Part shown: one piece after another, positions 1-64,000 of the stretch | Layout of the letters: each line of letters begins with the position of its first letter | How positions within the stretch are numbered: the stretch's first letter is position 1 | DNA from: a virus | Lineage: Duplodnaviria; Caudoviricetes | IMG/VR virus record: IMGVR_UViG_3300044608_000145 | Coordinates: 1 to 64,000 of that record | Length of the DNA stretch: 64,000 bases | Reading direction: 5' to 3' (one strand) | Notes under the pieces: generated by a model | Databases searched by the model: none | What the model was told of the DNA's origin: nothing | The model's input: only the letters and a program-made list of their open reading frames with translations | Translations under genes and position numbers: made by a program

Positions 1-66
1 ATAAAGGACTTCATCTTATCTCCAGGATTGCCTTAGCTTTCTGAGCCACATACTATTTAGTAAAAA

Positions 67-540
67 TTAATCTTTGTCTTCGAAGTCCAGTTCCTCTGGT
101 GCACCATATTCGGTGTCTTCTGGATAATCATCAATATCGTCGACATCAATGTCAGATTCTTCGTCATCATATTCGTCATATACTGCATCTGGTTCGTCGA
201 GTTCTTCGATCTCTGACATATCAATTTCGTACCAGTTAATCATACCTGCTTCGTGGAAGTCGCGGATATAATAGTGCTCTTCTAATTCGCCCAACTCGTC
301 TAGGATTTCTTCAGCTTGTGACGCATACTCATCAAATTTGTCAAGATCTTGGTCTGTAGTTTTACGACCAAGAGTTGTCTTGCGAACAACAGCTAATGCT
401 TTGTCCAAGTGTTGAGCAGCTTCACGAACTAAACCTAGTTCTTCATCAAACTTACGCGCAGCCAGAGCAGAGAATGCTTCTGATGCAAGTGGCGAGATGT
501 CAAAGTTTTTAGTTTCGTAGTTGTCGATGATTAGATTCAT
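67..540 (-). CDS. Hypothetical protein with highly acidic C-terminus
   Basis: 157-aa ORF with an SD-like AAGGA upstream and a D/E-rich tail; no family recognised. Confidence 0.6.
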   Translation of the reverse strand: MNLIIDNYETKNFDISPLASEAFSALAARKFDEELGLVREAAQHLDKALAVVRKTTLGRKTTDQDLDKFDEYASQAEEILDELGELEEHYYIRDFHEAGMINWYEIDMSEIEELDEPDAVYDEYDDEESDIDVDDIDDYPEDTEYGAPEELDFEDKD

Positions 541-558
541 ACTGCAGTTTCCTTAATT

Positions 559-840
559 TTATTTCTTTGGTGCAGGTGGTTGTTCTGGTTCAGTCTTAGC
601 TTTCATAGCTAGAGCAGCACCACCAGCAGCGAGAACGATGCCAAGACCAGTTGCCCAATCCATAGCATCAAACTTACCATTGTTGTAAAGATCGTACATT
701 GTTAGGGCGAAATAAACAAACACACCCTTTGCCCATAGTAAACGACCTAGATCTAGTGTTTGATTATCTTTACCAGTAAAGGTATTTCTTAACATGTCTT
801 TTAGCGATGTCATAAATGTTTTCTCCTTATTGTCGGACAT
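559..840 (-). CDS. Small membrane protein, possibly holin-like
   Basis: 93 aa with two hydrophobic segments (LLWAKGVFVYFALTMY; WATGLGIVLAAGGAALAM); GGAG SD. Confidence 0.5.
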   Translation of the reverse strand: MSDNKEKTFMTSLKDMLRNTFTGKDNQTLDLGRLLWAKGVFVYFALTMYDLYNNGKFDAMDWATGLGIVLAAGGAALAMKAKTEPEQPPAPKK

Positions 841-867
841 AACAATTCTCCATCACCTTACATGAAA

Positions 868-1470
868 CTATTTAGTGGTTTTATACCTTGAGATGGACCC
901 TGAATGGTCAACATAAAAGGTCTCAAATTTCATCTCTGGGAACTCAGATTCAAGTTCGTGTAGTGCATCTAGGTTTGATTTGGCGTCGTCAAACAGGCGA
1001 ACCATTTCATACTTACCATCCTTGATTAGTTCTCGGATGACTACCTTTTTGTTTTGGGCTGAGTCAGCGCCACCGACATTACCAGCGCGGTGAACATATA
1101 CTTTACTTATATCGAAGCCATACTTCTTGAATGTATCAAGGAACACGTTCTTGTCGTCTAGATCGCCGCGAGCAGTGACGATGACTATCTTCTTGTTAGC
1201 AAATGCGCTGAATCGCGAGATGATAGACTTGGCTGTCTTAAACACCGTGGCGATCGGCTTGGCTGTTTTCTGAAACACCTCGGCACTGCGAAAGTCAGAG
1301 AAGTCAAGTGACTCTCCGCTCTTTACTTTATACACATTGAACTCAGCAGGAGTCAGCGACTTGATGCGCTTGCCACCCTTTACGATATGGATCTTAGTAT
1401 CTGTGGTGAATAGCGTGTCATCAATATCAAATATTGTCAGGCTGGCGGTCTTTGATTCAAACAATCTCAT
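868..1470 (-). CDS. HAD-superfamily phosphatase (resembles the Pnk 3'-phosphatase domain)
   Basis: Motifs IFDIDDT (DxDxT), VIVTAR, a conserved K and LFDD; ATGA overlap with the upstream ORF. Confidence 0.75.
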   Translation of the reverse strand: MRLFESKTASLTIFDIDDTLFTTDTKIHIVKGGKRIKSLTPAEFNVYKVKSGESLDFSDFRSAEVFQKTAKPIATVFKTAKSIISRFSAFANKKIVIVTARGDLDDKNVFLDTFKKYGFDISKVYVHRAGNVGGADSAQNKKVVIRELIKDGKYEMVRLFDDAKSNLDALHELESEFPEMKFETFYVDHSGSISRYKTTK

Positions 1471-1862
1471 TTAATTGGTCCATTTACTAGCCAAGCGGTG
1501 CAAGATCGACTGGCAGCACACTTGAAGTGAAACAGATTACAATAACCCAGCTCTGCTAAATCAACAGTCTTCTCACCGTCAACGTGCTTAACATCATTGA
1601 CAATACCAGATTCAATACACTTTAACATCTTCGGTGACTCATCAAACGCAGCACAATTTCCACACTTCATAGTTTTGGCAGTAGCTTCGTCAATCTTCCA
1701 TCGTTTGGCTGCATCTTTCCAGTAATTTCCTGGCTCGTTAGGATTAGCTGGACCATAATAGTATTCGTCGATTGCATGCTGACGATTTTCTAGGTTTACA
1801 TGAATATCCTGTGTAGCAACAGGACAAGATTCTTCAAGTAAGAAAGGAATAAACTTTTTCAT
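1467..1862 (-). CDS. Cys-rich small protein with HiPIP-like or metal-binding pattern
   Basis: CGNC...GYCxxF...C...CxAW; likely start at 1862 (MKKFIPFLLEE), giving an ATGA overlap with the upstream stop. Confidence 0.55.
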   Translation of the reverse strand: MKKFIPFLLEESCPVATQDIHVNLENRQHAIDEYYYGPANPNEPGNYWKDAAKRWKIDEATAKTMKCGNCAAFDESPKMLKCIESGIVNDVKHVDGEKTVDLAELGYCNLFHFKCAASRSCTAWLVNGPIK

Positions 1863-3091
1863 CTTTGCCAACCTTTTAGTATATCTGGTGAGAAGTTTGC
1901 GCGCGAGAACTCAAGACGATCTACAATTTTGACTGCGTTCTTGCCAGTATGATCAATAGCAACGTATCCTTCTTGACTTGTAGCCATAAATCCTACAGCT
2001 GTTTTTAAGAATGTACCGATGCCTTCTGCTTTGTTCATTTTAGAAACAATAACAATCTTGGCTTCGACGAGTAGTTTCATCAAGTCAAACACCTTGGCTA
2101 TTTCCATAGGATCGTTGTTGCTGAAGAACTTTAATACTCTTTGTTTTCTTTCACGAACTGCTTGCTTACCAGCTTCAGTTTTCTTTGAGTCTTCATCTTT
2201 CTGAAACTTGTCGGTGATGAACTGAACTAGACCACGAACGTGAGATGCGCCATTATCAATAATAGGTTGACCCATTCTAATCTTGCTGTTGTTAAAAGTC
2301 TTAGTCATAATAAGCAGTTCTTCATCATTAGCAAAGCCATTTAGAATAGCTGGCTTGATAGTTTGAAATAATGTACCAGCCCTAGAAAGAACCTTTGTAA
2401 CTTCTTCGGTTTCAGTTTGCGTCATGGTAGCTGTACCAGTCACATCGCGATAAGTCGCGTCATCAAACCAGACATTTTTGCTTGCTTTTAATTTACTTTT
2501 AATGTTTTTACCGAAGCTGGCTTTCATTGTTTCAAAAGAACTGCCAGTATAAGTTGTGTGCCAGACGATTCCCATCTTAGCACTCTGAATCTGTTTTGCT
2601 AATTTAGTTTTGGTAGGAACTGCATAGACGATAGTGTTTGGGTGAAATGTCACACAAGATTCACCGCCAATTTCCTGCGTTCTTAAGTCTGACTGAGTAA
2701 ACATCAGGTCACCTTGGATAACACCTTTGATGCCCAACTCAGGTAAATACTTTAGACAGGTTACAAGTTTATCAGCTAGGTCGCCCGATGTATCAGCGCG
2801 CACTTCAGCTGGTGTCTTATAGACTTTAGGATTCTTGTTAAAGATACCTTTCTTGGCTACAAAGAACTTGCCATCACGAGGATCGATGCCAGCAAATACA
2901 GCAGGTGCGCCATCCCACTTCACAGTGGTGTTTACTTTTACATTGCTATTACCAGCAAGCATGTCGCGTAGTGACTGAAGAAAGTTAATTGATTGTCTTG
3001 CTCCATCAACACCACCGTTTAGAACATTATCTTCAAGATGTTCCATGTGTGTGTTCTTTGCTTCGACGAGATATTTGTTAAATCCAATCAT
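1859..3091 (-). CDS. Conserved T4-like phage protein with ligase-type nucleotidyltransferase motifs (DUF6267-like)
   Basis: TVKWDG (KxDG motif I), QGDLMF (III), EGYV (IV), AVKIV (V). Confidence 0.6.
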   Translation of the reverse strand: MIGFNKYLVEAKNTHMEHLEDNVLNGGVDGARQSINFLQSLRDMLAGNSNVKVNTTVKWDGAPAVFAGIDPRDGKFFVAKKGIFNKNPKVYKTPAEVRADTSGDLADKLVTCLKYLPELGIKGVIQGDLMFTQSDLRTQEIGGESCVTFHPNTIVYAVPTKTKLAKQIQSAKMGIVWHTTYTGSSFETMKASFGKNIKSKLKASKNVWFDDATYRDVTGTATMTQTETEEVTKVLSRAGTLFQTIKPAILNGFANDEELLIMTKTFNNSKIRMGQPIIDNGASHVRGLVQFITDKFQKDEDSKKTEAGKQAVRERKQRVLKFFSNNDPMEIAKVFDLMKLLVEAKIVIVSKMNKAEGIGTFLKTAVGFMATSQEGYVAIDHTGKNAVKIVDRLEFSRANFSPDILKGWQR

Positions 3092-3113
3092 AGATCTTCC
3101 TTTTTGCGTAATC

Positions 3114-3121
3114 TATTTAGG
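3114..3121 (-). promoter_or_regulatory. Late-type promoter CCTAAATA
   Basis: Variant of the gp55-type TATAAATA, just downstream of a terminator and upstream of the 3091 ORF. Confidence 0.5.
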
Positions 3122-3122
3122 T

Positions 3123-3146
3123 AAAAAGGGAGCCGAAGCTCCCTTT
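3123..3146 (-). terminator. Rho-independent terminator
   Basis: AAAGGGAGC-TTCG-GCTCCCTTTTT after thyX. Confidence 0.85.
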
Positions 3147-3147
3147 G

Positions 3148-4032
3148 TTACTTTTTGTAGGACCAGCAGGTGTGGTCTTCAATCAATTGACGGTGTTGTA
3201 TCCACTGTCGGAAGTTGCCAGACCAAGCATTACCTTTGTTGTCAAATCCAGTCGTTCCTTTCACTTGAACATCACCAGCCATACCATACGTCAGCGGTGT
3301 AGCCTGATGCTCAAACGGCGAAGCATGAACTGGCTTTGATTCTACCAGACGCTTAAAGATATCGCGAGCCTTCTCAAGCGAGTCATCTAGTCTGCGGTAG
3401 GATACCTGAGCGCAACAAGACGACGAGATAGCCAGCGCGTCTTCTAGTGTATCCTCTGAATCGAACGACCACTTACCGTCAGCGTAGTAAGGAACGTGCC
3501 ATTCATTAGCACCAATATTCTGAATGTTGCTCTTGTTGTATTCTTCCCACATCACAACAGCTAGTTCGTGAATCTCTGGTTGCGCGTCAGGATGATTGCG
3601 TAGCCAGAAGAAATTGTCAAACTCAGTAGCGGTACAAACAACTTTAATCATAGTAAATGGTTCAAGGATGCGATTCACTAGCTGTTTGTGATAGCCAGCA
3701 AACGCATAACGATTAGCATATTCAACCGCAGACTTCATAGCCTGCAACCAAATCATCGTTCCTTCTTCTGCGCTTAGTTCTTCCTTCGCACTCATTCCTG
3801 GCTGGTTCTTGCCCCAGTGAATAGGTTTGGCTGTATTGCTTTCTACCAAGTCAATCATCTTGCTGACTGGAATGGCACGAGAACTCGCAGCATTGCGCGA
3901 GAATAGGCGGTGCGTCATGAACTCTGCGTGAATAAAGCGCGGATACTCAAGTTCGAATGTTGTGAGTCTCACGTCATCAGGTGAGATAGAGTCAGCGATA
4001 ATCTTCGCCGAGATGTTTCCTTTGCCAATCAT
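3148..4032 (-). CDS. thyX: Flavin-dependent thymidylate synthase
   Basis: PRFIHAEFMTHRLFSRNAASSRAIP ThyX motif, HASPFEH; start moved to MIGKG after a GGAG SD because the longer ORF runs through a terminator. Confidence 0.85.
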   Translation of the reverse strand: MIGKGNISAKIIADSISPDDVRLTTFELEYPRFIHAEFMTHRLFSRNAASSRAIPVSKMIDLVESNTAKPIHWGKNQPGMSAKEELSAEEGTMIWLQAMKSAVEYANRYAFAGYHKQLVNRILEPFTMIKVVCTATEFDNFFWLRNHPDAQPEIHELAVVMWEEYNKSNIQNIGANEWHVPYYADGKWSFDSEDTLEDALAISSSCCAQVSYRRLDDSLEKARDIFKRLVESKPVHASPFEHQATPLTYGMAGDVQVKGTTGFDNKGNAWSGNFRQWIQHRQLIEDHTCWSYKK

Positions 4033-4046
4033 AATTTCTCCAAACA

Positions 4047-4071
4047 AAAAGGAGCCACCCGAAGGTGGCTC
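4047..4071 (-). terminator. Rho-independent terminator
   Basis: GAGCCACC-TTCG-GGTGGCTC-CTTTT; same core hairpin as after gp23. Confidence 0.8.
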
Positions 4072-4093
4072 AAGTACCACTACCAATATTTAG

Positions 4094-5314
4094 TTAGAAA
4101 GCAATAGCGTCTTCTGCGGTTTCCACTTTAGGTTCAGTCGCAGAAGCATCAGGCTTCTTCTTGCTTGTGGTCGGATCGATCTTGGTGTAAAGGTCAAGCC
4201 AGCTGTCACGAGTGTCAGTATCGAAGCGAGCAACGCACAGCTTGATAGCTTTCAGTCGGTCTTTGAACATCACATACGCACGAGCGATATGAAGCAGACG
4301 ACGAGTAGACATGGTTTCGTTAGCACCACCATCATCGAAAGTCTTACGGATAGTTTCAGCCCAGTCGGTCAGATAGCCGACGAACTCTTCTTGCTTGTCA
4401 CCAAGGGTGTCAAAGAATTCTTGAGTCAGGATGTTAGCTTCGGTTTTCTTGGTCGGATATTCCTGCTCCATGGTGATAGAGAATCGCTCAAGGAATGCTT
4501 CGTTCAGGAACTGCGTACCAACGAAACGACCGTCTTCCGAACCTTTACCTTTGGTGTTCGCGGTAGCGATGACGTTGAATCCAGGAACAGGATACACCAT
4601 CTCACCAGTCTTCTTGTTAAGGAACGGTTTACCTTCGAGAATAGATTGCAGAGCAGTAAAGCCTTGCGCGGTTGCGTAGTCAACTTCGTCGAGCAACAGG
4701 ATGGCGCCACGTTTGGCAGCAGTGATAACAACACCCTCTTCGAAGATGACGTTGCCATCGACCAGCGTCTTGTCGCCGAGCAGGTCAGACTCGTCGGTCA
4801 GCGGAGTGAAGTTGACGCGATACATTTCGCGCTTCAGTTCGGCACAGATTTGCTCGACCATCGCGGTCTTACCATTACCAGATTGACCAGTAATAAAGAC
4901 AGGATAGAACATGTTGGAGTCGATGATACGTTTCAGGTCAGCATAGTGACCGAACTTGACGTAGTTCTTGTTCTTCTCAGGAACGTTGGTGTCAAAAGTA
5001 TTAGAAGCGACACGACGTTCAGTGTGAACGATATTCTCAACGACAGGAGCAGTCACTTTGGCTGCGCGTTTGAGTTCTTCTTGTTTCGCGATACTCATCG
5101 GAACTTTCACAGGCTGAGTGTTGTTGACAGCGAGGTGCATACTCGGAAGCATGTAAGTACCGCGACCGACACGCAGAGATTTATCGTTAGCGATAAACCC
5201 ATAAGAACGACCGCATTGTTCTTCAACAGCAGACAGTTCGGCGCGAGTGAATTCCGTTTTATTCGGAAACATTTCCGCAGCTTTTGACAAAAATTCGATT
5301 TGATTAACTTTCAT
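4094..5314 (-). CDS. cobS: MoxR/CobS-like AAA+ ATPase
   Basis: Walker A GQSGNGKT, Walker B LLLDEVD, ATANTKGKG, NEAFLERF, STRRL. Confidence 0.85.
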   Translation of the reverse strand: MKVNQIEFLSKAAEMFPNKTEFTRAELSAVEEQCGRSYGFIANDKSLRVGRGTYMLPSMHLAVNNTQPVKVPMSIAKQEELKRAAKVTAPVVENIVHTERRVASNTFDTNVPEKNKNYVKFGHYADLKRIIDSNMFYPVFITGQSGNGKTAMVEQICAELKREMYRVNFTPLTDESDLLGDKTLVDGNVIFEEGVVITAAKRGAILLLDEVDYATAQGFTALQSILEGKPFLNKKTGEMVYPVPGFNVIATANTKGKGSEDGRFVGTQFLNEAFLERFSITMEQEYPTKKTEANILTQEFFDTLGDKQEEFVGYLTDWAETIRKTFDDGGANETMSTRRLLHIARAYVMFKDRLKAIKLCVARFDTDTRDSWLDLYTKIDPTTSKKKPDASATEPKVETAEDAIAF

Positions 5315-5357
5315 AGTATATTCCTTGGTAGAGGTGTGGTTTTCAACTTACAAACAT

Positions 5358-5386
5358 AGTATAACTGAATTAGACTGCGAAGTAAA
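5358..5386 (-). promoter_or_regulatory. Early/middle sigma70-type promoter TTTACT-N17-TATACT
   Basis: Member of a 10-copy promoter family with an exact 17-bp spacer. Confidence 0.7.
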
Positions 5387-5418
5387 ATAATACACAGTAA
5401 TTCTATAATATCTAGCAA

Positions 5419-5456
5419 AATCAATGACTTAAAGTTCTAATGAAATCAATGACTTA
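5419..5456. repeat. Two copies of AATCAATGACTTA (IHF consensus WATCAAnnnnTTR)
   Basis: 5419-5431 and 5444-5456, upstream of the cobS promoter. Confidence 0.65.
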
Positions 5457-5473
5457 GCAGACTACGGCTCCTG

Positions 5474-5923
5474 TCAGACATCCCAGAACAAGCGGTTCAG
5501 ACAGTATTGATATCCGTATGCTTCAACTTCCCATGGCTGAAGAAAATACTCAAACTCCTTCAGGTCATAGTTCTTTCTTCCATACTTTGCTACACGATAG
5601 TTTTTGATTACAAGTTTGCCAGTTGCGAACTGCCAAGCATGAGTCAATTCGTGGAATAAGATTTCCGTATATTGTTGCGGAGTCAAGTCTTTCTTAAACA
5701 TCTTCTGGTTTACTTCGATGCTAAACTCTTCTGGTTTAGTACCGTGGTCTGGAATGTGCGGATCGCACCATGCTTCAGCATGAGTGTTGCTTGACACAAA
5801 CTCAACATGAACGTGACCAAACGCAAACTTCTTATCAGAAGGAATATTGTCTACGAAAAACTTAACTGCTTTCCTAGTGTATGGTTTTAGTTTCTTTGGT
5901 ACTTTACAAGATGTGATTCGCAT
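5474..5923 (-). CDS. Zinc metallopeptidase-like protein
   Basis: LFHELTHAWQ (HExxH) and PWEVEAY. Confidence 0.7.
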   Translation of the reverse strand: MRITSCKVPKKLKPYTRKAVKFFVDNIPSDKKFAFGHVHVEFVSSNTHAEAWCDPHIPDHGTKPEEFSIEVNQKMFKKDLTPQQYTEILFHELTHAWQFATGKLVIKNYRVAKYGRKNYDLKEFEYFLQPWEVEAYGYQYCLNRLFWDV

Positions 5924-5931
5924 GGTTATCC

Positions 5932-8073
5932 TTATACAATTTTAGCAGCGATGTCATCAATGAATTTCGACAGAATGACGCGGTTATCTCGTTTAGATTG
6001 AGAGTGTGAAGCAAAAGATTTTTTGATTTCTTTGACGATAGCTTCCTCGTTCTTGATAACTTTTTGTTTCTTCGGAGGAACAGGTGCAGTCGGATCGTGT
6101 TCCTGTTCTTTACCACCGACGACATAATCATCAAAGTCAAAATCCCATTCGTCGTTGACAACAATGTTCTTGTTAGACACGAGGAAGAAACGGTCAGCAC
6201 GGAACGTTTTGGTTTTATGAATTACAGCAAACCCATTCTTGAGTTTGGCGGAGTAGTCACCGCTCCACTGACGCGCAGTGTTTAAGACAGAGCGAGTGTC
6301 GGAGATGTAATAACCGATAATGTTTACACGACCATGATTGCGGTCGCGAATCAAATCAAAACCCAGATGCGTTTCACAGTTGCGGTCGTGAGCAGTTCGA
6401 TAGGTGACACCAGTTTTCGGATCAAAGATGTGATACGAACTACCCCACCACAGATTGCGATTGCTACCAGATTCACCATCAGTCAGAACAATAACGTTGG
6501 TGACTTCAGATTTGTGCTTGGCGCGGAACTGCTTTACATACTCAGAGGTGATAAACAGCGCAGCATTCAGCGGAGTACCGTTGAGATGGAAACAACTAAA
6601 GTCACCATCACGAATAACGCTGTCGCGCGGAAGCCAACTATATTTGGCTTGCAACTCGCTGTCCCAGTAGTTGGCACCCTCGTACACAGAGATTGCATAG
6701 AAGTTAGCGATGTGTTGTTTGAATTCAGAAGCAGTAGATTCAGAAGACAGCATCTCAAACATAGTCACATTATTATGTACACCGTAGTCTCCGTCTTGCT
6801 CTTGCGGTTTACCAGTTGAGAAACTAGGAATGCGATTAGCGAAGATCTGAACCGAGAACGGAATACCAACCTTGCGACAGAACATAGCGAGGTTGATAGT
6901 TTGAATGACAGTGTCAATCAACTGGTTGCTCATAGAGCCAGACCAGTCAACAATCATTACCATCGAGTGGTTCTTACCTTTGTGTTCGATAATGTTGCGA
7001 CGGAAGATGTCATCTGACAACTGATACTTGGAAAGTTTCTTCATATCAAGACGACCAGATTTAGAATACTGAGTGCGAGCATACGAAGTTGCGCGTTTCT
7101 TGGACTCAAATTCCTTCACCATCGTATTCACGATGACAGTTTGTTGAGCCAACATTTCGTTGGTGGAATTGTTGATGCCAGAAGTAAGGTTAGAAAATGC
7201 GTGGTTGAGAACTGCATGCGATTGTTTAGCAGGAATCACCCAGTCTTTCAGATTCACATTACCAACTTTCATAAAGGTATCTTTGTTACCTTTCTGTGCT
7301 GCGTTGTTCTCGAGGTTAAACATGCGTTCGCGGTATTCTTTATCAGTGACAGAACTGATACCGTCAACTGAAGCATCTTTACCAGTAGCTTCGTTCGGAT
7401 CTTCATCGTCTGATTCAATTCCGTCACCACTGCCTTTGCTTTCTTTAGCACCACCAGAAACTTCCTGCATCAGCATTTCAGTTTCGTTGGTCTGAGCCTG
7501 TTCCTTAGCGTATGCGTACAGTTCGCGAGCAATGCGCTCAACATCTTCCCAAGTTTCAGCTTGGTCGATTTTGAATAGCCAGTCGCGCTCTTCGTCGTTA
7601 AACGGAACGTGCACGAGCGAGCCGAGTTTGTAGTAGATATTGATGCGGTCAATAAGCGAAGCAGTATTGACATCGACGTTGTGTTTCTTCATGCCAAAGA
7701 AGTCGTCTTCGTTCAGGCGACCATAACCCTCGCGGAAAGTGTTAGATGCGCCAGCGAAACGACGCTTGATAGTTTTCTCAATGCGAGCATCTTCGATGAT
7801 ATTGAGATAGCCTTTAAGGTTCGGGTCATTAACAACCGCAGTGTGCCAGCCATCAGCTGGAGTATAGAGCGCATGCGCCATCTCGTGAATAGTCAGCAGG
7901 TCATAAACTTCCTCGCTGGTTTTCCAGATTGGCATATACATCGTGCGCGTCTTCGGATCGAAGGACGCAGTAGCGAAGTCGGGCGAGCGGACAATGTTGA
8001 TATTCTCGGTTGCGATTAGACGCGCGAGATATTCTTTAGATGAGTTGTATTCGTAAAACGATTGTTCGGACAT
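5932..8073 (-). CDS. CobT-like protein: N-terminal metallopeptidase-like domain plus VWA domain
   Basis: HEMAHALYT, NIIEDARIE, MIDAS DWSGSM, GTPL, LTDGE; likely start MSEQSF after an AAGGAG SD. Confidence 0.8.
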   Translation of the reverse strand: MSEQSFYEYNSSKEYLARLIATENINIVRSPDFATASFDPKTRTMYMPIWKTSEEVYDLLTIHEMAHALYTPADGWHTAVVNDPNLKGYLNIIEDARIEKTIKRRFAGASNTFREGYGRLNEDDFFGMKKHNVDVNTASLIDRINIYYKLGSLVHVPFNDEERDWLFKIDQAETWEDVERIARELYAYAKEQAQTNETEMLMQEVSGGAKESKGSGDGIESDDEDPNEATGKDASVDGISSVTDKEYRERMFNLENNAAQKGNKDTFMKVGNVNLKDWVIPAKQSHAVLNHAFSNLTSGINNSTNEMLAQQTVIVNTMVKEFESKKRATSYARTQYSKSGRLDMKKLSKYQLSDDIFRRNIIEHKGKNHSMVMIVDWSGSMSNQLIDTVIQTINLAMFCRKVGIPFSVQIFANRIPSFSTGKPQEQDGDYGVHNNVTMFEMLSSESTASEFKQHIANFYAISVYEGANYWDSELQAKYSWLPRDSVIRDGDFSCFHLNGTPLNAALFITSEYVKQFRAKHKSEVTNVIVLTDGESGSNRNLWWGSSYHIFDPKTGVTYRTAHDRNCETHLGFDLIRDRNHGRVNIIGYYISDTRSVLNTARQWSGDYSAKLKNGFAVIHKTKTFRADRFFLVSNKNIVVNDEWDFDFDDYVVGGKEQEHDPTAPVPPKKQKVIKNEEAIVKEIKKSFASHSQSKRDNRVILSKFIDDIAAKIV

Positions 8074-8099
8074 AAGCGATACTCCTTTCAGATACACCT

Positions 8100-8128
8100 A
8101 TTATACCGCGAAACGCACACTGAATAAA
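8100..8128 (-). promoter_or_regulatory. Early/middle promoter TTTATT-N17-TATAAT
   Basis: Promoter family variant with a 17-bp spacer. Confidence 0.65.
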
Positions 8129-8145
8129 ACAATAAAACCCTTACA

Positions 8146-8220
8146 AATCAATGACTTGCAAGGGTCTTAAAATAGCTAGGAAAATCAGTGGGTTGAAAAC
8201 CCTTATAAATCAAGGACTTA
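8146..8220. repeat. Three IHF-consensus boxes inside an imperfect direct repeat
   Basis: AATCAATGACTTG 8146-8158, AATCAGTGGGTTG 8183-8195, AATCAAGGACTTA 8208-8220. Confidence 0.6.
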
Positions 8221-8222
8221 CA

Positions 8223-9608
8223 TTAGAACTGAAGTTCCTTGAATTTTCCTTTGTTTTCGCTAGTTTTCATTCTTGTTCCGAATTCACTATTATCGAACGC
8301 AGGTTTATCCTCTTCGTTGCTTAGGGATTGCGCCGATTGTTCGACGTCATACAGGCGCATCTTTGCGCGGTCAACACCAACAACAAATCGTTTGTGGAAT
8401 GTCGGATCGTTATAACGGTTCTTCAACTGCTTAATCATCAATTGACCAAGGGACTCTAGTTGCTCGGATGAAATCAAAGCGAACATCAAGTCAGCGGTCG
8501 CTGGCAAACCAAAAGACTCAGAAGTGTCTTCCAATCCTACGTCGGTGTTGCTGTATCCACCTCGTGTAGTTTGGGTCGCAGATACAACTGGTACATTAAA
8601 TTCTACGGCAAGACCGCGAAGTTCTTCAGCGATAGCCTTAATGTAAGTGTAGCTGTTGACATTGGCGCCAGACTTAATTCTGGACGAACAACAAATGTTA
8701 AGATAATCGATATAGATAATATCTGGAACGAAGTTCTTCTTTAGACGAAGCTCGTTCAACAAATGACGGAAATGTCCAGAGCCAGCCGAAGCGGTTGGGA
8801 ACTCCTTGACAATTAGTTTACCAACAGTCTTTTGACGGACTCGGTCAACTTTCTTTTGATAGGTGTCGCGTGGCAGCGATTCAAGATCTTGAATATTCGT
8901 ATCGAGTAAGTTTGCGTCAATTCTTTCAGCAATCTTCTCTTCTGCCATCTCCATAGTAATATAGAGCACATTCTTACCTTTAATCAGGTTAGCCGAAGCA
9001 AAGCTACACATAGCGAGGGACTTACCCACACCTGTACCAGCAAGAATGATATTCAAGGTTTTCCTCGGAAGTCCACCTTTAGTGATACGATTCAAGTAAT
9101 CTAAGTCAAATTCGATACGCTCTTCTCTGCGATGATAAAAGTCAAAACGAGATTCATAATCTTCAAGGAAGTCGTGACCGATGTTAGTGTCAAAGCTGAC
9201 ACCGAGAGCGTCCGAAAGAAGCTTCGGAATCGCGCCACGCGACGATTCGGTTTTGTCGTCCATAATTTTAATGGACTGCATAATCGCGTTATAGATTGCC
9301 TTGTCCTGACAGAACTTCTCAGTCTTGTCAACCAGCCAATCCATTGTGTGTTCTTCGGTAGCCAAGTCGCCGATTAGTTTCTTGGCTTGCTCAAAGCGCA
9401 CGCCATTGACTCCGTCTTTACCAGACAGGTCAATAGCCAACGCTTCCCGAGTAGGAAGCGCGTTGTACTTGTCGATGTATTCCTTTACGATTTGATAAAC
9501 AAGTCGCTGGGAATCATCTGCAAAGTATTCTTCTCGAACAAAGGGTAGAGCCTTGCGACTATACTCTTCGTTGAATGCAAGATTCGACAGTATTAGTTGT
9601 TCAATCAT
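8223..9608 (-). CDS. gp41: Replicative DNA helicase
   Basis: LAGTGVGKS, YITMEMAEE, IDYLNI, SATQTTR, SESFGLPATAD. Confidence 0.95.
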   Translation of the reverse strand: MIEQLILSNLAFNEEYSRKALPFVREEYFADDSQRLVYQIVKEYIDKYNALPTREALAIDLSGKDGVNGVRFEQAKKLIGDLATEEHTMDWLVDKTEKFCQDKAIYNAIMQSIKIMDDKTESSRGAIPKLLSDALGVSFDTNIGHDFLEDYESRFDFYHRREERIEFDLDYLNRITKGGLPRKTLNIILAGTGVGKSLAMCSFASANLIKGKNVLYITMEMAEEKIAERIDANLLDTNIQDLESLPRDTYQKKVDRVRQKTVGKLIVKEFPTASAGSGHFRHLLNELRLKKNFVPDIIYIDYLNICCSSRIKSGANVNSYTYIKAIAEELRGLAVEFNVPVVSATQTTRGGYSNTDVGLEDTSESFGLPATADLMFALISSEQLESLGQLMIKQLKNRYNDPTFHKRFVVGVDRAKMRLYDVEQSAQSLSNEEDKPAFDNSEFGTRMKTSENKGKFKELQF

Positions 9609-10675
9609 TAATCTTCAATTCCATCAAACACTTCGCTGACTTCATCATCACTCATGATGGCACCGTTAGCGATCTGATAATTTTGTTTAATCCAGTCTTG
9701 GAAAGTTGGGTCGCCGAGTACTGGTAGCCAGAACTCTTTGCTATCTGTATCTTTAATACGGAACTTCTTCTCTTCAACTTCACCAGTTGTAGTATTGACG
9801 CGCGAGTACCAGCCATTACTTGGCTTGACTACGTGACCTGATTCGGTTGCCATATCTAGCAGACCAGACCAAGTAGAGATACCACCATCAAACGAAACTG
9901 TCACTGGAATCTTCGACTTCTCGCGAACATAGCGCGACTTCTCAACGTTGATAATGAAGTTGTAGCCAATCAAATCAGTACCATCTTTATCTTGCTGACG
10001 ACCGACGATGTAGATATTCTGAGCGGAATAGTAGATACCTGTACCACCAGATACGATAGCTTTCGGGAACATACCTTGTTCCATGTAAATATGATTCACC
10101 ACAATCATCGGAATATCTTTCAGAGTCAGATGTGGTGTAACCATACGGAAGAACGACTTGAGTTGCTTGGCACGAGTCATATCACCGACCGACTTACCAT
10201 CAAGCGCATCTTCGACTTCTTTCTTAGAAGCAAGATTACCGATAGAGTCAACGACGATGATAACTTTATCACCACGCTTCAATTCATTCATCTGTTGCAT
10301 GACGTCAAACTTAATCTGTTCGATATCAGTAATAGGAGTATGCATCACGCGCGAAGTATCAATACCGAACGAATCAAAGTACGATTGCGGAGTACCAAAC
10401 TCAGAGTCATAGAACAGCAACGCAGCATCAGGATATTTGTCCATGTAGGACTTTGCCATCAGCAAGGTGAATGCAGTTTTGAAGTGCTTAGATGGGCCAG
10501 CCCAAACGGTCAGACCAGGAGTCATGCCACCATCAAGGCGACCAGACAACGCGACGTTGATTGCTGGGATTTTGGTTGGAATCATATCCTTCTTAGAAAA
10601 CAGAACAGAATCTGCTAGGATATTAGTTTCTTTAATAGTTGAATTTTTCTTTAGTTTTTCAAGCAATGCGGACAT
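9608..10675 (-). CDS. uvsX: RecA-like recombinase
   Basis: AGPSKHFKT, YDSEFG, DSIGNLAS, SGGTG. Confidence 0.95.
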   Translation of the reverse strand: MSALLEKLKKNSTIKETNILADSVLFSKKDMIPTKIPAINVALSGRLDGGMTPGLTVWAGPSKHFKTAFTLLMAKSYMDKYPDAALLFYDSEFGTPQSYFDSFGIDTSRVMHTPITDIEQIKFDVMQQMNELKRGDKVIIVVDSIGNLASKKEVEDALDGKSVGDMTRAKQLKSFFRMVTPHLTLKDIPMIVVNHIYMEQGMFPKAIVSGGTGIYYSAQNIYIVGRQQDKDGTDLIGYNFIINVEKSRYVREKSKIPVTVSFDGGISTWSGLLDMATESGHVVKPSNGWYSRVNTTTGEVEEKKFRIKDTDSKEFWLPVLGDPTFQDWIKQNYQIANGAIMSDDEVSEVFDGIED

Positions 10676-10701
10676 AGTAAACCTCTCATAGATATAGTCA
10701 T

Positions 10702-10730
10702 ATTATACGCTATTACAGCGCATTAGTAAA
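10702..10730 (-). promoter_or_regulatory. Promoter TTTACT-N17-TATAAT upstream of uvsX
   Basis: Exact family consensus. Confidence 0.8.
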
Positions 10731-10731
10731 A

Positions 10732-10998
10732 TTATTGAAGCGTTAATAGCTTCTTTTTGAACTCATCAATTTTGGCAACACGGTTTGGCCACAAGATGTA
10801 TTCGTTTTCTGGGTTCTTAGCCAGATTGTTAAGCAGTGGCATGACTGCGTTAATCACTGCTGTTGTCTTTGCTTTTTGTTCAGCAAGCTGGGCTTGAAGT
10901 TGCTCAACCTCTGTTCCTAGCTTTTCATTAGGAATCTCATCCGCAGCTACGGTAGAAAAACCAAAGTCAAAGTCAAAATCGAATTGATTCGTACTCAT
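10732..10998 (-). CDS. Hypothetical protein (coiled coil, YILWPNR)
   Basis: ORF coupled to the gp43 stop by an ATGA overlap. Confidence 0.6.
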   Translation of the reverse strand: MSTNQFDFDFDFGFSTVAADEIPNEKLGTEVEQLQAQLAEQKAKTTAVINAVMPLLNNLAKNPENEYILWPNRVAKIDEFKKKLLTLQ

Positions 10999-13490
10999 GA
11001 GAAGAAATCCTCTAGGGTTGCTATTTGCTCAGTTTTCATACCTGCAGCAGAAGCAATGGTTGTTATGGGAGTAAGGAAGCCGACATCTATGTGGTCTTCG
11101 CGATTAATATACTTTTCGAGCCTAAACTCTGGCGGTAGATATCCAGCTGGGAATGCGATAACTTCACATTGTGCTGGGTTAGGAACAACCAAGGAAACGA
11201 ACTTAATCTTGTCACCATCGGAGATCCTTGGGTATTTATTAGTCAGATTAAGTTTGCGCAGGAAATCGTTATATTGTAGCGCACCCTTGACATGCATCGG
11301 AACACCCTTGTCGCCCAACTTGTACTTCGACATTTCTTTTACAGAACTGTTGCGCGCGATGTCAGCTGGATTAGCTTCATTAAACTTATCACGGAACGAT
11401 TCGATGTAATCAAACAAAGCAGATTGGTCGCCTTTCAGGATTATCTTGGCTGCTTCTTCGATAGCACCACGACAGATAGTAGGAGTTGATGAGCGAACAG
11501 CTTCGATGCCTGTCATCTTAAACTTGGCTTCTTTGAACGCAACACCCTCGTTGTTCCATACTGACATGATGTAACGCTTCGCGCCAGTCCAGATCGCAGA
11601 CTCAGCAATCGCTTCTCGTTTCATAGCCATGGCTTGTTCGAATGCATTCATTTCTGTGGCAAGTTCGCCATAGAACTTATCGATGTATGGCTGAATCTTT
11701 CCTTCGCAGACTTGGTCTAGGAAGTCAACTTTCTCAGCGGTGGTCTTATCAGGTACGAACTTGTTTACCAGATCTTCCATCTCGATATACAACGAGTCAG
11801 TATCTGAAGCAATAACGTAGTCTTTGTCAGTTCCGAGCAGTTTGCGCAGATATTCGTTCATGCGATTCATCGCCCACTGGATGGAAACCTGACCTGACAG
11901 AGTAATCGCTTCGGCGAGGTCATCTGAATAGAAGCGGAAGTATTGATTCGACAACGCACCATAAGCTGAGTTAAGTGAGATCTTCTTAGCCATCTGCATA
12001 TTGTTATATTGGACGATCTTACGTTCTAGTTCCTGATTGCCTTTGTCGTTCTGTAGTTGCTTCTGACATTCAATCATCATCTTCTTGAATCGTTTGCGAT
12101 CCTCGTAGTATTTCTTCATGAGCGCAGGTAGGAAACCCTGCTTGTCACGCGAGAATACTGCACCATTACCAGCGATGGTTTGGTTTTTAGATTTAGCTAT
12201 GCTGATTGAATCTTGCCAATGCTCGGTGTTCTTTAGAACTGAGTCTGGTCTGATTCCCATTAGCGTTTCGACGAAGCACTCAGGCGAGATGTTATACTGC
12301 ATGATTAGATGCGGATACAGACTATTCAAGTCAAACGAAACAACCCAGTTGTAGCGACCGACTTCAGGATGCTTAACGAAAGCACCAGCGATCTGCGCAT
12401 CTTTGCGACTATCTCTCTGCATCGGAATCACGACACCTTGGTCGCGCAGATAGTTGTGAATGATGACATCCCATAGCAACACAGAAGTCATCGCATCGCC
12501 GTAGTTGACCTTGGCATCGTACGCAATAGCACAAGCCTGTTCGATAAACTTCATCTTCTGCTCGAGTTTGACAACGAGCGAAACGTCTTTGACGTTGTAC
12601 TCCATGTACAACTGATGATTGCGCTGATACAGATCGTCTAGGTTTGTATAACCTAGTTCGCGATAGTCAACTTTCTTCTCACCGAGTTCTACCTGAGAAA
12701 TATAGTCAAGTGAATACTGTTCTTGTTTGATGTAGGTGAACTTCTGATACAGCTGAATGTAGTCAAGAACTGGAAGTCCGACCAGCTCAACGATGTTCTG
12801 TTCGCGTCCCATCTTGTCGTAATATGTACGGAACTCCGTCATATTCCAAGGCGACATCTTCTTGGCTTCTTCCTCGTTAATCTCATTAGCAATACGCTGA
12901 TACAGATAAGGAATATCGAAGCCATCTACGTTCCAGCCAGTCACGATATCCGCATCAAGCTCACGCCATTTGCGAATAAACTTCATCAGCATTTCTTTTT
13001 CTGAAGTGCACTCAACGTACACGATGTCTTCGTTGTGCGGGATGAATCCTTTGAGTGCCCAAGCATAGTAAGTGATGCCATCGCTGATAGTGATAGCAGT
13101 TACAGCTTTGTCAGCTGTCTTTAGATTAGGGAAGCCACCGCGCGAATCAGTTTCGATATCGAGATAAGTTATGCGAAGTGCTTTTACATCAAAGTCTATT
13201 TCGCCTGGATACTCATCGTTGATGTAAACATATGGCCAACGGTTCATGCCATAGTATTCAAACGAAGAGATATCCTTATACTGTTTGACAAAGTCACGTG
13301 CTTCGCCGATAGAGTCAAACTGAATCTTATCAACTTGCTTGCCGTCTAGCGTTTTGTACTGACTGGGTTGCTTGGTAGGAACGAACAGATAAGGTTTGTA
13401 TGCGATGCGACGCTGGACTCGTTTACCATTTTCATAGCCACGAACCAGCAGATCGTTTCTTCGTTGTTCAACAGACGTGTAGAACTTCAT
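10995..13490 (-). CDS. gp43: Family B DNA polymerase
   Basis: Exonuclease DIET and GWNVDGFD; polymerase SFDLNSLYP, KISLNSAYG, SDTDS; C-terminal TLEDFF clamp peptide; start MKFYT overlaps the upstream TGA. Confidence 0.97.
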   Translation of the reverse strand: MKFYTSVEQRRNDLLVRGYENGKRVQRRIAYKPYLFVPTKQPSQYKTLDGKQVDKIQFDSIGEARDFVKQYKDISSFEYYGMNRWPYVYINDEYPGEIDFDVKALRITYLDIETDSRGGFPNLKTADKAVTAITISDGITYYAWALKGFIPHNEDIVYVECTSEKEMLMKFIRKWRELDADIVTGWNVDGFDIPYLYQRIANEINEEEAKKMSPWNMTEFRTYYDKMGREQNIVELVGLPVLDYIQLYQKFTYIKQEQYSLDYISQVELGEKKVDYRELGYTNLDDLYQRNHQLYMEYNVKDVSLVVKLEQKMKFIEQACAIAYDAKVNYGDAMTSVLLWDVIIHNYLRDQGVVIPMQRDSRKDAQIAGAFVKHPEVGRYNWVVSFDLNSLYPHLIMQYNISPECFVETLMGIRPDSVLKNTEHWQDSISIAKSKNQTIAGNGAVFSRDKQGFLPALMKKYYEDRKRFKKMMIECQKQLQNDKGNQELERKIVQYNNMQMAKKISLNSAYGALSNQYFRFYSDDLAEAITLSGQVSIQWAMNRMNEYLRKLLGTDKDYVIASDTDSLYIEMEDLVNKFVPDKTTAEKVDFLDQVCEGKIQPYIDKFYGELATEMNAFEQAMAMKREAIAESAIWTGAKRYIMSVWNNEGVAFKEAKFKMTGIEAVRSSTPTICRGAIEEAAKIILKGDQSALFDYIESFRDKFNEANPADIARNSSVKEMSKYKLGDKGVPMHVKGALQYNDFLRKLNLTNKYPRISDGDKIKFVSLVVPNPAQCEVIAFPAGYLPPEFRLEKYINREDHIDVGFLTPITTIASAAGMKTEQIATLEDFFS

Positions 13491-13885
13491 CAATACTTCT
13501 GCCCTTCGAACCACTTGGTCGGGCGATCGTCTAGGTGAGCGAGTTCTGGGTTTTGTTCAATTAGATTCAAGAGTTGTTCCATCATCATTAGATTACATAC
13601 AGCGTGACCGATGTGTCGTGCTTTCGATTCATGGTCGATATCGTCGCCCATCTCAATCGCAGCAAGATGCCGTTTGACACAGCCGATGTATTGACTCATC
13701 GGTCCACCCTTCGCCCAGTTCCATGGCGCATACTTGTTAGCACCATAAGCAAAAACATCGGCGGTTGATTTAAGAAGATGGGTTGGTACTAGGTCGTACC
13801 GAGTTTTATTTGCATTGTAGCGAGCGCATGTGCCAAATTCCTCTGACTCAAGGTCGCCCTGTGCTGGCTTTTCTTTCTTACTCAT
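13490..13885 (-). CDS. dATP/dGTP diphosphohydrolase-domain protein (DUF5664-like)
   Basis: KTRYDLVP...VFAYGANKYAPWNWAKG...RHL...DHESKARHIGHAVCN pattern. Confidence 0.75.
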   Translation of the reverse strand: MSKKEKPAQGDLESEEFGTCARYNANKTRYDLVPTHLLKSTADVFAYGANKYAPWNWAKGGPMSQYIGCVKRHLAAIEMGDDIDHESKARHIGHAVCNLMMMEQLLNLIEQNPELAHLDDRPTKWFEGQKY

Positions 13886-13926
13886 AATCTCTCCAAAGTT
13901 GGAGTGGGCATTGCACCCACTCCAAT

Positions 13927-13955
13927 ATCATACTATAAAATCGCGAATTAGTAAA
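13927..13955 (-). promoter_or_regulatory. Promoter TTTACT-N17-TATGAT followed by a leader hairpin (13899-13925)
   Basis: Family consensus; TTGGAGTGGG...CCCACTCCAA inverted repeat just downstream. Confidence 0.7.
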
Positions 13956-13956
13956 A

Positions 13957-14304
13957 TTATTTACCGATTGATGTCAACCAAGCAACAACTTTTTGTAGCC
14001 ATGTTGGTTGTTTATCTTCAGCCCAGACAAAAGATGCTGGTTCTGGTTGTTTTGCGTTTTCGCGGAAGAAAGGCAGTTCAGGTTGTACTGCTTCTGGCTT
14101 TGCTTTTTCAGCAGTTTTAGCAGAAGCAAGATTACCGTCTAGTTTGTCTTTCTTATCGCCCTTGGCAGCAATTGCCTGAACGCGAGATTTCTTAGAAGGA
14201 TAGTATCTCTTCTTTTTCTTCTTTGGAGTAATAGCATCTGCAACAATTTTTGCTGCTTGTGCTTTATTCGTTGGTTTCTTTTCCATTATTATCACCTTGT
14301 ACAA
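13957..14304 (-). CDS. Basic hypothetical protein
   Basis: Lys-rich with an amphipathic C-terminus; the true start may be 14286. Confidence 0.5.
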   Translation of the reverse strand: MYKVIIMEKKPTNKAQAAKIVADAITPKKKKKRYYPSKKSRVQAIAAKGDKKDKLDGNLASAKTAEKAKPEAVQPELPFFRENAKQPEPASFVWAEDKQPTWLQKVVAWLTSIGK

Positions 14305-14719
14305 TTGTAATTAAATCGGGATCAAAATAGTTTTGTCCTTTTAGGATTTTACCATCCTCCCTGTATATTGGCTTCCCGTCCAATCCTAGCTTAGACATGT
14401 TAGAACGATGCACCTCGTTAAAACATTTATCTAAGTCAATACCAAATGCGTGACCTGCACCATACACCACGTATAGCAAATCGGTCAGCGCATCAGCAAC
14501 TTCGACAATATCCTTGTCACGAATTGCTTCCTTCAATTCGCCCAGTTCCTCTGCAATCAATTCAACTCTCAGTTTGCAGATATCTTTCGATGGGAACTCA
14601 GCTTTGTACTTAACTTCTTGACCGAAGGTATGCATAAACACACCAACATCTTCAAAGTTACTCAGCTGTTCTTTTCTTCCATTATAAAATTTGTCAGTCA
14701 TATTAAAACTTCTTCCCAA
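14264..14719 (-). CDS. MazG-like / PRA-PH-like NTP pyrophosphohydrolase
   Basis: LIAEELGEL, EVADALTDLLYV, EVHRSNMSK, REDGKILKG. Confidence 0.85.
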   Translation of the reverse strand: MGRSFNMTDKFYNGRKEQLSNFEDVGVFMHTFGQEVKYKAEFPSKDICKLRVELIAEELGELKEAIRDKDIVEVADALTDLLYVVYGAGHAFGIDLDKCFNEVHRSNMSKLGLDGKPIYREDGKILKGQNYFDPDLITIVQGDNNGKETNE

Positions 14720-15098
14720 TTTTGTATTTGCTAATCAATTCCCACTCATGCTTTTCTTTGTAAGGAATCACCTTAATGAATTTCATCGGAGCTTGGTTTT
14801 CTTCGCTCATCTTAGGATTCACTAATTCAATTAAACCCCAATCAGCCAACAAGTTCGCAATAGTATTTCTACGCGCAAGATCTTCGTCATCTAGTGATGA
14901 TGGCTTTCCGTCTAATGCGAAAAGTTCTTTGAAGTGCACGATGTAATACTTACCACGTTTATGTAGTATATGGCATGACTGATATAAGGTTTTGTTTTTC
15001 TCTGAAGCAACACCTACTCTAGTTAATGTTTCCTTAACTTTTAGAAAATCATCTTCCTGATGTAGCTTCACTTCGACAAACGTATCTAATGAAGTCAT
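14703..15098 (-). CDS. regA: Translational repressor RegA
   Basis: DDFLKVKETLTRVG, QSCHILHKRGKYYIVHFKELF. Confidence 0.95.
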   Translation of the reverse strand: MTSLDTFVEVKLHQEDDFLKVKETLTRVGVASEKNKTLYQSCHILHKRGKYYIVHFKELFALDGKPSSLDDEDLARRNTIANLLADWGLIELVNPKMSEENQAPMKFIKVIPYKEKHEWELISKYKIGKKF

Positions 15099-15490
15099 TT
15101 TGTATTTCCACCTTTTTGTAGTTTTTGTAATATAAGGTCAACTTGCTCGGTGGTTAATACTGTAGAGATATCTTTTGCTTTCTGAACACTGCAACCATAA
15201 TATTCTGCGAGTTGCATGACAATTTCATCCTTACTAGCTTTAGCCCACTTCGAAAATCTTTTACTCTTCCGCACACTATTTAGTAAATACTCATACTGAA
15301 GCAGACCACCCAGCTCTGGGCGCATGTTCATATCATTTGCGTACATGATGGTGTCAGGAAAGTAGGAAAGACCTCGGTTGGTTAGGAATGCGTTATATTG
15401 CTTCTCAGCTAGTTCTGGGTTCTCGGTGTCACGAATCAGGTTCTTCTTAGTATAGGTGATGCTGTTGGTGTAATCGAATGGATTTGACAT
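15095..15490 (-). CDS. gp62: Clamp loader small subunit
   Basis: NRGLSYFPDT, KRFSKWAK; synteny between gp44 and regA. Confidence 0.9.
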   Translation of the reverse strand: MSNPFDYTNSITYTKKNLIRDTENPELAEKQYNAFLTNRGLSYFPDTIMYANDMNMRPELGGLLQYEYLLNSVRKSKRFSKWAKASKDEIVMQLAEYYGCSVQKAKDISTVLTTEQVDLILQKLQKGGNTK

Positions 15491-15491
15491 G

Positions 15492-16433
15492 TTACACCCA
15501 CTCGGCTTCGACCATAACTTCAGTTAGGAATGCGACCGTATTGATTTCTTGGTCGGCAACGAACGCTGACTGATACTGATAGCGACCTAGCAACAGAACC
15601 AGTTGCGGGATGCTGTTTGGCTTCATATAGGTTGAAGCCATGTCATAGAACTTGCGAAAGAACGCAGTTGGCTCGGTGTCTAGATTTTCGGAAACCCACT
15701 TGCGCATATCATTGAACCGCTTGTTCTTCAGCAAGTCAACAAGACCCTTGAAGTTTTCTTCGCCGAGATTAGCGAGGATACCGCTGTCGATTTTACCTGT
15801 AGCACTATAACGCTGAAGCTCATTTAGAACTCGACGCCAGTCTGGGAAGTGCTTGGTTACGACTTCGGCAACAACAGCCTTGTCAAACTCGACTCCTTCT
15901 TGCTCTAGGATACCACAAGCACGCTTATGGAACTGAGCTGCCAGTTTCGGCTTCTGGCTAGATGGGATTTTGAATTCAATTACTGAACAACGCGAATGTA
16001 GCGGTTCAATGATACGATTCTTGAAGTTACAGGTCAGAATGAATCCGCAGTTCTTAGAGAACTCTTCCATGAAGTTGCGAAGAGCTGGCTGAGTTGACTG
16101 CGCATTTAGATAGTCTGCCTCATCGAGGATAACCATCTTGCGAGTACCTGTAAACGAAATAGTAGAAGCGAAGTTCTTAATCTCGGTGCGTAGAGTATCG
16201 ATACCACCGTTCATAGAACCATTGATTTCGATATAGTCAAGTCCGAGTTCTTCACACATCGCACGAGCGACGGTGGTTTTACCAGTTCCTTGCGAACCAG
16301 TCAGCAACAGGTTAGGGATGCTACCCTGTTTTACAAATTCTGAGAAAGTCGACTTCAGACTTTCTGGCAGAATGCAATCTTCAATCTTGTGTGGGCGATA
16401 CTTCTCGACCCAAAGAAAGTCGTCTTTCATCAT
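15492..16433 (-). CDS. gp44: Clamp loader large subunit
   Basis: LWVEKYRP, GTGKTT, ILDEAD, IIEPLHSRC. Confidence 0.95.
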   Translation of the reverse strand: MMKDDFLWVEKYRPHKIEDCILPESLKSTFSEFVKQGSIPNLLLTGSQGTGKTTVARAMCEELGLDYIEINGSMNGGIDTLRTEIKNFASTISFTGTRKMVILDEADYLNAQSTQPALRNFMEEFSKNCGFILTCNFKNRIIEPLHSRCSVIEFKIPSSQKPKLAAQFHKRACGILEQEGVEFDKAVVAEVVTKHFPDWRRVLNELQRYSATGKIDSGILANLGEENFKGLVDLLKNKRFNDMRKWVSENLDTEPTAFFRKFYDMASTYMKPNSIPQLVLLLGRYQYQSAFVADQEINTVAFLTEVMVEAEWV

Positions 16434-16448
16434 AATATAATTCCTTCA

Positions 16449-17003
16449 TCATATAATCCTCTTGTATGGTTTTTCATGAATCCATACAGTGGCAATCCAT
16501 TTAATTTCTCCATCAGTCGGTGGTTCACCAACGTGGAGTGTTTTCATATTTGTTTCTTCGTCTTTGTAATCATATCTAAAGTATGATGCTCTGCCACAAA
16601 CAGGCTTTACTGAATAGTTTAATTTCGGAAAGGAAGTTAAACCGCCAGACGAAACATCATTTAAGTAAATGATTACAGTCGCAACTCGAATGTTGGTGGA
16701 TAGAGTGTTGAAGTCTACATGTTTCTTGTATTCTTCACCCGATTCATATTTAATGATAGAGATCGGTTCGCAATACTCTAAACCAACATTTGCTACTTTG
16801 GTAACAGCTTCAAGTAAGGACACAGTAGCATGGCTATGCGTATGCGATAACCATGTACTCTTGCTTGTACGATATCCAGATTCACCGCCCGATATCTTAG
16901 AAGGCTCCAACAATGGAGTTGCTTCATTTATGATATCTTGACAAACTTCCTTAGTCAGGAAGTTGTCAATTACTTTGATGAGTGGGCGATCGTTTAGAAT
17001 CAT
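16449..17003 (-). CDS. Prolyl-4-hydroxylase-like 2OG-Fe(II) oxygenase
   Basis: RTSKSTW, HVD (HxD), IYLNDV..GG.T.FP, LHVGEP, KWIATVW. Confidence 0.85.
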   Translation of the reverse strand: MILNDRPLIKVIDNFLTKEVCQDIINEATPLLEPSKISGGESGYRTSKSTWLSHTHSHATVSLLEAVTKVANVGLEYCEPISIIKYESGEEYKKHVDFNTLSTNIRVATVIIYLNDVSSGGLTSFPKLNYSVKPVCGRASYFRYDYKDEETNMKTLHVGEPPTDGEIKWIATVWIHEKPYKRII

Positions 17004-17671
17004 TGACCGTATTTTGAGCTGCTTTCTGTTGCGATGAAGTATTCAAGTCCAGCCTTTTCGTTGGCGAACTTACCCATACCTTTCGAAGAGATGGATACTT
17101 TATAGTCACCGCTGATTAGCTTCAAGTTCTCAGACTTGAATACCATACGGAACTTTGCTTCGTTGGTAACTGCAACATCAACGTGATATTCGTTAGAAGT
17201 ATCGTTCTTGACGTTGGTAGCAACCAGCTTGGTCTGGGTTGAACCATCAGAAACAACAGCGATTTCTGGAGCCTGAAGGACGCTCGCAGCTTTCAACACT
17301 TCGCTGATGTTAGAGGCAGACGCATCAAACACAACTTCTTCGGTAGGAAGTTGTAGCTTCTTCTCAGGAGCAGCAAGAATCATGCTTGGCTCAGCGAACC
17401 AATACTTGATGCTACGCTTACCGCTAGAGATGGTGACGAACTTGTCAGTAAAGTCAAAGTCAGGATCTTCGAACAAGCTGACAGCACCAAGGAACTGACC
17501 GAGGTCATAGATCGCGAAGCTGGTCGGGAAGTTTTCAGAAACGACAGCAGAAGCTAGAATATTTTTCTGCGGTGAGATAGTCGACAGTGTTGAACCTGCA
17601 CGAACTAGGATGTTTCCATTGATAGAAGAAAAGTTCTTCAGAATGGAAAGGGTTTGGCTTGAGATCTTCAT
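17000..17671 (-). CDS. gp45: Sliding clamp
   Basis: LKNFSSIN, FAIYDLGQFL, ENLKLISGDY, YFIATE. Confidence 0.92.
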   Translation of the reverse strand: MKISSQTLSILKNFSSINGNILVRAGSTLSTISPQKNILASAVVSENFPTSFAIYDLGQFLGAVSLFEDPDFDFTDKFVTISSGKRSIKYWFAEPSMILAAPEKKLQLPTEEVVFDASASNISEVLKAASVLQAPEIAVVSDGSTQTKLVATNVKNDTSNEYHVDVAVTNEAKFRMVFKSENLKLISGDYKVSISSKGMGKFANEKAGLEYFIATESSSKYGQ

Positions 17672-17675
17672 AATA

Positions 17676-17921
17676 TTATCCTTGTTTGGTCAATTGTTCG
17701 TAAACTTCTACGAATGTCTCATTTGTTGCTACTTCGTCATTGAAGTTTTGTTTATGATAGGTCTTGGCAATTTTGCGCAAGACCTTCTTATCAATGTTAA
17801 AGTTTTTACTTGCTTCATTAATGGCTTCGTTGATGGCAGATCGCTCTGCCTCAACCATAGTCATCATATTGGAAACGTCATCAAGAACTTTCTTGAGTTT
17901 TACACGGTCAGCTTCAATCAT
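17676..17921 (-). CDS. Small dsDNA-binding-protein-like (T4 DsbA-like) protein
   Basis: 81-aa helical protein, IDKKVLRKIAKTYHKQNF. Confidence 0.5.
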   Translation of the reverse strand: MIEADRVKLKKVLDDVSNMMTMVEAERSAINEAINEASKNFNIDKKVLRKIAKTYHKQNFNDEVATNETFVEVYEQLTKQG

Positions 17922-17924
17922 TAT

Positions 17925-17953
17925 ATTATACTCTAAAGTTGTTTGTTAGTAAA
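17925..17953 (-). promoter_or_regulatory. Promoter TTTACT-N17-TATAAT upstream of the gp45 operon
   Basis: Exact family consensus. Confidence 0.75.
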
Positions 17954-17954
17954 A

Positions 17955-18827
17955 TTACTTCTTCTTCTTTTCTGCTTGTTTTTGCTTGTTAATTAAACCA
18001 GTATCCGCAGTTGCAGAAGCACCGATAGAAGCAAGAGCAGACAGCGAACCACCAAAGGTGTAAGTACCAGTGTGTTGTAGTTCCATCCACGGACATAGCC
18101 AGATTGTTCCGCCCATCTTGATTACATTCTGACAGAACATGTAGTCTTCCGACAAATAACGCTTCGTCGCAGGATCGATGATGCAGTCGAAGTAAGCATG
18201 GATTTCACGAGTACCATCAAACGCAGCAGTGCGAACGTGGTCTGGTTTGTAGCTGTATTGCGGATAAGCAGCTTTGTATTCATCGAACACTTTGCGCTTA
18301 ATCATCATGAAGCCAGTTCCGATTTCAAGAACCTTTGCTGGTTCATTTAGTTTGATTTCAGTTTGGCCAGCATCAACGATTGGATTGAACACAAAGTCAC
18401 CAACGTACTTTTCAAGTTCGTTAGGATTCTCGTCGCCTACACCTTTGTTGACAGCTTGTACGATCTTTTCCCAAGAGATACATTTCTTAGGATATGGACC
18501 ACCGATGATATCATACGGAGATTCATCATCCTGCAATGCAAGCAACGACAGAACGTCGTTAGGGTTGAATCCGATATCCGAGTCGATAAACATCATGTGA
18601 GTTGAATCAGAACGTAAGAACTCATCAACGCAATAGTTACGAGCGCGAGTAATCAGCGATTCATTGAACAGATAGTAAACGCGCATCTCGATACCATACT
18701 TGACGCACATAGCAGTCAAGTCAGCAACAGAACGACAGTAAGTACCGTGGCATTGTCCGCCGTACATAGGTGTTGCGACAAACAGTTTACGCTTGCGCAA
18801 TTCTTCAATTTCTACTTTAATCTCCAT
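17955..18827 (-). CDS. GT-A-fold glycosyltransferase-like protein
   Basis: VATPMYGG, ESLITRARN, FIDSD (DxD), GTGFMMIKR, LSEDYMFC. Confidence 0.7.
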   Translation of the reverse strand: MEIKVEIEELRKRKLFVATPMYGGQCHGTYCRSVADLTAMCVKYGIEMRVYYLFNESLITRARNYCVDEFLRSDSTHMMFIDSDIGFNPNDVLSLLALQDDESPYDIIGGPYPKKCISWEKIVQAVNKGVGDENPNELEKYVGDFVFNPIVDAGQTEIKLNEPAKVLEIGTGFMMIKRKVFDEYKAAYPQYSYKPDHVRTAAFDGTREIHAYFDCIIDPATKRYLSEDYMFCQNVIKMGGTIWLCPWMELQHTGTYTFGGSLSALASIGASATADTGLINKQKQAEKKKK

Positions 18828-19105
18828 TATACAATGATTCCTTGTTTTGGTGTGATGATTTTACCAGTCAATTCTTTGTAGTGATTGACTAGTGGTTCTT
18901 GTGGGTCAAGAATGCATAGGATGGAAGATTTCTCGAAATATACTTTTTCAGTGATAGCATACGGCGAGAACTTCATCAAGACCAACCCTTTATCTGGGTG
19001 CATGGCAAGCGAGTATGGATTATGTGCTACTTGAACATCAGTCATTTCAAGTTCGCAAATAATATCTTCGCCTGTAATTAGTTTTACTAGTTTGACTTCC
19101 ATCAC
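18827..19105 (-). CDS. Sm-like fold phage protein
   Basis: VKLVKLITGEDIICEL N-terminus; paralogue of the next ORF. Confidence 0.55.
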   Translation of the reverse strand: MMEVKLVKLITGEDIICELEMTDVQVAHNPYSLAMHPDKGLVLMKFSPYAITEKVYFEKSSILCILDPQEPLVNHYKELTGKIITPKQGIIV

Positions 19106-19389
19106 GGCACCGATGATACGATGCTCTTGCGAGGTTTGGTGACCTTAGCAGTAGCATTCTCAAAATCGTCAATCAATGATTCGACTGGCGTGACAATAAA
19201 CATAATATGCTTCTTATCGATGGTAACAAACTTAGCAGCAGATGTGTACTGCATGTAAGGGATGAACACTAGACGACCATCATTTACAGCAACCAACATA
19301 GCATTGGTCAACTCTACAGAGTCGCCCTTATCTTCCAGCTCAGAAATGATTTCTTCGCCAGTAGTCAATTTAATTACTTCTACACTCAT
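19102..19389 (-). CDS. Sm-like fold phage protein
   Basis: VIKLTTGEEIISEL N-terminus, FIPYM. Confidence 0.55.
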   Translation of the reverse strand: MSVEVIKLTTGEEIISELEDKGDSVELTNAMLVAVNDGRLVFIPYMQYTSAAKFVTIDKKHIMFIVTPVESLIDDFENATAKVTKPRKSIVSSVP

Positions 19390-19919
19390 TTTAATATCCT
19401 CTTCAATTTTGCCAGTTTCTTCTGGCGTTTCAATGCGAGTTCTTTCTGGACGAAAGAAGCTCGGTCAATATACTTAGTTCCATTCATATGGTCTAATTCG
19501 TGGAGAAAGCAACGAGCAGCCATGCCAGTAAACTTTCTTGTCATAATTTCGCCACTCGGTTCAGCATAACGAACCTTGATGTGGCGCGCTCGTTTAATTT
19601 TGATGCCAAGTCCAGGAAAAGACAAGCATCCTTCTTCCAACATAATTTCCTCGCTAGATTCGTCAATCAATTTAGGATTGAAACAAACAAGAGCAGGAAC
19701 AGCTTCCATAGCAAATACTCTGTATGGCAAGCCGATCTGATTGGCAGAAAGACCAATACCACCATGATGTCGCATAGATTCAACTAGATCGTATGCTAAT
19801 TGAATTGGGTCGATGGTTGGATTATCAAAATCAAATCTTGGCATCTCTTGTGAGAGGATAGGGTCAGTATCCTTCACTAGAGCATGTATTACACCTTTAT
19901 AACTTGTTACATCTTTCAT
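19386..19919 (-). CDS. def: Peptide deformylase
   Basis: GIGLSANQIG, EGCLSFP, HELDH. Confidence 0.93.
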   Translation of the reverse strand: MKDVTSYKGVIHALVKDTDPILSQEMPRFDFDNPTIDPIQLAYDLVESMRHHGGIGLSANQIGLPYRVFAMEAVPALVCFNPKLIDESSEEIMLEEGCLSFPGLGIKIKRARHIKVRYAEPSGEIMTRKFTGMAARCFLHELDHMNGTKYIDRASFVQKELALKRQKKLAKLKRILK

Positions 19920-21268
19920 GCGAAGAATGCCTCGAGAGAAGTTGGTTTAGTTTCAAGTGCTTCTGGGTGATATCTAGCAAGCATATCTTTACCATCTTTG
20001 TCTGGCATTCCTTCGATAAACTTATACCACTCTTTGCTTTCCCACATGTTAGGTGATACACCGTTCCAAAGTGGACGCCATTCAGGATGGTCTTGGTTCA
20101 GACGACGCGCTTCTACGAAGTCACGACGCAGAGTTTCATATTCCCACGAGCCAAGTTCTTTCATGTTCTCACGGAAGTAACAGACGATAGACATACGCTC
20201 AACGCAGTCCATACAGCAGTTGTCGTCTGGTGGTAGAATTTCCGTATTACCGTGGATTGCTGTGTGGTTAGCAATAAGCAACACATCTCCTGGGCGGATA
20301 TTTACAGCTACTCGGAACTCTGGCAATACCAAATAGCCACCGCGATAGTCTTTGCCATTGGTAACGACACCAAGGTTAGAGAATCCTGGTCCAAGATCGC
20401 CAGCATCTCGATGTGCGGCAGTACGGAAATTCTTGTTAATAGTAATCGTGGTAAAGACAGTATCTTCAGCGACACGGAAACGCTTGTCTAGCCTGTCAGA
20501 ATATTCTTTCTGAACGCCATAGCGTTGTGGTAATAGATTTTTGAAGAACTTATCTAGCTTACGGAAGTATGGAAATGCTTTCTCAAACAGTTCTGGATGT
20601 TTCCAGTTGTAGGCGCAGATACGACCATAAGGGATGCGCGGATAACGGTCAAAGAAACCAGCGATACCTGAGTTGACAACAGTAGCGTAGGTCGTGCCAG
20701 AAATACAGTCAGCCATTTCTTTGGCTTGCTTGACTTGTTCTTCTTTAGATAGCTTGACTGTCTTGGCTAACCAAGTGTCAAAGAAACCTTCGTATTCTTC
20801 GTTTGGTTCTAGACGAGCAGTAATCTTGTTGCGTAGCCAAACCAGACCACGAGTTGACTCAGCTTTGAAGCTGGCTTTCTCAGCAATCAACGTCTGTACT
20901 GGGTCAGAACCATCGAGTGTGGCTGATGGATGCGACATTGCGTCAAGCACTGCAGTTTGCCAATCAGTCACCCAGTCGCGACCACCGCATGTATCAGTTT
21001 TTGGTCCTGCTGCAAGTCCACGATTCTGACTTTCAGTAGCACCCTTGATTAGTCCTTCGTATGCGCCAAGTTGTTCTTCGGCGGTGTAAACTCCCTTACG
21101 GAATTTGAATGCGATGTTGTGTTCGCCATTTCCTGGGAACAACGTATTATTTGGAACATAGAAATCACAATCTTCTTCAATCAGAAGATCGTAGTGTGAT
21201 TCGTCTAGGAACGTACCCAACAAGTGTTCGCAATTAAGCCACTTGTCAGCTGTAATTATTTTAGTCAT
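19916..21268 (-). CDS. TET/JBP-family 2OG-Fe(II) dioxygenase (5-methylpyrimidine hydroxylase)
   Basis: FTTITINKNFRTAAHRDAGD (HxD), GGYLVLPE, HGNT, ERMSIVCYFRE. Confidence 0.8.
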   Translation of the reverse strand: MTKIITADKWLNCEHLLGTFLDESHYDLLIEEDCDFYVPNNTLFPGNGEHNIAFKFRKGVYTAEEQLGAYEGLIKGATESQNRGLAAGPKTDTCGGRDWVTDWQTAVLDAMSHPSATLDGSDPVQTLIAEKASFKAESTRGLVWLRNKITARLEPNEEYEGFFDTWLAKTVKLSKEEQVKQAKEMADCISGTTYATVVNSGIAGFFDRYPRIPYGRICAYNWKHPELFEKAFPYFRKLDKFFKNLLPQRYGVQKEYSDRLDKRFRVAEDTVFTTITINKNFRTAAHRDAGDLGPGFSNLGVVTNGKDYRGGYLVLPEFRVAVNIRPGDVLLIANHTAIHGNTEILPPDDNCCMDCVERMSIVCYFRENMKELGSWEYETLRRDFVEARRLNQDHPEWRPLWNGVSPNMWESKEWYKFIEGMPDKDGKDMLARYHPEALETKPTSLEAFFA

Positions 21269-21290
21269 ATATTCTCCGATTCAAAATTGT

Positions 21291-21319
21291 ATTATACCAT
21301 AATTTAAGCATTAAGTAAA
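21291..21319 (-). promoter_or_regulatory. Promoter TTTACT-N17-TATAAT for the TET/JBP gene
   Basis: The -35 overlaps the last codons of the upstream GT. Confidence 0.7.
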
Positions 21320-22663
21320 GAAATCTTCTAGGGTGCTAACAGCAACAGGTTCGAAGTGTTCTTCCCATATTTTATCTGCGACAGGTTGTACTTTCGGGTC
21401 AACACTCAAAGAACCAACTTTGTTCTCTGGCATCTCTCCGCCAGGATTTCCTAATGCTAAATCAATATATTGTTGCGCAATTCTCTTGCGAGAAAACTTC
21501 TTGAGAAGTTTATAATTATTTTCGCGAATACGATTATATTCTTCCTCGGATATATTTAGAAAATCGTTTACTAGATTTCCGAACTGTTTCGGGGTTGCAT
21601 CGTGCGGAATCATTAGGTAATTCATGTTTGGTTTAAGTAGCATACCAACACCATCCTCGCGTTCGGAAACACCAAAGTTTCTAGCGATAGGAACGACACC
21701 AGCGCGGATAGCATCAATCACAACACGATTGAAGTGTTCGCCGTATGTGTTAGACCAAGAGGTGTCGATTAGGAATTTAGATTCAGAAAGAATAGCGTCG
21801 CGTTTGGCTTCTGTAATAAAACCGATATAATCCATTCTACCAGTTTTCGTAGCGTTATCCCAGATCTTGTTACCAACCATATCAGTTGTAGCATCTGGAT
21901 CCGACTCAGCAGTACAGAAATACTCTTCTTTACATTTGTCTGGCGACGTCATATAGTTTCTTTCGATACCATCACCAGCAATGATAATCTTTTCTGCGCA
22001 GATATATGGCACAGACTTAACTAGGTCATCAACTCGCTTCCAACGTTTGAATGTTTGTAGCGAAAGAATCTGTCGCTTTAGTGAAGAGAACTCTGGAGCA
22101 ATTGGTCTGTTCTCGACATCCTGTGGATTGAGAATAAGATTTCTCGGAACTGGCATAAACTCAGCTTGTTTGTATGCACTCGGATGCACACACGCTAGAC
22201 CAGCAAACTTATGACTAAACTTATAGATCCAGCTGTATAGCTTCTTTAGATTACCGTCATGAATAACAACAAGTTGTTTAGCGTTGACGTTTTCTATCAT
22301 CGGCTTCCACGCAGTAAACAATTCAGTTTCGCTGTTCTTGAAGCCAAAGATGGATTGCCAAATCAATATGTCATGTTTGTTAGCATCAGCTACGAAGCGG
22401 TCAATACAATCTTGATTCTTGAACGAATAGTATGGCGCATTCCATCCCTTTCCTTGATGAACAGGAAGACCTGTACCAGCACCAAACTCATAGCCTTCTG
22501 GCAGATCGGTGGTGTTTACAGGTCGTGGGGATTGAGCGGATGGTTTGAGATAAGCGAACGTAACATCATGACCCAGTTCTTTCAAGCCAGCGATTAGTTG
22601 TTCGTTGTGAGCAATGATGCCACCAAAGTTATTGAAGGTGTGCATCGCAACCATAATTTTCAT
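21311..22663 (-). CDS. GT-B glycosyltransferase, probably DNA-modifying
   Basis: GGIIAH...LKELGHDV N-terminus, KRWKRVD, IAGDG, EHFNRVVIDAIRAGVVPI (GT4-like); adjacent to TET/JBP. Confidence 0.75.
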   Translation of the reverse strand: MKIMVAMHTFNNFGGIIAHNEQLIAGLKELGHDVTFAYLKPSAQSPRPVNTTDLPEGYEFGAGTGLPVHQGKGWNAPYYSFKNQDCIDRFVADANKHDILIWQSIFGFKNSETELFTAWKPMIENVNAKQLVVIHDGNLKKLYSWIYKFSHKFAGLACVHPSAYKQAEFMPVPRNLILNPQDVENRPIAPEFSSLKRQILSLQTFKRWKRVDDLVKSVPYICAEKIIIAGDGIERNYMTSPDKCKEEYFCTAESDPDATTDMVGNKIWDNATKTGRMDYIGFITEAKRDAILSESKFLIDTSWSNTYGEHFNRVVIDAIRAGVVPIARNFGVSEREDGVGMLLKPNMNYLMIPHDATPKQFGNLVNDFLNISEEEYNRIRENNYKLLKKFSRKRIAQQYIDLALGNPGGEMPENKVGSLSVDPKVQPVADKIWEEHFEPVAVSTLEDFFT

Positions 22664-22665
22664 AA

Positions 22666-23070
22666 TTAACCTTTAAGTCTAGATCTTAATTCACTTGTGC
22701 TTAGTTTATGGCTTCGGCGATTATAATAAATCTCAATGTTATTGTCAATACAGAACTGTTTACCAGTAAATTCTTTCTCAATGTAATCAGAACCGATAAT
22801 ACGAACATCAATCGGCAGGATTGCCAACAAATCCATCAAGTCAGCTTCGGTAGCATAAACATAGATTTCGTCTACGAACTTGCATGCACGAAGTTGAATG
22901 AATCTTTCGGTGACAGTTTGTATTGGTTTGTTCTTTTCTGGGCGATCGATAGTCGGGTCAGTTTGAAGACCAGCAATCAACCAATCACAGTTCTCTTTTG
23001 CTTCTTCTAACATAGCAACATGACCTGCGTGTAGCAGGTCAAAAGCTGAAGCGGTAAATCCTACTTTCAT
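22666..23070 (-). CDS. TagD/RfaE-type cytidylyltransferase
   Basis: FDLLHAGH (HxGH), NKPIQ..ER, RSHKLSTSELR; start MKVGFTAS at 23070. Confidence 0.85.
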   Translation of the reverse strand: MKVGFTASAFDLLHAGHVAMLEEAKENCDWLIAGLQTDPTIDRPEKNKPIQTVTERFIQLRACKFVDEIYVYATEADLMDLLAILPIDVRIIGSDYIEKEFTGKQFCIDNNIEIYYNRRSHKLSTSELRSRLKG

Positions 23071-23076
23071 AATAAT

Positions 23077-23105
23077 ATTATATCCTATTTTGGGCAATTA
23101 GTAAA
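23077..23105 (-). promoter_or_regulatory. Promoter TTTACT-N17-TATAAT, 6 nt before the ATG (leaderless)
   Basis: Exact consensus, no SD. Confidence 0.75.
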
Positions 23106-23106
23106 A

Positions 23107-24816
23107 TTATGCGATGCGACTGAAATTGCCTTGTTTCTCAAACTTAATGATGCTATGGAACTTGTCGTATAGAGCATCGCCTTTGTGCGAGATAATGAAT
23201 GTGTTATTATCCGCAGTGAGATTATTTAGAATCTTTAGGAACTCGTCTGTACCAACACCGTCAAGCGAACTGTCAAACACTTCGTCCATAATCAGCAGGT
23301 TTGTGGTTGCTGAGTTTCTCATCTTAGCGATAGCACGCCAAGTGAACAATACAGCCAGATTGATTCGCATCTTCTCACCCTCGGAGAACGAGTTGTACGA
23401 GAACTCATCACGGAAGCGCGACTTAATCTTTTCATTAAACTGTTCGTCCAACTCAAAGTGAACGAAGAAGTCCATCGCAGCCAGATACTTGTTAATCAGT
23501 TTATTCATGATAGGAATATACTGACGGATAATCTTTGTCTTGATGCCACCGTCTTTGAGTAGAGCAGAAGCAGCAGACAGAACAGCGTTTCGTTTTGATA
23601 GCATCTCACGTTTAGCTTCGATCTCAGCCAGTTCTTCTTTCAACGCAAGCAACGTAGCAGTCGACTCGGTTGTATCTTGTTCTACGGACAAAGAAGCATT
23701 TTCAGTTTCTAGTGCTTTGTAGTTTCGTTTCTCAGATTCAATTTGAGCCGTCACTACTTTGATTTGTTCGTTTGCTTTAATCATCGCTTGACGAGTTTGT
23801 TTGATATTATCAAGACGAGCAGTCACTTGAGTCTGCTCGCCGTCGATAATTTCTAGTTCTTCTTTGATAGAAACTAGAGTAGCATTCTTGTTACTTACCG
23901 CCGACTCTTTGAAGTCATGCGCGATACCCTGCTTACAGGTAGGACAGTTTTCGTTGTCGTGAAAGAATTTGATTTCTTTCTCAAGCAAGAACATACGATC
24001 CCATAGACGAACGCGATTATCTGAAAGATCATTAGCTTTCTGTAATACTTCAGCTTCGTCGCTAACACCAAGTTCAAGAGTAACATACTCGTTTTGATAA
24101 TCTTTGATTGACCCACGCAGTCCAACGATAGTCTTTGCGATTTCTTTAATCTTTGCATTGTTGGCTTGAATACGAGTATCTTTATCTTTACGGACACTTG
24201 CGAGATACTTCTGTTCCATTGCAATCTTTTCAGAACATAGGTCAGCAGCATACTTGGTATCTGCCACTTCTACTTTATTAGAAGCAACCTTTTCTTTTAG
24301 AATATTGTTCATAGAAGTAAAGATTTGAATGTCAAGTAGATCTTCAATTACTTCGCGTCGTTGGTTTGCTGGCAACTGCATGAATGGCACATACGTTGAT
24401 GAACCAAGAACAACTACCTGAGAGAACGAACGATGGTTCAGTTTCAGAATAGTTTTTTCTAGGAACTCTTGGTAATCACGATTAGCTGAATCCTGATTAA
24501 ACATCGCGCCATTCTTGTAGATTTCAAACAGATTAGGTTTGATACCACGAACAACTTTATATTCATCGCGACCAACCGTAAACTCAATTTCTACAACAGC
24601 GTCTTTATTATTGATGCTGTTAATCAGTTGCGGCTTGTTAATCTTACGGAATGGTTTGTTATACAGCGCGAACGAGATAGCGTCAAGGATGGTAGATTTA
24701 CCTGCACCATTCTGACCGACAATCAACGTGGACTTGGATTTATCCAGCTTGACTTCGGTAAACACGTTGCCAGTCGACAGGAAGTTCTTCCAGCGAACTA
24801 CTTTGAAGTTTATCAT
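23107..24816 (-). CDS. gp46: Rad50/SbcC-like recombination nuclease subunit
   Basis: GQNGAGKST, CPTC zinc hook, FSEGE, LIMDEVFD. Confidence 0.95.
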   Translation of the reverse strand: MINFKVVRWKNFLSTGNVFTEVKLDKSKSTLIVGQNGAGKSTILDAISFALYNKPFRKINKPQLINSINNKDAVVEIEFTVGRDEYKVVRGIKPNLFEIYKNGAMFNQDSANRDYQEFLEKTILKLNHRSFSQVVVLGSSTYVPFMQLPANQRREVIEDLLDIQIFTSMNNILKEKVASNKVEVADTKYAADLCSEKIAMEQKYLASVRKDKDTRIQANNAKIKEIAKTIVGLRGSIKDYQNEYVTLELGVSDEAEVLQKANDLSDNRVRLWDRMFLLEKEIKFFHDNENCPTCKQGIAHDFKESAVSNKNATLVSIKEELEIIDGEQTQVTARLDNIKQTRQAMIKANEQIKVVTAQIESEKRNYKALETENASLSVEQDTTESTATLLALKEELAEIEAKREMLSKRNAVLSAASALLKDGGIKTKIIRQYIPIMNKLINKYLAAMDFFVHFELDEQFNEKIKSRFRDEFSYNSFSEGEKMRINLAVLFTWRAIAKMRNSATTNLLIMDEVFDSSLDGVGTDEFLKILNNLTADNNTFIISHKGDALYDKFHSIIKFEKQGNFSRIA

Positions 24817-25895
24817 GCTTCGCGCTCCGCGCTCAATGCTTCTTGATATAATTCAGTCAGCAAGTTGTTAAGGTCTTTAGCCATAGTTTGTTCAGTTTCA
24901 GGTAGATACTGGGCGACGAACTTACGCATGATAGTCAGCGTGTCTTCGGCTTCGTCGACGATGTCAGCGTCATCTTCTAGGTCGAGGTTGAGATGGTCTT
25001 CTACGATTTGTAGGTCAAGAACACCAGTCTTTTCAATCTTGTCAACGACGATATCAAACCAGTAAGGGTTTGTCTTGTTGCGAACAATCAGCTTTACAAA
25101 CGAATTACTAAAACCACTAAAGTCTTGTTCGATGACTTCTTCCATAGTTTTATTCACGTCGTCATACAGGACTTTGTGAAACATAGGAAATGGATTTTGT
25201 ATGAACGTCAGCTCGCGCGACTCTGTGTCAAATATATGAAAGCCACGCGGATCGTTATAATCCGACCAAGTCATTTCATATGGTGCACCAAGATAGTTGA
25301 TATTACCTTTGGTGGATTTGTGATGGAAGTGACCTGACATTACAACGTCGAACTTATCAAATAGTTTTGAATCGAAGCCATGGTCGTTGCCAACAACACC
25401 CTTATACATTTCGAAGCCAGCCAACTCTAGGTGACCGATTAGAACTTGTGCGGGAGTGTCATTAATAAAGTCCATAGACGACTGATAATTACCAGAGCAG
25501 ATCCATGGTAGGAATGCTACGTCAAGTCCATCAAAGTTAAGCGTCTTGGCTTCGGATACGATATGCATATTTTCGTAGTCAGCGAACAGCAACTCCATCG
25601 TATTGACTTCGTTGGTATTCTTATAATATGCAGTATGATTACCCACGATAGTATAAAGCTGAACGTTGCGTGTACGCAGTTCGTCGAACCACATATCCTT
25701 GGCAGCTTTAAGCGAGTGGAAGTTGATATACTTACGGCGATCGAATGTGTCACCGCCATCCCAGACGACTTTAATATCGTTGGCGTCTATGTATGGTAAA
25801 ACTACCTCGCGATAGAATTTCGCTTGGTAGTCATAAAAGGCGACGTTGTCATTGCGAACACCGAAGTGTTGGTCAGTTAAAATAGCAATTTTCAT
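24813..25895 (-). CDS. gp47: Mre11/SbcD-like recombination nuclease subunit
   Basis: TDQHFG, GDTFD, GNH, SGHFH. Confidence 0.95.
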   Translation of the reverse strand: MKIAILTDQHFGVRNDNVAFYDYQAKFYREVVLPYIDANDIKVVWDGGDTFDRRKYINFHSLKAAKDMWFDELRTRNVQLYTIVGNHTAYYKNTNEVNTMELLFADYENMHIVSEAKTLNFDGLDVAFLPWICSGNYQSSMDFINDTPAQVLIGHLELAGFEMYKGVVGNDHGFDSKLFDKFDVVMSGHFHHKSTKGNINYLGAPYEMTWSDYNDPRGFHIFDTESRELTFIQNPFPMFHKVLYDDVNKTMEEVIEQDFSGFSNSFVKLIVRNKTNPYWFDIVVDKIEKTGVLDLQIVEDHLNLDLEDDADIVDEAEDTLTIMRKFVAQYLPETEQTMAKDLNNLLTELYQEALSAEREA

Positions 25896-25903
25896 TATAA
25901 GAT

Positions 25904-25932
25904 ATTATACCCTATTCAGGGTCATTAGTAAA
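25904..25932 (-). promoter_or_regulatory. Promoter TTTACT-N17-TATAAT, 8 nt before the gp47 ATG
   Basis: Exact consensus overlapping the end of gp55. Confidence 0.7.
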
Positions 25933-26502
25933 TGATTGAGTGAGAACTGTGTCAATAGACTTCTTGACCTTTGCAGTCTTGGCTTTCTTTTTCTCTTCGA
26001 TCTTGTCTTCAAAGTTCTTCACGAAATCATTAATGTAGTCGGTGTCTTCCATTACTGCTACGTCAAAATCTTCACCAGAGTTTCCTTCTTGTAGGTGATG
26101 CATTGCGCCATCAACCATCTGTTGGTGATACACTTTATGTTTGACGTAAACTTGCTTCTTTTCTTTTTGGATTCTACGCAGAAACGCATAGTAGATAATC
26201 TGAGTAAAGTAAGAGAATGGATTATTAGATCTGTCAGGATTAAAGTTATCAAAATAAGTGATGCAGTTTTCTAGACCATCAGCAATCATTTCATCGCGAT
26301 ATGAATAGTTGATAAAGTTAGGTCTGTATGATAACTTTGTGGCTATCTTATAAAGACACTCACCGATATACTTTGGTATCTTTGGTTTCGGTAGCCCTTG
26401 TTCTGATGCATCAAGGCATGCTTGTTTGTAGTCCTTCATCGCTGCATAGAACTCGAGGTTGCTTACATAGTGGTTAGATTTTGGTGGGGCTGGCTGTTTC
26501 AT
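25912..26502 (-). CDS. gp55: Late sigma factor
   Basis: HYVSN.EF, YIGEC, RPNFINYSYRDEMIADG.ENC, NPFSYFTQI. Confidence 0.95.
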   Translation of the reverse strand: MKQPAPPKSNHYVSNLEFYAAMKDYKQACLDASEQGLPKPKIPKYIGECLYKIATKLSYRPNFINYSYRDEMIADGLENCITYFDNFNPDRSNNPFSYFTQIIYYAFLRRIQKEKKQVYVKHKVYHQQMVDGAMHHLQEGNSGEDFDVAVMEDTDYINDFVKNFEDKIEEKKKAKTAKVKKSIDTVLTQSFTNDPE

Positions 26503-26525
26503 TTAATTCCTTTTATCATACACCT

Positions 26526-26554
26526 ATTATATTACTTTTGTTCCTATTAGTAAA
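26526..26554 (-). promoter_or_regulatory. Promoter TTTACT-N17-TATAAT for gp55
   Basis: Exact consensus. Confidence 0.75.
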
Positions 26555-26612
26555 ATAACTTTACCAATTACCAGTTTGACAGTATAATATTAGGTGTACT
26601 CCCGTTGATATA

Positions 26613-27029
26613 TTAATGCACGGAGTTATTAGAAGTTGGTAGCTTAAACGTCACAACGTTATCTTCGATTTCATCATCCAGTTCATCTGGAAGTTCACCC
26701 TCTTGAGCCTTGAGTCCAAGGATATCATCTTCAAGAAGCTCATCGTAGATCTTACCATACTTCTCTACGAAGTTAGTGTAATATCCAATAATCTTTTCAT
26801 TCGGTTTGCTCATAGCAACAATCTTTGGCTTCATGATAGCAACCAAATTATTCTTACTGAATGGCATCATCTTTGTGGTGGAAACAGAAGTGGTTCCCAT
26901 AGCATTTGGCTGTAATCGAATACTGATTGGATAACCTATGATGATTTCTCCCTCGGTTTCGTTTTTCAGTTCGCCGACGATAAAGTTATCGGAGTCACTT
27001 AGCTTCATTAATATAAACATATTTTTCAT
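26613..27029 (-). CDS. Hypothetical Sm-like protein between uvsW and gp55
   Basis: ILMKLSDSDNFIVGEL N-terminus, acidic tail; typical position. Confidence 0.55.
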   Translation of the reverse strand: MKNMFILMKLSDSDNFIVGELKNETEGEIIIGYPISIRLQPNAMGTTSVSTTKMMPFSKNNLVAIMKPKIVAMSKPNEKIIGYYTNFVEKYGKIYDELLEDDILGLKAQEGELPDELDDEIEDNVVTFKLPTSNNSVH

Positions 27030-27031
27030 AA

Positions 27032-28480
27032 TTAAATCTCAATTGGGTAAATCTTATATTGGAATTGTTCGTCGGTGTAAATCTTAATACGCTCGGCGAA
27101 ATGATTCATGGTATGGTTAGTCCACGTTTTAGTTCTTAGGTCATCTGAGATGTCATATAGAACAGCTTCTTCTTTATCATCACCAAGACGAAGACCACGA
27201 CCGATAGATTGCAAAGTACGAATCATCGACTTGGTAGGAGAAGAGAATACTATATTATGTAGGTTACGAATATTCACCCCTGTGGAGAACGTACCATACG
27301 ACGCGATAATGATAGCGTCTTTTTCTTTCTCAACGATCTGGCGAATAGCTTCTCGATCCTCGCCATCTACGCCACCGTGTACGAAGAATACGTGACGCTT
27401 GTCATGGGCTTTATCTTTTATCTGCTTGTATAAATCCTTACCATGCTTATCAACGTATTGAAATAGTACCAGCGTATTACCCTCGAGCGAGAGAGTCAGT
27501 TTGCTAATAAACTTATTACGTCCATCATGACGCACCAAATAATCCATCTCCTCTTGGTAAGTCTTTCGTGCCATCAGTTTCTTTTCAGCATCTGAGTGCT
27601 TCAAAACCAGACACTTAATCTTGAATGCTGAGAGATGATTATCTTCAATCAGTTTGGCGGTCGTAGTGACTTTCTTTACCGCGCCAAATAATCCTTCAAG
27701 TACCAGCTTGTGAGTCTGCGTACCATCTAGCGTACCAGTAAACCCGAAACGATACTTGCATTCGTTCAGCTTCTCCATAATTGAAGCAAGTGACTTAGCT
27801 TTGAATAAATGCGCTTCGTCGCCTATTACAACACCGAACTGCTCAAACCAGCTTTTTGGTAGTTTATAAATTGACTGCCATGTAGTTATGACTACTGGCG
27901 CAGTTGAAAGTTTCTCTTTACCTGACATAATAATGTGTATGTCTTTCTCGTCGTGTCCGTAACCAACGAAGTCAGACTGCATCTGATAGACGAGCGAGGT
28001 AGTAGGAACGATAATTAGTTTACGCTGTTTCTTGAACCATCTGCTTACCATATAGATGATGAGCGACTTACCAGAAGCAGTAGGTGAAAGCATCATACCT
28101 CTGTGGTTTCTTACTGCGTGCATAAAAGCGTCCACCTGATACTGGCGTGGGTTGAATGGTAGCTTTAGCGAAGCGATAAACTTATCAAAGTCCTCGTCGG
28201 TTTCGTCACTTGTTACGTGCAAGTCTTTATGTATTTCTATTTCGTAGTCGCGGTCTTGTGCGAACTTTACGATATAAGGAATCAATCCTTTGTAGATTGA
28301 CTTGGTCATTAGGTTGGCTAATCTTATTTTACCATCCCAGACTTTGTTACGAACAGCTGGCATAAACTGAGCACCTGGAACCATGAACGTAAAGTGGTCT
28401 GACAATTCCTGCGCAAGCCATGCCTCGCAGTTGAATCGAATGAACGCTTCGTCGATTGGTTCTAAGGTAATCTTACTCAT
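27032..28480 (-). CDS. uvsW: SF2 helicase UvsW
   Basis: SPTASGKS, GDEAH, GFTGT, LQSIGRGLR. Confidence 0.95.
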   Translation of the reverse strand: MSKITLEPIDEAFIRFNCEAWLAQELSDHFTFMVPGAQFMPAVRNKVWDGKIRLANLMTKSIYKGLIPYIVKFAQDRDYEIEIHKDLHVTSDETDEDFDKFIASLKLPFNPRQYQVDAFMHAVRNHRGMMLSPTASGKSLIIYMVSRWFKKQRKLIIVPTTSLVYQMQSDFVGYGHDEKDIHIIMSGKEKLSTAPVVITTWQSIYKLPKSWFEQFGVVIGDEAHLFKAKSLASIMEKLNECKYRFGFTGTLDGTQTHKLVLEGLFGAVKKVTTTAKLIEDNHLSAFKIKCLVLKHSDAEKKLMARKTYQEEMDYLVRHDGRNKFISKLTLSLEGNTLVLFQYVDKHGKDLYKQIKDKAHDKRHVFFVHGGVDGEDREAIRQIVEKEKDAIIIASYGTFSTGVNIRNLHNIVFSSPTKSMIRTLQSIGRGLRLGDDKEEAVLYDISDDLRTKTWTNHTMNHFAERIKIYTDEQFQYKIYPIEI

Positions 28481-28914
28481 TACATGCCTGTCTTAAACTT
28501 TTCCCAGTCAATAGCTGACTTGATATTATAGCCACGACCATTTAGTGATTTGATGATTGATTCCAACACATCAACTTTCTCTTGTTGAACGGCGATCTTT
28601 AATGTGCTTTTGATTATGTCTGAGTCTGAGTCAATATGCATCGGTAGTTCCGATTTCATAATTTTTAGATAGTTGGGTTCCCAGCCAAGTTCTTTTAGAC
28701 GGTCTGGTTCCATGATTCCGTTGAACCATTCAGCTTTATCTTTGTAAAGTTGCTTGTGTTCAGTTTCCATCTTCTTGAGCAGCAGACGCTCGTTAGAGAA
28801 GATGCGGTAATAGTTATAGTGGAGTTTTGCGATTCTCAGCGATTCCTTACCAAGTTCGGTACGATCGATGTCGCTGTCTTTAGCCCACATTTCAAAAATT
28901 TCTTCAAGTTTCAT
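28480..28914 (-). CDS. uvsY: Recombination mediator
   Basis: WAKDSDID, KSAIDWEKF; synteny. Confidence 0.88.
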   Translation of the reverse strand: MKLEEIFEMWAKDSDIDRTELGKESLRIAKLHYNYYRIFSNERLLLKKMETEHKQLYKDKAEWFNGIMEPDRLKELGWEPNYLKIMKSELPMHIDSDSDIIKSTLKIAVQQEKVDVLESIIKSLNGRGYNIKSAIDWEKFKTGM

Positions 28915-28946
28915 GATATATCCATAGATGGAGAGTACTCCATCAT

Positions 28947-28975
28947 ATTATACGCTACAATAGCGAATTAGTAAA
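28947..28975 (-). promoter_or_regulatory. Promoter TTTACT-N17-TATAAT for uvsY
   Basis: Exact consensus; GATGGAG...CTCCATC hairpin downstream. Confidence 0.75.
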
Positions 28976-28976
28976 A

Positions 28977-29492
28977 TTATGCGTCTTCTAGTTTGAATGA
29001 CTGGAATCTAAATGTAGCAGTCGCTTCAAGATACTCTACGTCAGCTAATTGTGAATTAAATTCTAAATCAGAAATAGAAGTAGGAAACATATTAGCAAAT
29101 GTCACAAGTATATTTGGATTCATCGCAGAAGTTAAAATACCAAGCATACCATCAGAGTAAATACCAGCTCCGCTAGTTTTCTCTGCAGCAGCAATTGATG
29201 AATATGATTCAAATCCATCTACGCGACCAAGAGCAGTCATCCAACCATAAATCTCTTTATAGTTTTTCATGTCTTCGTCGACCTTAAATGTAACTTGTAG
29301 TTCGCTAAACTGCAATCTTCCTGGTCTAGGAATAGTAATAAACGGAGTAGGAGTTTCTGCTGTACCTAATGATACACCAGGAAGTGAAACCCTAGTTACA
29401 AAGAAGTTGACAGTCGGCAATCTCTTTACGGAAAACGAAAAGCCGAGAGGTGACAGAAAGTTTTTATTTGTAGGTTCGTTTACGACGCTCAT
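28977..29492 (-). CDS. gp3: Tail completion / tube terminator
   Basis: NFLSPLGF, FKVDEDMKNYKEIYGWM, FPTSIS; position after gp23. Confidence 0.85.
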   Translation of the reverse strand: MSVVNEPTNKNFLSPLGFSFSVKRLPTVNFFVTRVSLPGVSLGTAETPTPFITIPRPGRLQFSELQVTFKVDEDMKNYKEIYGWMTALGRVDGFESYSSIAAAEKTSGAGIYSDGMLGILTSAMNPNILVTFANMFPTSISDLEFNSQLADVEYLEATATFRFQSFKLEDA

Positions 29493-29516
29493 AGTAGTTT
29501 CCCAGATAGCACCTAT

Positions 29517-29524
29517 TATTTAGG
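29517..29524 (-). promoter_or_regulatory. Late-type promoter CCTAAATA
   Basis: Upstream of gp3, after the gp23 terminator. Confidence 0.55.
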
Positions 29525-29528
29525 TAAC

Positions 29529-29553
29529 AAAAAAGCCACCCGAAGGTGGCTTT
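29529..29553 (-). terminator. Rho-independent terminator after gp23
   Basis: AAGCCACC-TTCG-GGTGGCTTTTTT. Confidence 0.85.
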
Positions 29554-29573
29554 TAAGTTTGTATCAACCAAGA

Positions 29574-30935
29574 TTACATTAGGTTGTCTACGATTAGACG
29601 ACGGTAGTAAACGTTGGAGTCTTGGATCAATGTACCGTCCGAAGCAGTAGCACCACGTGAGAATGGATTTGCTACGACGCCATAACGGGTCTTGAAGCCG
29701 ATTTTTGGCTGGAAGGTATCTTCACCAACCGCACGAACCATTTGTAGAGGAACGTATGGGCAGTAGAATAGACCAGCATCGAACGCAGAAGCACCTTTGT
29801 AACCCATAGTTAGGTAGTTACCAGTGGTGTATGGATCGATGTAAACTTTGATGCGACCGTTTAGAACGCCAGCGAAAGTAGCGCCAGTATCATCAACTTG
29901 TAGGTTGTTGCTGTTAAGAGCTGGGGTGTAATCAAGAACGCCAGCCATTTGAAGAGCAGAAGCCACATCTGACGAGCAGATTAGGATGTTACCCTTACCA
30001 CGACGAGTACGTTTTGCGATAGCATTAGCTTCGCGCTCGATTTGGAACATTAGACCCTTGAACTTTTCAACTGACCAACGACCGTTAGAGTCGACGTCTA
30101 GGTTGAAACGACCAGCAGTAGTTACACCGTCAGCAGCAGTGAATGGAGATACGATTGAAGTACCGCCGATTGTAGCTGTTACGTTGATAGTACGGATGAT
30201 TTCGCGGTTGATTTCAGCAAGAATTTCAGCCGAAAGGATGTTGGCTAGTTCGGTTTCAGCGTCAAGACCATGAATAGCTTTAAGATCTTGAGCAAGTTCC
30301 ATCGAGTAGTCAGCTTTTAGAGCGCGCGACTTGGCAGTTACAGAAACCTTGTCGATCGAGAAAGCCATTTCAGCAAAAGCTTGAGTGCTGTTACCTAGCG
30401 ATTCAGCTTGGGCAGTTGTTAGACCAGCTGTGAAGTTATAGGTGTTTGTTCCTGCGTTGTTTGAGACGCCTGGAACTGTACCAACGTCGTTTAGACCGAC
30501 GGAGTTAGCAGCAGCAGTAGTTGTACCACCGAACTCGGTATTAGCTTCGTTGTAGAAAGCTTCTGTACCTTGCTGGTTGGCATAGTGCGAACGCATAGCA
30601 AAGATCAAGCCAGTTGGACCTGTCATTGGCTGGACGCCGCAGATGTCATAGGCAACTAGGTTTGGCATTGCACGACGGACTAACGAAATTAGAACTGGAT
30701 CGTAAGTGTCGATTTCGCTTGGCGAATATGAGTTCATGGAGTTGGTTGGACCGCCAGCAGCATTGGTTTCTAGCAATGAGCGTGGAGCGAAGCCACCGTT
30801 TTCACGGAGAGCCTTCTCGGTGTTTTCTAGCAACTGAGCAGTTACAGAACGACGGTGTGAGTCTTTAATTGGTGACAAATCAGCGTGTTCTAGAACTGGT
30901 GCCCACTTGGTTTGGATTTCTTCGTTAAGATACAT
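29574..30935 (-). CDS. gp23: Major capsid protein
   Basis: LISLVRRAMPNLVAYDICGVQPMTGPTGLIFAMR, FQPKIGFKTRYG. Confidence 0.98.
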   Translation of the reverse strand: MYLNEEIQTKWAPVLEHADLSPIKDSHRRSVTAQLLENTEKALRENGGFAPRSLLETNAAGGPTNSMNSYSPSEIDTYDPVLISLVRRAMPNLVAYDICGVQPMTGPTGLIFAMRSHYANQQGTEAFYNEANTEFGGTTTAAANSVGLNDVGTVPGVSNNAGTNTYNFTAGLTTAQAESLGNSTQAFAEMAFSIDKVSVTAKSRALKADYSMELAQDLKAIHGLDAETELANILSAEILAEINREIIRTINVTATIGGTSIVSPFTAADGVTTAGRFNLDVDSNGRWSVEKFKGLMFQIEREANAIAKRTRRGKGNILICSSDVASALQMAGVLDYTPALNSNNLQVDDTGATFAGVLNGRIKVYIDPYTTGNYLTMGYKGASAFDAGLFYCPYVPLQMVRAVGEDTFQPKIGFKTRYGVVANPFSRGATASDGTLIQDSNVYYRRLIVDNLM

Positions 30936-30974
30936 CTTTATTCTCCTGTCCTTTGAAATAGGAATTGGTATAGT

Positions 30975-30982
30975 TATTTATA
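30975..30982 (-). promoter_or_regulatory. T4 late promoter TATAAATA
   Basis: Exact consensus upstream of gp23. Confidence 0.8.
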
Positions 30983-30986
30983 ATAA

Positions 30987-32027
30987 TCAGTTCTTGACGG
31001 TACGCGAAATAGCAGCTACGTATTTGTTGATCGTTGGATCACCAGATTTCTTAGCTGTTTCTTCTTGCACGACTTCAACTTCTTCCGTAAGCTGCTGTTG
31101 AGCTTGTGACTCTTTCTTAACAGACAGATAGGATTCTTTGATAATGCTTAGTTTCTCAGCATACTCTTTAACAGAACTGGCATCGATGCTTTCAGCAAGG
31201 GTAGCTAGTTTTTCTTTCTGAGTATCGGTAAGACCTTCAGCAACTTCAGCGAATGCCTGCTCAGCCTGATAAGACGCTACTTGTTCAGCAATTTCTAAAT
31301 TCAGGTTGATTTGCTCATTCAGCTTTTCTTCCAACTCAGCAATGCGAGCGTCCATAGACTCAACGACATTTACTTTGTCTTCAGGGATCTCGACGTAATG
31401 CTCGACAAAAACTTCGCGCATACCAGCGAGGAAACTTTCCATGACTTCGGTGCGTAGACCTGATTCAATAGCAAGTTTGTTATCTTCGACCCATTGTTCA
31501 ACAACGTAGTTTAGGTAGCTGTTTACTTTCTCGGTCAATTCGTCAGCAACTGCTTCTACAGCTTCAGCTAATTGAGCTTCATACTGTTCGTCAAGTTGCG
31601 CTTTGTATTCGATAGTGCGAGCGTGTACAGCTGCTTCAAAGATAGTTGTAGCTTTGTCTTTGAATTCTTCCGAAAGTTCTGCACCTTGGAAAATAGCAGC
31701 AACGTCTTCGCCCAGACCGCCAGGATTATTCAACTTTGGCATTGGGTCTTGTTGCTTCGAACCAGCTTTTAGTGTGCCTTGATTTGCCATACCAGCATGG
31801 AATTGTGCCAATTTTTTAACTGGCATATCGTATGCTGCTTTGACGATATCGGCGATAATGCCCGACTTGCTTAGAGTAGGCATGGCATCTTTGCCATCCT
31901 TCTTGTCAGCTGGTCGCGAATTATCTTTGGTTGCGACTGGTTCAGGAATCATGGCGTCGACGCCATACGATGCCTGAAACTCTAGAAGATCGTCGCCTTC
32001 CAAGATTTCGTTTTCGTTATTACTCAT
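30987..32027 (-). CDS. gp22: Prohead core scaffold
   Basis: LSEEFKDKATTIFEAAV, YLNYVVEQW, AIESGLRTE. Confidence 0.9.
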   Translation of the reverse strand: MSNNENEILEGDDLLEFQASYGVDAMIPEPVATKDNSRPADKKDGKDAMPTLSKSGIIADIVKAAYDMPVKKLAQFHAGMANQGTLKAGSKQQDPMPKLNNPGGLGEDVAAIFQGAELSEEFKDKATTIFEAAVHARTIEYKAQLDEQYEAQLAEAVEAVADELTEKVNSYLNYVVEQWVEDNKLAIESGLRTEVMESFLAGMREVFVEHYVEIPEDKVNVVESMDARIAELEEKLNEQINLNLEIAEQVASYQAEQAFAEVAEGLTDTQKEKLATLAESIDASSVKEYAEKLSIIKESYLSVKKESQAQQQLTEEVEVVQEETAKKSGDPTINKYVAAISRTVKN

Positions 32028-32060
32028 CTTTACTCTCCTGCGTGGATTGCTTTAGTTTAT

Positions 32061-32068
32061 TATTTATA
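32061..32068 (-). promoter_or_regulatory. T4 late promoter TATAAATA
   Basis: Exact consensus upstream of gp22. Confidence 0.8.
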
Positions 32069-32071
32069 AAA

Positions 32072-32731
32072 TCAAATCTTTAGAAGGAAATCGTTCCAAA
32101 CTTTCAGGACGGTTTCTTCTAGCTTTTTCTTGTTTGCGGAAGAAGCAGCTTTGTTGACTTGTGCTTTGTAACTCTCTAACTGTTGAGCTTTGAGAAGTCC
32201 GTTGTCCCAAACCCATTCTACTCCTTCCATGATTCCGTTTACGAAAGCATCTGGAGCTGAAGGATCCGCTACAATATCTGCGGCAGTTGCAAGATAAAAG
32301 TCATCTTGGACTTCGTTAATACCATTTCTTGGTTTCAACGAACCCATGCCACGTGAAGAGACACCAAGTTTAACACCAGAATTGATTAAATTCTTAGCGA
32401 TGTTACCCATAGGTGTATCTAATATTTTGGCTTTGCCGATATAGTTGTTTCCTTCTTTCTGTAAATCAACAATCATGTGTGAAACACGATCTAGATTGAT
32501 TGTAGGACCAGCAGGATGACCTAATTCGCCCAAAGCGCGATTGGTACCAACAGCTTCTTTCATGTAGCGAGCAACTTCGCGCTCCATTACAGCTGAAGGA
32601 TATTTACGACCATTTCTATTTACTACTTCAGCTTGAAGAAACGGACCAGTAATAAAAAGATTTTTACCGCCATTTTCATTAGCTTCGGTAATAATCTCTA
32701 GATCTTCAATTGTTTCGGTAATAAGTTTCAT
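32072..32731 (-). CDS. gp21: Prohead protease
   Basis: NRNGRKYP, ALGELGHP, LGVSSRGMGS, DIVADPSAPDA. Confidence 0.96.
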   Translation of the reverse strand: MKLITETIEDLEIITEANENGGKNLFITGPFLQAEVVNRNGRKYPSAVMEREVARYMKEAVGTNRALGELGHPAGPTINLDRVSHMIVDLQKEGNNYIGKAKILDTPMGNIAKNLINSGVKLGVSSRGMGSLKPRNGINEVQDDFYLATAADIVADPSAPDAFVNGIMEGVEWVWDNGLLKAQQLESYKAQVNKAASSANKKKLEETVLKVWNDFLLKI

Positions 32732-32741
32732 TTCTTATTCC

Positions 32742-33086
32742 TTATGCTAGTGTCGATTGTTTTTTCAATTCAACATACACCGTAGCGTTATTAGCATAGG
32801 TGATAACAACGTTGGTAGTTGGTTGTTCAGTTTGTGTAATACCAGCAACATCAAAATCCCAATTACCGCCACCTGTTAAATTAAACAAAGTAGTTGCGCC
32901 AGCATTACCTCGACCGATAACAACATTGCCAGACCAGTAAACTTTACTGATTTGCAGAGCATTTACAGTTTCTTCAGCAGAAGTATTAGCACTGGCAAGA
33001 GTGATTGTTTCGACGCCACCATTAGTTGAATTGGCAGCAATTCTAGTTACAAGTTTGCCTCTTGGCTGATTGATATAGATTGGCAT
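32742..33086 (-). CDS. Hypothetical virion protein
   Basis: 114 aa, beta-rich, AGGA SD, inside the head operon. Confidence 0.55.
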   Translation of the reverse strand: MPIYINQPRGKLVTRIAANSTNGGVETITLASANTSAEETVNALQISKVYWSGNVVIGRGNAGATTLFNLTGGGNWDFDVAGITQTEQPTTNVVITYANNATVYVELKKQSTLA

Positions 33087-33095
33087 ATTAGTTCC

Positions 33096-33476
33096 TTACA
33101 GCAAATGTGTATTTTTCATACCAGCTTTACGCAAGTGATGTTTAATAACATTGCGTACATCTGAGTTTGGTTTATCGCTTGCGATCGCTCCGATCTCATC
33201 ATTTAATGGTTTGTGGTCGACATGCTTAGAGATTTGCTTTACAGCATCTTTAGCTTCAACGCGATCGCGCATTAATTTCTTTAGTCCGCCGAATGCTTTG
33301 GCATGACGAGTTGGATTGCTAGAACCCAACTCACCACCGACGTTTACTTTTTCATGTTTGCCGAATCCGCCAGGAAATCCTGCGCGACCTGACTTGTTCT
33401 TTTGCGTGACAAGGTTTTCGCCTGTCTTGCGCATCAAGAATGCAGCTTCGGTCATGAATTCAGAAAATGATTTCAT
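33096..33476 (-). CDS. Probable internal head protein
   Basis: N-terminus MKSFSEFMTEA resembles the T4 capsid-targeting sequence; basic. Confidence 0.55.
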   Translation of the reverse strand: MKSFSEFMTEAAFLMRKTGENLVTQKNKSGRAGFPGGFGKHEKVNVGGELGSSNPTRHAKAFGGLKKLMRDRVEAKDAVKQISKHVDHKPLNDEIGAIASDKPNSDVRNVIKHHLRKAGMKNTHLL

Positions 33477-34024
33477 TGTTTTACGGTTCCGCCTTGAGCA
33501 GTTGCGTATTGTAGCTTATCTTCTCCTGGTTCTAGACTTGCAATTTTGCTAGTGTCTTTACCATGAGTAGCACGGAACTGAGCATCAGTTGCAACTGGAT
33601 GACCGACCGTCTTAACTTGATGAGTGATTAGTGCTTGCCAGTCGGATGCATTTTTTGGCATTGCTACTTCTTGTACGTTGCCTTTCTTCATTTTACGAAG
33701 TTTAGCAAAATCTTTAGCGTCGATCTTTTCGTCGTCGACAACATCAATCTTTTGTTGGTTAGAATGAAGAGCTTCTTTCATGGACTTCTTTTTATCGTCC
33801 ATTTCTTCTTCGTCTTCCATTTCTTCGTCTTCATCCTCGTCTTCCATTTCTTCTTCGTCGTCTTCCATTTTCTTGGCTTCGCCAAACATAGAAGCGCCGA
33901 TTTCAGGACGAAGAGCTTCAATTGCATCGTATGCGCGGACTTGAAGCTGAGCGTTTACAAGTTCTTGGAACTTGACTGCATTCTCTTCAACCGCTGCATA
34001 AATTAATTCTTTGATGTCTTTCAT
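33473..34024 (-). CDS. Prohead core protein (gp67-like) with acidic linker
   Basis: Directly after the portal gene; helical N-terminus, E/D tract. Confidence 0.6.
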   Translation of the reverse strand: MKDIKELIYAAVEENAVKFQELVNAQLQVRAYDAIEALRPEIGASMFGEAKKMEDDEEEMEDEDEDEEMEDEEEMDDKKKSMKEALHSNQQKIDVVDDEKIDAKDFAKLRKMKKGNVQEVAMPKNASDWQALITHQVKTVGHPVATDAQFRATHGKDTSKIASLEPGEDKLQYATAQGGTVKQ

Positions 34025-34051
34025 GGGGTTTCCTTTATTAAAGTAACACTA

Positions 34052-34059
34052 TATTTAGT
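34052..34059 (-). promoter_or_regulatory. Late-type promoter ACTAAATA
   Basis: Intergenic, upstream of the core gene. Confidence 0.55.
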
Positions 34060-34071
34060 AAATTATTCAAC

Positions 34072-35709
34072 TTATTGTTGTTCTGGTGACGGTTCTTGCT
34101 CGCCTTGCTGGTCAGCTCCAGGAGGTGCACTTGGATTCTGTCCAGCGTCAATTAATGCTTGTTGTAGTTTGATATTAGCCTGATGCTCTTCGCCCATCTG
34201 TTTATCAATCTGATCCATTTCTTCTTCTGATTGATGTAGAACTTTAGTACGCATATATTGGTGAGAGTAATACTTACCGACATATTGTTCCATTGACTGA
34301 GCCAACGCTAAACGATTTGTTAAGATTTCAGCTTCTTTCAATTCTGTAAAGTAACCATCGCGCATAAAGTCAAAACGAATATTGCTAAAGATTTCATTTG
34401 ATTCTTCTTCAGAAATAACTCCCTTGAGAATCAATTGTTTCTTTAATGCTTCTTTGAATAGATTAGAGAAGCGCATGCGCATACGGTCGATGAACTTGCC
34501 GAACTTCAACTCATCACGAGTAATCTCAGCAGCACGACCAAGATTAAATCCACCCTCGCTTTCTAGACGAGAAACTGGAACACCAAGCGACTTGTACATT
34601 TTCTTCTGGAAGTATAGAACATCGTCGATTTCGCCAAGGTTCTGACCGCCAGGAAGTGTAGTAATTTCTGTACCCTTACCACCTTCGCGACGTGGAAGCC
34701 AGAAGTCTTCTAGCATCGTCATAAACTTACGGTCGTCGCGGATGTCACCAGTTGTAGCATCGTACACCAGACGGTTCTTGTGACGAACCATCATGTCGCG
34801 AAGATATTGTTCTGCTTTGATCTTTGGCAGATTACCGACGTCAATGTAGAAGATACGACGCTCAGGAGCACGCGAAATACGATAGATTACTGTTGCGTCT
34901 TCTAGTGTGCGTAGTTGGTTGAGTGGCTTGATTGCTTTATGTAGATACGAAAGTACCATTTGATTGGAAGCATCCATTAGACCAGATGTCACATGGATAA
35001 TAGAATCAGTAGCAATACGAATACCAGTTGAGCCAGCAGCAGCTGGTTGATAACTTGTTGTGCTTACGCCAGCACGAGTACCGCCAGAGAAACCACGCTC
35101 AGAATACATGTAGTATTCTTGTTTAGTTTCTGTTGTATGAACTTGCTGACCTGCAGTTGATGCTTGTGAGTTTCTACGAACTCTTTTAATCTCGCGGATC
35201 TTACGGATCTTGCGCGGATCGATATAACGAATTTCTTGAATGCCTTCGCGTGGGTTCTGTACGTCAATAATCGCATGATAGTATAGTCTACCATCAATAT
35301 ACCAACGACGAACGATTTCGTAGCCACTGTTATTAAAGTCTAACAACTGAACGATGTTCTTAAACTCTTCGCGAATCTTATCTTTTACTTTGTTACCAAA
35401 CTCTAGATCGTCTAGGTTGATATCAACTAATTTATAATCTGAGTCGTATGATACGAACTCATTTACAATATCATCAATCGCGGATTCAACTTCTGGTTGA
35501 AGTGACATCTCGCGATACTTGGCAACTAGATCTGATTCAGTACGAGCTGAACCTTCAAGATCTAAGTATGTGCCAAAGACGCCACCTTCCGCTACAACAA
35601 CCGCACCGTCATCTTTAATTTCGGGTGCAAATGTTACTAAGCGATCAGGTTGCGCCTTCTCTTCTGCTTCTTTCTTTCTTACGATTTCAAAACCAAACAA
35701 CTGAGCCAT
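34072..35709 (-). CDS. gp20: Portal protein
   Basis: WYIDGR, YRISRAPERRIFYIDVGNLP, EDFWLPRREGGKGTEI. Confidence 0.98.
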   Translation of the reverse strand: MAQLFGFEIVRKKEAEEKAQPDRLVTFAPEIKDDGAVVVAEGGVFGTYLDLEGSARTESDLVAKYREMSLQPEVESAIDDIVNEFVSYDSDYKLVDINLDDLEFGNKVKDKIREEFKNIVQLLDFNNSGYEIVRRWYIDGRLYYHAIIDVQNPREGIQEIRYIDPRKIRKIREIKRVRRNSQASTAGQQVHTTETKQEYYMYSERGFSGGTRAGVSTTSYQPAAAGSTGIRIATDSIIHVTSGLMDASNQMVLSYLHKAIKPLNQLRTLEDATVIYRISRAPERRIFYIDVGNLPKIKAEQYLRDMMVRHKNRLVYDATTGDIRDDRKFMTMLEDFWLPRREGGKGTEITTLPGGQNLGEIDDVLYFQKKMYKSLGVPVSRLESEGGFNLGRAAEITRDELKFGKFIDRMRMRFSNLFKEALKKQLILKGVISEEESNEIFSNIRFDFMRDGYFTELKEAEILTNRLALAQSMEQYVGKYYSHQYMRTKVLHQSEEEMDQIDKQMGEEHQANIKLQQALIDAGQNPSAPPGADQQGEQEPSPEQQ

Positions 35710-35730
35710 TATATTTTTCTCCGACTGGAA

Positions 35731-35759
35731 GGAACGCTACACATTATATGTAGCGTTCC
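35731..35759. terminator. Hairpin between gp19 and gp20
   Basis: GGAACGCTACA-N7-TGTAGCGTTCC; weak U tract. Confidence 0.45.
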
Positions 35760-35773
35760 AAATCAAGTCATTT

Positions 35774-36298
35774 TTACTGGATAATTTCGCTATCGGCTAC
35801 AGTCCAGTAGTCGAATGCGAATTCTACAGTGTATTCTTCAACCGCATCGCCGTCTAACCAGCTTAGTTCTATTGCAGAAATTGAAAGTGGGAAGATGTTT
35901 ACGAATTGATAGCGACGTAGTTCCGAACCATCCTTAGCATACTGAATAACATCAGCAGTTGTGCGATAGTTAGGGACGCTTCTTAGGTTGGTTTGATTGC
36001 TGTTGATAGCTGAAGACCATGCTTCCATGGCACGACGAACTGCAAAGTTTTCGTCGTTCATGACAGTTACAGACCAGTTATCAAAAGTTCTGCTACCAGC
36101 AACTTTAATACGGCGACCGAAATAAGGAATTTCGATTAGACCAAGATTAGAAGCTGGTAATTGAGCAGCACGAACCATGTAACGAAGTGTTTCATCGCCA
36201 ACTCTAGAGATAGGGTTGACCATTGTTACTTCGAATAGTGACGGACGAGCACCGTCACCAATCATGTTTTGTCTAATTTCATTTACATTAAATGCCAT
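35774..36298 (-). CDS. gp19: Tail tube protein
   Basis: GARPSLFEV, GRRIKVAG.RTF, FAFDYW. Confidence 0.95.
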   Translation of the reverse strand: MAFNVNEIRQNMIGDGARPSLFEVTMVNPISRVGDETLRYMVRAAQLPASNLGLIEIPYFGRRIKVAGSRTFDNWSVTVMNDENFAVRRAMEAWSSAINSNQTNLRSVPNYRTTADVIQYAKDGSELRRYQFVNIFPLSISAIELSWLDGDAVEEYTVEFAFDYWTVADSEIIQ

Positions 36299-36301
36299 TT
36301 C

Positions 36302-38296
36302 TTATGCTCCTTGAACGATTTCGTTAAACTCAACACCAGAGCGTACAGCGATAAAATTCAACTGGATGAAGTTAATCGAACGAGCTGGCTTGATGTAGAT
36401 GTCACCAACAAATTCGTTACGATCAATTACATCACCAGTGTTGTTAGTGGTATCACAGATTACTTTGAAATCGGTAATGCCTTGGCGACCTTGTACTTCG
36501 CGTAGATATGGCTCAACTAGGTTCTTGAATTGCGCACGAGTAAACTCGTCGTTGAATTCAAACAGAGCAAATTCAGCAGCAGTAGAAATCGCTTTCTCTA
36601 GTACGATGAATAGACGGCGAACGTTGATGCGGTCAAACGCAGATGGTTTAGCCAACATAGTCTTGTCACCAAACAATACAGTACCACGTCCTGGGAAAGT
36701 TACAACTGGGTTTACACCGTTCTTGTAAAGTAGGTCGCGTTCTGCTTGGTTTGGATTAAAGTTTAGCTTAACTAGATTTTTAATCTGACCACGAGTGAAA
36801 CCAGCTGGTGAGAACCATGGGTCACGAGTTTCATCAGTTCTTGCGCATAGACCAGCGATGTCGCCGTTTAGTGGGATGTAGCGATAAACGTCGTTATAGC
36901 GGTCATACTGATACTTGTAACCAGAATCGATTACAGCGTAAGAAGTTGACGATAGAGTATTGCGGAAAGTTACGATAGAATCAGCTGAAGTCGAGCGAGT
37001 TGGCGAAACGAAAGCCACGCAATCTTTACGAGTTTCAGCGATATTGTCGATTACATAGTTAGCAACACCCGAACCTGCTTTACCAGTCATGACTAGAGAA
37101 ACGTCAACAACGTTCTTGTCTTTGAATAGGTCGTATGCAGTACCAAGATTTCCTAGTGTAACCGAACTTTCTGTCGAAGTATCGACACCATTCGAGAACG
37201 ATAGAGTCATTGGTAGAGTTTGAGCTGAAGAAGCGACGCTTAGAGCAACAGCAGCTGGAGCACCAGCACGATGATTTGCCCAATAGATATACTCAGAGTC
37301 AGTTGTAATTACATCTTTGTAGTATAAAGTCTGACCGTTTTCGCCCTTAGCGTTTGTAGCGCGGGATAGACCTTCAAATACTTCTAAAACAGCGTTCTTA
37401 GTACCGCTGAATAGACCATCTTCGTCAACTACAACAATGTGTAGTTCGTCCTGTGCAAAAGTATTACCATAAGCAGCAACAAAGGTCGACTGTCCTGGAG
37501 CTTTATCTACTTCATTGTAGAATTCCCAGTAGCGAGTTAGTGCGTTTGAAGAGTTAGCGGTTGCGTTGGCAGAACCAGTAAACTTGCTATCGAAAGTAAT
37601 TACAGCTTGTGCACTGAATACGCTGGCGTTGCCAGTTTCAACAGCAGCACCAAGAGAAGCTACCTTTAGATATTGGCTCTGACCATTTACAACTAGATAA
37701 TCGCCAACTCTAATTTTACCGATGATGCTTGTAGCAGAAGTATTAGCAGCAGTGTTCGATACAGCAGAAACAACTCTTAAGTTAGCAGTTAGGCTGTTTG
37801 GAACAAGTGTTAGTGTGCCTTCAATAGTAGCAGCGCCATCTGTCATGTCTAGGGCATTGCTATAAGCATTTGCCGAGTCACAAACAGAGATCTTTAGTGA
37901 ATTACCTAGTGTACCAGCATAGCGAGCGTAGTAAACAGCGTTAGCGCCAGCAGAAATACCATCTTCATAATCTGCTAGATTTTTAATTTGAATCGTAGTT
38001 TCAGCAGCTGTGTTAGCCTGTGCGTTTCTAGCAGCTGTATCGATAGCACGAACAACATAAAGAGCGTTGCCGTATGCTAAGAAGTTAGCTGCAGTGTAGA
38101 ATGTTTCGAAATTGTCTGCGGTTGGCTTACCGAAAATCTTTACAAGAGAGTTTTCAGAACTGACTAACACGCGTTCTTCAGCTGGACCGAAGCTAAAAAC
38201 GCCTGCAAACGCACCAACAGAAGCGGAAACTGCTGGTACAACGGTGGTCAGGTCAATTTCTCTTACATTGATACCTGGACTGACTTGGAATGCCAT
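36302..38296 (-). CDS. gp18: Tail sheath protein
   Basis: SPGINVREIDLT, WFSPAG, FDRINVRRLF, KPARSINFI. Confidence 0.97.
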   Translation of the reverse strand: MAFQVSPGINVREIDLTTVVPAVSASVGAFAGVFSFGPAEERVLVSSENSLVKIFGKPTADNFETFYTAANFLAYGNALYVVRAIDTAARNAQANTAAETTIQIKNLADYEDGISAGANAVYYARYAGTLGNSLKISVCDSANAYSNALDMTDGAATIEGTLTLVPNSLTANLRVVSAVSNTAANTSATSIIGKIRVGDYLVVNGQSQYLKVASLGAAVETGNASVFSAQAVITFDSKFTGSANATANSSNALTRYWEFYNEVDKAPGQSTFVAAYGNTFAQDELHIVVVDEDGLFSGTKNAVLEVFEGLSRATNAKGENGQTLYYKDVITTDSEYIYWANHRAGAPAAVALSVASSAQTLPMTLSFSNGVDTSTESSVTLGNLGTAYDLFKDKNVVDVSLVMTGKAGSGVANYVIDNIAETRKDCVAFVSPTRSTSADSIVTFRNTLSSTSYAVIDSGYKYQYDRYNDVYRYIPLNGDIAGLCARTDETRDPWFSPAGFTRGQIKNLVKLNFNPNQAERDLLYKNGVNPVVTFPGRGTVLFGDKTMLAKPSAFDRINVRRLFIVLEKAISTAAEFALFEFNDEFTRAQFKNLVEPYLREVQGRQGITDFKVICDTTNNTGDVIDRNEFVGDIYIKPARSINFIQLNFIAVRSGVEFNEIVQGA

Positions 38297-38348
38297 CTTG
38301 TTTCTCCTTGTTCAAAATAGAGCCAGAAATATAATAATATTTGTAATA

Positions 38349-38356
38349 TATTTAGT
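38349..38356 (-). promoter_or_regulatory. Late-type promoter ACTAAATA
   Basis: Upstream of gp18. Confidence 0.55.
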
Positions 38357-38367
38357 AAAATACGGTT

Positions 38368-40017
38368 TTAGAAGAATAATTCACGGTCGAAAGCAGACAC
38401 ATAAACTTCGTCTTCGAAGTTCATTCCATCGTCGGCAAAGAACGGTAACATGTCGTCTTCCAGTTCTTTTTCTCGTTCTTCCATTAAGTTCTTTCTGACA
38501 TCGGTTTCTAATAAATCTTTGAAATAATTTTGATTTGTCATCCAAGCAAATAATACCAAACACATAACAAGATCGTCATGTTTACCATACTCGGCTTCGT
38601 AAGACGTCCCTTTACTTATAAAAGTAGAGAGTTCACTCAACAAATCGTAATCGTTGATTATCAATTTATTGTTCTCGATCAAAGCCTTCATGTTCAAACA
38701 ACCGACTCGCTTTGTAGGCTGAGTTGTCTTTAGACCAACTCTTGATTGTTTGTGAAATCCACCACCCAGAACCTGACCCTTACGACCAGTTTGAGTGATT
38801 CTCAGTACACCCTCGCACTCAAAATCTGAAATTAACATTTCGGCTATCTGCTGGCCAATGTCGTTAGTTTCAACTAAAATGGGACAAAAGTTATAGAACT
38901 TATGGGATTCATTAATAAAGTGCGGGAACATCTGTGGTTCTACGTTGTTATCTCGATAGACCGCAGCCACTCTATATGGAAATTCGGTAACATCAACAAC
39001 GACGAATGTAGAGTAGTCACCGCCGACACCACGCGCCACGTCAGCCGTCATTACATAACGGTGTTCCGGATCTGGCATCGCATAGATTCTAGTAGAACCA
39101 TGAGTAGAAATAGGATCTTCATAGGTTAGTCGTTGCAAGCACTCAGCCGATAGTAGCGTATTACTAGAACCAAGGAACTCTACTTCGTATTCCTGACGGA
39201 ATTGCTCAGGTGAAGTATTGTTAATTGTTTCTTCTTTCCACTTCTCATCACGACCAGGATATTCAGACCAGTGAACGTCAACCGCTGTATAGCTGTTACG
39301 TTTCTTGACAGCGTCAGTCCACAGCTTGTAATACAGTTCCATACCATTTGGTGTGGATGTAATGATAATCTTGGTTTGCTTACCAGACGAAATAACTGGA
39401 TATGTAGCGGTGAAGAACTTTAGCTGAATGTGTGGCGGAATGTGAGCAAATTCGTCGAGGTACAGGACCGAGATAGACTTACCACGAATAGCAGAACTTG
39501 ATGTAGGCGCACAGATAAACTTGGCACCATTTTCTAGTGCGAAGCTTCGTTTGTTCCAAGCTACAACACCTTGTTGCATCCACAATGGCAGGTTTTCGTA
39601 TGCCATTTGAATACGGTCAAGAATTTCCTGAGCCGTATCCATTTTGTTAGCGAGGATAGCGATATAGGATGGGTTGTCAGCAAACAAGCCTTCGTGTAAC
39701 AATAAGCCAGTCGCGGTGGTAGTTTTACCCATCTGGCGACCGCAACGAACAATAGTAAAGCGATTTTCTTTAGCAGCCTTAACAAACCGCTTCTGAAAGT
39801 CGAACATCTTAAAGTTGATTACACCCTCGTCAAGAGAGATAATCTTTACATATTTCTCACAGAAATAAATCGGATCTTCTTTACACTTTAGGTATTCTTC
39901 GATTTGCCATGGTTGCCACTCGATTTGCATACCGACTGGCTTTAGAAGCGGATTTCCGTTTACACCATTATGTTCAATCTCAAAATCATAATCTTCTTCT
40001 TGCATCACTGCGCTCAT
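38368..40017 (-). CDS. gp17: Terminase large subunit
   Basis: RQMGKTT, YLDEFAH, STPNG, ADVARG, HDDLVM. Confidence 0.97.
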   Translation of the reverse strand: MSAVMQEEDYDFEIEHNGVNGNPLLKPVGMQIEWQPWQIEEYLKCKEDPIYFCEKYVKIISLDEGVINFKMFDFQKRFVKAAKENRFTIVRCGRQMGKTTTATGLLLHEGLFADNPSYIAILANKMDTAQEILDRIQMAYENLPLWMQQGVVAWNKRSFALENGAKFICAPTSSSAIRGKSISVLYLDEFAHIPPHIQLKFFTATYPVISSGKQTKIIITSTPNGMELYYKLWTDAVKKRNSYTAVDVHWSEYPGRDEKWKEETINNTSPEQFRQEYEVEFLGSSNTLLSAECLQRLTYEDPISTHGSTRIYAMPDPEHRYVMTADVARGVGGDYSTFVVVDVTEFPYRVAAVYRDNNVEPQMFPHFINESHKFYNFCPILVETNDIGQQIAEMLISDFECEGVLRITQTGRKGQVLGGGFHKQSRVGLKTTQPTKRVGCLNMKALIENNKLIINDYDLLSELSTFISKGTSYEAEYGKHDDLVMCLVLFAWMTNQNYFKDLLETDVRKNLMEEREKELEDDMLPFFADDGMNFEDEVYVSAFDRELFF

Positions 40018-40448
40018 TCATCTGACTCCAGATTCTTGGCGCGTTCTTTTAGAAACTTTTGTAACTCAGCTGTTGATCCGACGAATAGATTATTGTTAAC
40101 TGTTTTAGGCGAGCCTTCGGGTTGGACACCACGAGCCTTATCGATATCAATTTTTTTCTTGCGTGTTTCAAGCAAGTCTTTGTTGGTATCAGCTAGTGTT
40201 TTAATTAGCGTGGCAACCACTTCGTACGCACGAGGGTGCTCGCTATTCTTAGCAAGCATAATCAACTCATCAAGAGCCTTGTTTCCTTTCTTAGCGAGTT
40301 CTTGTAGATTTTTGCGCGCAAGCTCAAAGTCCTGCTCGGCATCGTTTGTTTCTTCGACGACCGCAGGAAGCTGTTCTTCTTTTTGTTCTTCAACCACAAG
40401 AGGATTCATTTCTAATGCTTTGGTCAAGTTATCCATAATACTGTTCAT
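40014..40448 (-). CDS. gp16: Terminase small subunit
   Basis: EHPRAYEV, NNNLFVGSTAELQK. Confidence 0.93.
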   Translation of the reverse strand: MNSIMDNLTKALEMNPLVVEEQKEEQLPAVVEETNDAEQDFELARKNLQELAKKGNKALDELIMLAKNSEHPRAYEVVATLIKTLADTNKDLLETRKKKIDIDKARGVQPEGSPKTVNNNLFVGSTAELQKFLKERAKNLESDE

Positions 40449-40451
40449 ATT

Positions 40452-41474
40452 TTATACGTCTTCTATCGTTACGATATAATCCCAGTCATCGGTGACCAAA
40501 ATGTATTCTTCGCTAATGCTCAACGAAGAATTAGCTGTACCAGTTCCTTTATAGGTTGACTGGTAGTTGTTTGCTACCAAGTTTGTGTTAAATGCAGAAT
40601 CAACTCTCATGGATATATTATTGGCAATCGATGTAACGAGCTTGAATTGATTGGCAGCTTTTACATAATTACCAACTGCCATAGTTGTGGTAAATGAAGT
40701 TGCGGAACCTGTAACCAAATTTCCAGAAGAAGAAATCGTTCCAGCTAAGTTAGCTGTTGGCTCTAATCCTGGTCGGATTGTCACTTTTTCTAGAGCAGTG
40801 TTTGAAGTACCGATAGCTGTGTCAAATCCATCGATAAAGAAATTGACATTTGCCAACTTAATTAGTTTCTTAGTCTTTGTTGGACCAAAGAAGTAACACT
40901 TCATCGTAAAATCTAAAGTCCAGATTAAAGCACGGCGAGTTTCAAAATCTCCCTCGTACGTGTCGTCTGAAGAAACAGAAAGTAAAACGAGCGGGATATC
41001 TAACTTAATATCCATATCGTCTATTAGCTGAACGGTATTAGTCCACTCCGGAGTAAAGAATGGAAGGATCTGCTCAAGAATTTGAGTACCATCTTCCGCG
41101 TTCTTTACCATGATGCTTAGTTGAAAGTTTACATCGTATGGAACTGGCGCGTACATAATTGTACGATTGGTTCCATTGGTTCCAAGTGCAGTAAACTTCT
41201 TAATTGTGCTTAATTTGCGCTCACCAGCATACGTCATTGATGTCATCTCAAAGCCCATGCGTGGCAAAGAAACAGCGTCAGGTTTTCTTAGAGAAGGATC
41301 TGTTTCGATTCGAGCCAATAGTTTATCGCGTGGTGAATATGAAATAGGAACTTTAATTCGTTTATCAACTACGCCAGCAGTTGTTTTTCTTGAAACAACG
41401 ATGTTGTTGAACATCGTTCCGAATACAACGATATATCTGCGTAAATGTTCGTGGTAAAACTCGTGACCGAAAAT
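40452..41474 (-). CDS. gp15: Tail sheath stabiliser with an extra C-terminal module; probable ATT start
   Basis: Conserved (M)FGHEFYHEHLRRYIVVFGTMFN begins at ATT 41474; LPRMGFE, QILEQILPFFTP. Confidence 0.88.
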   Translation of the reverse strand: MFGHEFYHEHLRRYIVVFGTMFNNIVVSRKTTAGVVDKRIKVPISYSPRDKLLARIETDPSLRKPDAVSLPRMGFEMTSMTYAGERKLSTIKKFTALGTNGTNRTIMYAPVPYDVNFQLSIMVKNAEDGTQILEQILPFFTPEWTNTVQLIDDMDIKLDIPLVLLSVSSDDTYEGDFETRRALIWTLDFTMKCYFFGPTKTKKLIKLANVNFFIDGFDTAIGTSNTALEKVTIRPGLEPTANLAGTISSSGNLVTGSATSFTTTMAVGNYVKAANQFKLVTSIANNISMRVDSAFNTNLVANNYQSTYKGTGTANSSLSISEEYILVTDDWDYIVTIEDV

Positions 41475-41486
41475 GACACTTTCTCC

Positions 41487-42158
41487 TTAGTAGTTGTTGC
41501 CTTCACTGAATGGATCCATTTCACTAAAGTCAAGAATACCTGACTGACCATCGGTTTCAAACTCTTCATTTTGCGCTTGAATATCTGTTAGAGCCACAGA
41601 TGTAGACAAAGCAGTTCCAATATCAACATCTAGTTCAGAATAAATTTGGTCGATATCTGGAATACCAGTATCAAATGTTTCGTTGTTAAATTCAAACAAC
41701 TCGCAAGTCATATCCCATGTTTGTAGTGAACCTAATTGATAGAATATGGCTTCGTGCTCAACAAACATAATCTTATACATTTTTCGAGTCAGTGGGAACC
41801 AGATTAAGTCGCCTTCTAGTGGACGTACCATATTCGATTCTTGTGTGAGAATTTCGCCAGCAAAACTACGACGCGAAACAGTAAAGGTAATTCGATCGCG
41901 AATCTCGAGACCAAACTTCGACATAAAGTCGCCTTCGCCTTCAAATCCATCGACGTTTTTAATGTACATTTCGATAGGATGTGCGGTGTTGTAGGTCGCT
42001 AGTTCTTCTTCGCGGAACACAGTATCTCTGGCTACTACACGTTTCGGTAGATAATACAAATCAATACCGTAGATTTTAATTGATTCCACAACTAAATCTT
42101 CGATAAGGTTTTGCTCCATCGAAGATTGAAAATTGTTAAAGAAAAAGTTGGTGGCCAT
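41487..42158 (-). CDS. gp14: Neck protein
   Basis: EQNLIEDLVVESIKIYG, MSKFGLEIRD, PLEGDLIWFP. Confidence 0.93.
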   Translation of the reverse strand: MATNFFFNNFQSSMEQNLIEDLVVESIKIYGIDLYYLPKRVVARDTVFREEELATYNTAHPIEMYIKNVDGFEGEGDFMSKFGLEIRDRITFTVSRRSFAGEILTQESNMVRPLEGDLIWFPLTRKMYKIMFVEHEAIFYQLGSLQTWDMTCELFEFNNETFDTGIPDIDQIYSELDVDIGTALSTSVALTDIQAQNEEFETDGQSGILDFSEMDPFSEGNNY

Positions 42159-42898
42159 TAGCCAATCATATCCATATTTGGAAGCGAATAGCTATTCAGC
42201 ATTTCTTCTTCCATCTTAGCAATTTCAGCAGCTGCGTCGTCTAAGATTTTCTCACCATTAAACTGAACGCCACCAGGAAGATTCAAACCAGTAAACTTGG
42301 TTAGATTTGAACCCCACTGATATTTGATTTTAGCAGTGCAGTAGTTCTGAAGCCAACGATCGCCCCAAGCGTCAGTCCATGTGTCTGGGTCGACGACTTC
42401 ATATGCTTCTACGATAATGTAATGACCGACATCAACTTTATCCCAATCCATATCGATATGTAAACGATCGCGATGGCGCTCGTAGCGAATTGGTTGTTTA
42501 CCGACTAGCAATTCTTCTAAGAACTGAATGTGTTGCATAGCCATAAAGTATGGCACCATTGACTGGCTGGTTAAAGTATACAAGTCATTAAGCGCAATCT
42601 GATAACGAATATTGAATAGATTATTGGTATTGACTGCATCACCGATGTCAAAGATATTAATCGCGCCGATGATGTTCTCAGGCATGGTAATATACTTGTT
42701 GTCTTTATCAGGTTGAGTTACAAGGTGCTTGTAGTAGGTTCTGTGTGAACCGTCAAAGTGATAATCCCAGAAATAACGAATAGACTCGTCAATACGATCT
42801 TCGACTTGGTCGTCGTCGACGTTGATTTCGATGACTGGCTTACCCAGTTTACGAAGGCAATATTCTTTGAATTGAGCTCTGGTAGCAGGAACTGCCAT
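42158..42898 (-). CDS. gp13: Neck protein
   Basis: YCLRKLGKPVIEINVDDDQ, QWGSNLTKF, LPGGVQFNG. Confidence 0.93.
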   Translation of the reverse strand: MAVPATRAQFKEYCLRKLGKPVIEINVDDDQVEDRIDESIRYFWDYHFDGSHRTYYKHLVTQPDKDNKYITMPENIIGAINIFDIGDAVNTNNLFNIRYQIALNDLYTLTSQSMVPYFMAMQHIQFLEELLVGKQPIRYERHRDRLHIDMDWDKVDVGHYIIVEAYEVVDPDTWTDAWGDRWLQNYCTAKIKYQWGSNLTKFTGLNLPGGVQFNGEKILDDAAAEIAKMEEEMLNSYSLPNMDMIG

Positions 42899-42912
42899 GT
42901 GTATTCTCCGTG

Positions 42913-43788
42913 TTATCCGAGGATATTATCTCGAATATCCTTTATCCAGTATTTAGTAGCTTCGCCATTTTGTTTTATTCTATTATAGGTCGAAGCTGGT
43001 AGATAATCCTCGACCTGTTCGGCATAATCTAGATAGATATCAAACGGATATCCGAACGTTTCTTCTGGATACAGATCTTCATATTTCTTGATAGCTGGCA
43101 TCCAAAAGTTAATTACGATAGATTTAGAAGCCTTGATGTTATGTATTACTGTTTCTCTAGCTGAAATGGCAGTACCAATTAACACGTCGTGCTTCATATT
43201 ATAATGACGAGGTAGATTGGACTGTTGCTTGGTATTCGTTAGTTCTTGTAATAATGCACCATCAACAGCAGGAATTTCTTCAACCTTATCCATATTTACA
43301 GCAAAGACATTAGCATCAAACGCGCTATCGTTTTTAGGAAGCCCAATCATGTGGTACATGTTTAGTCGTTTGTTATCGCCATAGACACGAGGTTTGCTAA
43401 TTGCCAGTCTATGAGTTTCTAGAAGATCTATAATTTCATTTGTAAATGGATCTTTAAGAATCAATGCGCCAGCTGAGACAATAAAATGTTTTCCTTTACT
43501 ATTAAGACCAGCCAATACATCTATCGTAGAACTAACAGTATTGTTTTGATCCCAATCGTCAACTACGAACACTTCTGTTCCACAGAAATTAGTGACTAGT
43601 TTATCATAGTCTTTGAATATCTCAAACTCAGAACTTTTGTGAATGTTCTCTTCGTACATTTTATTGTACTTATCAACTTGAGATCTTGGCACCAAAACTA
43701 CTAGCTTATCGTGCGAAGAGTTCTTTAGGGCTGATTTGATTGTTAGAAACGAACCATGGTGCGTTGCTATAATAACTAAAGTTTTCAT
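42913..43788 (-). CDS. Degenerate GT8-like glycosyltransferase-fold protein
   Basis: FDANVFAVNMDK and LPRHYN resemble GT8 FNxGV..N and LPxxYN; no clear DxD. Confidence 0.4.
   Translation of the reverse strand: MKTLVIIATHHGSFLTIKSALKNSSHDKLVVLVPRSQVDKYNKMYEENIHKSSEFEIFKDYDKLVTNFCGTEVFVVDDWDQNNTVSSTIDVLAGLNSKGKHFIVSAGALILKDPFTNEIIDLLETHRLAISKPRVYGDNKRLNMYHMIGLPKNDSAFDANVFAVNMDKVEEIPAVDGALLQELTNTKQQSNLPRHYNMKHDVLIGTAISARETVIHNIKASKSIVINFWMPAIKKYEDLYPEETFGYPFDIYLDYAEQVEDYLPASTYNRIKQNGEATKYWIKDIRDNILG
42950..42957 (-). promoter_or_regulatory. Late-type promoter ACTAAATA
   Basis: About 50 nt upstream of gp13. Confidence 0.45.
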
Positions 43789-44687
43789 TCTTTGTGCTTG
43801 TATGTTTCTTTCATGTGAGTAAAATACTTATCGATTCGTTCCTGATAGTTGTCGTGATATACACAGACAAATCCAGATTCAGGGTGCGAAAACAAAGCAG
43901 CGAGCTTATTGTAAAGTGTATCCTTGACGCCACAGCGGTCAAGAGCATTGTAAACGTGTTCGAATGTTCCACGACCTTTGCGTTCTTTTAGATCGATAAG
44001 ACCAAGTTTCTTTCCTAAGATAGTAGCTGATAATCCAGTTTCAGAACTCATACAGAAGTATGCTTTTTCGCATTTCTTTAGAAGTGGATACAGAGCCACG
44101 TCATTATTGATACACTTGTCACCCCAACGTTTCATCAGCATGGTCTGCCAAACCTTAGCAGTAATCGGATGCAGTTTAACATATGCGCCATCGGCTACGA
44201 GCTGATCAATTTTTTCCATGTCACACCATCCGCCCTCTTTAGTCAGCAGATTAGTTCCAGGAAGAATTACAAGTTCTTTTACAGGTAGATCGCTTTCTTC
44301 GTCAAGCAAATACTTGTCAGTTAGATTAGCTTTCAGTTTAGCAACAATAGCAAGACCTTCTTCGGTTGGTCCTTTTTTAATCACATTGATCAAATTCTGA
44401 ACAGAAATCGTAGAGTTACATGGCGAAATCATTACAACTTTAGTCAACAAATCTGTATACTTGTAGCCATGAATGCGATCTTTAGGTGATTCGTACGAGA
44501 TATCGTATTCAATCTTAACACCATTTATAGTCTTAGGAATCAACTTAGAGATGTTTGCTAGTTCGTCGTTTTCATCAGAACGTAGTGCATTTCCAGTTTT
44601 CATAAAATGTGTAACTGAGTCGCCGAGCCATTCGTTCGACGACATGTACATAAATGGTTTCTTTTTCTTTTTGACTTCTTCTACCAT
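43785..44687 (-). CDS. KpsC/KpsS-like (capsule-synthesis) glycosyltransferase-like protein
   Basis: YVKLHP and SSETGLSATILGKK resemble the vK.HP / nSsvGlEAll.GK motifs. Confidence 0.5.
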   Translation of the reverse strand: MVEEVKKKKKPFMYMSSNEWLGDSVTHFMKTGNALRSDENDELANISKLIPKTINGVKIEYDISYESPKDRIHGYKYTDLLTKVVMISPCNSTISVQNLINVIKKGPTEEGLAIVAKLKANLTDKYLLDEESDLPVKELVILPGTNLLTKEGGWCDMEKIDQLVADGAYVKLHPITAKVWQTMLMKRWGDKCINNDVALYPLLKKCEKAYFCMSSETGLSATILGKKLGLIDLKERKGRGTFEHVYNALDRCGVKDTLYNKLAALFSHPESGFVCVYHDNYQERIDKYFTHMKETYKHKE

Positions 44688-44701
44688 AACAAAATCCTCG
44701 A

Positions 44702-44857
44702 TTATTTTTCTAAATCTTTTACTCGTTTTTTCAACGATTTAATTTCTTTCTCGATATCAATCATTTTCTGTAGAACTACTTCTACGAAAGATTCGAGTTT
44801 GCGATTTACCATATCGACGTTCACTGGAGCGCCATTTTCATCAGTTTGTATATTCAT
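44702..44857 (-). CDS. 51-aa coiled-coil protein (not in the ORF track)
   Basis: MNIQTDENG...IEKEIKSLKKRVKDLEK with an AAGGAG SD. Confidence 0.65.
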   Translation of the reverse strand: MNIQTDENGAPVNVDMVNRKLESFVEVVLQKMIDIEKEIKSLKKRVKDLEK

Positions 44858-44884
44858 AATATTCTCCTTTTCATATTATATTTA

Positions 44885-47800
44885 TTACGTGCTTCTAGAA
44901 GTTTCAAAGCTGGTTGTTGTATCATATGTGGTTGTAGTAGACTTATTCGTATCGAACGTAGTCGTTTTACTTGTAGCAAAAGTCGTAGTCTTCGACGTAT
45001 CAGTATTAAACACAGTGTTGGTTAAGAACACAGTGGATGTTGCAAACGTCGTTGTATATGTTGTATCAAATACGGTAGAAGTTGATTTGCTGGTTTCTTT
45101 GTTGGTATCAATCGTGGTATCACGGCTGGTACTGGTTGCAACAATAGTCGTTGTTTGGAATATAGTAGAAGTTCCAAACGTCGTAGTATATGTAGTCGTC
45201 GTATCAAACACACTAGTTGTTGATTTGCTTGTAGCAGTCAAGAAGTTAGTCGATCTACTTGTACCAATAGTTGTCGCGCGAGTAGTGTTCGTTCCAAATG
45301 CAGTTTCAGTACCAAACGTCGTAGTTGTATTTAAGCCAGTGTCAAAGATAGTATCGTAGGCTGTGGCAGTTGACTTACTGGTTGACGTAGCCTTCGAGGT
45401 ATCAGTAGATTTACTGGTTGACACGGTTGTATCAGTTGCTTTATTAGTATCAAACGTTGTATTAAACGCAGTAGTCGTACCAAAAGCAGTTGATTTAGAA
45501 GTTACAGTTGCTATATTTGTAGACTTAGTTGTATCTGTTGCTTTACTGGTTGATGCAGTCGTGTCAGTTGCTTTGTTCGTAGCAAAGAAGGTCGCATACG
45601 TCGTGGTTGTTCCAAACGTTGTAGTTTTAGAAGTATCAAACGTTGTATCAAATACGGTAGTTGTACCGAACGTTGTAGTTTTAGAAGTATCAAACGTTGT
45701 ATCAAACGTGGTAGTGGTAGCAAAAGAAGTAGTTTTGCTGGTATCAGTTGACTTGCTAGTAGAAACAGTAGTGTCCGTCGACTTGCTTGTGTTAAATGCA
45801 GTCGTGTAGGCAGTCGTTGTTCCAAACGTTGTAGTTCTAGAAGTGTCCGTTGTTTTACTTGTAGACCCAGTTGTATCAGTAGACCTGCTGGTGCTTACGG
45901 TTGTGTCGGTTGCTTTGCTTGTGTTAAAGACTGTGGTGTAAGCTGTAGTGGTATCAAACGTCGTGGTTCTGGAAGTATCAAACGTCGTATTAAACGTTGT
46001 AGTTGTACCGAACGTTGTAGTTTTACTTGTAGCAAACGTAGTATTAAACGTCGTTGTAGTAGCATACACAGTGGTCTTTGACGTATTAAACGTTGTGTTA
46101 AATGTAGTAGTTGTAGCAAATATCGTCGTGGTTCCACGAGAAGTATCAGTAACTCGGGAAGTAGAACCAGTTGTATCAAACGTCGTATTAAACGTTGTGG
46201 TTGTGCCATACGTTGTAGTACGAGAAGTATCGGTTGCTCTAGAGGTAGAAAGCGTTGTGTCTTTTTCAGCAGTGCTGAGTGTAATTACGACACCTCTAGT
46301 TAAGTTTTTATTTCCCGCATCATTTTGTCCTATACGAACGTTGATATATCCTTGGGCAGATAAAAATGGCATTTCTTGATATTTTACTGCTGTTCTACTG
46401 TTAGTAAATTCGCCTTGTGTTACATCTACACCACCTGCAAATCCTAAAAAGTTTCTTGTTCCTGGCAACGCAGACGCGCCATAAAAACCAAAAACAATAG
46501 ATTGTGAACTGTCAACAGTTACAGCGTTATTTGCTGGTGCCGTGTCTATTGGGTTTGCGGTTGTTCCGACAAAAGAGGTAGTAACACCTGTAATTCTAAC
46601 ACCTACGCCACCAGTAATCAATACTAATATTTTATCGTTTTGTGTCGCAGCGTTAATACCAGTAACTGTTGCGCCAATATCACCAGACGCCAGTACCTTA
46701 TAAGAACAGTTAAACGCAGCACGACCTGTACCAGCAGTGTTATTTGCAGTGTTTGCGATATTAGTCCAGTTTGTAGGTAAGACGTTTGTAACAGAAGTTG
46801 TTGTTGAGTTATAACCAAAGTCAAACAAGACAGCAACTTGTCCAACAGCTGCGGTGCCTGGAATTGCAATAGTTGAACCTGTAGATGTGGTACCACTATC
46901 AACCGAAAATATTGACGTTGCAGTAAATGCTGTAATATACGTCGTATTAAATGTTGTGGTTGTAGCATACGTAGTCGTTCTGCTTGTATCAGTTGCTCTG
47001 CTTGTTGAACCAGTTGTATTAAATGTGGTACTAAATGTCGTTGTAGTACCAAATATCGTCGTTGTTCCACGAGAAGTATCAGTGGCTCGAGAAGTAGAAC
47101 CAGTCGTATCGTAGGTTGTAGTCTTGCTTGTATCGGTTGCTTTACTGGTAGAACCAGTTGTATCAAATGTAGTTGTTCTGCTAGTGTCTGTTGTCTTTGA
47201 AGTAGAACCAGTCGTAGCATAAGATGTTAATCTTGAAGTTGCTGTCGCCTTAGAAGTACCTTGCGAAGTTTCAAATGTTGTTGTAGTTGCGTATGACGTA
47301 TTAAACGTGGTCGTCGTAGCAAATATTGTATTAAACGTAGTTGTTGTACCGAACGTCGTTGTACGAGAAGTATCAGTGGTTTTACTTGTACCTTGTGTGG
47401 TATCAAAATTAGTTGTGGTCGCATACGAAGTATTGAATATCGTAGTCGTAGCAAACACTGTCGATCGGCTTGTGTCAGTAGCTTTGCTCGTGGAACCAGT
47501 TGTATTAAACATCGTTGTTCTGCTAGTGTCAGTGACTTTACTAGTAGAACCAGTTGTATTGAACGTTGTTGTTTTGCTTGTGTCGGTGGTCTTGGTCGTA
47601 TCTTGAGAAGTATCAAACACAGTAGTCGTAGCAAACGTAGTGTTAAACGTCGTTGTTGTAGCAAATGCTGTATCAAATACAGTAGTCGTAGCAAATGTAG
47701 TCGTTATAGTAGTATCGGTAGTTCTAGACGTTCCTTGCGACGTATTAAACACAGTCGTTGTTGCGTACGAAGTATTAAACGTCGTTGTCGTAGCAAATGT

Positions 47801-48493
47801 AGTCGTAGTATCGAATACAGTAGAAGTTGCTCTTGAAGTCGCAAAATTAGTAGTGACTAGAGTGTTCGTACTTCTGGTTGTCTGTGTTGTAATAACTGTA
47901 TCGGTTGTGAACGTCGTAATGTAAGTTGTTTCAAAACTAGTAACAAACGTGGTCGTAGTATCAAATACAGTAGTCGTTGACTTAGAAGTAGCAGTAACAT
48001 TAGAAGTCGATGCAGTGGTATCGGTAGTTCTACTAGTATTAGTTAAGAACGCAGTATCTGTATTAAACGTTGTAACAAACGTCGTAGCGAAAACGGTATT
48101 AAACGCAGTAGTTGTTGACTTGCTTGTAGAAGCAGTAGTCAATCTATTTGTGTCGGTCAATCTTGATGTAGCAGTATCAAGATTAGTTAGTGTAGCATAA
48201 ACAGTTGTTTTGCTAGTATCAAACGTCGTGGTTTGACTTGTCTCAAATACCGTAGTTGTAGATTTAGTAGTACCAGTTGCACGCGACGTTTCAAAGACAG
48301 TAGCAACTCCAGCAGAAGCGCCATAGAAGTCAGAAAACTTAATAGTTCCAGATGTAGGAATCGCAGCATTAATCAGTGTGTTAGCCACAAACACACCACC
48401 ACGATAATACTCAGAAATTGAGTGTGGTGCTGTACCGCCAAACTCTAGGGCGATGCTTGATAAACTAATTGTGCCAGAAAACGGCAATGGCAT
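44885..48493 (-). CDS. Thr-rich fibre-tip/adhesin protein with two mirror-complementary 457-aa arms around a central domain
   Basis: N-terminal SGTISLSSI..EFGG...SISEYYRGG...FSDFYG docking module, (T-x)n arms and a ~224-aa central beta-rich domain. Confidence 0.8.
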   Translation of the reverse strand: MPLPFSGTISLSSIALEFGGTAPHSISEYYRGGVFVANTLINAAIPTSGTIKFSDFYGASAGVATVFETSRATGTTKSTTTVFETSQTTTFDTSKTTVYATLTNLDTATSRLTDTNRLTTASTSKSTTTAFNTVFATTFVTTFNTDTAFLTNTSRTTDTTASTSNVTATSKSTTTVFDTTTTFVTSFETTYITTFTTDTVITTQTTRSTNTLVTTNFATSRATSTVFDTTTTFATTTTFNTSYATTTVFNTSQGTSRTTDTTITTTFATTTVFDTAFATTTTFNTTFATTTVFDTSQDTTKTTDTSKTTTFNTTGSTSKVTDTSRTTMFNTTGSTSKATDTSRSTVFATTTIFNTSYATTTNFDTTQGTSKTTDTSRTTTFGTTTTFNTIFATTTTFNTSYATTTTFETSQGTSKATATSRLTSYATTGSTSKTTDTSRTTTFDTTGSTSKATDTSKTTTYDTTGSTSRATDTSRGTTTIFGTTTTFSTTFNTTGSTSRATDTSRTTTYATTTTFNTTYITAFTATSIFSVDSGTTSTGSTIAIPGTAAVGQVAVLFDFGYNSTTTSVTNVLPTNWTNIANTANNTAGTGRAAFNCSYKVLASGDIGATVTGINAATQNDKILVLITGGVGVRITGVTTSFVGTTANPIDTAPANNAVTVDSSQSIVFGFYGASALPGTRNFLGFAGGVDVTQGEFTNSRTAVKYQEMPFLSAQGYINVRIGQNDAGNKNLTRGVVITLSTAEKDTTLSTSRATDTSRTTTYGTTTTFNTTFDTTGSTSRVTDTSRGTTTIFATTTTFNTTFNTSKTTVYATTTTFNTTFATSKTTTFGTTTTFNTTFDTSRTTTFDTTTAYTTVFNTSKATDTTVSTSRSTDTTGSTSKTTDTSRTTTFGTTTAYTTAFNTSKSTDTTVSTSKSTDTSKTTSFATTTTFDTTFDTSKTTTFGTTTVFDTTFDTSKTTTFGTTTTYATFFATNKATDTTASTSKATDTTKSTNIATVTSKSTAFGTTTAFNTTFDTNKATDTTVSTSKSTDTSKATSTSKSTATAYDTIFDTGLNTTTTFGTETAFGTNTTRATTIGTSRSTNFLTATSKSTTSVFDTTTTYTTTFGTSTIFQTTTIVATSTSRDTTIDTNKETSKSTSTVFDTTYTTTFATSTVFLTNTVFNTDTSKTTTFATSKTTTFDTNKSTTTTYDTTTSFETSRST

Positions 48494-48495
48494 TA

Positions 48496-50160
48496 TTAAT
48501 CCTTACTGAGTTGTGCTTTCAACTCATCAATTTGAATCTGTTGTTCTTTAATTGCTTCAATTAAAAGTGGAATTAATCTCTCATATTTAACCGTCATATA
48601 TTTGTTATCAATTGGTGCAGGTGCTACGACTTCTGGCATAATAGCATTTACTTCTTGCGCAGAAACACCGACATGCATTTCTTTTTGATAGCCGAGATCT
48701 TGAGCTGTAATGTTTGGTTCGTAATAGAAACCATTTAATGATTTAACTTTTTCTATCGCGTTTGAAATGTTTGAGTATCTATCTTTTAGTCGGTCGTCTG
48801 AGAAGAATGCTGTAATGTCGCCTGTGGCTGTAATGGCAGTCTGTACAGCAAACGATGAAGTATTGCTATTGCTTACAGTAGACCATATTGCGCGCTCGGC
48901 TCCAGTTGTAGAAGCAACATAAAATACGAAGTTGTCATCAGATTGATGAACTAGCCTTGCTCCATTACCAGCAGTAGGATTATTAAAAACAATTCGTTTA
49001 TCATTAGCGATTGTCAATATATCATTAATTTTTGTATTAGATAGACTTACATTTGATGTATATGTTAATGCAGTTCCGTTGTAACCAAATGTTGATGGTG
49101 CTGTACCAAACTTAATAAACCCCAAGCTAGAGTTTTGTTGACCTTTTAGACCTACAGTATCAGCAAGGTTGACATCACCTAACCAAGCATCATCACCAAT
49201 TCTATAGTTTGTTCCGTTTCCGTTGTTTGCTGCAGTGTAATAATCTGCAGATACAATACCAGATACGTTAGCAAACCCAGTGACGGTTGTATTGCCAGCG
49301 GCAAGCGTACCTGTTACGTTAGCAAAACCAGTTATAGTCGTGTTACTAAGTGTAGAACTTGTCGCTAATACTACACTTCCAGTACCAGTGACACTTGAGA
49401 AACCAACAAACTCTGCATTCCAACCAGCTGCACCGTTACCAGCCGTAAGATCAATGGAAGTACATAATGCAACCGTGCCTGGAAGAACTGTAATTACAGT
49501 AGCAGCGTTGGCTGCTCTTACTTCAACGTTGCCGGTCGAATTGTTGACAATTAGGAATCCTTGACCTAATGTCATTGTTTGTGGAGCAGGTAACGACAAT
49601 ACTTGAGTCGTCGTACCCGTAAAGAACTGCATGTAGTTACTTGATGAAGTTAGTACAGTTGTACCAGCCGCAGTTGCAGTCGTACTGTAACCGTGCTTAA
49701 TATTGTTAAATATTGGATTAGTGGTATTTAATGTTCCTGAAATAGTAACATTTGATGTAATCGATGTATTAGTACTGGTAATATGAGTATTAGTACCAGA
49801 TAGAGTCGCGTTGCTAGTTATCGTAACCACACCACCTAAGTTAGTCGTACCTGTTACTGATAGAGCGTGAGCAGGAGTTGTGTTGCCTATACCAACGCGA
49901 TTATTAGTACCGTCAACAAATAGAACACCGCTGTCAAAGTTTGCATTACCACTAGTTTGTGTAAATGCGGTTCCGACAACCATACTTGCAAGGTTCGCGC
50001 CAATTTCAAATGTCGCTGAACCATTGGAAGACAACAGTTTCCTGTCGGTAAGGTTGATTGCTAATTCACCTGCGGCGATGTACGAGGTGTTAGATACGTT
50101 GCTTACGTTGGGTAGTAAGCCAGTGGTAGTTGTTCGTTTAATTTGAAATCTATTTGGCAT
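48496..50160 (-). CDS. Tail fibre with C-terminal intramolecular chaperone (peptidase S74-like)
   Basis: SDDRLKD...GVSAQEV..IMPEVV...YERLIPLLIEAIKE; N-terminal QIKR..GELA module. Confidence 0.85.
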   Translation of the reverse strand: MPNRFQIKRTTTTGLLPNVSNVSNTSYIAAGELAINLTDRKLLSSNGSATFEIGANLASMVVGTAFTQTSGNANFDSGVLFVDGTNNRVGIGNTTPAHALSVTGTTNLGGVVTITSNATLSGTNTHITSTNTSITSNVTISGTLNTTNPIFNNIKHGYSTTATAAGTTVLTSSSNYMQFFTGTTTQVLSLPAPQTMTLGQGFLIVNNSTGNVEVRAANAATVITVLPGTVALCTSIDLTAGNGAAGWNAEFVGFSSVTGTGSVVLATSSTLSNTTITGFANVTGTLAAGNTTVTGFANVSGIVSADYYTAANNGNGTNYRIGDDAWLGDVNLADTVGLKGQQNSSLGFIKFGTAPSTFGYNGTALTYTSNVSLSNTKINDILTIANDKRIVFNNPTAGNGARLVHQSDDNFVFYVASTTGAERAIWSTVSNSNTSSFAVQTAITATGDITAFFSDDRLKDRYSNISNAIEKVKSLNGFYYEPNITAQDLGYQKEMHVGVSAQEVNAIMPEVVAPAPIDNKYMTVKYERLIPLLIEAIKEQQIQIDELKAQLSKD

Positions 50161-50224
50161 TTGCCTATCTCCTTATGTCAGTATTTACTGACGGATTTTG
50201 TACTGAGTATCTACTCAGATCTAT

Positions 50225-51442
50225 TTATATTGATGCTTGTGTTACAGTTAAAATAACGCTAGGAATAGCAGGACAAAATGCGGTAGCAGAAAACGCTGTA
50301 ATTGATATTGTATTTGAACCTTGTGACGCAGCCCACATTAGTTGAAAGTCATTGTTTGCCTGCATAGAAACAATAAAGTTCCAAGCCGCAACAACATATG
50401 TTGTCGAATCAGTAATACTAATTCTGGTAGCAGAGTTAGGAATATCAACATTATCTTTTCTTGGCCAAATCCATATGTCACGAGTTTGGTTGGTCGTCGA
50501 ACTAAACTGAAGCGAAAATTGATAGTTGTATAAACCAGATATTGCTGCAACTATTGCGTTGTTGCTTCCAGAATATCTGCTTGCTACAGAATGGCCAGCA
50601 GCAAAATCTGTGGTATTAAACTTAATAGGATAAGCAGTATTTGCTGTCACAGCAGATTGCGTAGTTGTGTCAGAAAACGATCCATATCTTAGTTTGGTAA
50701 TAGTTGGTGTGTTGATTAAAATAATACCATCAGTTGTTCCAACTTTGGTAACAGTTCCAATGAATATAGGTTGGTTTGGCGGAGATGGTTTTATACTTGT
50801 TAATCCACCAGCAACAGTAGGAGAAATAAACAACTCAGTGCCAATAACCCATGTTTCAGAATAAGGGCTTCCTGTTGTGTTTAATCCTCTAATCTTACCA
50901 AATTTTGTAGCACGACCAAGTGCACCGTTAGCAACTGATTCAGTGCATACTCCGATAACATGTAATGAATCTGCTGAAGAGTTCGCTGTGAATAATGCTA
51001 CTGTTGGATTGCCGTCACCATTAGCGCCGATAACTTCAAGAACAGTTCCATCTACAATCGTAGCACCTGTGGTATTTCTAAAGAGAGTCATGTGCTCTAA
51101 ACCAACTTGCAACGTTGTATCATTTTGATGTATGTCAAGGCACTGTTCGACGGGATTCCATGTCATCAATCCTTCTTGTGGTGTAGGAATTAAAGGTTCT
51201 ACAACAGGATTATCTATCTCAAATCTAATTCCTCTGACAGTATTAATCTCGTTACCAATTGATATACTGCCGCCAATTGTAACATTGCCAGAAATATTCG
51301 CTCCAACTTCAAACACATTACTTGAGTTCGAGATATACATTTTACCATCATGTGTGTTGATGCCGATGTCGCCGTCAGTACTTAATGTGAAAGTATTGGG
51401 GACACGACCAGCAACAGATGTTTTCTTGATATTAGTAGCCAT
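50225..51442 (-). CDS. Tail fibre / receptor-binding-like protein
   Basis: N-terminal IKKTSVAGRVP...GDIGINTHDGKMY module; C1q/TNF-like C-terminus (GLYNYQFSLQF). Confidence 0.6.
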   Translation of the reverse strand: MATNIKKTSVAGRVPNTFTLSTDGDIGINTHDGKMYISNSSNVFEVGANISGNVTIGGSISIGNEINTVRGIRFEIDNPVVEPLIPTPQEGLMTWNPVEQCLDIHQNDTTLQVGLEHMTLFRNTTGATIVDGTVLEVIGANGDGNPTVALFTANSSADSLHVIGVCTESVANGALGRATKFGKIRGLNTTGSPYSETWVIGTELFISPTVAGGLTSIKPSPPNQPIFIGTVTKVGTTDGIILINTPTITKLRYGSFSDTTTQSAVTANTAYPIKFNTTDFAAGHSVASRYSGSNNAIVAAISGLYNYQFSLQFSSTTNQTRDIWIWPRKDNVDIPNSATRISITDSTTYVVAAWNFIVSMQANNDFQLMWAASQGSNTISITAFSATAFCPAIPSVILTVTQASI

Positions 51443-51447
51443 ACATT

Positions 51448-51455
51448 TATTTATA
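51448..51455 (-). promoter_or_regulatory. T4 late promoter TATAAATA, 5 nt before the ATG
   Basis: Exact consensus; no SD. Confidence 0.7.
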
Positions 51456-51459
51456 CTCT

Positions 51460-51486
51460 AAAAAGAAGCCCACCGAAGTGGGCTTT
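51460..51486 (-). terminator. Rho-independent terminator
   Basis: AAGCCCAC-TTCG-GTGGGCTT-CTTTT. Confidence 0.8.
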
Positions 51487-51489
51487 AAG

Positions 51490-51666
51490 TTATTCTGCGA
51501 TTTTCTTATTCTTAGCTTCCAGCTTTTGTAGCTTCGCAGTTGCTTCCTCTAATTGTTTTGACATTAGATCGAGCTGGCTCTTAGTGATTAGATGTTTTGA
51601 AATCTCATCAAAAAGAGCCTGTTTGATATTCTCAATATACACATTTACAAATACTGCTTCACTCAT
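51490..51666 (-). CDS. 58-aa coiled-coil protein (not in the ORF track)
   Basis: MSEAVFVNVYIENIKQALFDE...KLEAKNKKIAE with a GAGG SD. Confidence 0.65.
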   Translation of the reverse strand: MSEAVFVNVYIENIKQALFDEISKHLITKSQLDLMSKQLEEATAKLQKLEAKNKKIAE

Positions 51667-51684
51667 AATAACCTCGTTTTAATT

Positions 51685-53403
51685 TTAGAATGTACCGCCA
51701 TCCAAGTCAGCATAGACTACAGAAGTACCGTTAGATTGCAGAACCTTGCCGTCTGTGCCAACTGTTAGTTTTGCCAAAGTATTACCAGCGCCACCAATTA
51801 ACAAATCACCAACTGCATAAGTTGACTGACCTGTACCACCAGAAGTTGCTGGTAGAGCAGTTGACAAGCTCAATGTATTAGCTGTTAGTGCAACCGAAAC
51901 AGTTGAGTTAGCAGTAATATTTACAGCACTTGAGTTAGCAACCAACGCACCAGTATTTAAGAACGATTGTAGCGTTGCGAACCCGAAGTTTACATTAGCA
52001 GTATCAACAGTTGTACTTGGTTCTGGAATTTGACCAGCGAATAATTTGAAGACGCCATCGCTTGCGTCACGGAATAGACCAGAGTACGAAGTAGCTGATG
52101 CATTACCGAATGTACCATAGAAACCGATGTCAAGCGTATTGGCGGTAGTTTGACCACGAGCCAACGAGATGATAGAGTCAGTTACAGATAGGTTTGTAGT
52201 ATCAACAGTTGTTAGCGTACCATTGATATCAAGATTACCAGATAGAGTTAGACTTGTAATAGATAGATCGGTATTAACATGAATACCTGTCGTGTTTACA
52301 GTTAGAGTTGAACCAGTTGTTACACCGACCGCATCAGCTGAAACAGAAATACCATTAGCAGCAACAACGTGAACACCAGTTGCGTTAGCAACAAGACCAT
52401 CACCAGCTGTTACATTAATACCCGAAGCGTCAACCGAAATACCGTTAGCAGCATCAGCGAATACACCGCTAGAGTTAGCGATAATACCGTTGTTTGCTAC
52501 GACAGCGATTGTTGCAGCGCCACCTTCTCCTGAAGAGGAACCAGAAATACCAACGCCAGCTGAAATAGTAGCAACGTAGTCACCAGATGTACCTGAACCG
52601 AGAGCAACGTCGCCTGAAAGTTGCGATGTAGCAATAGAAAGGTTGGCGGTATTAACAAACACACCAGTTGCGTTTACAGTTAGAGTACCGTCACCGCGAA
52701 GAACGTTAATACCTGAACCATCAACCGAAATACCGTTAGCAGCATCAGCGAATACACCGCTTGTGTTAGCGATAATACCGTTGTTAGCATTAACAGCAAC
52801 AGCGTCAGCAGCGACTGAAATACCAGCGCCAGCACCAACATTAAGTGTTACACTACCAGAAGAACCACCATCAGTTAAACCGTTACCAGCAACAACTTCA
52901 GTAATATCACCAGATGTACCAGTAATTAAAATTGCGGTAGAGTTAGAAGAAACAGTAACACCGTTGGCACCGATAAAGAATACATCATCGTTTGCGCCAG
53001 AAGATGGGTCTAATTGTAGAATACCTTTGTTAGCTTCGGTGTTAGCAACAGCAAGCAGGTCATAAGATACACCTTCATTTGGTGTCAACCAGTAAACTGC
53101 TGAACCATTTGAATGAAGAACAGCACCATCAGCACCAAGCGAACCATTAGCAAAGATAGCTGTTGGTTGTAGGTTAGCAACGATAACTTTATCAATACCG
53201 CTTGTGGCGTTAGCAACAAGAGCTTGGTTAGCAGTTAGTGTACCAGGAACGCGGCGACCACCGATAGCGATGCTACCAGTAGAACCGTCTGGGTGACCTA
53301 AGAATAGTATTTCACCATTCGAGGTATACGCAAGTTCACCATTGGCCAACCCAGCTGGAGCAGCGTTGGTGGTACTGCGTTTAATTTGAATTTTATTGGC
53401 CAT
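51685..53403 (-). CDS. Tail fibre protein
   Basis: MANKIQIKRS..GELA module, G/A/N-rich shaft repeats, C-terminal LDGGTF. Confidence 0.75.
   Translation of the reverse strand: MANKIQIKRSTTNAAPAGLANGELAYTSNGEILFLGHPDGSTGSIAIGGRRVPGTLTANQALVANATSGIDKVIVANLQPTAIFANGSLGADGAVLHSNGSAVYWLTPNEGVSYDLLAVANTEANKGILQLDPSSGANDDVFFIGANGVTVSSNSTAILITGTSGDITEVVAGNGLTDGGSSGSVTLNVGAGAGISVAADAVAVNANNGIIANTSGVFADAANGISVDGSGINVLRGDGTLTVNATGVFVNTANLSIATSQLSGDVALGSGTSGDYVATISAGVGISGSSSGEGGAATIAVVANNGIIANSSGVFADAANGISVDASGINVTAGDGLVANATGVHVVAANGISVSADAVGVTTGSTLTVNTTGIHVNTDLSITSLTLSGNLDINGTLTTVDTTNLSVTDSIISLARGQTTANTLDIGFYGTFGNASATSYSGLFRDASDGVFKLFAGQIPEPSTTVDTANVNFGFATLQSFLNTGALVANSSAVNITANSTVSVALTANTLSLSTALPATSGGTGQSTYAVGDLLIGGAGNTLAKLTVGTDGKVLQSNGTSVVYADLDGGTF
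52415..52785. repeat. ~80-bp internal direct repeat in the fibre gene
   Basis: 52415-52494 vs 52706-52785, encoding ANNGIIAN(T/S)SGVFADAANGISVDxSGINV twice. Confidence 0.8.
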
Positions 53404-53404
53404 T

Positions 53405-53665
53405 TTAGAATGAACCTCCGTCTAGGTTTAATTGTTCGACCACATATGTGTCGTTTGCAGAATAATAAACTAATGTGGAATTGTTCGCAGGGGTTGATTC
53501 TACCACATCAACCAATGAATCTAATCTTGTAACTGCAGAAGTAACACCCGCAGCAGAAGTAACAGTAACAGCGTCAGCCTGTGTAGAAGGCTTAATTGAA
53601 CCGCTTGTTTCAACAACCTTTAGACTAAGAGCGTTTCGATTGTTAGCTTTCACTACCGTAACCAT
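53405..53665 (-). CDS. Small virion protein ending LDGGSF
   Basis: RLDSLVDV and a C-terminal LDGGSF like its neighbour. Confidence 0.55.
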   Translation of the reverse strand: MVTVVKANNRNALSLKVVETSGSIKPSTQADAVTVTSAAGVTSAVTRLDSLVDVVESTPANNSTLVYYSANDTYVVEQLNLDGGSF

Positions 53666-53671
53666 ATTTAG

Positions 53672-53998
53672 TTATCTCGTAACTTCAGGGTTGATAGTAA
53701 CAATGCCTTCAACGATTCGAGAAACGACATTGCCAGAAGAAACCAATTCTAAATCCCATACGTATCTACCACCAGTAATGTTTGCGCTTGTAGCAGCATT
53801 CATAGAAATGGTAATTACACCATTTGCAGCACCAGTGACAGTGAACGAATTATAGGTTGTAGAGGTGTAGTGCTTGCGCATCTGCGAACGACCTGTGTAA
53901 GTCGTTAGATTAATTGGAGTACCAGCATCATCTGCAACTTCAATCGTTGTCGCGAAGTCGGTGCCTTGGTCAATGAATAGATTTAGTTTGGTTGCCAT
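53672..53998 (-). CDS. Virion structural protein (BppU-N-like Ig fold)
   Basis: NLFIDQGTDF, QMRKHY, GRYVWDLEL, RIVEGIVTINPEVTR. Confidence 0.7.
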   Translation of the reverse strand: MATKLNLFIDQGTDFATTIEVADDAGTPINLTTYTGRSQMRKHYTSTTYNSFTVTGAANGVITISMNAATSANITGGRYVWDLELVSSGNVVSRIVEGIVTINPEVTR

Positions 53999-54007
53999 AA
54001 GATAGCC

Positions 54008-54877
54008 TTATTGAATTTCGCTAGTATATTGTTCCGTATCGCCATCAACAATTGTCGTCACGATAGTTCCAACAATGGTATTAAATACAGTATCGGTAGA
54101 TCTAGAAGTTGATGCAGTCGTAGATTTTGATATCGATGCACCAGTAGCAAACACCGTATCATATTTAGTGGTTGTACCATAGAACGTATTAAATGACGTT
54201 GTTGTTGCGGTCGCTTTAGAAGTAGACTTAGAGGTTGATTTACTGGTATCATAAACCGAACCAAATACAGTAGTTGTTGCAAAAGAAGTATTTTTGGAAG
54301 TATCAGTCGATCTAGAAGTATCAGTTGTTCTAGAAGTTTCATTTCCTGTTAATGTTAATTTGCTAGTTTCTCTTGTGGTTCCAACTGCTATATCACTACC
54401 TGATTCTTTATCAAAAATAAATGTAAATGTATCTGTTAGATAAGTCGTAGTGGTATTTACACCACCAGTAATATAGGTTGTAGTCGTACCATATACAGTA
54501 GTCGTCGCATATGTTGTTAATATTGTTGTATCTGTACTGCGAGCTGTACCAGTTAAAGTGCTTCTACTTACTTCTTTAGTAAGAAAAACTGGTTCGCCAG
54601 ATACTGTAGTTGTTATTGTTGTATTATATGTTGTAGTCGTTGAAACTTCATTAGAAGTTCCGAATACAGTATTATAAACAGTGTCATAAACTGTTGTAGT
54701 ATTTGTAGATTTGGATGTTAGCTGGCTTGTATCAGTTAATTTTTGCGTTTCAAAATTAGTATCATATCCAGTAACATAAAGAGTTACAAACGTAGTGTTA
54801 AATACTGTTGATGTTGAACGCGAAGTTTGTCCTGTCGTTTGTCTAACAATATAAGAATTTAACAAAAACCCGCCCAT
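54008..54877 (-). CDS. Thr-rich protein with branched self-complementary beta-hairpin pattern
   Basis: Same (T-x)n and aromatic-versus-K/R pairing code as 44885-48493. Confidence 0.7.
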   Translation of the reverse strand: MGGFLLNSYIVRQTTGQTSRSTSTVFNTTFVTLYVTGYDTNFETQKLTDTSQLTSKSTNTTTVYDTVYNTVFGTSNEVSTTTTYNTTITTTVSGEPVFLTKEVSRSTLTGTARSTDTTILTTYATTTVYGTTTTYITGGVNTTTTYLTDTFTFIFDKESGSDIAVGTTRETSKLTLTGNETSRTTDTSRSTDTSKNTSFATTTVFGSVYDTSKSTSKSTSKATATTTSFNTFYGTTTKYDTVFATGASISKSTTASTSRSTDTVFNTIVGTIVTTIVDGDTEQYTSEIQ

Positions 54878-54878
54878 A

Positions 54879-56606
54879 TTAGGCTCGCTTGTAATATAGT
54901 GTTACTTTTAGTCCCTTCGCGCCACCACCAGCCACGTCGATATCCATAGTAATTTCGTCGTCATCAGCAATACTGGTTGATGATAGAACTGCAGCAGTAG
55001 CAGCAGTCGTACTTGTTTTTTCGTTCGCGTCAATTGTTAGTTTGGTGCTTAAAATAGAAGCACCATTTACATTAATGTCAACCGTAGGAGTTCCCGAACT
55101 AGAAGCAGTTGCTAAAGAAGCGCGAGGAATTTTAGTTAGAGTCCAAGCAAATGGAGCGCGGAATGTAATCTTTGCTGTACCAGTTGTAATGCTAGTAGTT
55201 TCATCAGAAAGAGCAAGAGTTAGTGATTGTTCAATACCAAGAGCCACTGCATTTGTTGAGAGAACAAATCCGTTCGCTACGTTTAATGTACCAGAAATAG
55301 TTGTGTTTCCAGTTGTGGTATTATTACCAGTTGTAACTACATTACCAGTTGCGACATTGCCAGAGACACTTAATGTTCCTGTTAGCGTGGTATTACCAAC
55401 TGCCATGGTATTAACAATTGTTACTGCGCCATTAACAGCAAGTGTGCTTCTTAGATTAACAGCACCACCAACGTTAGCAGTAGATACGATATTTGCATAT
55501 CCATCAACGTTTAGATTACCAGAAATATTCGTGTTACCAACGTTTAGAGTCTGCGCAGTAATCGAGCCAGTAAACGAAGGAGAAGCAGAAAGAACTACTG
55601 AACCAGTACCAGTTGAAGTTGCTGTACCTGTACCACCGCGAGCGACTGGTAGAGTGCCGACTGCGACAGCAGTTGCGTTTACAAACAAACCAGTAGAGTT
55701 AGCAATAATACCAGAGTTAGCTAGAACCGATAAAGTTCCTGTCGAGGTAATTGGACCACCAGTTAGACCTGAGCCAGAAGCAACAGAAGTTACAGTACCA
55801 GTTGTTAGTGTTGACCAATAAACATTACTGGTGCCAGCGCCAGATGTAAGAACTTGACCAGCCGAACCTTGTGAGCCATTAGCTGTAATTCTAGTAGTAC
55901 CAAATGCAACATTACCAGAAATAGTGACTGTATTTGAGAAAGTTGCTGCGTTTGTAACTGTAATGCTGTTTGAGAACGTAGCAAAATTAGTTACAGTAAT
56001 TCTATCGGAGAATGTAACATTAGCTTGGAAAGTACTGTTCGTGCTAGTTGTTAAACCACCACCAATAACAACGTTGCCAGAAATATTAGCAGTACCAGTT
56101 ACAGTCAGAGCAGCATCAGGAGTTGTATTATTTACACCGACTCTATTGTTTACCGAATCAACAAATAAAGTTCCTGAGTCAAAGTTAGAATTTCCTGAGA
56201 AAACAGTCGGAACGGCTGCATAATACCAGCTACTACCGTTGGCGCTATTAGCAGCCAGAAGATAGTGAGTTGCGTTCGCAGCTGTACCAGTGTTGACACT
56301 GCTTAGAGTGTCAATAGTCATCGCACCCTTAACGGCGAGCGAACCGACAGCAGACAAAATAGAGTTTGAAGCAATTACCAGATTAGCAGAAGAAACAGTT
56401 AAGTTTCCGCCAGCTGAACCAGTCACAGTAATGTTGTTTCCGACGAAGCCGTTAGCCACAAAGTAGCCACTGATTGCTGCGTTACCAGAAGCAGTATTTG
56501 ATTCTACCGTAACGACCTGCACAAACGCATTCGCTATTTGGTTGGTTCTTGTCAACCAAGTCGAAAAATTGTCTGTAGTCGCGACGTTTGCGAATGTAAT
56601 TGCCAT
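54879..56606 (-). CDS. Tail fibre / short fibre protein
   Basis: N-terminal TDNFSTWLTRTNQI module typical of baseplate-attached fibres; beta-rich repeats. Confidence 0.7.
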   Translation of the reverse strand: MAITFANVATTDNFSTWLTRTNQIANAFVQVVTVESNTASGNAAISGYFVANGFVGNNITVTGSAGGNLTVSSANLVIASNSILSAVGSLAVKGAMTIDTLSSVNTGTAANATHYLLAANSANGSSWYYAAVPTVFSGNSNFDSGTLFVDSVNNRVGVNNTTPDAALTVTGTANISGNVVIGGGLTTSTNSTFQANVTFSDRITVTNFATFSNSITVTNAATFSNTVTISGNVAFGTTRITANGSQGSAGQVLTSGAGTSNVYWSTLTTGTVTSVASGSGLTGGPITSTGTLSVLANSGIIANSTGLFVNATAVAVGTLPVARGGTGTATSTGTGSVVLSASPSFTGSITAQTLNVGNTNISGNLNVDGYANIVSTANVGGAVNLRSTLAVNGAVTIVNTMAVGNTTLTGTLSVSGNVATGNVVTTGNNTTTGNTTISGTLNVANGFVLSTNAVALGIEQSLTLALSDETTSITTGTAKITFRAPFAWTLTKIPRASLATASSSGTPTVDINVNGASILSTKLTIDANEKTSTTAATAAVLSSTSIADDDEITMDIDVAGGGAKGLKVTLYYKRA

Positions 56607-56825
56607 TTATTTTCTCTCCGCCAGAACCGCTACGATTAGCGATTTTAACTCATTTATGTTTTGTTCTAATGAAACAACTTTGTTTTCTAACTCATCGACC
56701 TTACTAAACTTCTCGCGTCGTTTGCGATATGCTTCTAACGCTTGTACATTGGTATTTAGTACTGCACCTGAACTCGTATCTTTTACTAAATCTGGAGCAT
56801 CTTCAATTTTCAAATAATTCGTCAT
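56607..56825 (-). CDS. Small coiled-coil virion-associated protein
   Basis: DLVKDTSSGAVLNTN...INELKSLI; typical position after the large structural gene. Confidence 0.65.
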   Translation of the reverse strand: MTNYLKIEDAPDLVKDTSSGAVLNTNVQALEAYRKRREKFSKVDELENKVVSLEQNINELKSLIVAVLAERK

Positions 56826-58429
56826 TTTTGCAGCGCGATAACTCGTAGGTCAGTAATTCTAGGTGGGTTATATTCATAACCCGAATCTGCTGTCAATACA
56901 ATTTTAATGCTGTATTTCTTGAAGCGAACGAAGTCGCCTGTTTCAGGAGCAGTTGCGCTGTAAGCAAAATATCCTTCACTGTTCTTGTATTCAGCAGGAA
57001 TTTCGAACTCAAACTCACGGAAATCGTTTAGATTCTTAGGATCTGAGAAAACACCAGCTGGCGTCACTTGAGTCAGTTCGATCCAAGGAAGACTATCGAA
57101 GTCTCTAAAATCTTCGGCTGCTTGGAACTTACCATAAACTACAACACCAGTGTTCTTAGGTTTGTATGCGTCAACATAAACTTTAATATCTTCTGCATCT
57201 TGACCATCAGCTAGTCCGATAACGCGAGAAACATATTTCGCATCAGCAGCACCTTCGCGCGTTGTTTCGTTTGTTGTATTAGCGTTTACTCTATTTGTAA
57301 CGAGTAACATCTGCGAACCATCAAGTCTAATAATTGGAGCAACATATTCATTCGTAGCATTTAGTACAGCTTGAACTTGTAATGAAGAATTACCAGCTAG
57401 GATACTTCCGTTAGCTTCGTTGCTATAACTTAGCAAGTATCTAGATTTATCTGCGAATGTTTTTTCTTCAGAATCAGAAATATTGAAGTAGTTAGGATCT
57501 TCTGAGAAATTAGAGCCTTCTAAGAAAGTACCACTCATTTTTAGAGTTAGTTCGCTAGTTGGCTTTTTATCAATATTTAATCTAGGAATGATAGAATGAT
57601 ATTCGTAGTCTTTAATTGATTCCACTGTACCATTTAATAGTCTTACAGTTTTAGTTGTACCATTTACAATCATTTGACGATAGATTTGAATTTGATCATT
57701 CGCAGTAAATGTTTGACCTGCAACAGTATCAACCAACATGACGTATTTTTCGCTAGTAGAATCTTCGTAACGATACATTGCGACAAACTTACCTTTTTCT
57801 GAATATGTTTCGCCAAATGCGCCAACCGAGTCAGAGCTATAAGGCATTAAACTTTGTACACGATTTACATCTTTAATTACGAGATATTCTAGATTTTCTT
57901 TATTTCTAAGAGTGACTGTACCAGTAGTATTTACGTTAAATTTAGCGCGATACAATACGAACTTAATATCTTGATTGACAAGTTCTGAGTAAGTAGAGTC
58001 TGTTTCTGAATAAAATGCTTTTTCTGTAAGCGGATTACTATTGACAATAGTATCAGTAATCAAATCTCGTTCGCCACGAGTAGCACCCCAAACAGCAAAG
58101 TCAGAACTTGGCGTTTGAATAGCAAAGCAATAGTTCTTAGAAGAATCCAAGAAAACTGGAGTATCAAATTGAAAAGTAGTTTCAGTAGCACCAGTGTTAG
58201 ATACAGAAATAGAATCTGTCTCAAGAGTTACAGTAGATCCTGGAACAATTGAGTTTCTATCTGGTAGACCATCGGCCATTTCCATCAAAAATACTTTAAC
58301 GCTAGATGCGCCTTTTCTCTTGAAGAATAAGCCAAGTTTAGTAGCATAGATGCCCGTTGCCTCTCCAGGAGAAGCGACTGAAAATGCTTGAGCTAAAAAC
58401 TTTAACGAATTGGTTGTTGCGGTTGGCAT
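56822..58429 (-). CDS. Structural protein matching the C-terminal part of VrlC/DUF4815-type baseplate proteins
   Basis: LAQAF, TTFQFDTPVFL, QDIKFVLYRAKF, PPRITDLRVIAL. Confidence 0.7.
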   Translation of the reverse strand: MPTATTNSLKFLAQAFSVASPGEATGIYATKLGLFFKRKGASSVKVFLMEMADGLPDRNSIVPGSTVTLETDSISVSNTGATETTFQFDTPVFLDSSKNYCFAIQTPSSDFAVWGATRGERDLITDTIVNSNPLTEKAFYSETDSTYSELVNQDIKFVLYRAKFNVNTTGTVTLRNKENLEYLVIKDVNRVQSLMPYSSDSVGAFGETYSEKGKFVAMYRYEDSTSEKYVMLVDTVAGQTFTANDQIQIYRQMIVNGTTKTVRLLNGTVESIKDYEYHSIIPRLNIDKKPTSELTLKMSGTFLEGSNFSEDPNYFNISDSEEKTFADKSRYLLSYSNEANGSILAGNSSLQVQAVLNATNEYVAPIIRLDGSQMLLVTNRVNANTTNETTREGAADAKYVSRVIGLADGQDAEDIKVYVDAYKPKNTGVVVYGKFQAAEDFRDFDSLPWIELTQVTPAGVFSDPKNLNDFREFEFEIPAEYKNSEGYFAYSATAPETGDFVRFKKYSIKIVLTADSGYEYNPPRITDLRVIALQK

Positions 58430-58466
58430 TTATTTCTCCAAATATTCTTTTATTTCGGCTTCTTTA

Positions 58467-61400
58467 TTACAATCCAACTTCTGTGCCTATTACTGCTGGT
58501 CCTTGATCCGGAAGTCCAGTCTGCGGATTGACTTGTGATATAGTCATAGGATTGGTTGCGTCGTAGAACAAATAATATCCAGCACCAATTATAGATGGAA
58601 TATATCTCAAGGCTCCTTCTGGGATTCCAGCGCCAACATTTCCTGGTCCTGCTTTTAGTGGTCCATCAAGAATAGTAACGACTGGAATCTGAGTTGGATC
58701 GCATGGTTTACATGGGTCTAGCGAAGTGCTATTAGTAAAGCTAATTGTTTTCTCTGTTGTAGCAAGAACAACCGCAGCAGAACTATAATATGTAGCTGTT
58801 ACAGTAAGAGTTGTATTTGCTGGATTGCTCCAACCAATTCCTACAGAGCGACCGCCATTAGTTAATGCTTGGTTGCTTGTAATTGAAGCAGTACCGACGT
58901 TTGCTGCAGAGAAATTTGTACCAGACAAGCTTCCCGATGGAGCATTACCAACTACGCCAATAGTCACATAGCCACCAGTTACACGATTGGCTGTCATATC
59001 GCCACGGAATTCTAGGTTGACCCAGTTGACTGCTTTTGCAGTTGAAGCGTCTGACATGTAGTAGCTGTTGTTGTTTCCAGATATTACATTTAACATGGTT
59101 AGTTTTAGGTCACCATCAGATTCAAACTTAGTCAACTGAACTGGTTTTACAACTTCAGAAACAGTACTATTATTGCCACTAACTTTTAGTTTTACATAAA
59201 CTGTTTCAACCATTGAAGGGAATGTAAATGTAATGTCTGATGGATTTTGTACTGAAGAATTAGCAGAACTTGGTGTTACACAACCAGTTGAACATTGAAC
59301 GAAAGTCCATTCCCATGCAACAGGTGCTTCAAGAGTTGAACCTTCTGGAGCAATAACACCTCTATTTGTTCTATCAATAAATGATAAAGTATGAGAAGTT
59401 CCATCTTCGACAACCAATGTTCCGACAACATCAAAGTCAGCAACAATTAATGGAGTCTTTGGTACTAGTGGTGGTTCAACAACTGGATTTCCTGGAACTT
59501 CTTCGACAAGAGAAATTACAAATGCGCCAAGGGATCTTGAAGAAGGAGTGGCTGGAGATACGGTGTCAGTTACAGACAACACGTGGTTTCCTAGCGATAG
59601 ATTTCCTGGAATTGTAGCAACTGCATACAACACGCCAGTTGAATCAGAATATAGAGCTTCGCCTTGTAGACCATCAACAGTTACATTTGAAGCGATCTTA
59701 GTTACACCATACGCGATATTTCCTGGCGTTGCCAACGAAGAATAGTCAACGTTATCTATGCTAATGTAATGTCTAGTCGATGGTTTTAATCCGCGAGCAA
59801 TTAACTTAACAGTTCTATTCATAGGATAGATATACTGTTCGTTGTATTGAGTGGTCGTAGGTGTAACCGTCATAGTTGTTACAGGATATTTTAACGATTG
59901 CTCAACGTCAGCAAATCTTGTCTTATCTAGTTCTACAGCACCGCTATCATATTTGTCATTAGGATCAATTGCGATTTCGCGAGTGGCATATTCCTGAGAA
60001 ATAAACTTAGTATTTGCATCGTAGCCAACAGTTACAAAGTTCTTACTGTAGCTGATGTTATTAGCTGTATCTCTAATTACTGAAGTAGATGTGCTATTTG
60101 CATTGTTAATTTCAATCTCAACTGTTTCAGTAGAAACCATTGGACGACCGATACCAGTTGTTGGGTCGATCACGATTGTGTGCTCTGCATCACCTAGTCT
60201 TGCTAGGTTATGATTATCAAATGGATCAACGAAGAAACCATTTTTGAAGCGATCTACGCCATTAGTATCTGGGATATTTAACTGAGTAGCTTTTTGCTCT
60301 AAGCGAGTTAGAGTGGTAAAATACTCAAGAGAAGAAACGCGCTGGTCGATAGCAGCAATATCTTTCATTCTATAACGCTTATTAGAAATAGGCGAGATAT
60401 TCATTGTGTAAGGCGCATTAATTACGTACTGCGATTCAGCAACAGTCAATGAAGGATATGGTGGAATATAAGTTGTCGCTACAACCATCTGGTCGTCAGA
60501 CTCTGCTCTTGGCGCACGAGGGACTATTGCAGATTCGCCCTCTACAACTTCAAATACACCCTTAGAAGTTAGAACAACAACATCACGACGAGGTAGATAA
60601 TAAGTTAGATTACATTCAAAGTTTTGACCAGGATATGGATTGTAATCAGTTGTACCTGAATTAAACAGTGTCGCTGGCGGTGGGTTGACTGTTGTTGCCG
60701 AAGCATTAGAAGTCAAGTTCGCTGTATTTGCTCGATATGGACGGAAATCAATAGAATCACGCAAAGCAAAACGACGGTTGCGTGTAGCAGAATAGTAAGA
60801 AGGAATTTCCCAAGTCCTTACATACTGCGAAGTGTTTGCGCCGATAGCGTCATTTACGCTATAAGACTCAACCGAGAAGAAGCCTTTACCAAGAGTAGCA
60901 TTAGCAGCGAAACAATCAAAGTCAACGATTAGATACGAGTTTGAAAGATTAGCAGTAGATTTAGGATATAGAACTGCGTGGTCATAGTGCGTATCACGCT
61001 GACCGAAATCGTATGTAAAGAATTGTTTGATATCGCTAACAGCTTGATTGTTATCTGAGTTTAAATCTTTAGTTTTTGAGACGCGGTTAATTTTAAGCAC
61101 GTCTGGAACACCAAGATTAAATCCATAAGGATGAACGATCTCGTAAGTATTAGCTGATAGACTTGTAGAGAATGCAGTATCTACAGAAAGTTGGGTTGTG
61201 TTGGCGATAGCTGTAACTTTCTTAGTTTCGCCATTTGCTTTAATATAGTTACCAACCTTGAAATCGGTACTAAATGCAGTAGAAGTACCAGTTACAGTAT
61301 TTCCTGAAGTAGCAATAGCACCAGCAAGCGAACCATTGTAGAAACGGACTAATTGGTTGCGTTTAATTTCTTTGGCGATTGGGCGAGCGTTAGACTTTCT

Positions 61401-63950
61401 AGCGTAAGCATTAACTTTAATAGCTGTCGCGCCAGAAGCAGTAAAGTCAGGTCCAAGATCAACAGTTAAACTTTGTAGAGTTGAGTTTAACGCAATTGTT
61501 CTGTTGCTTGTAGACAAACTAATAATAGAACCTTTCTCGTGGAAACGAGCATAGGTATTTGCTACAGCAGCTGCACCGTGAGCAGTTCTTGTTGTCATCG
61601 TAGTATTACTTACGATCGAGTTTACGATTACTGCAGTATTTCCTGCTACTGTAATCTTCTCACCTACAACAAAATCACGCTGGAAGAATGTGCTAGTTCC
61701 AGTAATGGTGGTTGTAGTAGAGTTAGCAACAGAAACTGTACCACTTAGATTTACAGTCGTTAGAGCTGCACCAGTAAGAACGATATCTACTTTTTCTTCA
61801 GAGAAATCGGTGTTATCTGAGAAGCCAAAGAACGAACCACCGTCGGTTAAGCTGATAGTTGTAGTACCATTGTTTGCTAGGGAAGCATCAATAGAAGCAT
61901 TGTAATAGAACTCGGTATCAGAATCGCCTTGTTCATTTCTTAGATCTCTGACAGCGCGATTCGTTAAACCAAATACGAGGGCTGTGTAGTCAGTAGCTTC
62001 TAGCTTAGGATCGACAAACCCATCAATAGTTAAGTTTACAGTTAAGCCTGTACCCGAACCGCCTGTAACAGCAGCGCCAGACAATGTTGGATTGGCAGTA
62101 TATTTACCACCCTGAATTAGAGAAATAGATGTGACGTTGCCTGAAGCATTGTTTACCGTTATAAGTGCAGTCGCAGAGTCACCAAGACCACCACTTACTG
62201 TAACAATGTCACCATTTGTATATCCACCACCGTTGGCAGAAATAGTAGCAGTGTAAACAGAGTTAGCGAGTTGCGAAACAGCAACGTCAGCAAACGCATT
62301 AGCAGTATTGGCATATACAATAGAACGAACTTTATTAAAGTTTTGATTTTCGTTCATCTTGACATTAAACAGATACATGTTGTATTGTGCTAATGGAGCA
62401 CCTTTGTCTGCGCTGTCGGTATCATAAACTAGGTTACGAATATTAGCTGTACCAATAACAGTACCAGTAGCAGAACTTGTTGAATTCAAGCTGGCAGTAA
62501 TAGCATTCTGGAATGAATCATATAGATTTACTGAAGCCGATTGGTCAGCTGGGAAATATCCACGAAGTTCTTCAACAGGAATGTAGCTACCATAATTCAT
62601 TGAAACAATTTGTTGTACTGGTGATTCAGTATCAACACCGCGACGAGAACTCAATACTTGGTTTGACTTAAAGTCAACAGCATTACCACGAACATATGCT
62701 TTACCAGCACCGATGTCATAGTAGAATTCTTGAGTATTGGCGGATGGTTTAGAAGTAATGGTAAAGTCTTTTACAGTATAGTGACCTGACTCATCATATG
62801 TACGCTGAGCCATTTCTTGGCCAACTGCGCCACCAACAGAAGTGTTATTCCATCTTAGAATATTGTCTGGACCAAATTCAGCCACAGCAAAGAATACTTC
62901 AGTATTAGGAAGTGCAGTTTTCGCATAAGAAACGAAATTAGTTTCTAGTTTTAGTCGGTGTGCGCCAGGAGCTGCGCCATTTGATAAGTCAGCAGAGTTA
63001 TCATACAACGAAGAATCAGCAAATTCGTCTACTATCGTTTCGGTTGTTTCCATACCAACGATAATACCATTAGCAGCAGAAGGACCACCAGCCGAAGCAT
63101 TTAGAATTAGAGTTTGTGTATCTGTCTTTACGAAGAAACCTTTTTGATACACAATACCTTCTGAGACGCTTAGAGCATAAGCATTACCAACGCCAGTATA
63201 TCTGTTATCACCAGGAGTTGTAAGAATAGTTGTGTTTGCTAGATTATTGCTAAAATTAAGCTCGATTGCAGATACAGTCGTACTTACAGATGTGTTAGAT
63301 AGAAGTTGAATTGTTTCTCCAACAGTAAAATCTTTTCTAACATTAGTAATAGTAATTTCGTTAGAGGTAGTATTGGCAGCTGTGATTAAACCACGAGCAT
63401 CAGAAGTTGTACCTCTAATACGACCATTTACAGCAAAATTGGTAGCATTAGCAACAGTAATGACTGATGTTCCGAGATAAGATTTATCTTCGCCATAAAT
63501 TACAATAGATTCGCCTTCTTGGAATCCGCTAATACCGTTCTTACCAGTAGAAGTATATTTTACAAAAAACTTTGATGGTTCTGCGGATGCAGCAAAGCCA
63601 AGTTCGCCTTTTAGAATTCTAGCTTGAACGCCAGAGTTAGCGCCATAAAGAATAGCGCCAACATAAGAAGTGTTAGAAGCATTAAATGTAGTATTAGAAT
63701 CAGGAACAGCAACATATACAGCATCAGGAATTACTGTCGGAGCACAGCCCTTAATGATACTGCCTTGCTTGAACACGCCATCGCCAAATCGTTCGATTTG
63801 GTTTTGTAGAATAGTTTGAAGCTGAGTTAATTCTCTAGCTTGAACTGGAAATGATGGTCTAAACAATACTCGATGAAACTTTTTGGTTTCATCAAAATCG
63901 TCATAGTATGGTGCCGACGCTAGAGTTGTGTTTGCAATATCAGCTGACAT
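58467..63950 (-). CDS. Large VrlC/DUF4815-type baseplate/structural protein
   Basis: PYYDDFDE.K.FHRVLFRP..PVQARELTQLQTILQNQIE, APGAHRLK, RTYDESGHY, DRFKNGFFVDPF. Confidence 0.8.
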   Translation of the reverse strand: MSADIANTTLASAPYYDDFDETKKFHRVLFRPSFPVQARELTQLQTILQNQIERFGDGVFKQGSIIKGCAPTVIPDAVYVAVPDSNTTFNASNTSYVGAILYGANSGVQARILKGELGFAASAEPSKFFVKYTSTGKNGISGFQEGESIVIYGEDKSYLGTSVITVANATNFAVNGRIRGTTSDARGLITAANTTSNEITITNVRKDFTVGETIQLLSNTSVSTTVSAIELNFSNNLANTTILTTPGDNRYTGVGNAYALSVSEGIVYQKGFFVKTDTQTLILNASAGGPSAANGIIVGMETTETIVDEFADSSLYDNSADLSNGAAPGAHRLKLETNFVSYAKTALPNTEVFFAVAEFGPDNILRWNNTSVGGAVGQEMAQRTYDESGHYTVKDFTITSKPSANTQEFYYDIGAGKAYVRGNAVDFKSNQVLSSRRGVDTESPVQQIVSMNYGSYIPVEELRGYFPADQSASVNLYDSFQNAITASLNSTSSATGTVIGTANIRNLVYDTDSADKGAPLAQYNMYLFNVKMNENQNFNKVRSIVYANTANAFADVAVSQLANSVYTATISANGGGYTNGDIVTVSGGLGDSATALITVNNASGNVTSISLIQGGKYTANPTLSGAAVTGGSGTGLTVNLTIDGFVDPKLEATDYTALVFGLTNRAVRDLRNEQGDSDTEFYYNASIDASLANNGTTTISLTDGGSFFGFSDNTDFSEEKVDIVLTGAALTTVNLSGTVSVANSTTTTITGTSTFFQRDFVVGEKITVAGNTAVIVNSIVSNTTMTTRTAHGAAAVANTYARFHEKGSIISLSTSNRTIALNSTLQSLTVDLGPDFTASGATAIKVNAYARKSNARPIAKEIKRNQLVRFYNGSLAGAIATSGNTVTGTSTAFSTDFKVGNYIKANGETKKVTAIANTTQLSVDTAFSTSLSANTYEIVHPYGFNLGVPDVLKINRVSKTKDLNSDNNQAVSDIKQFFTYDFGQRDTHYDHAVLYPKSTANLSNSYLIVDFDCFAANATLGKGFFSVESYSVNDAIGANTSQYVRTWEIPSYYSATRNRRFALRDSIDFRPYRANTANLTSNASATTVNPPPATLFNSGTTDYNPYPGQNFECNLTYYLPRRDVVVLTSKGVFEVVEGESAIVPRAPRAESDDQMVVATTYIPPYPSLTVAESQYVINAPYTMNISPISNKRYRMKDIAAIDQRVSSLEYFTTLTRLEQKATQLNIPDTNGVDRFKNGFFVDPFDNHNLARLGDAEHTIVIDPTTGIGRPMVSTETVEIEINNANSTSTSVIRDTANNISYSKNFVTVGYDANTKFISQEYATREIAIDPNDKYDSGAVELDKTRFADVEQSLKYPVTTMTVTPTTTQYNEQYIYPMNRTVKLIARGLKPSTRHYISIDNVDYSSLATPGNIAYGVTKIASNVTVDGLQGEALYSDSTGVLYAVATIPGNLSLGNHVLSVTDTVSPATPSSRSLGAFVISLVEEVPGNPVVEPPLVPKTPLIVADFDVVGTLVVEDGTSHTLSFIDRTNRGVIAPEGSTLEAPVAWEWTFVQCSTGCVTPSSANSSVQNPSDITFTFPSMVETVYVKLKVSGNNSTVSEVVKPVQLTKFESDGDLKLTMLNVISGNNNSYYMSDASTAKAVNWVNLEFRGDMTANRVTGGYVTIGVVGNAPSGSLSGTNFSAANVGTASITSNQALTNGGRSVGIGWSNPANTTLTVTATYYSSAAVVLATTEKTISFTNSTSLDPCKPCDPTQIPVVTILDGPLKAGPGNVGAGIPEGALRYIPSIIGAGYYLFYDATNPMTISQVNPQTGLPDQGPAVIGTEVGL

Positions 63951-63962
63951 TAATTCGCTCCG

Positions 63963-64000
63963 TTAGAATCTTATTACTAATTTAACTTGTTCTTTATTTG
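63963..64000 (-). CDS. C-terminal fragment of a probable baseplate wedge protein (gp8-like), truncated by the window
   Basis: ...NKEQVKLVIRF* resembles gp8-type C-termini; synteny. Confidence 0.45.
   Translation of the reverse strand, partial: NKEQVKLVIRF

Follow-up and report, generated by a model that had tools for sequence, protein, structure and literature searches.

Hypermodification of phage DNA has mostly been treated as chemistry, and less as a matter of how the enzymes reach their DNA at the proper moment. To our knowledge, ParB-like partners are the sole recruiting factor so far described for phage oxidases of the TET/JBP family. The locus described here raises the question of whether such enzymes could be addressed through the replication machinery. 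Within a 64,000-nucleotide stretch of phage DNA (the window), a TET/JBP dioxygenase and a glycosyltransferase end in the same type of peptide as the DNA polymerase, gp43. The sequence-only reading of the window had proposed that both enzymes are tethered to the gp45 sliding clamp, giving processive, replication-coupled hypermodification right behind the fork.

Modification and replication genes of the phage

The relevant features are as follows.

10995..13514, minus strand: gp43 family B DNA polymerase (Pfam DNA_pol_B, 113 bits, and exonuclease domains)
10998-11021, minus strand: gp43 tail ATLEDFFS (from the translation)
15095-15490, minus strand: clamp loader gp62 (PHROG phrog_225, E 1e-37)
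15492-16433, minus strand: clamp loader gp44 (PHROG phrog_168, E 4e-127)
17000..17671, minus strand: gp45 sliding clamp, the proposed receptor (PF09116 gp45-slide_C, 50.4 bits)
19916..21268, minus strand: TET/JBP-family Fe(II)/2-oxoglutarate DNA-base dioxygenase, 450 aa (PF12851, AF2/Foldseek)
19919..19942, minus strand: dioxygenase tail TSLEAFFA (stop codon 19916-19918)
21311..22663, minus strand: GT-B (GT4-like) glycosyltransferase (GT), 450 aa (PF00534, AF2/Foldseek)
21314..21337, minus strand: GT tail STLEDFFT (stop codon 21311-21313)
22666..23097, minus strand: cytidylyltransferase-like nucleotidyltransferase, directly upstream of the GT (PF01467, 48.2 bits; phrog_7878)
25912..26502, minus strand: gp55 late sigma factor, ending ...TVLTQSFTNDPE (PHROG phrog_234, E 5e-60)

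The dioxygenase, a long form extended at its N-terminus by ~190 aa, matched the Pfam model PF12851 (Tet_JBP) with 81.8 bits (cut-off, 34.9). Residues H286, D288, H339 and R358 were invariant across 33 aligned sequences; from spacing and family knowledge rather than superposition, we take the first three to be the HxD...H iron triad and R358 the 2-oxoglutarate-binding Arg. The best Foldseek matches of its AF2 model (pLDDT 84.3) were NgTET1, CcTet and human TET2 (E ~1e-9), with TM scores of just 0.3-0.5 because of the extra domains.

The GT scored barely above the cut-off for PF00534 (Glycos_transf_1; 27.1 versus 26.4 bits). Its AF2 model (pLDDT 88.5, pTM 0.88) has a generic GT4, two-Rossmann GT-B fold, and the top Foldseek matches were GT4 enzymes such as PimA, BshA and glycogen synthase (E 1e-11 to 1e-13, TM 0.5-0.7); both T4 alpha-GT and beta-GT were absent from the top structural matches listed. 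Searches of the phage collection with the TET-GT region (nucleotide) and with the GT (protein) gave no match. The neighbouring nucleotidyltransferase, assigned to a heptose-1-phosphate adenylyltransferase-like PHROG, lacks a clamp tail and probably makes the activated sugar donor.

The genes for the cognate clamp and clamp loader lie alongside those for the TET and GT enzymes. By phmmer against the PDB, gp45 matched the RB69 clamp (1b77/1b8h, E 9e-21) and the T4 clamp (1czd/6drt, E 1e-19). The true start of gp43 is probably the ATG at 13490, 13514 being the mechanical ORF bound.

A common peptide at three C-termini

The translations end in ...ETKPTSLEAFFA (dioxygenase), ...PVAVSTLEDFFT (GT) and ...EQIATLEDFFS (gp43), which bears out the endings PTSLEAFFA, VSTLEDFFT and IATLEDFFS given in the sequence-only reading. 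In all three proteins the motif stops one residue before the stop codon, with cores TLEDFF in gp43 and the GT and SLEAFF in the TET enzyme. The 350 ORFs of >=40 aa on both strands of the window were scanned for [ST]L[ED].F[FLYIMW], a match counting as terminal if it fell in the final 15 residues. The sequence (S/T)LExFF plus one residue formed the C-terminal end of just these three ORFs (3/350), whereas amino-acid composition predicts ~0.00012 proteins by chance with the motif in precisely that place; allowing a looser motif and five possible registers raises this to 0.006. The earlier statement that no other protein in the window has such an end was correct, and extending the search to the full contig of 72,883 bases (67 greedily chosen genes) added no carrier. 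The scan of the window also returned one internal match, in a 136-aa ORF.

A copied DNA element was considered as the origin of the common tail. The 3' ends of the three genes have in common at most the 18 motif-encoding bases (16/18 identical between gp43 and the GT); since the flanks are unrelated and the codons vary, this origin was ruled out. Among 60 distinct TET 3' ends, all six Leu codons were used, both Phe codons occurred at both Phe positions, and the fourth position held seven different residues. The varied synonymous codons indicate selection on the peptide, not on the DNA.

Conservation and anatomy of the tail

Conservation in homologous TET and GT proteins had been named as a check on the clamp proposal, and the tail was indeed kept: a single fixed pattern found it in 108/120 TET and 115/120 GT homologues, at identities down to ~51-56%. 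The 12 TET homologues without it included four truncated fragments and six with shorter variants (such as SLF, TLF or SLWS). By column, L445, F448 and F449 were present in 31/33, 33/33 and 32/33 TET sequences and in 33/37, 33/37 and 37/37 GT sequences, respectively.

Both C-termini have the same order: a conserved anchor (YHPEA in TET, HFE in GT), a variable linker and L-x-x-F-F. The linker is 5-6 residues long and has no majority residue in any column (438-443 in TET, 439-443 in GT), whereas the anchor and motif columns on either side show 85-100% conservation. In the AF2 models, mean pLDDT falls from 84-88 in the cores to 57 (TET) and 53 (GT) over the last 10 residues, and residues 445-449 form a short helix in the dioxygenase and a helix in the GT.

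Of 150 TET representatives (50% identity), 19 had the tail, 15 of them in the 27 best-scoring long forms and four in the other 123. Synechococcus phage S-CBWM1 encodes a long TET enzyme without a tail, and searches of this phage gave no match to gp43, gp45 or PF09116; the gp43 query and the PF09116 model both matched relatives as positive controls, the gp45 protein query having none.

Carriers of the tail in related loci

Related loci were collected from the TET enzyme (86 loci, 1105 mechanical ORFs >=100 aa) and from the GT (79 loci, 1021 ORFs). Both sets include many near-identical contigs, so the following counts are not independent events. In the TET-seeded set, the tail was found on 79/83 TET, 17/20 TAGT, 15/17 gp43 and 2/2 GT-B proteins, on 12/37 ADDT proteins (the remainder mostly with GLEEFM-type variants), on 6/14 GNAT proteins and on 3/25 gp55 proteins, the TAGT, ADDT and GNAT classes having been seeded from members chosen for having the tail. 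It was found on none of 238 proteins of twelve other replication families and on 1/668 unclassified ORFs. The GT-seeded set gave 66/79 GT, 65/71 TET and 26/26 gp43 proteins, against 0/193 other replication proteins and 4/641 unclassified ORFs. Pooled, these backgrounds amount to 0/431 and 5/1309. One HNH-like protein in the TET-seeded set also carried a tail.

In the complete relatives DLP_6, Cr30, C48C1, G001 and G005, the tailed long ORFs were gp43, TET and a TAGT or ADDT, and C48C1 additionally encodes a tailed D12-class adenine methyltransferase (Dam methylase) immediately after gp43. Loose motif scans of these five genomes also picked up the PF12322 baseplate hub, a virion protein ending in G-[LMIF]-x-D/N-F-F in 5/5 genomes; it was rejected as a look-alike with the motif inside a folded domain. 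The motif letters alone are therefore no proof of clamp binding.

Polymerase tails did not clearly track the tails of the TET and GT enzymes encoded with them in the locus sets. Many GTs end in DLESLFG where gp43 of the same phage ends in SSLEDFFG or SSLEEFFG, and in three loci a gp43 tail SLSAFF or TLSAFF is paired with a TET tail VSLWS. The gp55 proteins of relatives have tails GLEKFFDE, DLMDFFLNEEENE or basic ones, and the end of the window gp55, which fits the motif poorly, may at best be a degenerate clamp epitope.

Comparison with known gp45 ligands

The last 150 aa of gp43 align with RB69 polymerase through its C-terminus, tail against tail, with SLFDMF as the RB69 tail. The sequence-only reading had ascribed an (S/T)LDFLF-type docking peptide to gp43, gp55 and gp33 of T4 and RB69. 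For T4 this holds in outline, with reference sequences ending SLDFLFG (gp43) and SLDFLYEAND (gp55) and gp33 included according to the available sections of PMC2988020, but the RB69 polymerase tail differs. The same sections describe a C-terminal 11-residue peptide of RB69 polymerase co-crystallised on the RB69 clamp, interchangeable tails of T4 gp43, gp55 and gp33, and a discussion of two different gp45 sites for T4 gp43. The window tails resemble these epitopes in lying at the extreme C-terminus, in combining hydrophobic with acidic residues, in having a Leu ahead of two aromatic or hydrophobic residues, in following a linker of divergent sequence and in the presence of a gp45-type clamp gene nearby. 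They differ in spacing (L-E-x-F-F versus L-D-F-L-F), in linker length (5-6 variable residues versus 17 in T4 gp55) and in their carriers, which are DNA-modifying enzymes with predicted docking in the window and polymerase or transcription factors in T4/RB69.

T4 alpha-glucosyltransferase is a precedent for a phage DNA glycosyltransferase that touches the phage sliding clamp, as proposed for the window GT, and its gene shares the 55-47-46-45 neighbourhood with the window arrangement. According to the excerpts available from PMC13216743, it pulls down gp45, which confirms an interaction attributed to Sommer et al. 2004, and a C-terminal His tag did not abolish its gp45 binding. T4 alpha-GT ends in ...EQFDIITK and beta-GT in ...KKAIDL, neither being a polymerase-type tail, in contrast to the explicit tail on the window GT and oxidase. 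In addition, T4 makes hydroxymethylcytosine before replication and without a DNA oxidase, whereas the window encodes an oxidase.

T4 ligase, like the window enzymes, is a DNA-processing enzyme with an acquired polymerase-like clamp motif, dispensable for catalysis in the ligase. In the accessible text of PMC6212786 (PDB 6drt), its internal LDFLF loop, as an isolated peptide, binds a hydrophobic pocket of gp45 with a Kd of ~11 uM, and full-length ligase is bound once per gp45 trimer, excluding others. The ligase motif, as described there, is an internal loop that binds as an alpha-helix, whereas that of the window enzymes is C-terminal and polymerase-like. In eukaryotes, the maintenance DNA methyltransferase is tethered to PCNA. 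The logic is the same, with a short clamp-binding peptide bringing a DNA-modifying enzyme to new DNA; the proteins are unrelated, the clamp is another, and the purpose is pattern copying rather than blanket modification.

Substrate and chemistry

In the published 5mYOX/TET and GT pathways (PMC8256090; bioRxiv 10.1101/2023.12.21.572611; PMC13229309; PMC8989533; each as partly available), the oxidase makes a hydroxymethyl acceptor in finished DNA to which GT-A or GT-B enzymes add sugars, and most clusters are without a C5 methyltransferase and thought to act on thymine. The window shares this combination of TET/JBP oxidase and GT chemistry, and its nucleotidyltransferase and GT-B resemble the pair of metavirome contig 53, in which a cytidylyltransferase and a GT-B are described as putting heptose on DNA (bioRxiv 10.1101/2023.12.21.572611, in part). 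Published thymine oxidases, as covered in this partial literature, are ParB dependent or standalone, whereas the window enzyme is longer, carrying the tail and additional N-terminal sequence. The available portions of the same four sources describe no clamp-binding tail, and gp45, clamp and clamp-loader genes figure there just as neighbours. Tails on these enzymes were undescribed in the literature searched; a 2013 comparative-genomics paper on phage TET/JBP and TAGT, outside that search, may mention them.

Thymine is most likely the oxidised base, giving 5-hydroxymethyluracil. The C5-cytosine methyltransferase model PF00145 matched 0/5 complete relatives and 9/14 control genomes in the same search, and ThyX is encoded in the window. 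A cytosine-methylating enzyme may be encoded elsewhere in the genome, since the contig is part of it. The case for DNA as the GT acceptor, drawn from adjacency to TET (together in 70/79 GT-seeded loci) and from the clamp-type tail, is fair but circumstantial.

Proposed docking on the clamp and alternative functions

At the ends of the dioxygenase and GT, the final six to eight residues are probably a portable clamp-docking peptide of the polymerase kind, tethering both enzymes to gp45 as proposed. Docking is predicted because the tail is conserved and specific, is homologous to the RB69/T4 polymerase tail and is encoded alongside a clamp and loader, and it is well supported by this comparison. 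The polymerase-type docking tail of the sequence-only reading therefore stands on conservation, specificity and homology, whereas no result supports its terms "processive" and "right behind the fork". We infer that the tails bind, which base is oxidised, in what sequence the reactions run and whether rate, processivity or timing benefit, including action close behind the fork. Complex prediction with three gp45 chains and dioxygenase residues 411-450, each with its own alignment, was unspecific, scoring 0.34, 0.38 and 0.25 against 0.23 for a control with gp45 replaced and 0.00 for each of two controls in which the partner was exchanged; it carries no weight for or against binding.

In the proposed mechanism, the gp44/62 loader would place gp45 trimers, each with three equivalent pockets, on primed phage DNA, and clamps would also be left behind on finished stretches. 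The dioxygenase would grip such a clamp with its tail, which a short flexible linker joins to the enzyme, and oxidise a 5-methylpyrimidine in the new duplex, most likely thymine to 5-hydroxymethyluracil. The GT, docked likewise, would then cap the hydroxyl with a sugar, whose activated donor the neighbouring nucleotidyltransferase probably provides. Tethering would increase the local enzyme concentration on DNA fresh from the phage replisome, and the clamp is probably the base from which phage DNA is chemically masked.

The tail could bind gp45 and yet barely affect modification, as a weak dispensable contact or through regulatory competition with polymerase and late-transcription factors for the pockets. 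T4 alpha-GT invites this reading, as in the available parts of PMC13216743 the alpha-glucosylation level is set by promoter and translation strength, not by clamp contact, and either T4 GT alone gave wild-type virulence; by analogy, the tether may be of little weight for bulk modification. The single occupancy of the trimer by full-length T4 ligase (PMC6212786, as excerpted) points the same way. A dispensable contact is nevertheless hard to reconcile with the purifying selection on the tail, which is strong and extends over hundreds of homologues and six or more unrelated enzyme folds; this alternative is unlikely. Somewhat less likely still is docking on another replisome or host partner, such as single-strand-binding protein, the clamp loader or the primosome, with recruitment to replication centres and no clamp riding. 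The receptor of the tail is a prediction from comparison, and the two gp45 sites discussed even for T4 gp43 suggest that tail-receptor relations are not simple (PMC2988020, in part). However, the tail sits where the RB69 polymerase peptide crystallised on the clamp sits (same source), the L-x-x-aromatic-aromatic pattern with acidic residues is that of known gp45 ligands (PMC6212786, in part), and S-CBWM1, with no gp43, gp45 or PF09116 match, has its TET enzyme without a tail.

The tail might also be a turnover or timing signal rather than a tether, read by a protease and limiting the lifetime of early enzymes. C-terminal hydrophobic tags can mark proteins for degradation, and every carrier belongs to the early or middle replication phase. 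This is very improbable, given that the twelve other early replication families were never tailed (0/238 and 0/193), that clamp binding by the T4/RB69 polymerase tail is documented and that the motif retains acidic and two aromatic residues, like PIP-like peptides.

Implications for T4-like phages

Beyond this locus, we tentatively raise the possibility, weaker than clamp docking of the two window enzymes, that the polymerase-type tail works in water and soil T4-like phages as a general address label, portable to any enzyme acting on fresh phage DNA and acquired independently by at least seven unrelated folds; the clamp, loaded by the phage loader only, would then be a self-marker confining hypermodification to phage DNA. 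The folds meant are the TET oxidase, GT-B, TAGT, amino-acid:DNA transferase, GNAT, Dam methylase and the HNH-like protein. The tail would then be usable as a search key or sequence tag for new DNA-modifying enzymes in metagenomes. Two relatives with tailed enzymes, Caulobacter phage Cr30 and Stenotrophomonas phage DLP_6, are in culture. If clamp docking holds, the replication clamp would be a modification platform in a large group of aquatic and soil T4-like phages, and polymerase, modification enzymes and late-transcription factors would compete for its three pockets.

Genomic setting of the tail-bearing genes

The window makes up the greater part of a T4-like myovirus contig of 72,883 bases. 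Its replication block lies on the minus strand, and the gene order is as in T4, which carries its alpha-glucosyltransferase gene in the equivalent stretch, between genes 55 and 47.

Genes of the replication block (all on the minus strand)
25912-26502: gp55
23107-25895: gp47 and gp46
22666-23097: cytidylyltransferase-like gene, adjoining the glycosyltransferase
21311-22663: GT-B glycosyltransferase (GT), with tail
19916-21268: TET/JBP dioxygenase (TET), with tail
Between TET and DsbA: peptide deformylase, two small paralogues and a second GT-like gene
18827-19105 and 19102-19389: the tandem small paralogues (phrog_527; 92 and 95 aa), in the interval from deformylase to GT-like gene
17955-18827: the second GT-like gene (phrog_1574; 290 aa), beside DsbA, without tail
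Between the second GT-like gene and gp45: DsbA
17000-17671: gp45, the sliding clamp
16449-17003: prolyl-4-hydroxylase-like 2OG-Fe(II) oxygenase, between gp45 and gp44, without tail
After the oxygenase: gp44, gp62 and RegA
14264-14719: PRA-PH/MazG-like pyrophosphohydrolase, between RegA and gp43
13490-13885: protein with a dATP/dGTP diphosphohydrolase N-terminal domain (PF18909, 92.7 bits), between RegA and gp43, abutting the probable gp43 start
10995-13514: gp43 polymerase, with tail

Translation reproduced the three C-terminal tails, (S/T)LExFF plus one residue, that the sequence-only reading had described for gp43, GT and TET. Its claim that no other protein in the window ends in this way also held, as only these three were found among 350 open reading frames (ORFs) of ≥40 aa, and 67 greedily chosen genes of the whole contig gave the same three. 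The chance expectation for such ends is ~0.0001. The three 3' ends have at most the 18 motif bases in common, with no relation between their flanks.

The PF18909 protein and the MazG-like enzyme suggest nucleotide-pool editing, perhaps linked to base modification. The 2OG-Fe(II) oxygenase and the phrog_1574 protein, both inside the replication block, also lack the tail in related loci (0/4, and 0/19 plus 0/23) and are probably not DNA-directed.

Conservation of the tail

Conservation was scored with one unchanging pattern, in which a small or polar position is followed by L/I/M, a polar residue, any residue and two of F/L/W, and the protein ends no more than two residues later. The tails proved to be conserved in homologues of both enzymes, with 108 of the 120 best TET homologues and 115 of the 120 best GT homologues fitting the pattern. 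The 12 TET misses comprised four fragments, six shorter variants and two others; the five GT misses were three TFDxFF variants, one motif placed five residues from the end and one protein without any end motif, possibly truncated. Both alignments show a conserved anchor, then five to six columns without a majority residue, and then the motif Leu and two Phe, kept at 85 to 100%. Among 60 distinct TET 3' ends, all six Leu codons are used, both codons occur at both Phe positions and seven different residues occupy the fourth motif position, which places selection on the tail peptide. In AlphaFold models, the cores have pLDDT values of 88.5 (GT) and 84.3 (TET) and the last ten residues 53 and 57, respectively, with a short helix at 445-449 in each.

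Carriers of the tail

The distribution of carriers is the most telling result. Related viral loci were collected by TET alignment (86 loci; 1105 ORFs) and by GT alignment (79 loci). ORFs in both sets were mechanical calls, with those of <100 aa or containing X excluded. ORFs of the TET-seeded set were sorted by BLAST against the window proteins and 22 tail-bearing representatives, each with a Pfam family match at E ≤ 0.01, three of these falling under the curated family cutoff.

Tail-bearing ORFs by class in related loci (many contigs are near identical, and counts are of nonindependent events; classes marked "seeded" were seeded from members already bearing the tail)
TET-seeded set, TET: 79/83
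TET-seeded set, TET-associated glycosyltransferases (TAGT; PF20691; seeded): 17/20
TET-seeded set, gp43: 15/17
TET-seeded set, amino-acid:DNA transferases (ADDT; PF18724; seeded): 12/37, with GLEEFM-type variants on most others
TET-seeded set, GNAT acetyltransferases (seeded): 6/14
TET-seeded set, gp55: 3/25
TET-seeded set, GT-B: 2/2
TET-seeded set, HNH-like protein: one with tail
TET-seeded set, unclassified ORFs: 1/668
TET-seeded set, gp41, UvsX, gp44, gp62, RegA, gp45, gp46, gp47, deformylase and three other families: 0/238
GT-seeded set, GT: 66/79
GT-seeded set, TET: 65/71
GT-seeded set, gp43: 26/26
GT-seeded set, unclassified: 4/641
GT-seeded set, other replication proteins: 0/193

GT and TET occur together in 70 of the 79 GT-seeded loci. 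On one related contig (L061:4429-8676), four genes around and including TET bear the tail; the other three encode a GNAT, an amino-acid:DNA transferase and a protein of 223 aa that matches HNH weakly.

In five complete relatives (Stenotrophomonas phage DLP_6, Caulobacter phage Cr30, phage C48C1 and two complete IMG/VR records, G001 and G005), the tail-bearing long ORFs are gp43, TET and a TAGT or ADDT. Directly downstream of gp43 in C48C1 (33480-34364; L114:15480-16364), a D12-class N6-adenine DNA methyltransferase (PF02086, 84 bits) ends in STLDAFFG. A loose pattern matched one other class, in all five: the baseplate hub (PF12322), ending in G-[LMIF]-x-D/N-F-F within the family's folded domain.

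Baseplate hub genes (PF12322; record coordinates)
DLP_6: 135667-136368
Cr30: 133694-134395
C48C1: 115098-115805
G001: 70899-71612
G005: 151535-152320

The hub ending is taken as a look-alike, and it warns that the letters of the motif alone prove nothing. Hub proteins are either a class of false positives in motif scans or a coincidence without explanation.

Likely substrates of the modifying enzymes

The dioxygenase fits the family profile, keeps an H-x-D...H...R set invariant and has TET-like proteins as structural neighbors. Thymine is its likelier substrate, since C5-cytosine methyltransferase was found in none of the five complete relatives (the same search matched 9 of 14 control genomes), the window encodes ThyX, and published work reads such clusters as thymine oxidizers (PMC8989533; PMC13229309; bioRxiv 10.1101/2023.12.21.572611); the contig is incomplete and shows only part of the genome-wide enzyme set. 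Supply of methylcytosine by a nucleotide-level route is a less likely alternative to thymine. GT is a generic GT4-type GT-B, predicted to act on DNA from its neighbor genes and its tail. With the adjacent nucleotidyltransferase it recalls the published cytidylyltransferase and GT-B pair by which heptose is attached to DNA (bioRxiv 10.1101/2023.12.21.572611).

Proposed link to the gp45 clamp

Over its C-terminal 150 residues, gp43 can be aligned with the RB69 polymerase through to the end of the latter, tail on tail, and the clamps of RB69 and T4 match the window gp45 with E values of about 1e-20. T4 gp43 ends in SLDFLFG and T4 gp55 in SLDFLYEAND. An internal loop of T4 ligase has acquired the same motif, and the peptide on its own binds gp45 with a Kd of about 11 µM (PMC6212786). 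The T4 alpha- and beta-glucosyltransferases lack such a tail, whereas the window GT has one.

The tail distribution follows the T4-type replisome. Among 150 TET representatives at 50% identity, 19 have the tail: 15 of the 27 best-scoring full-length forms versus 4 of 123 others, mostly 300-residue TETs. Phage S-CBWM1, with a long TET lacking the tail, gave no match to gp43, gp45 or PF09116; the gp43 query and PF09116 model matched relatives, and the gp45 protein query had no such positive control.

Many TET/JBP representatives of ~300 aa without a clamp-type tail end in basic residues followed by G-D/T-P-L/I-Y/F/W (P0258, P0284, P0292, P0295, P0346, P0354, P0359, P0367, P0376, P0386 and P0389), which may serve for docking on a different partner.

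Implications for phage DNA modification

Clamp-binding tails of T4-like phages, a clamp-binding DNA glucosyltransferase, a clamp-binding ligase and the modification chemistry are already known. Full-text literature searches and term searches within the key papers found no account of phage TET, GT, TAGT, ADDT, GNAT or Dam (adenine methylase) enzymes carrying a polymerase-type tail. From the sequence comparisons, we infer that these tails bind gp45. No fine covariation of the polymerase tail with the enzyme tails of the same phage was evident among the listed pairs. The sequence-only reading had gone further, to processive modification right behind the fork. This is conjecture, because in T4, the only known tested case of a clamp-binding DNA glycosyltransferase, clamp contact did not set the modification level (PMC13216743). 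A weaker role for the tail, in directing enzymes to phage DNA, in timing or in competing for clamp pockets, is a live alternative.

The gp55 proteins of the window and of homologues in L008-L093 fall into tail classes. Some relatives have acidic-hydrophobic ends (GLEKFFDE or DLMDFFLNEEENE), in which acidic residues come after the enzyme-type motif, as they do in T4; others are of the window type, ILT(E/Q)SFTNDPE; and a third class among the homologues ends in strongly basic stretches rich in K/R and lacks a hydrophobic motif. Given these differences, clamp coupling of late transcription may differ among these phages.
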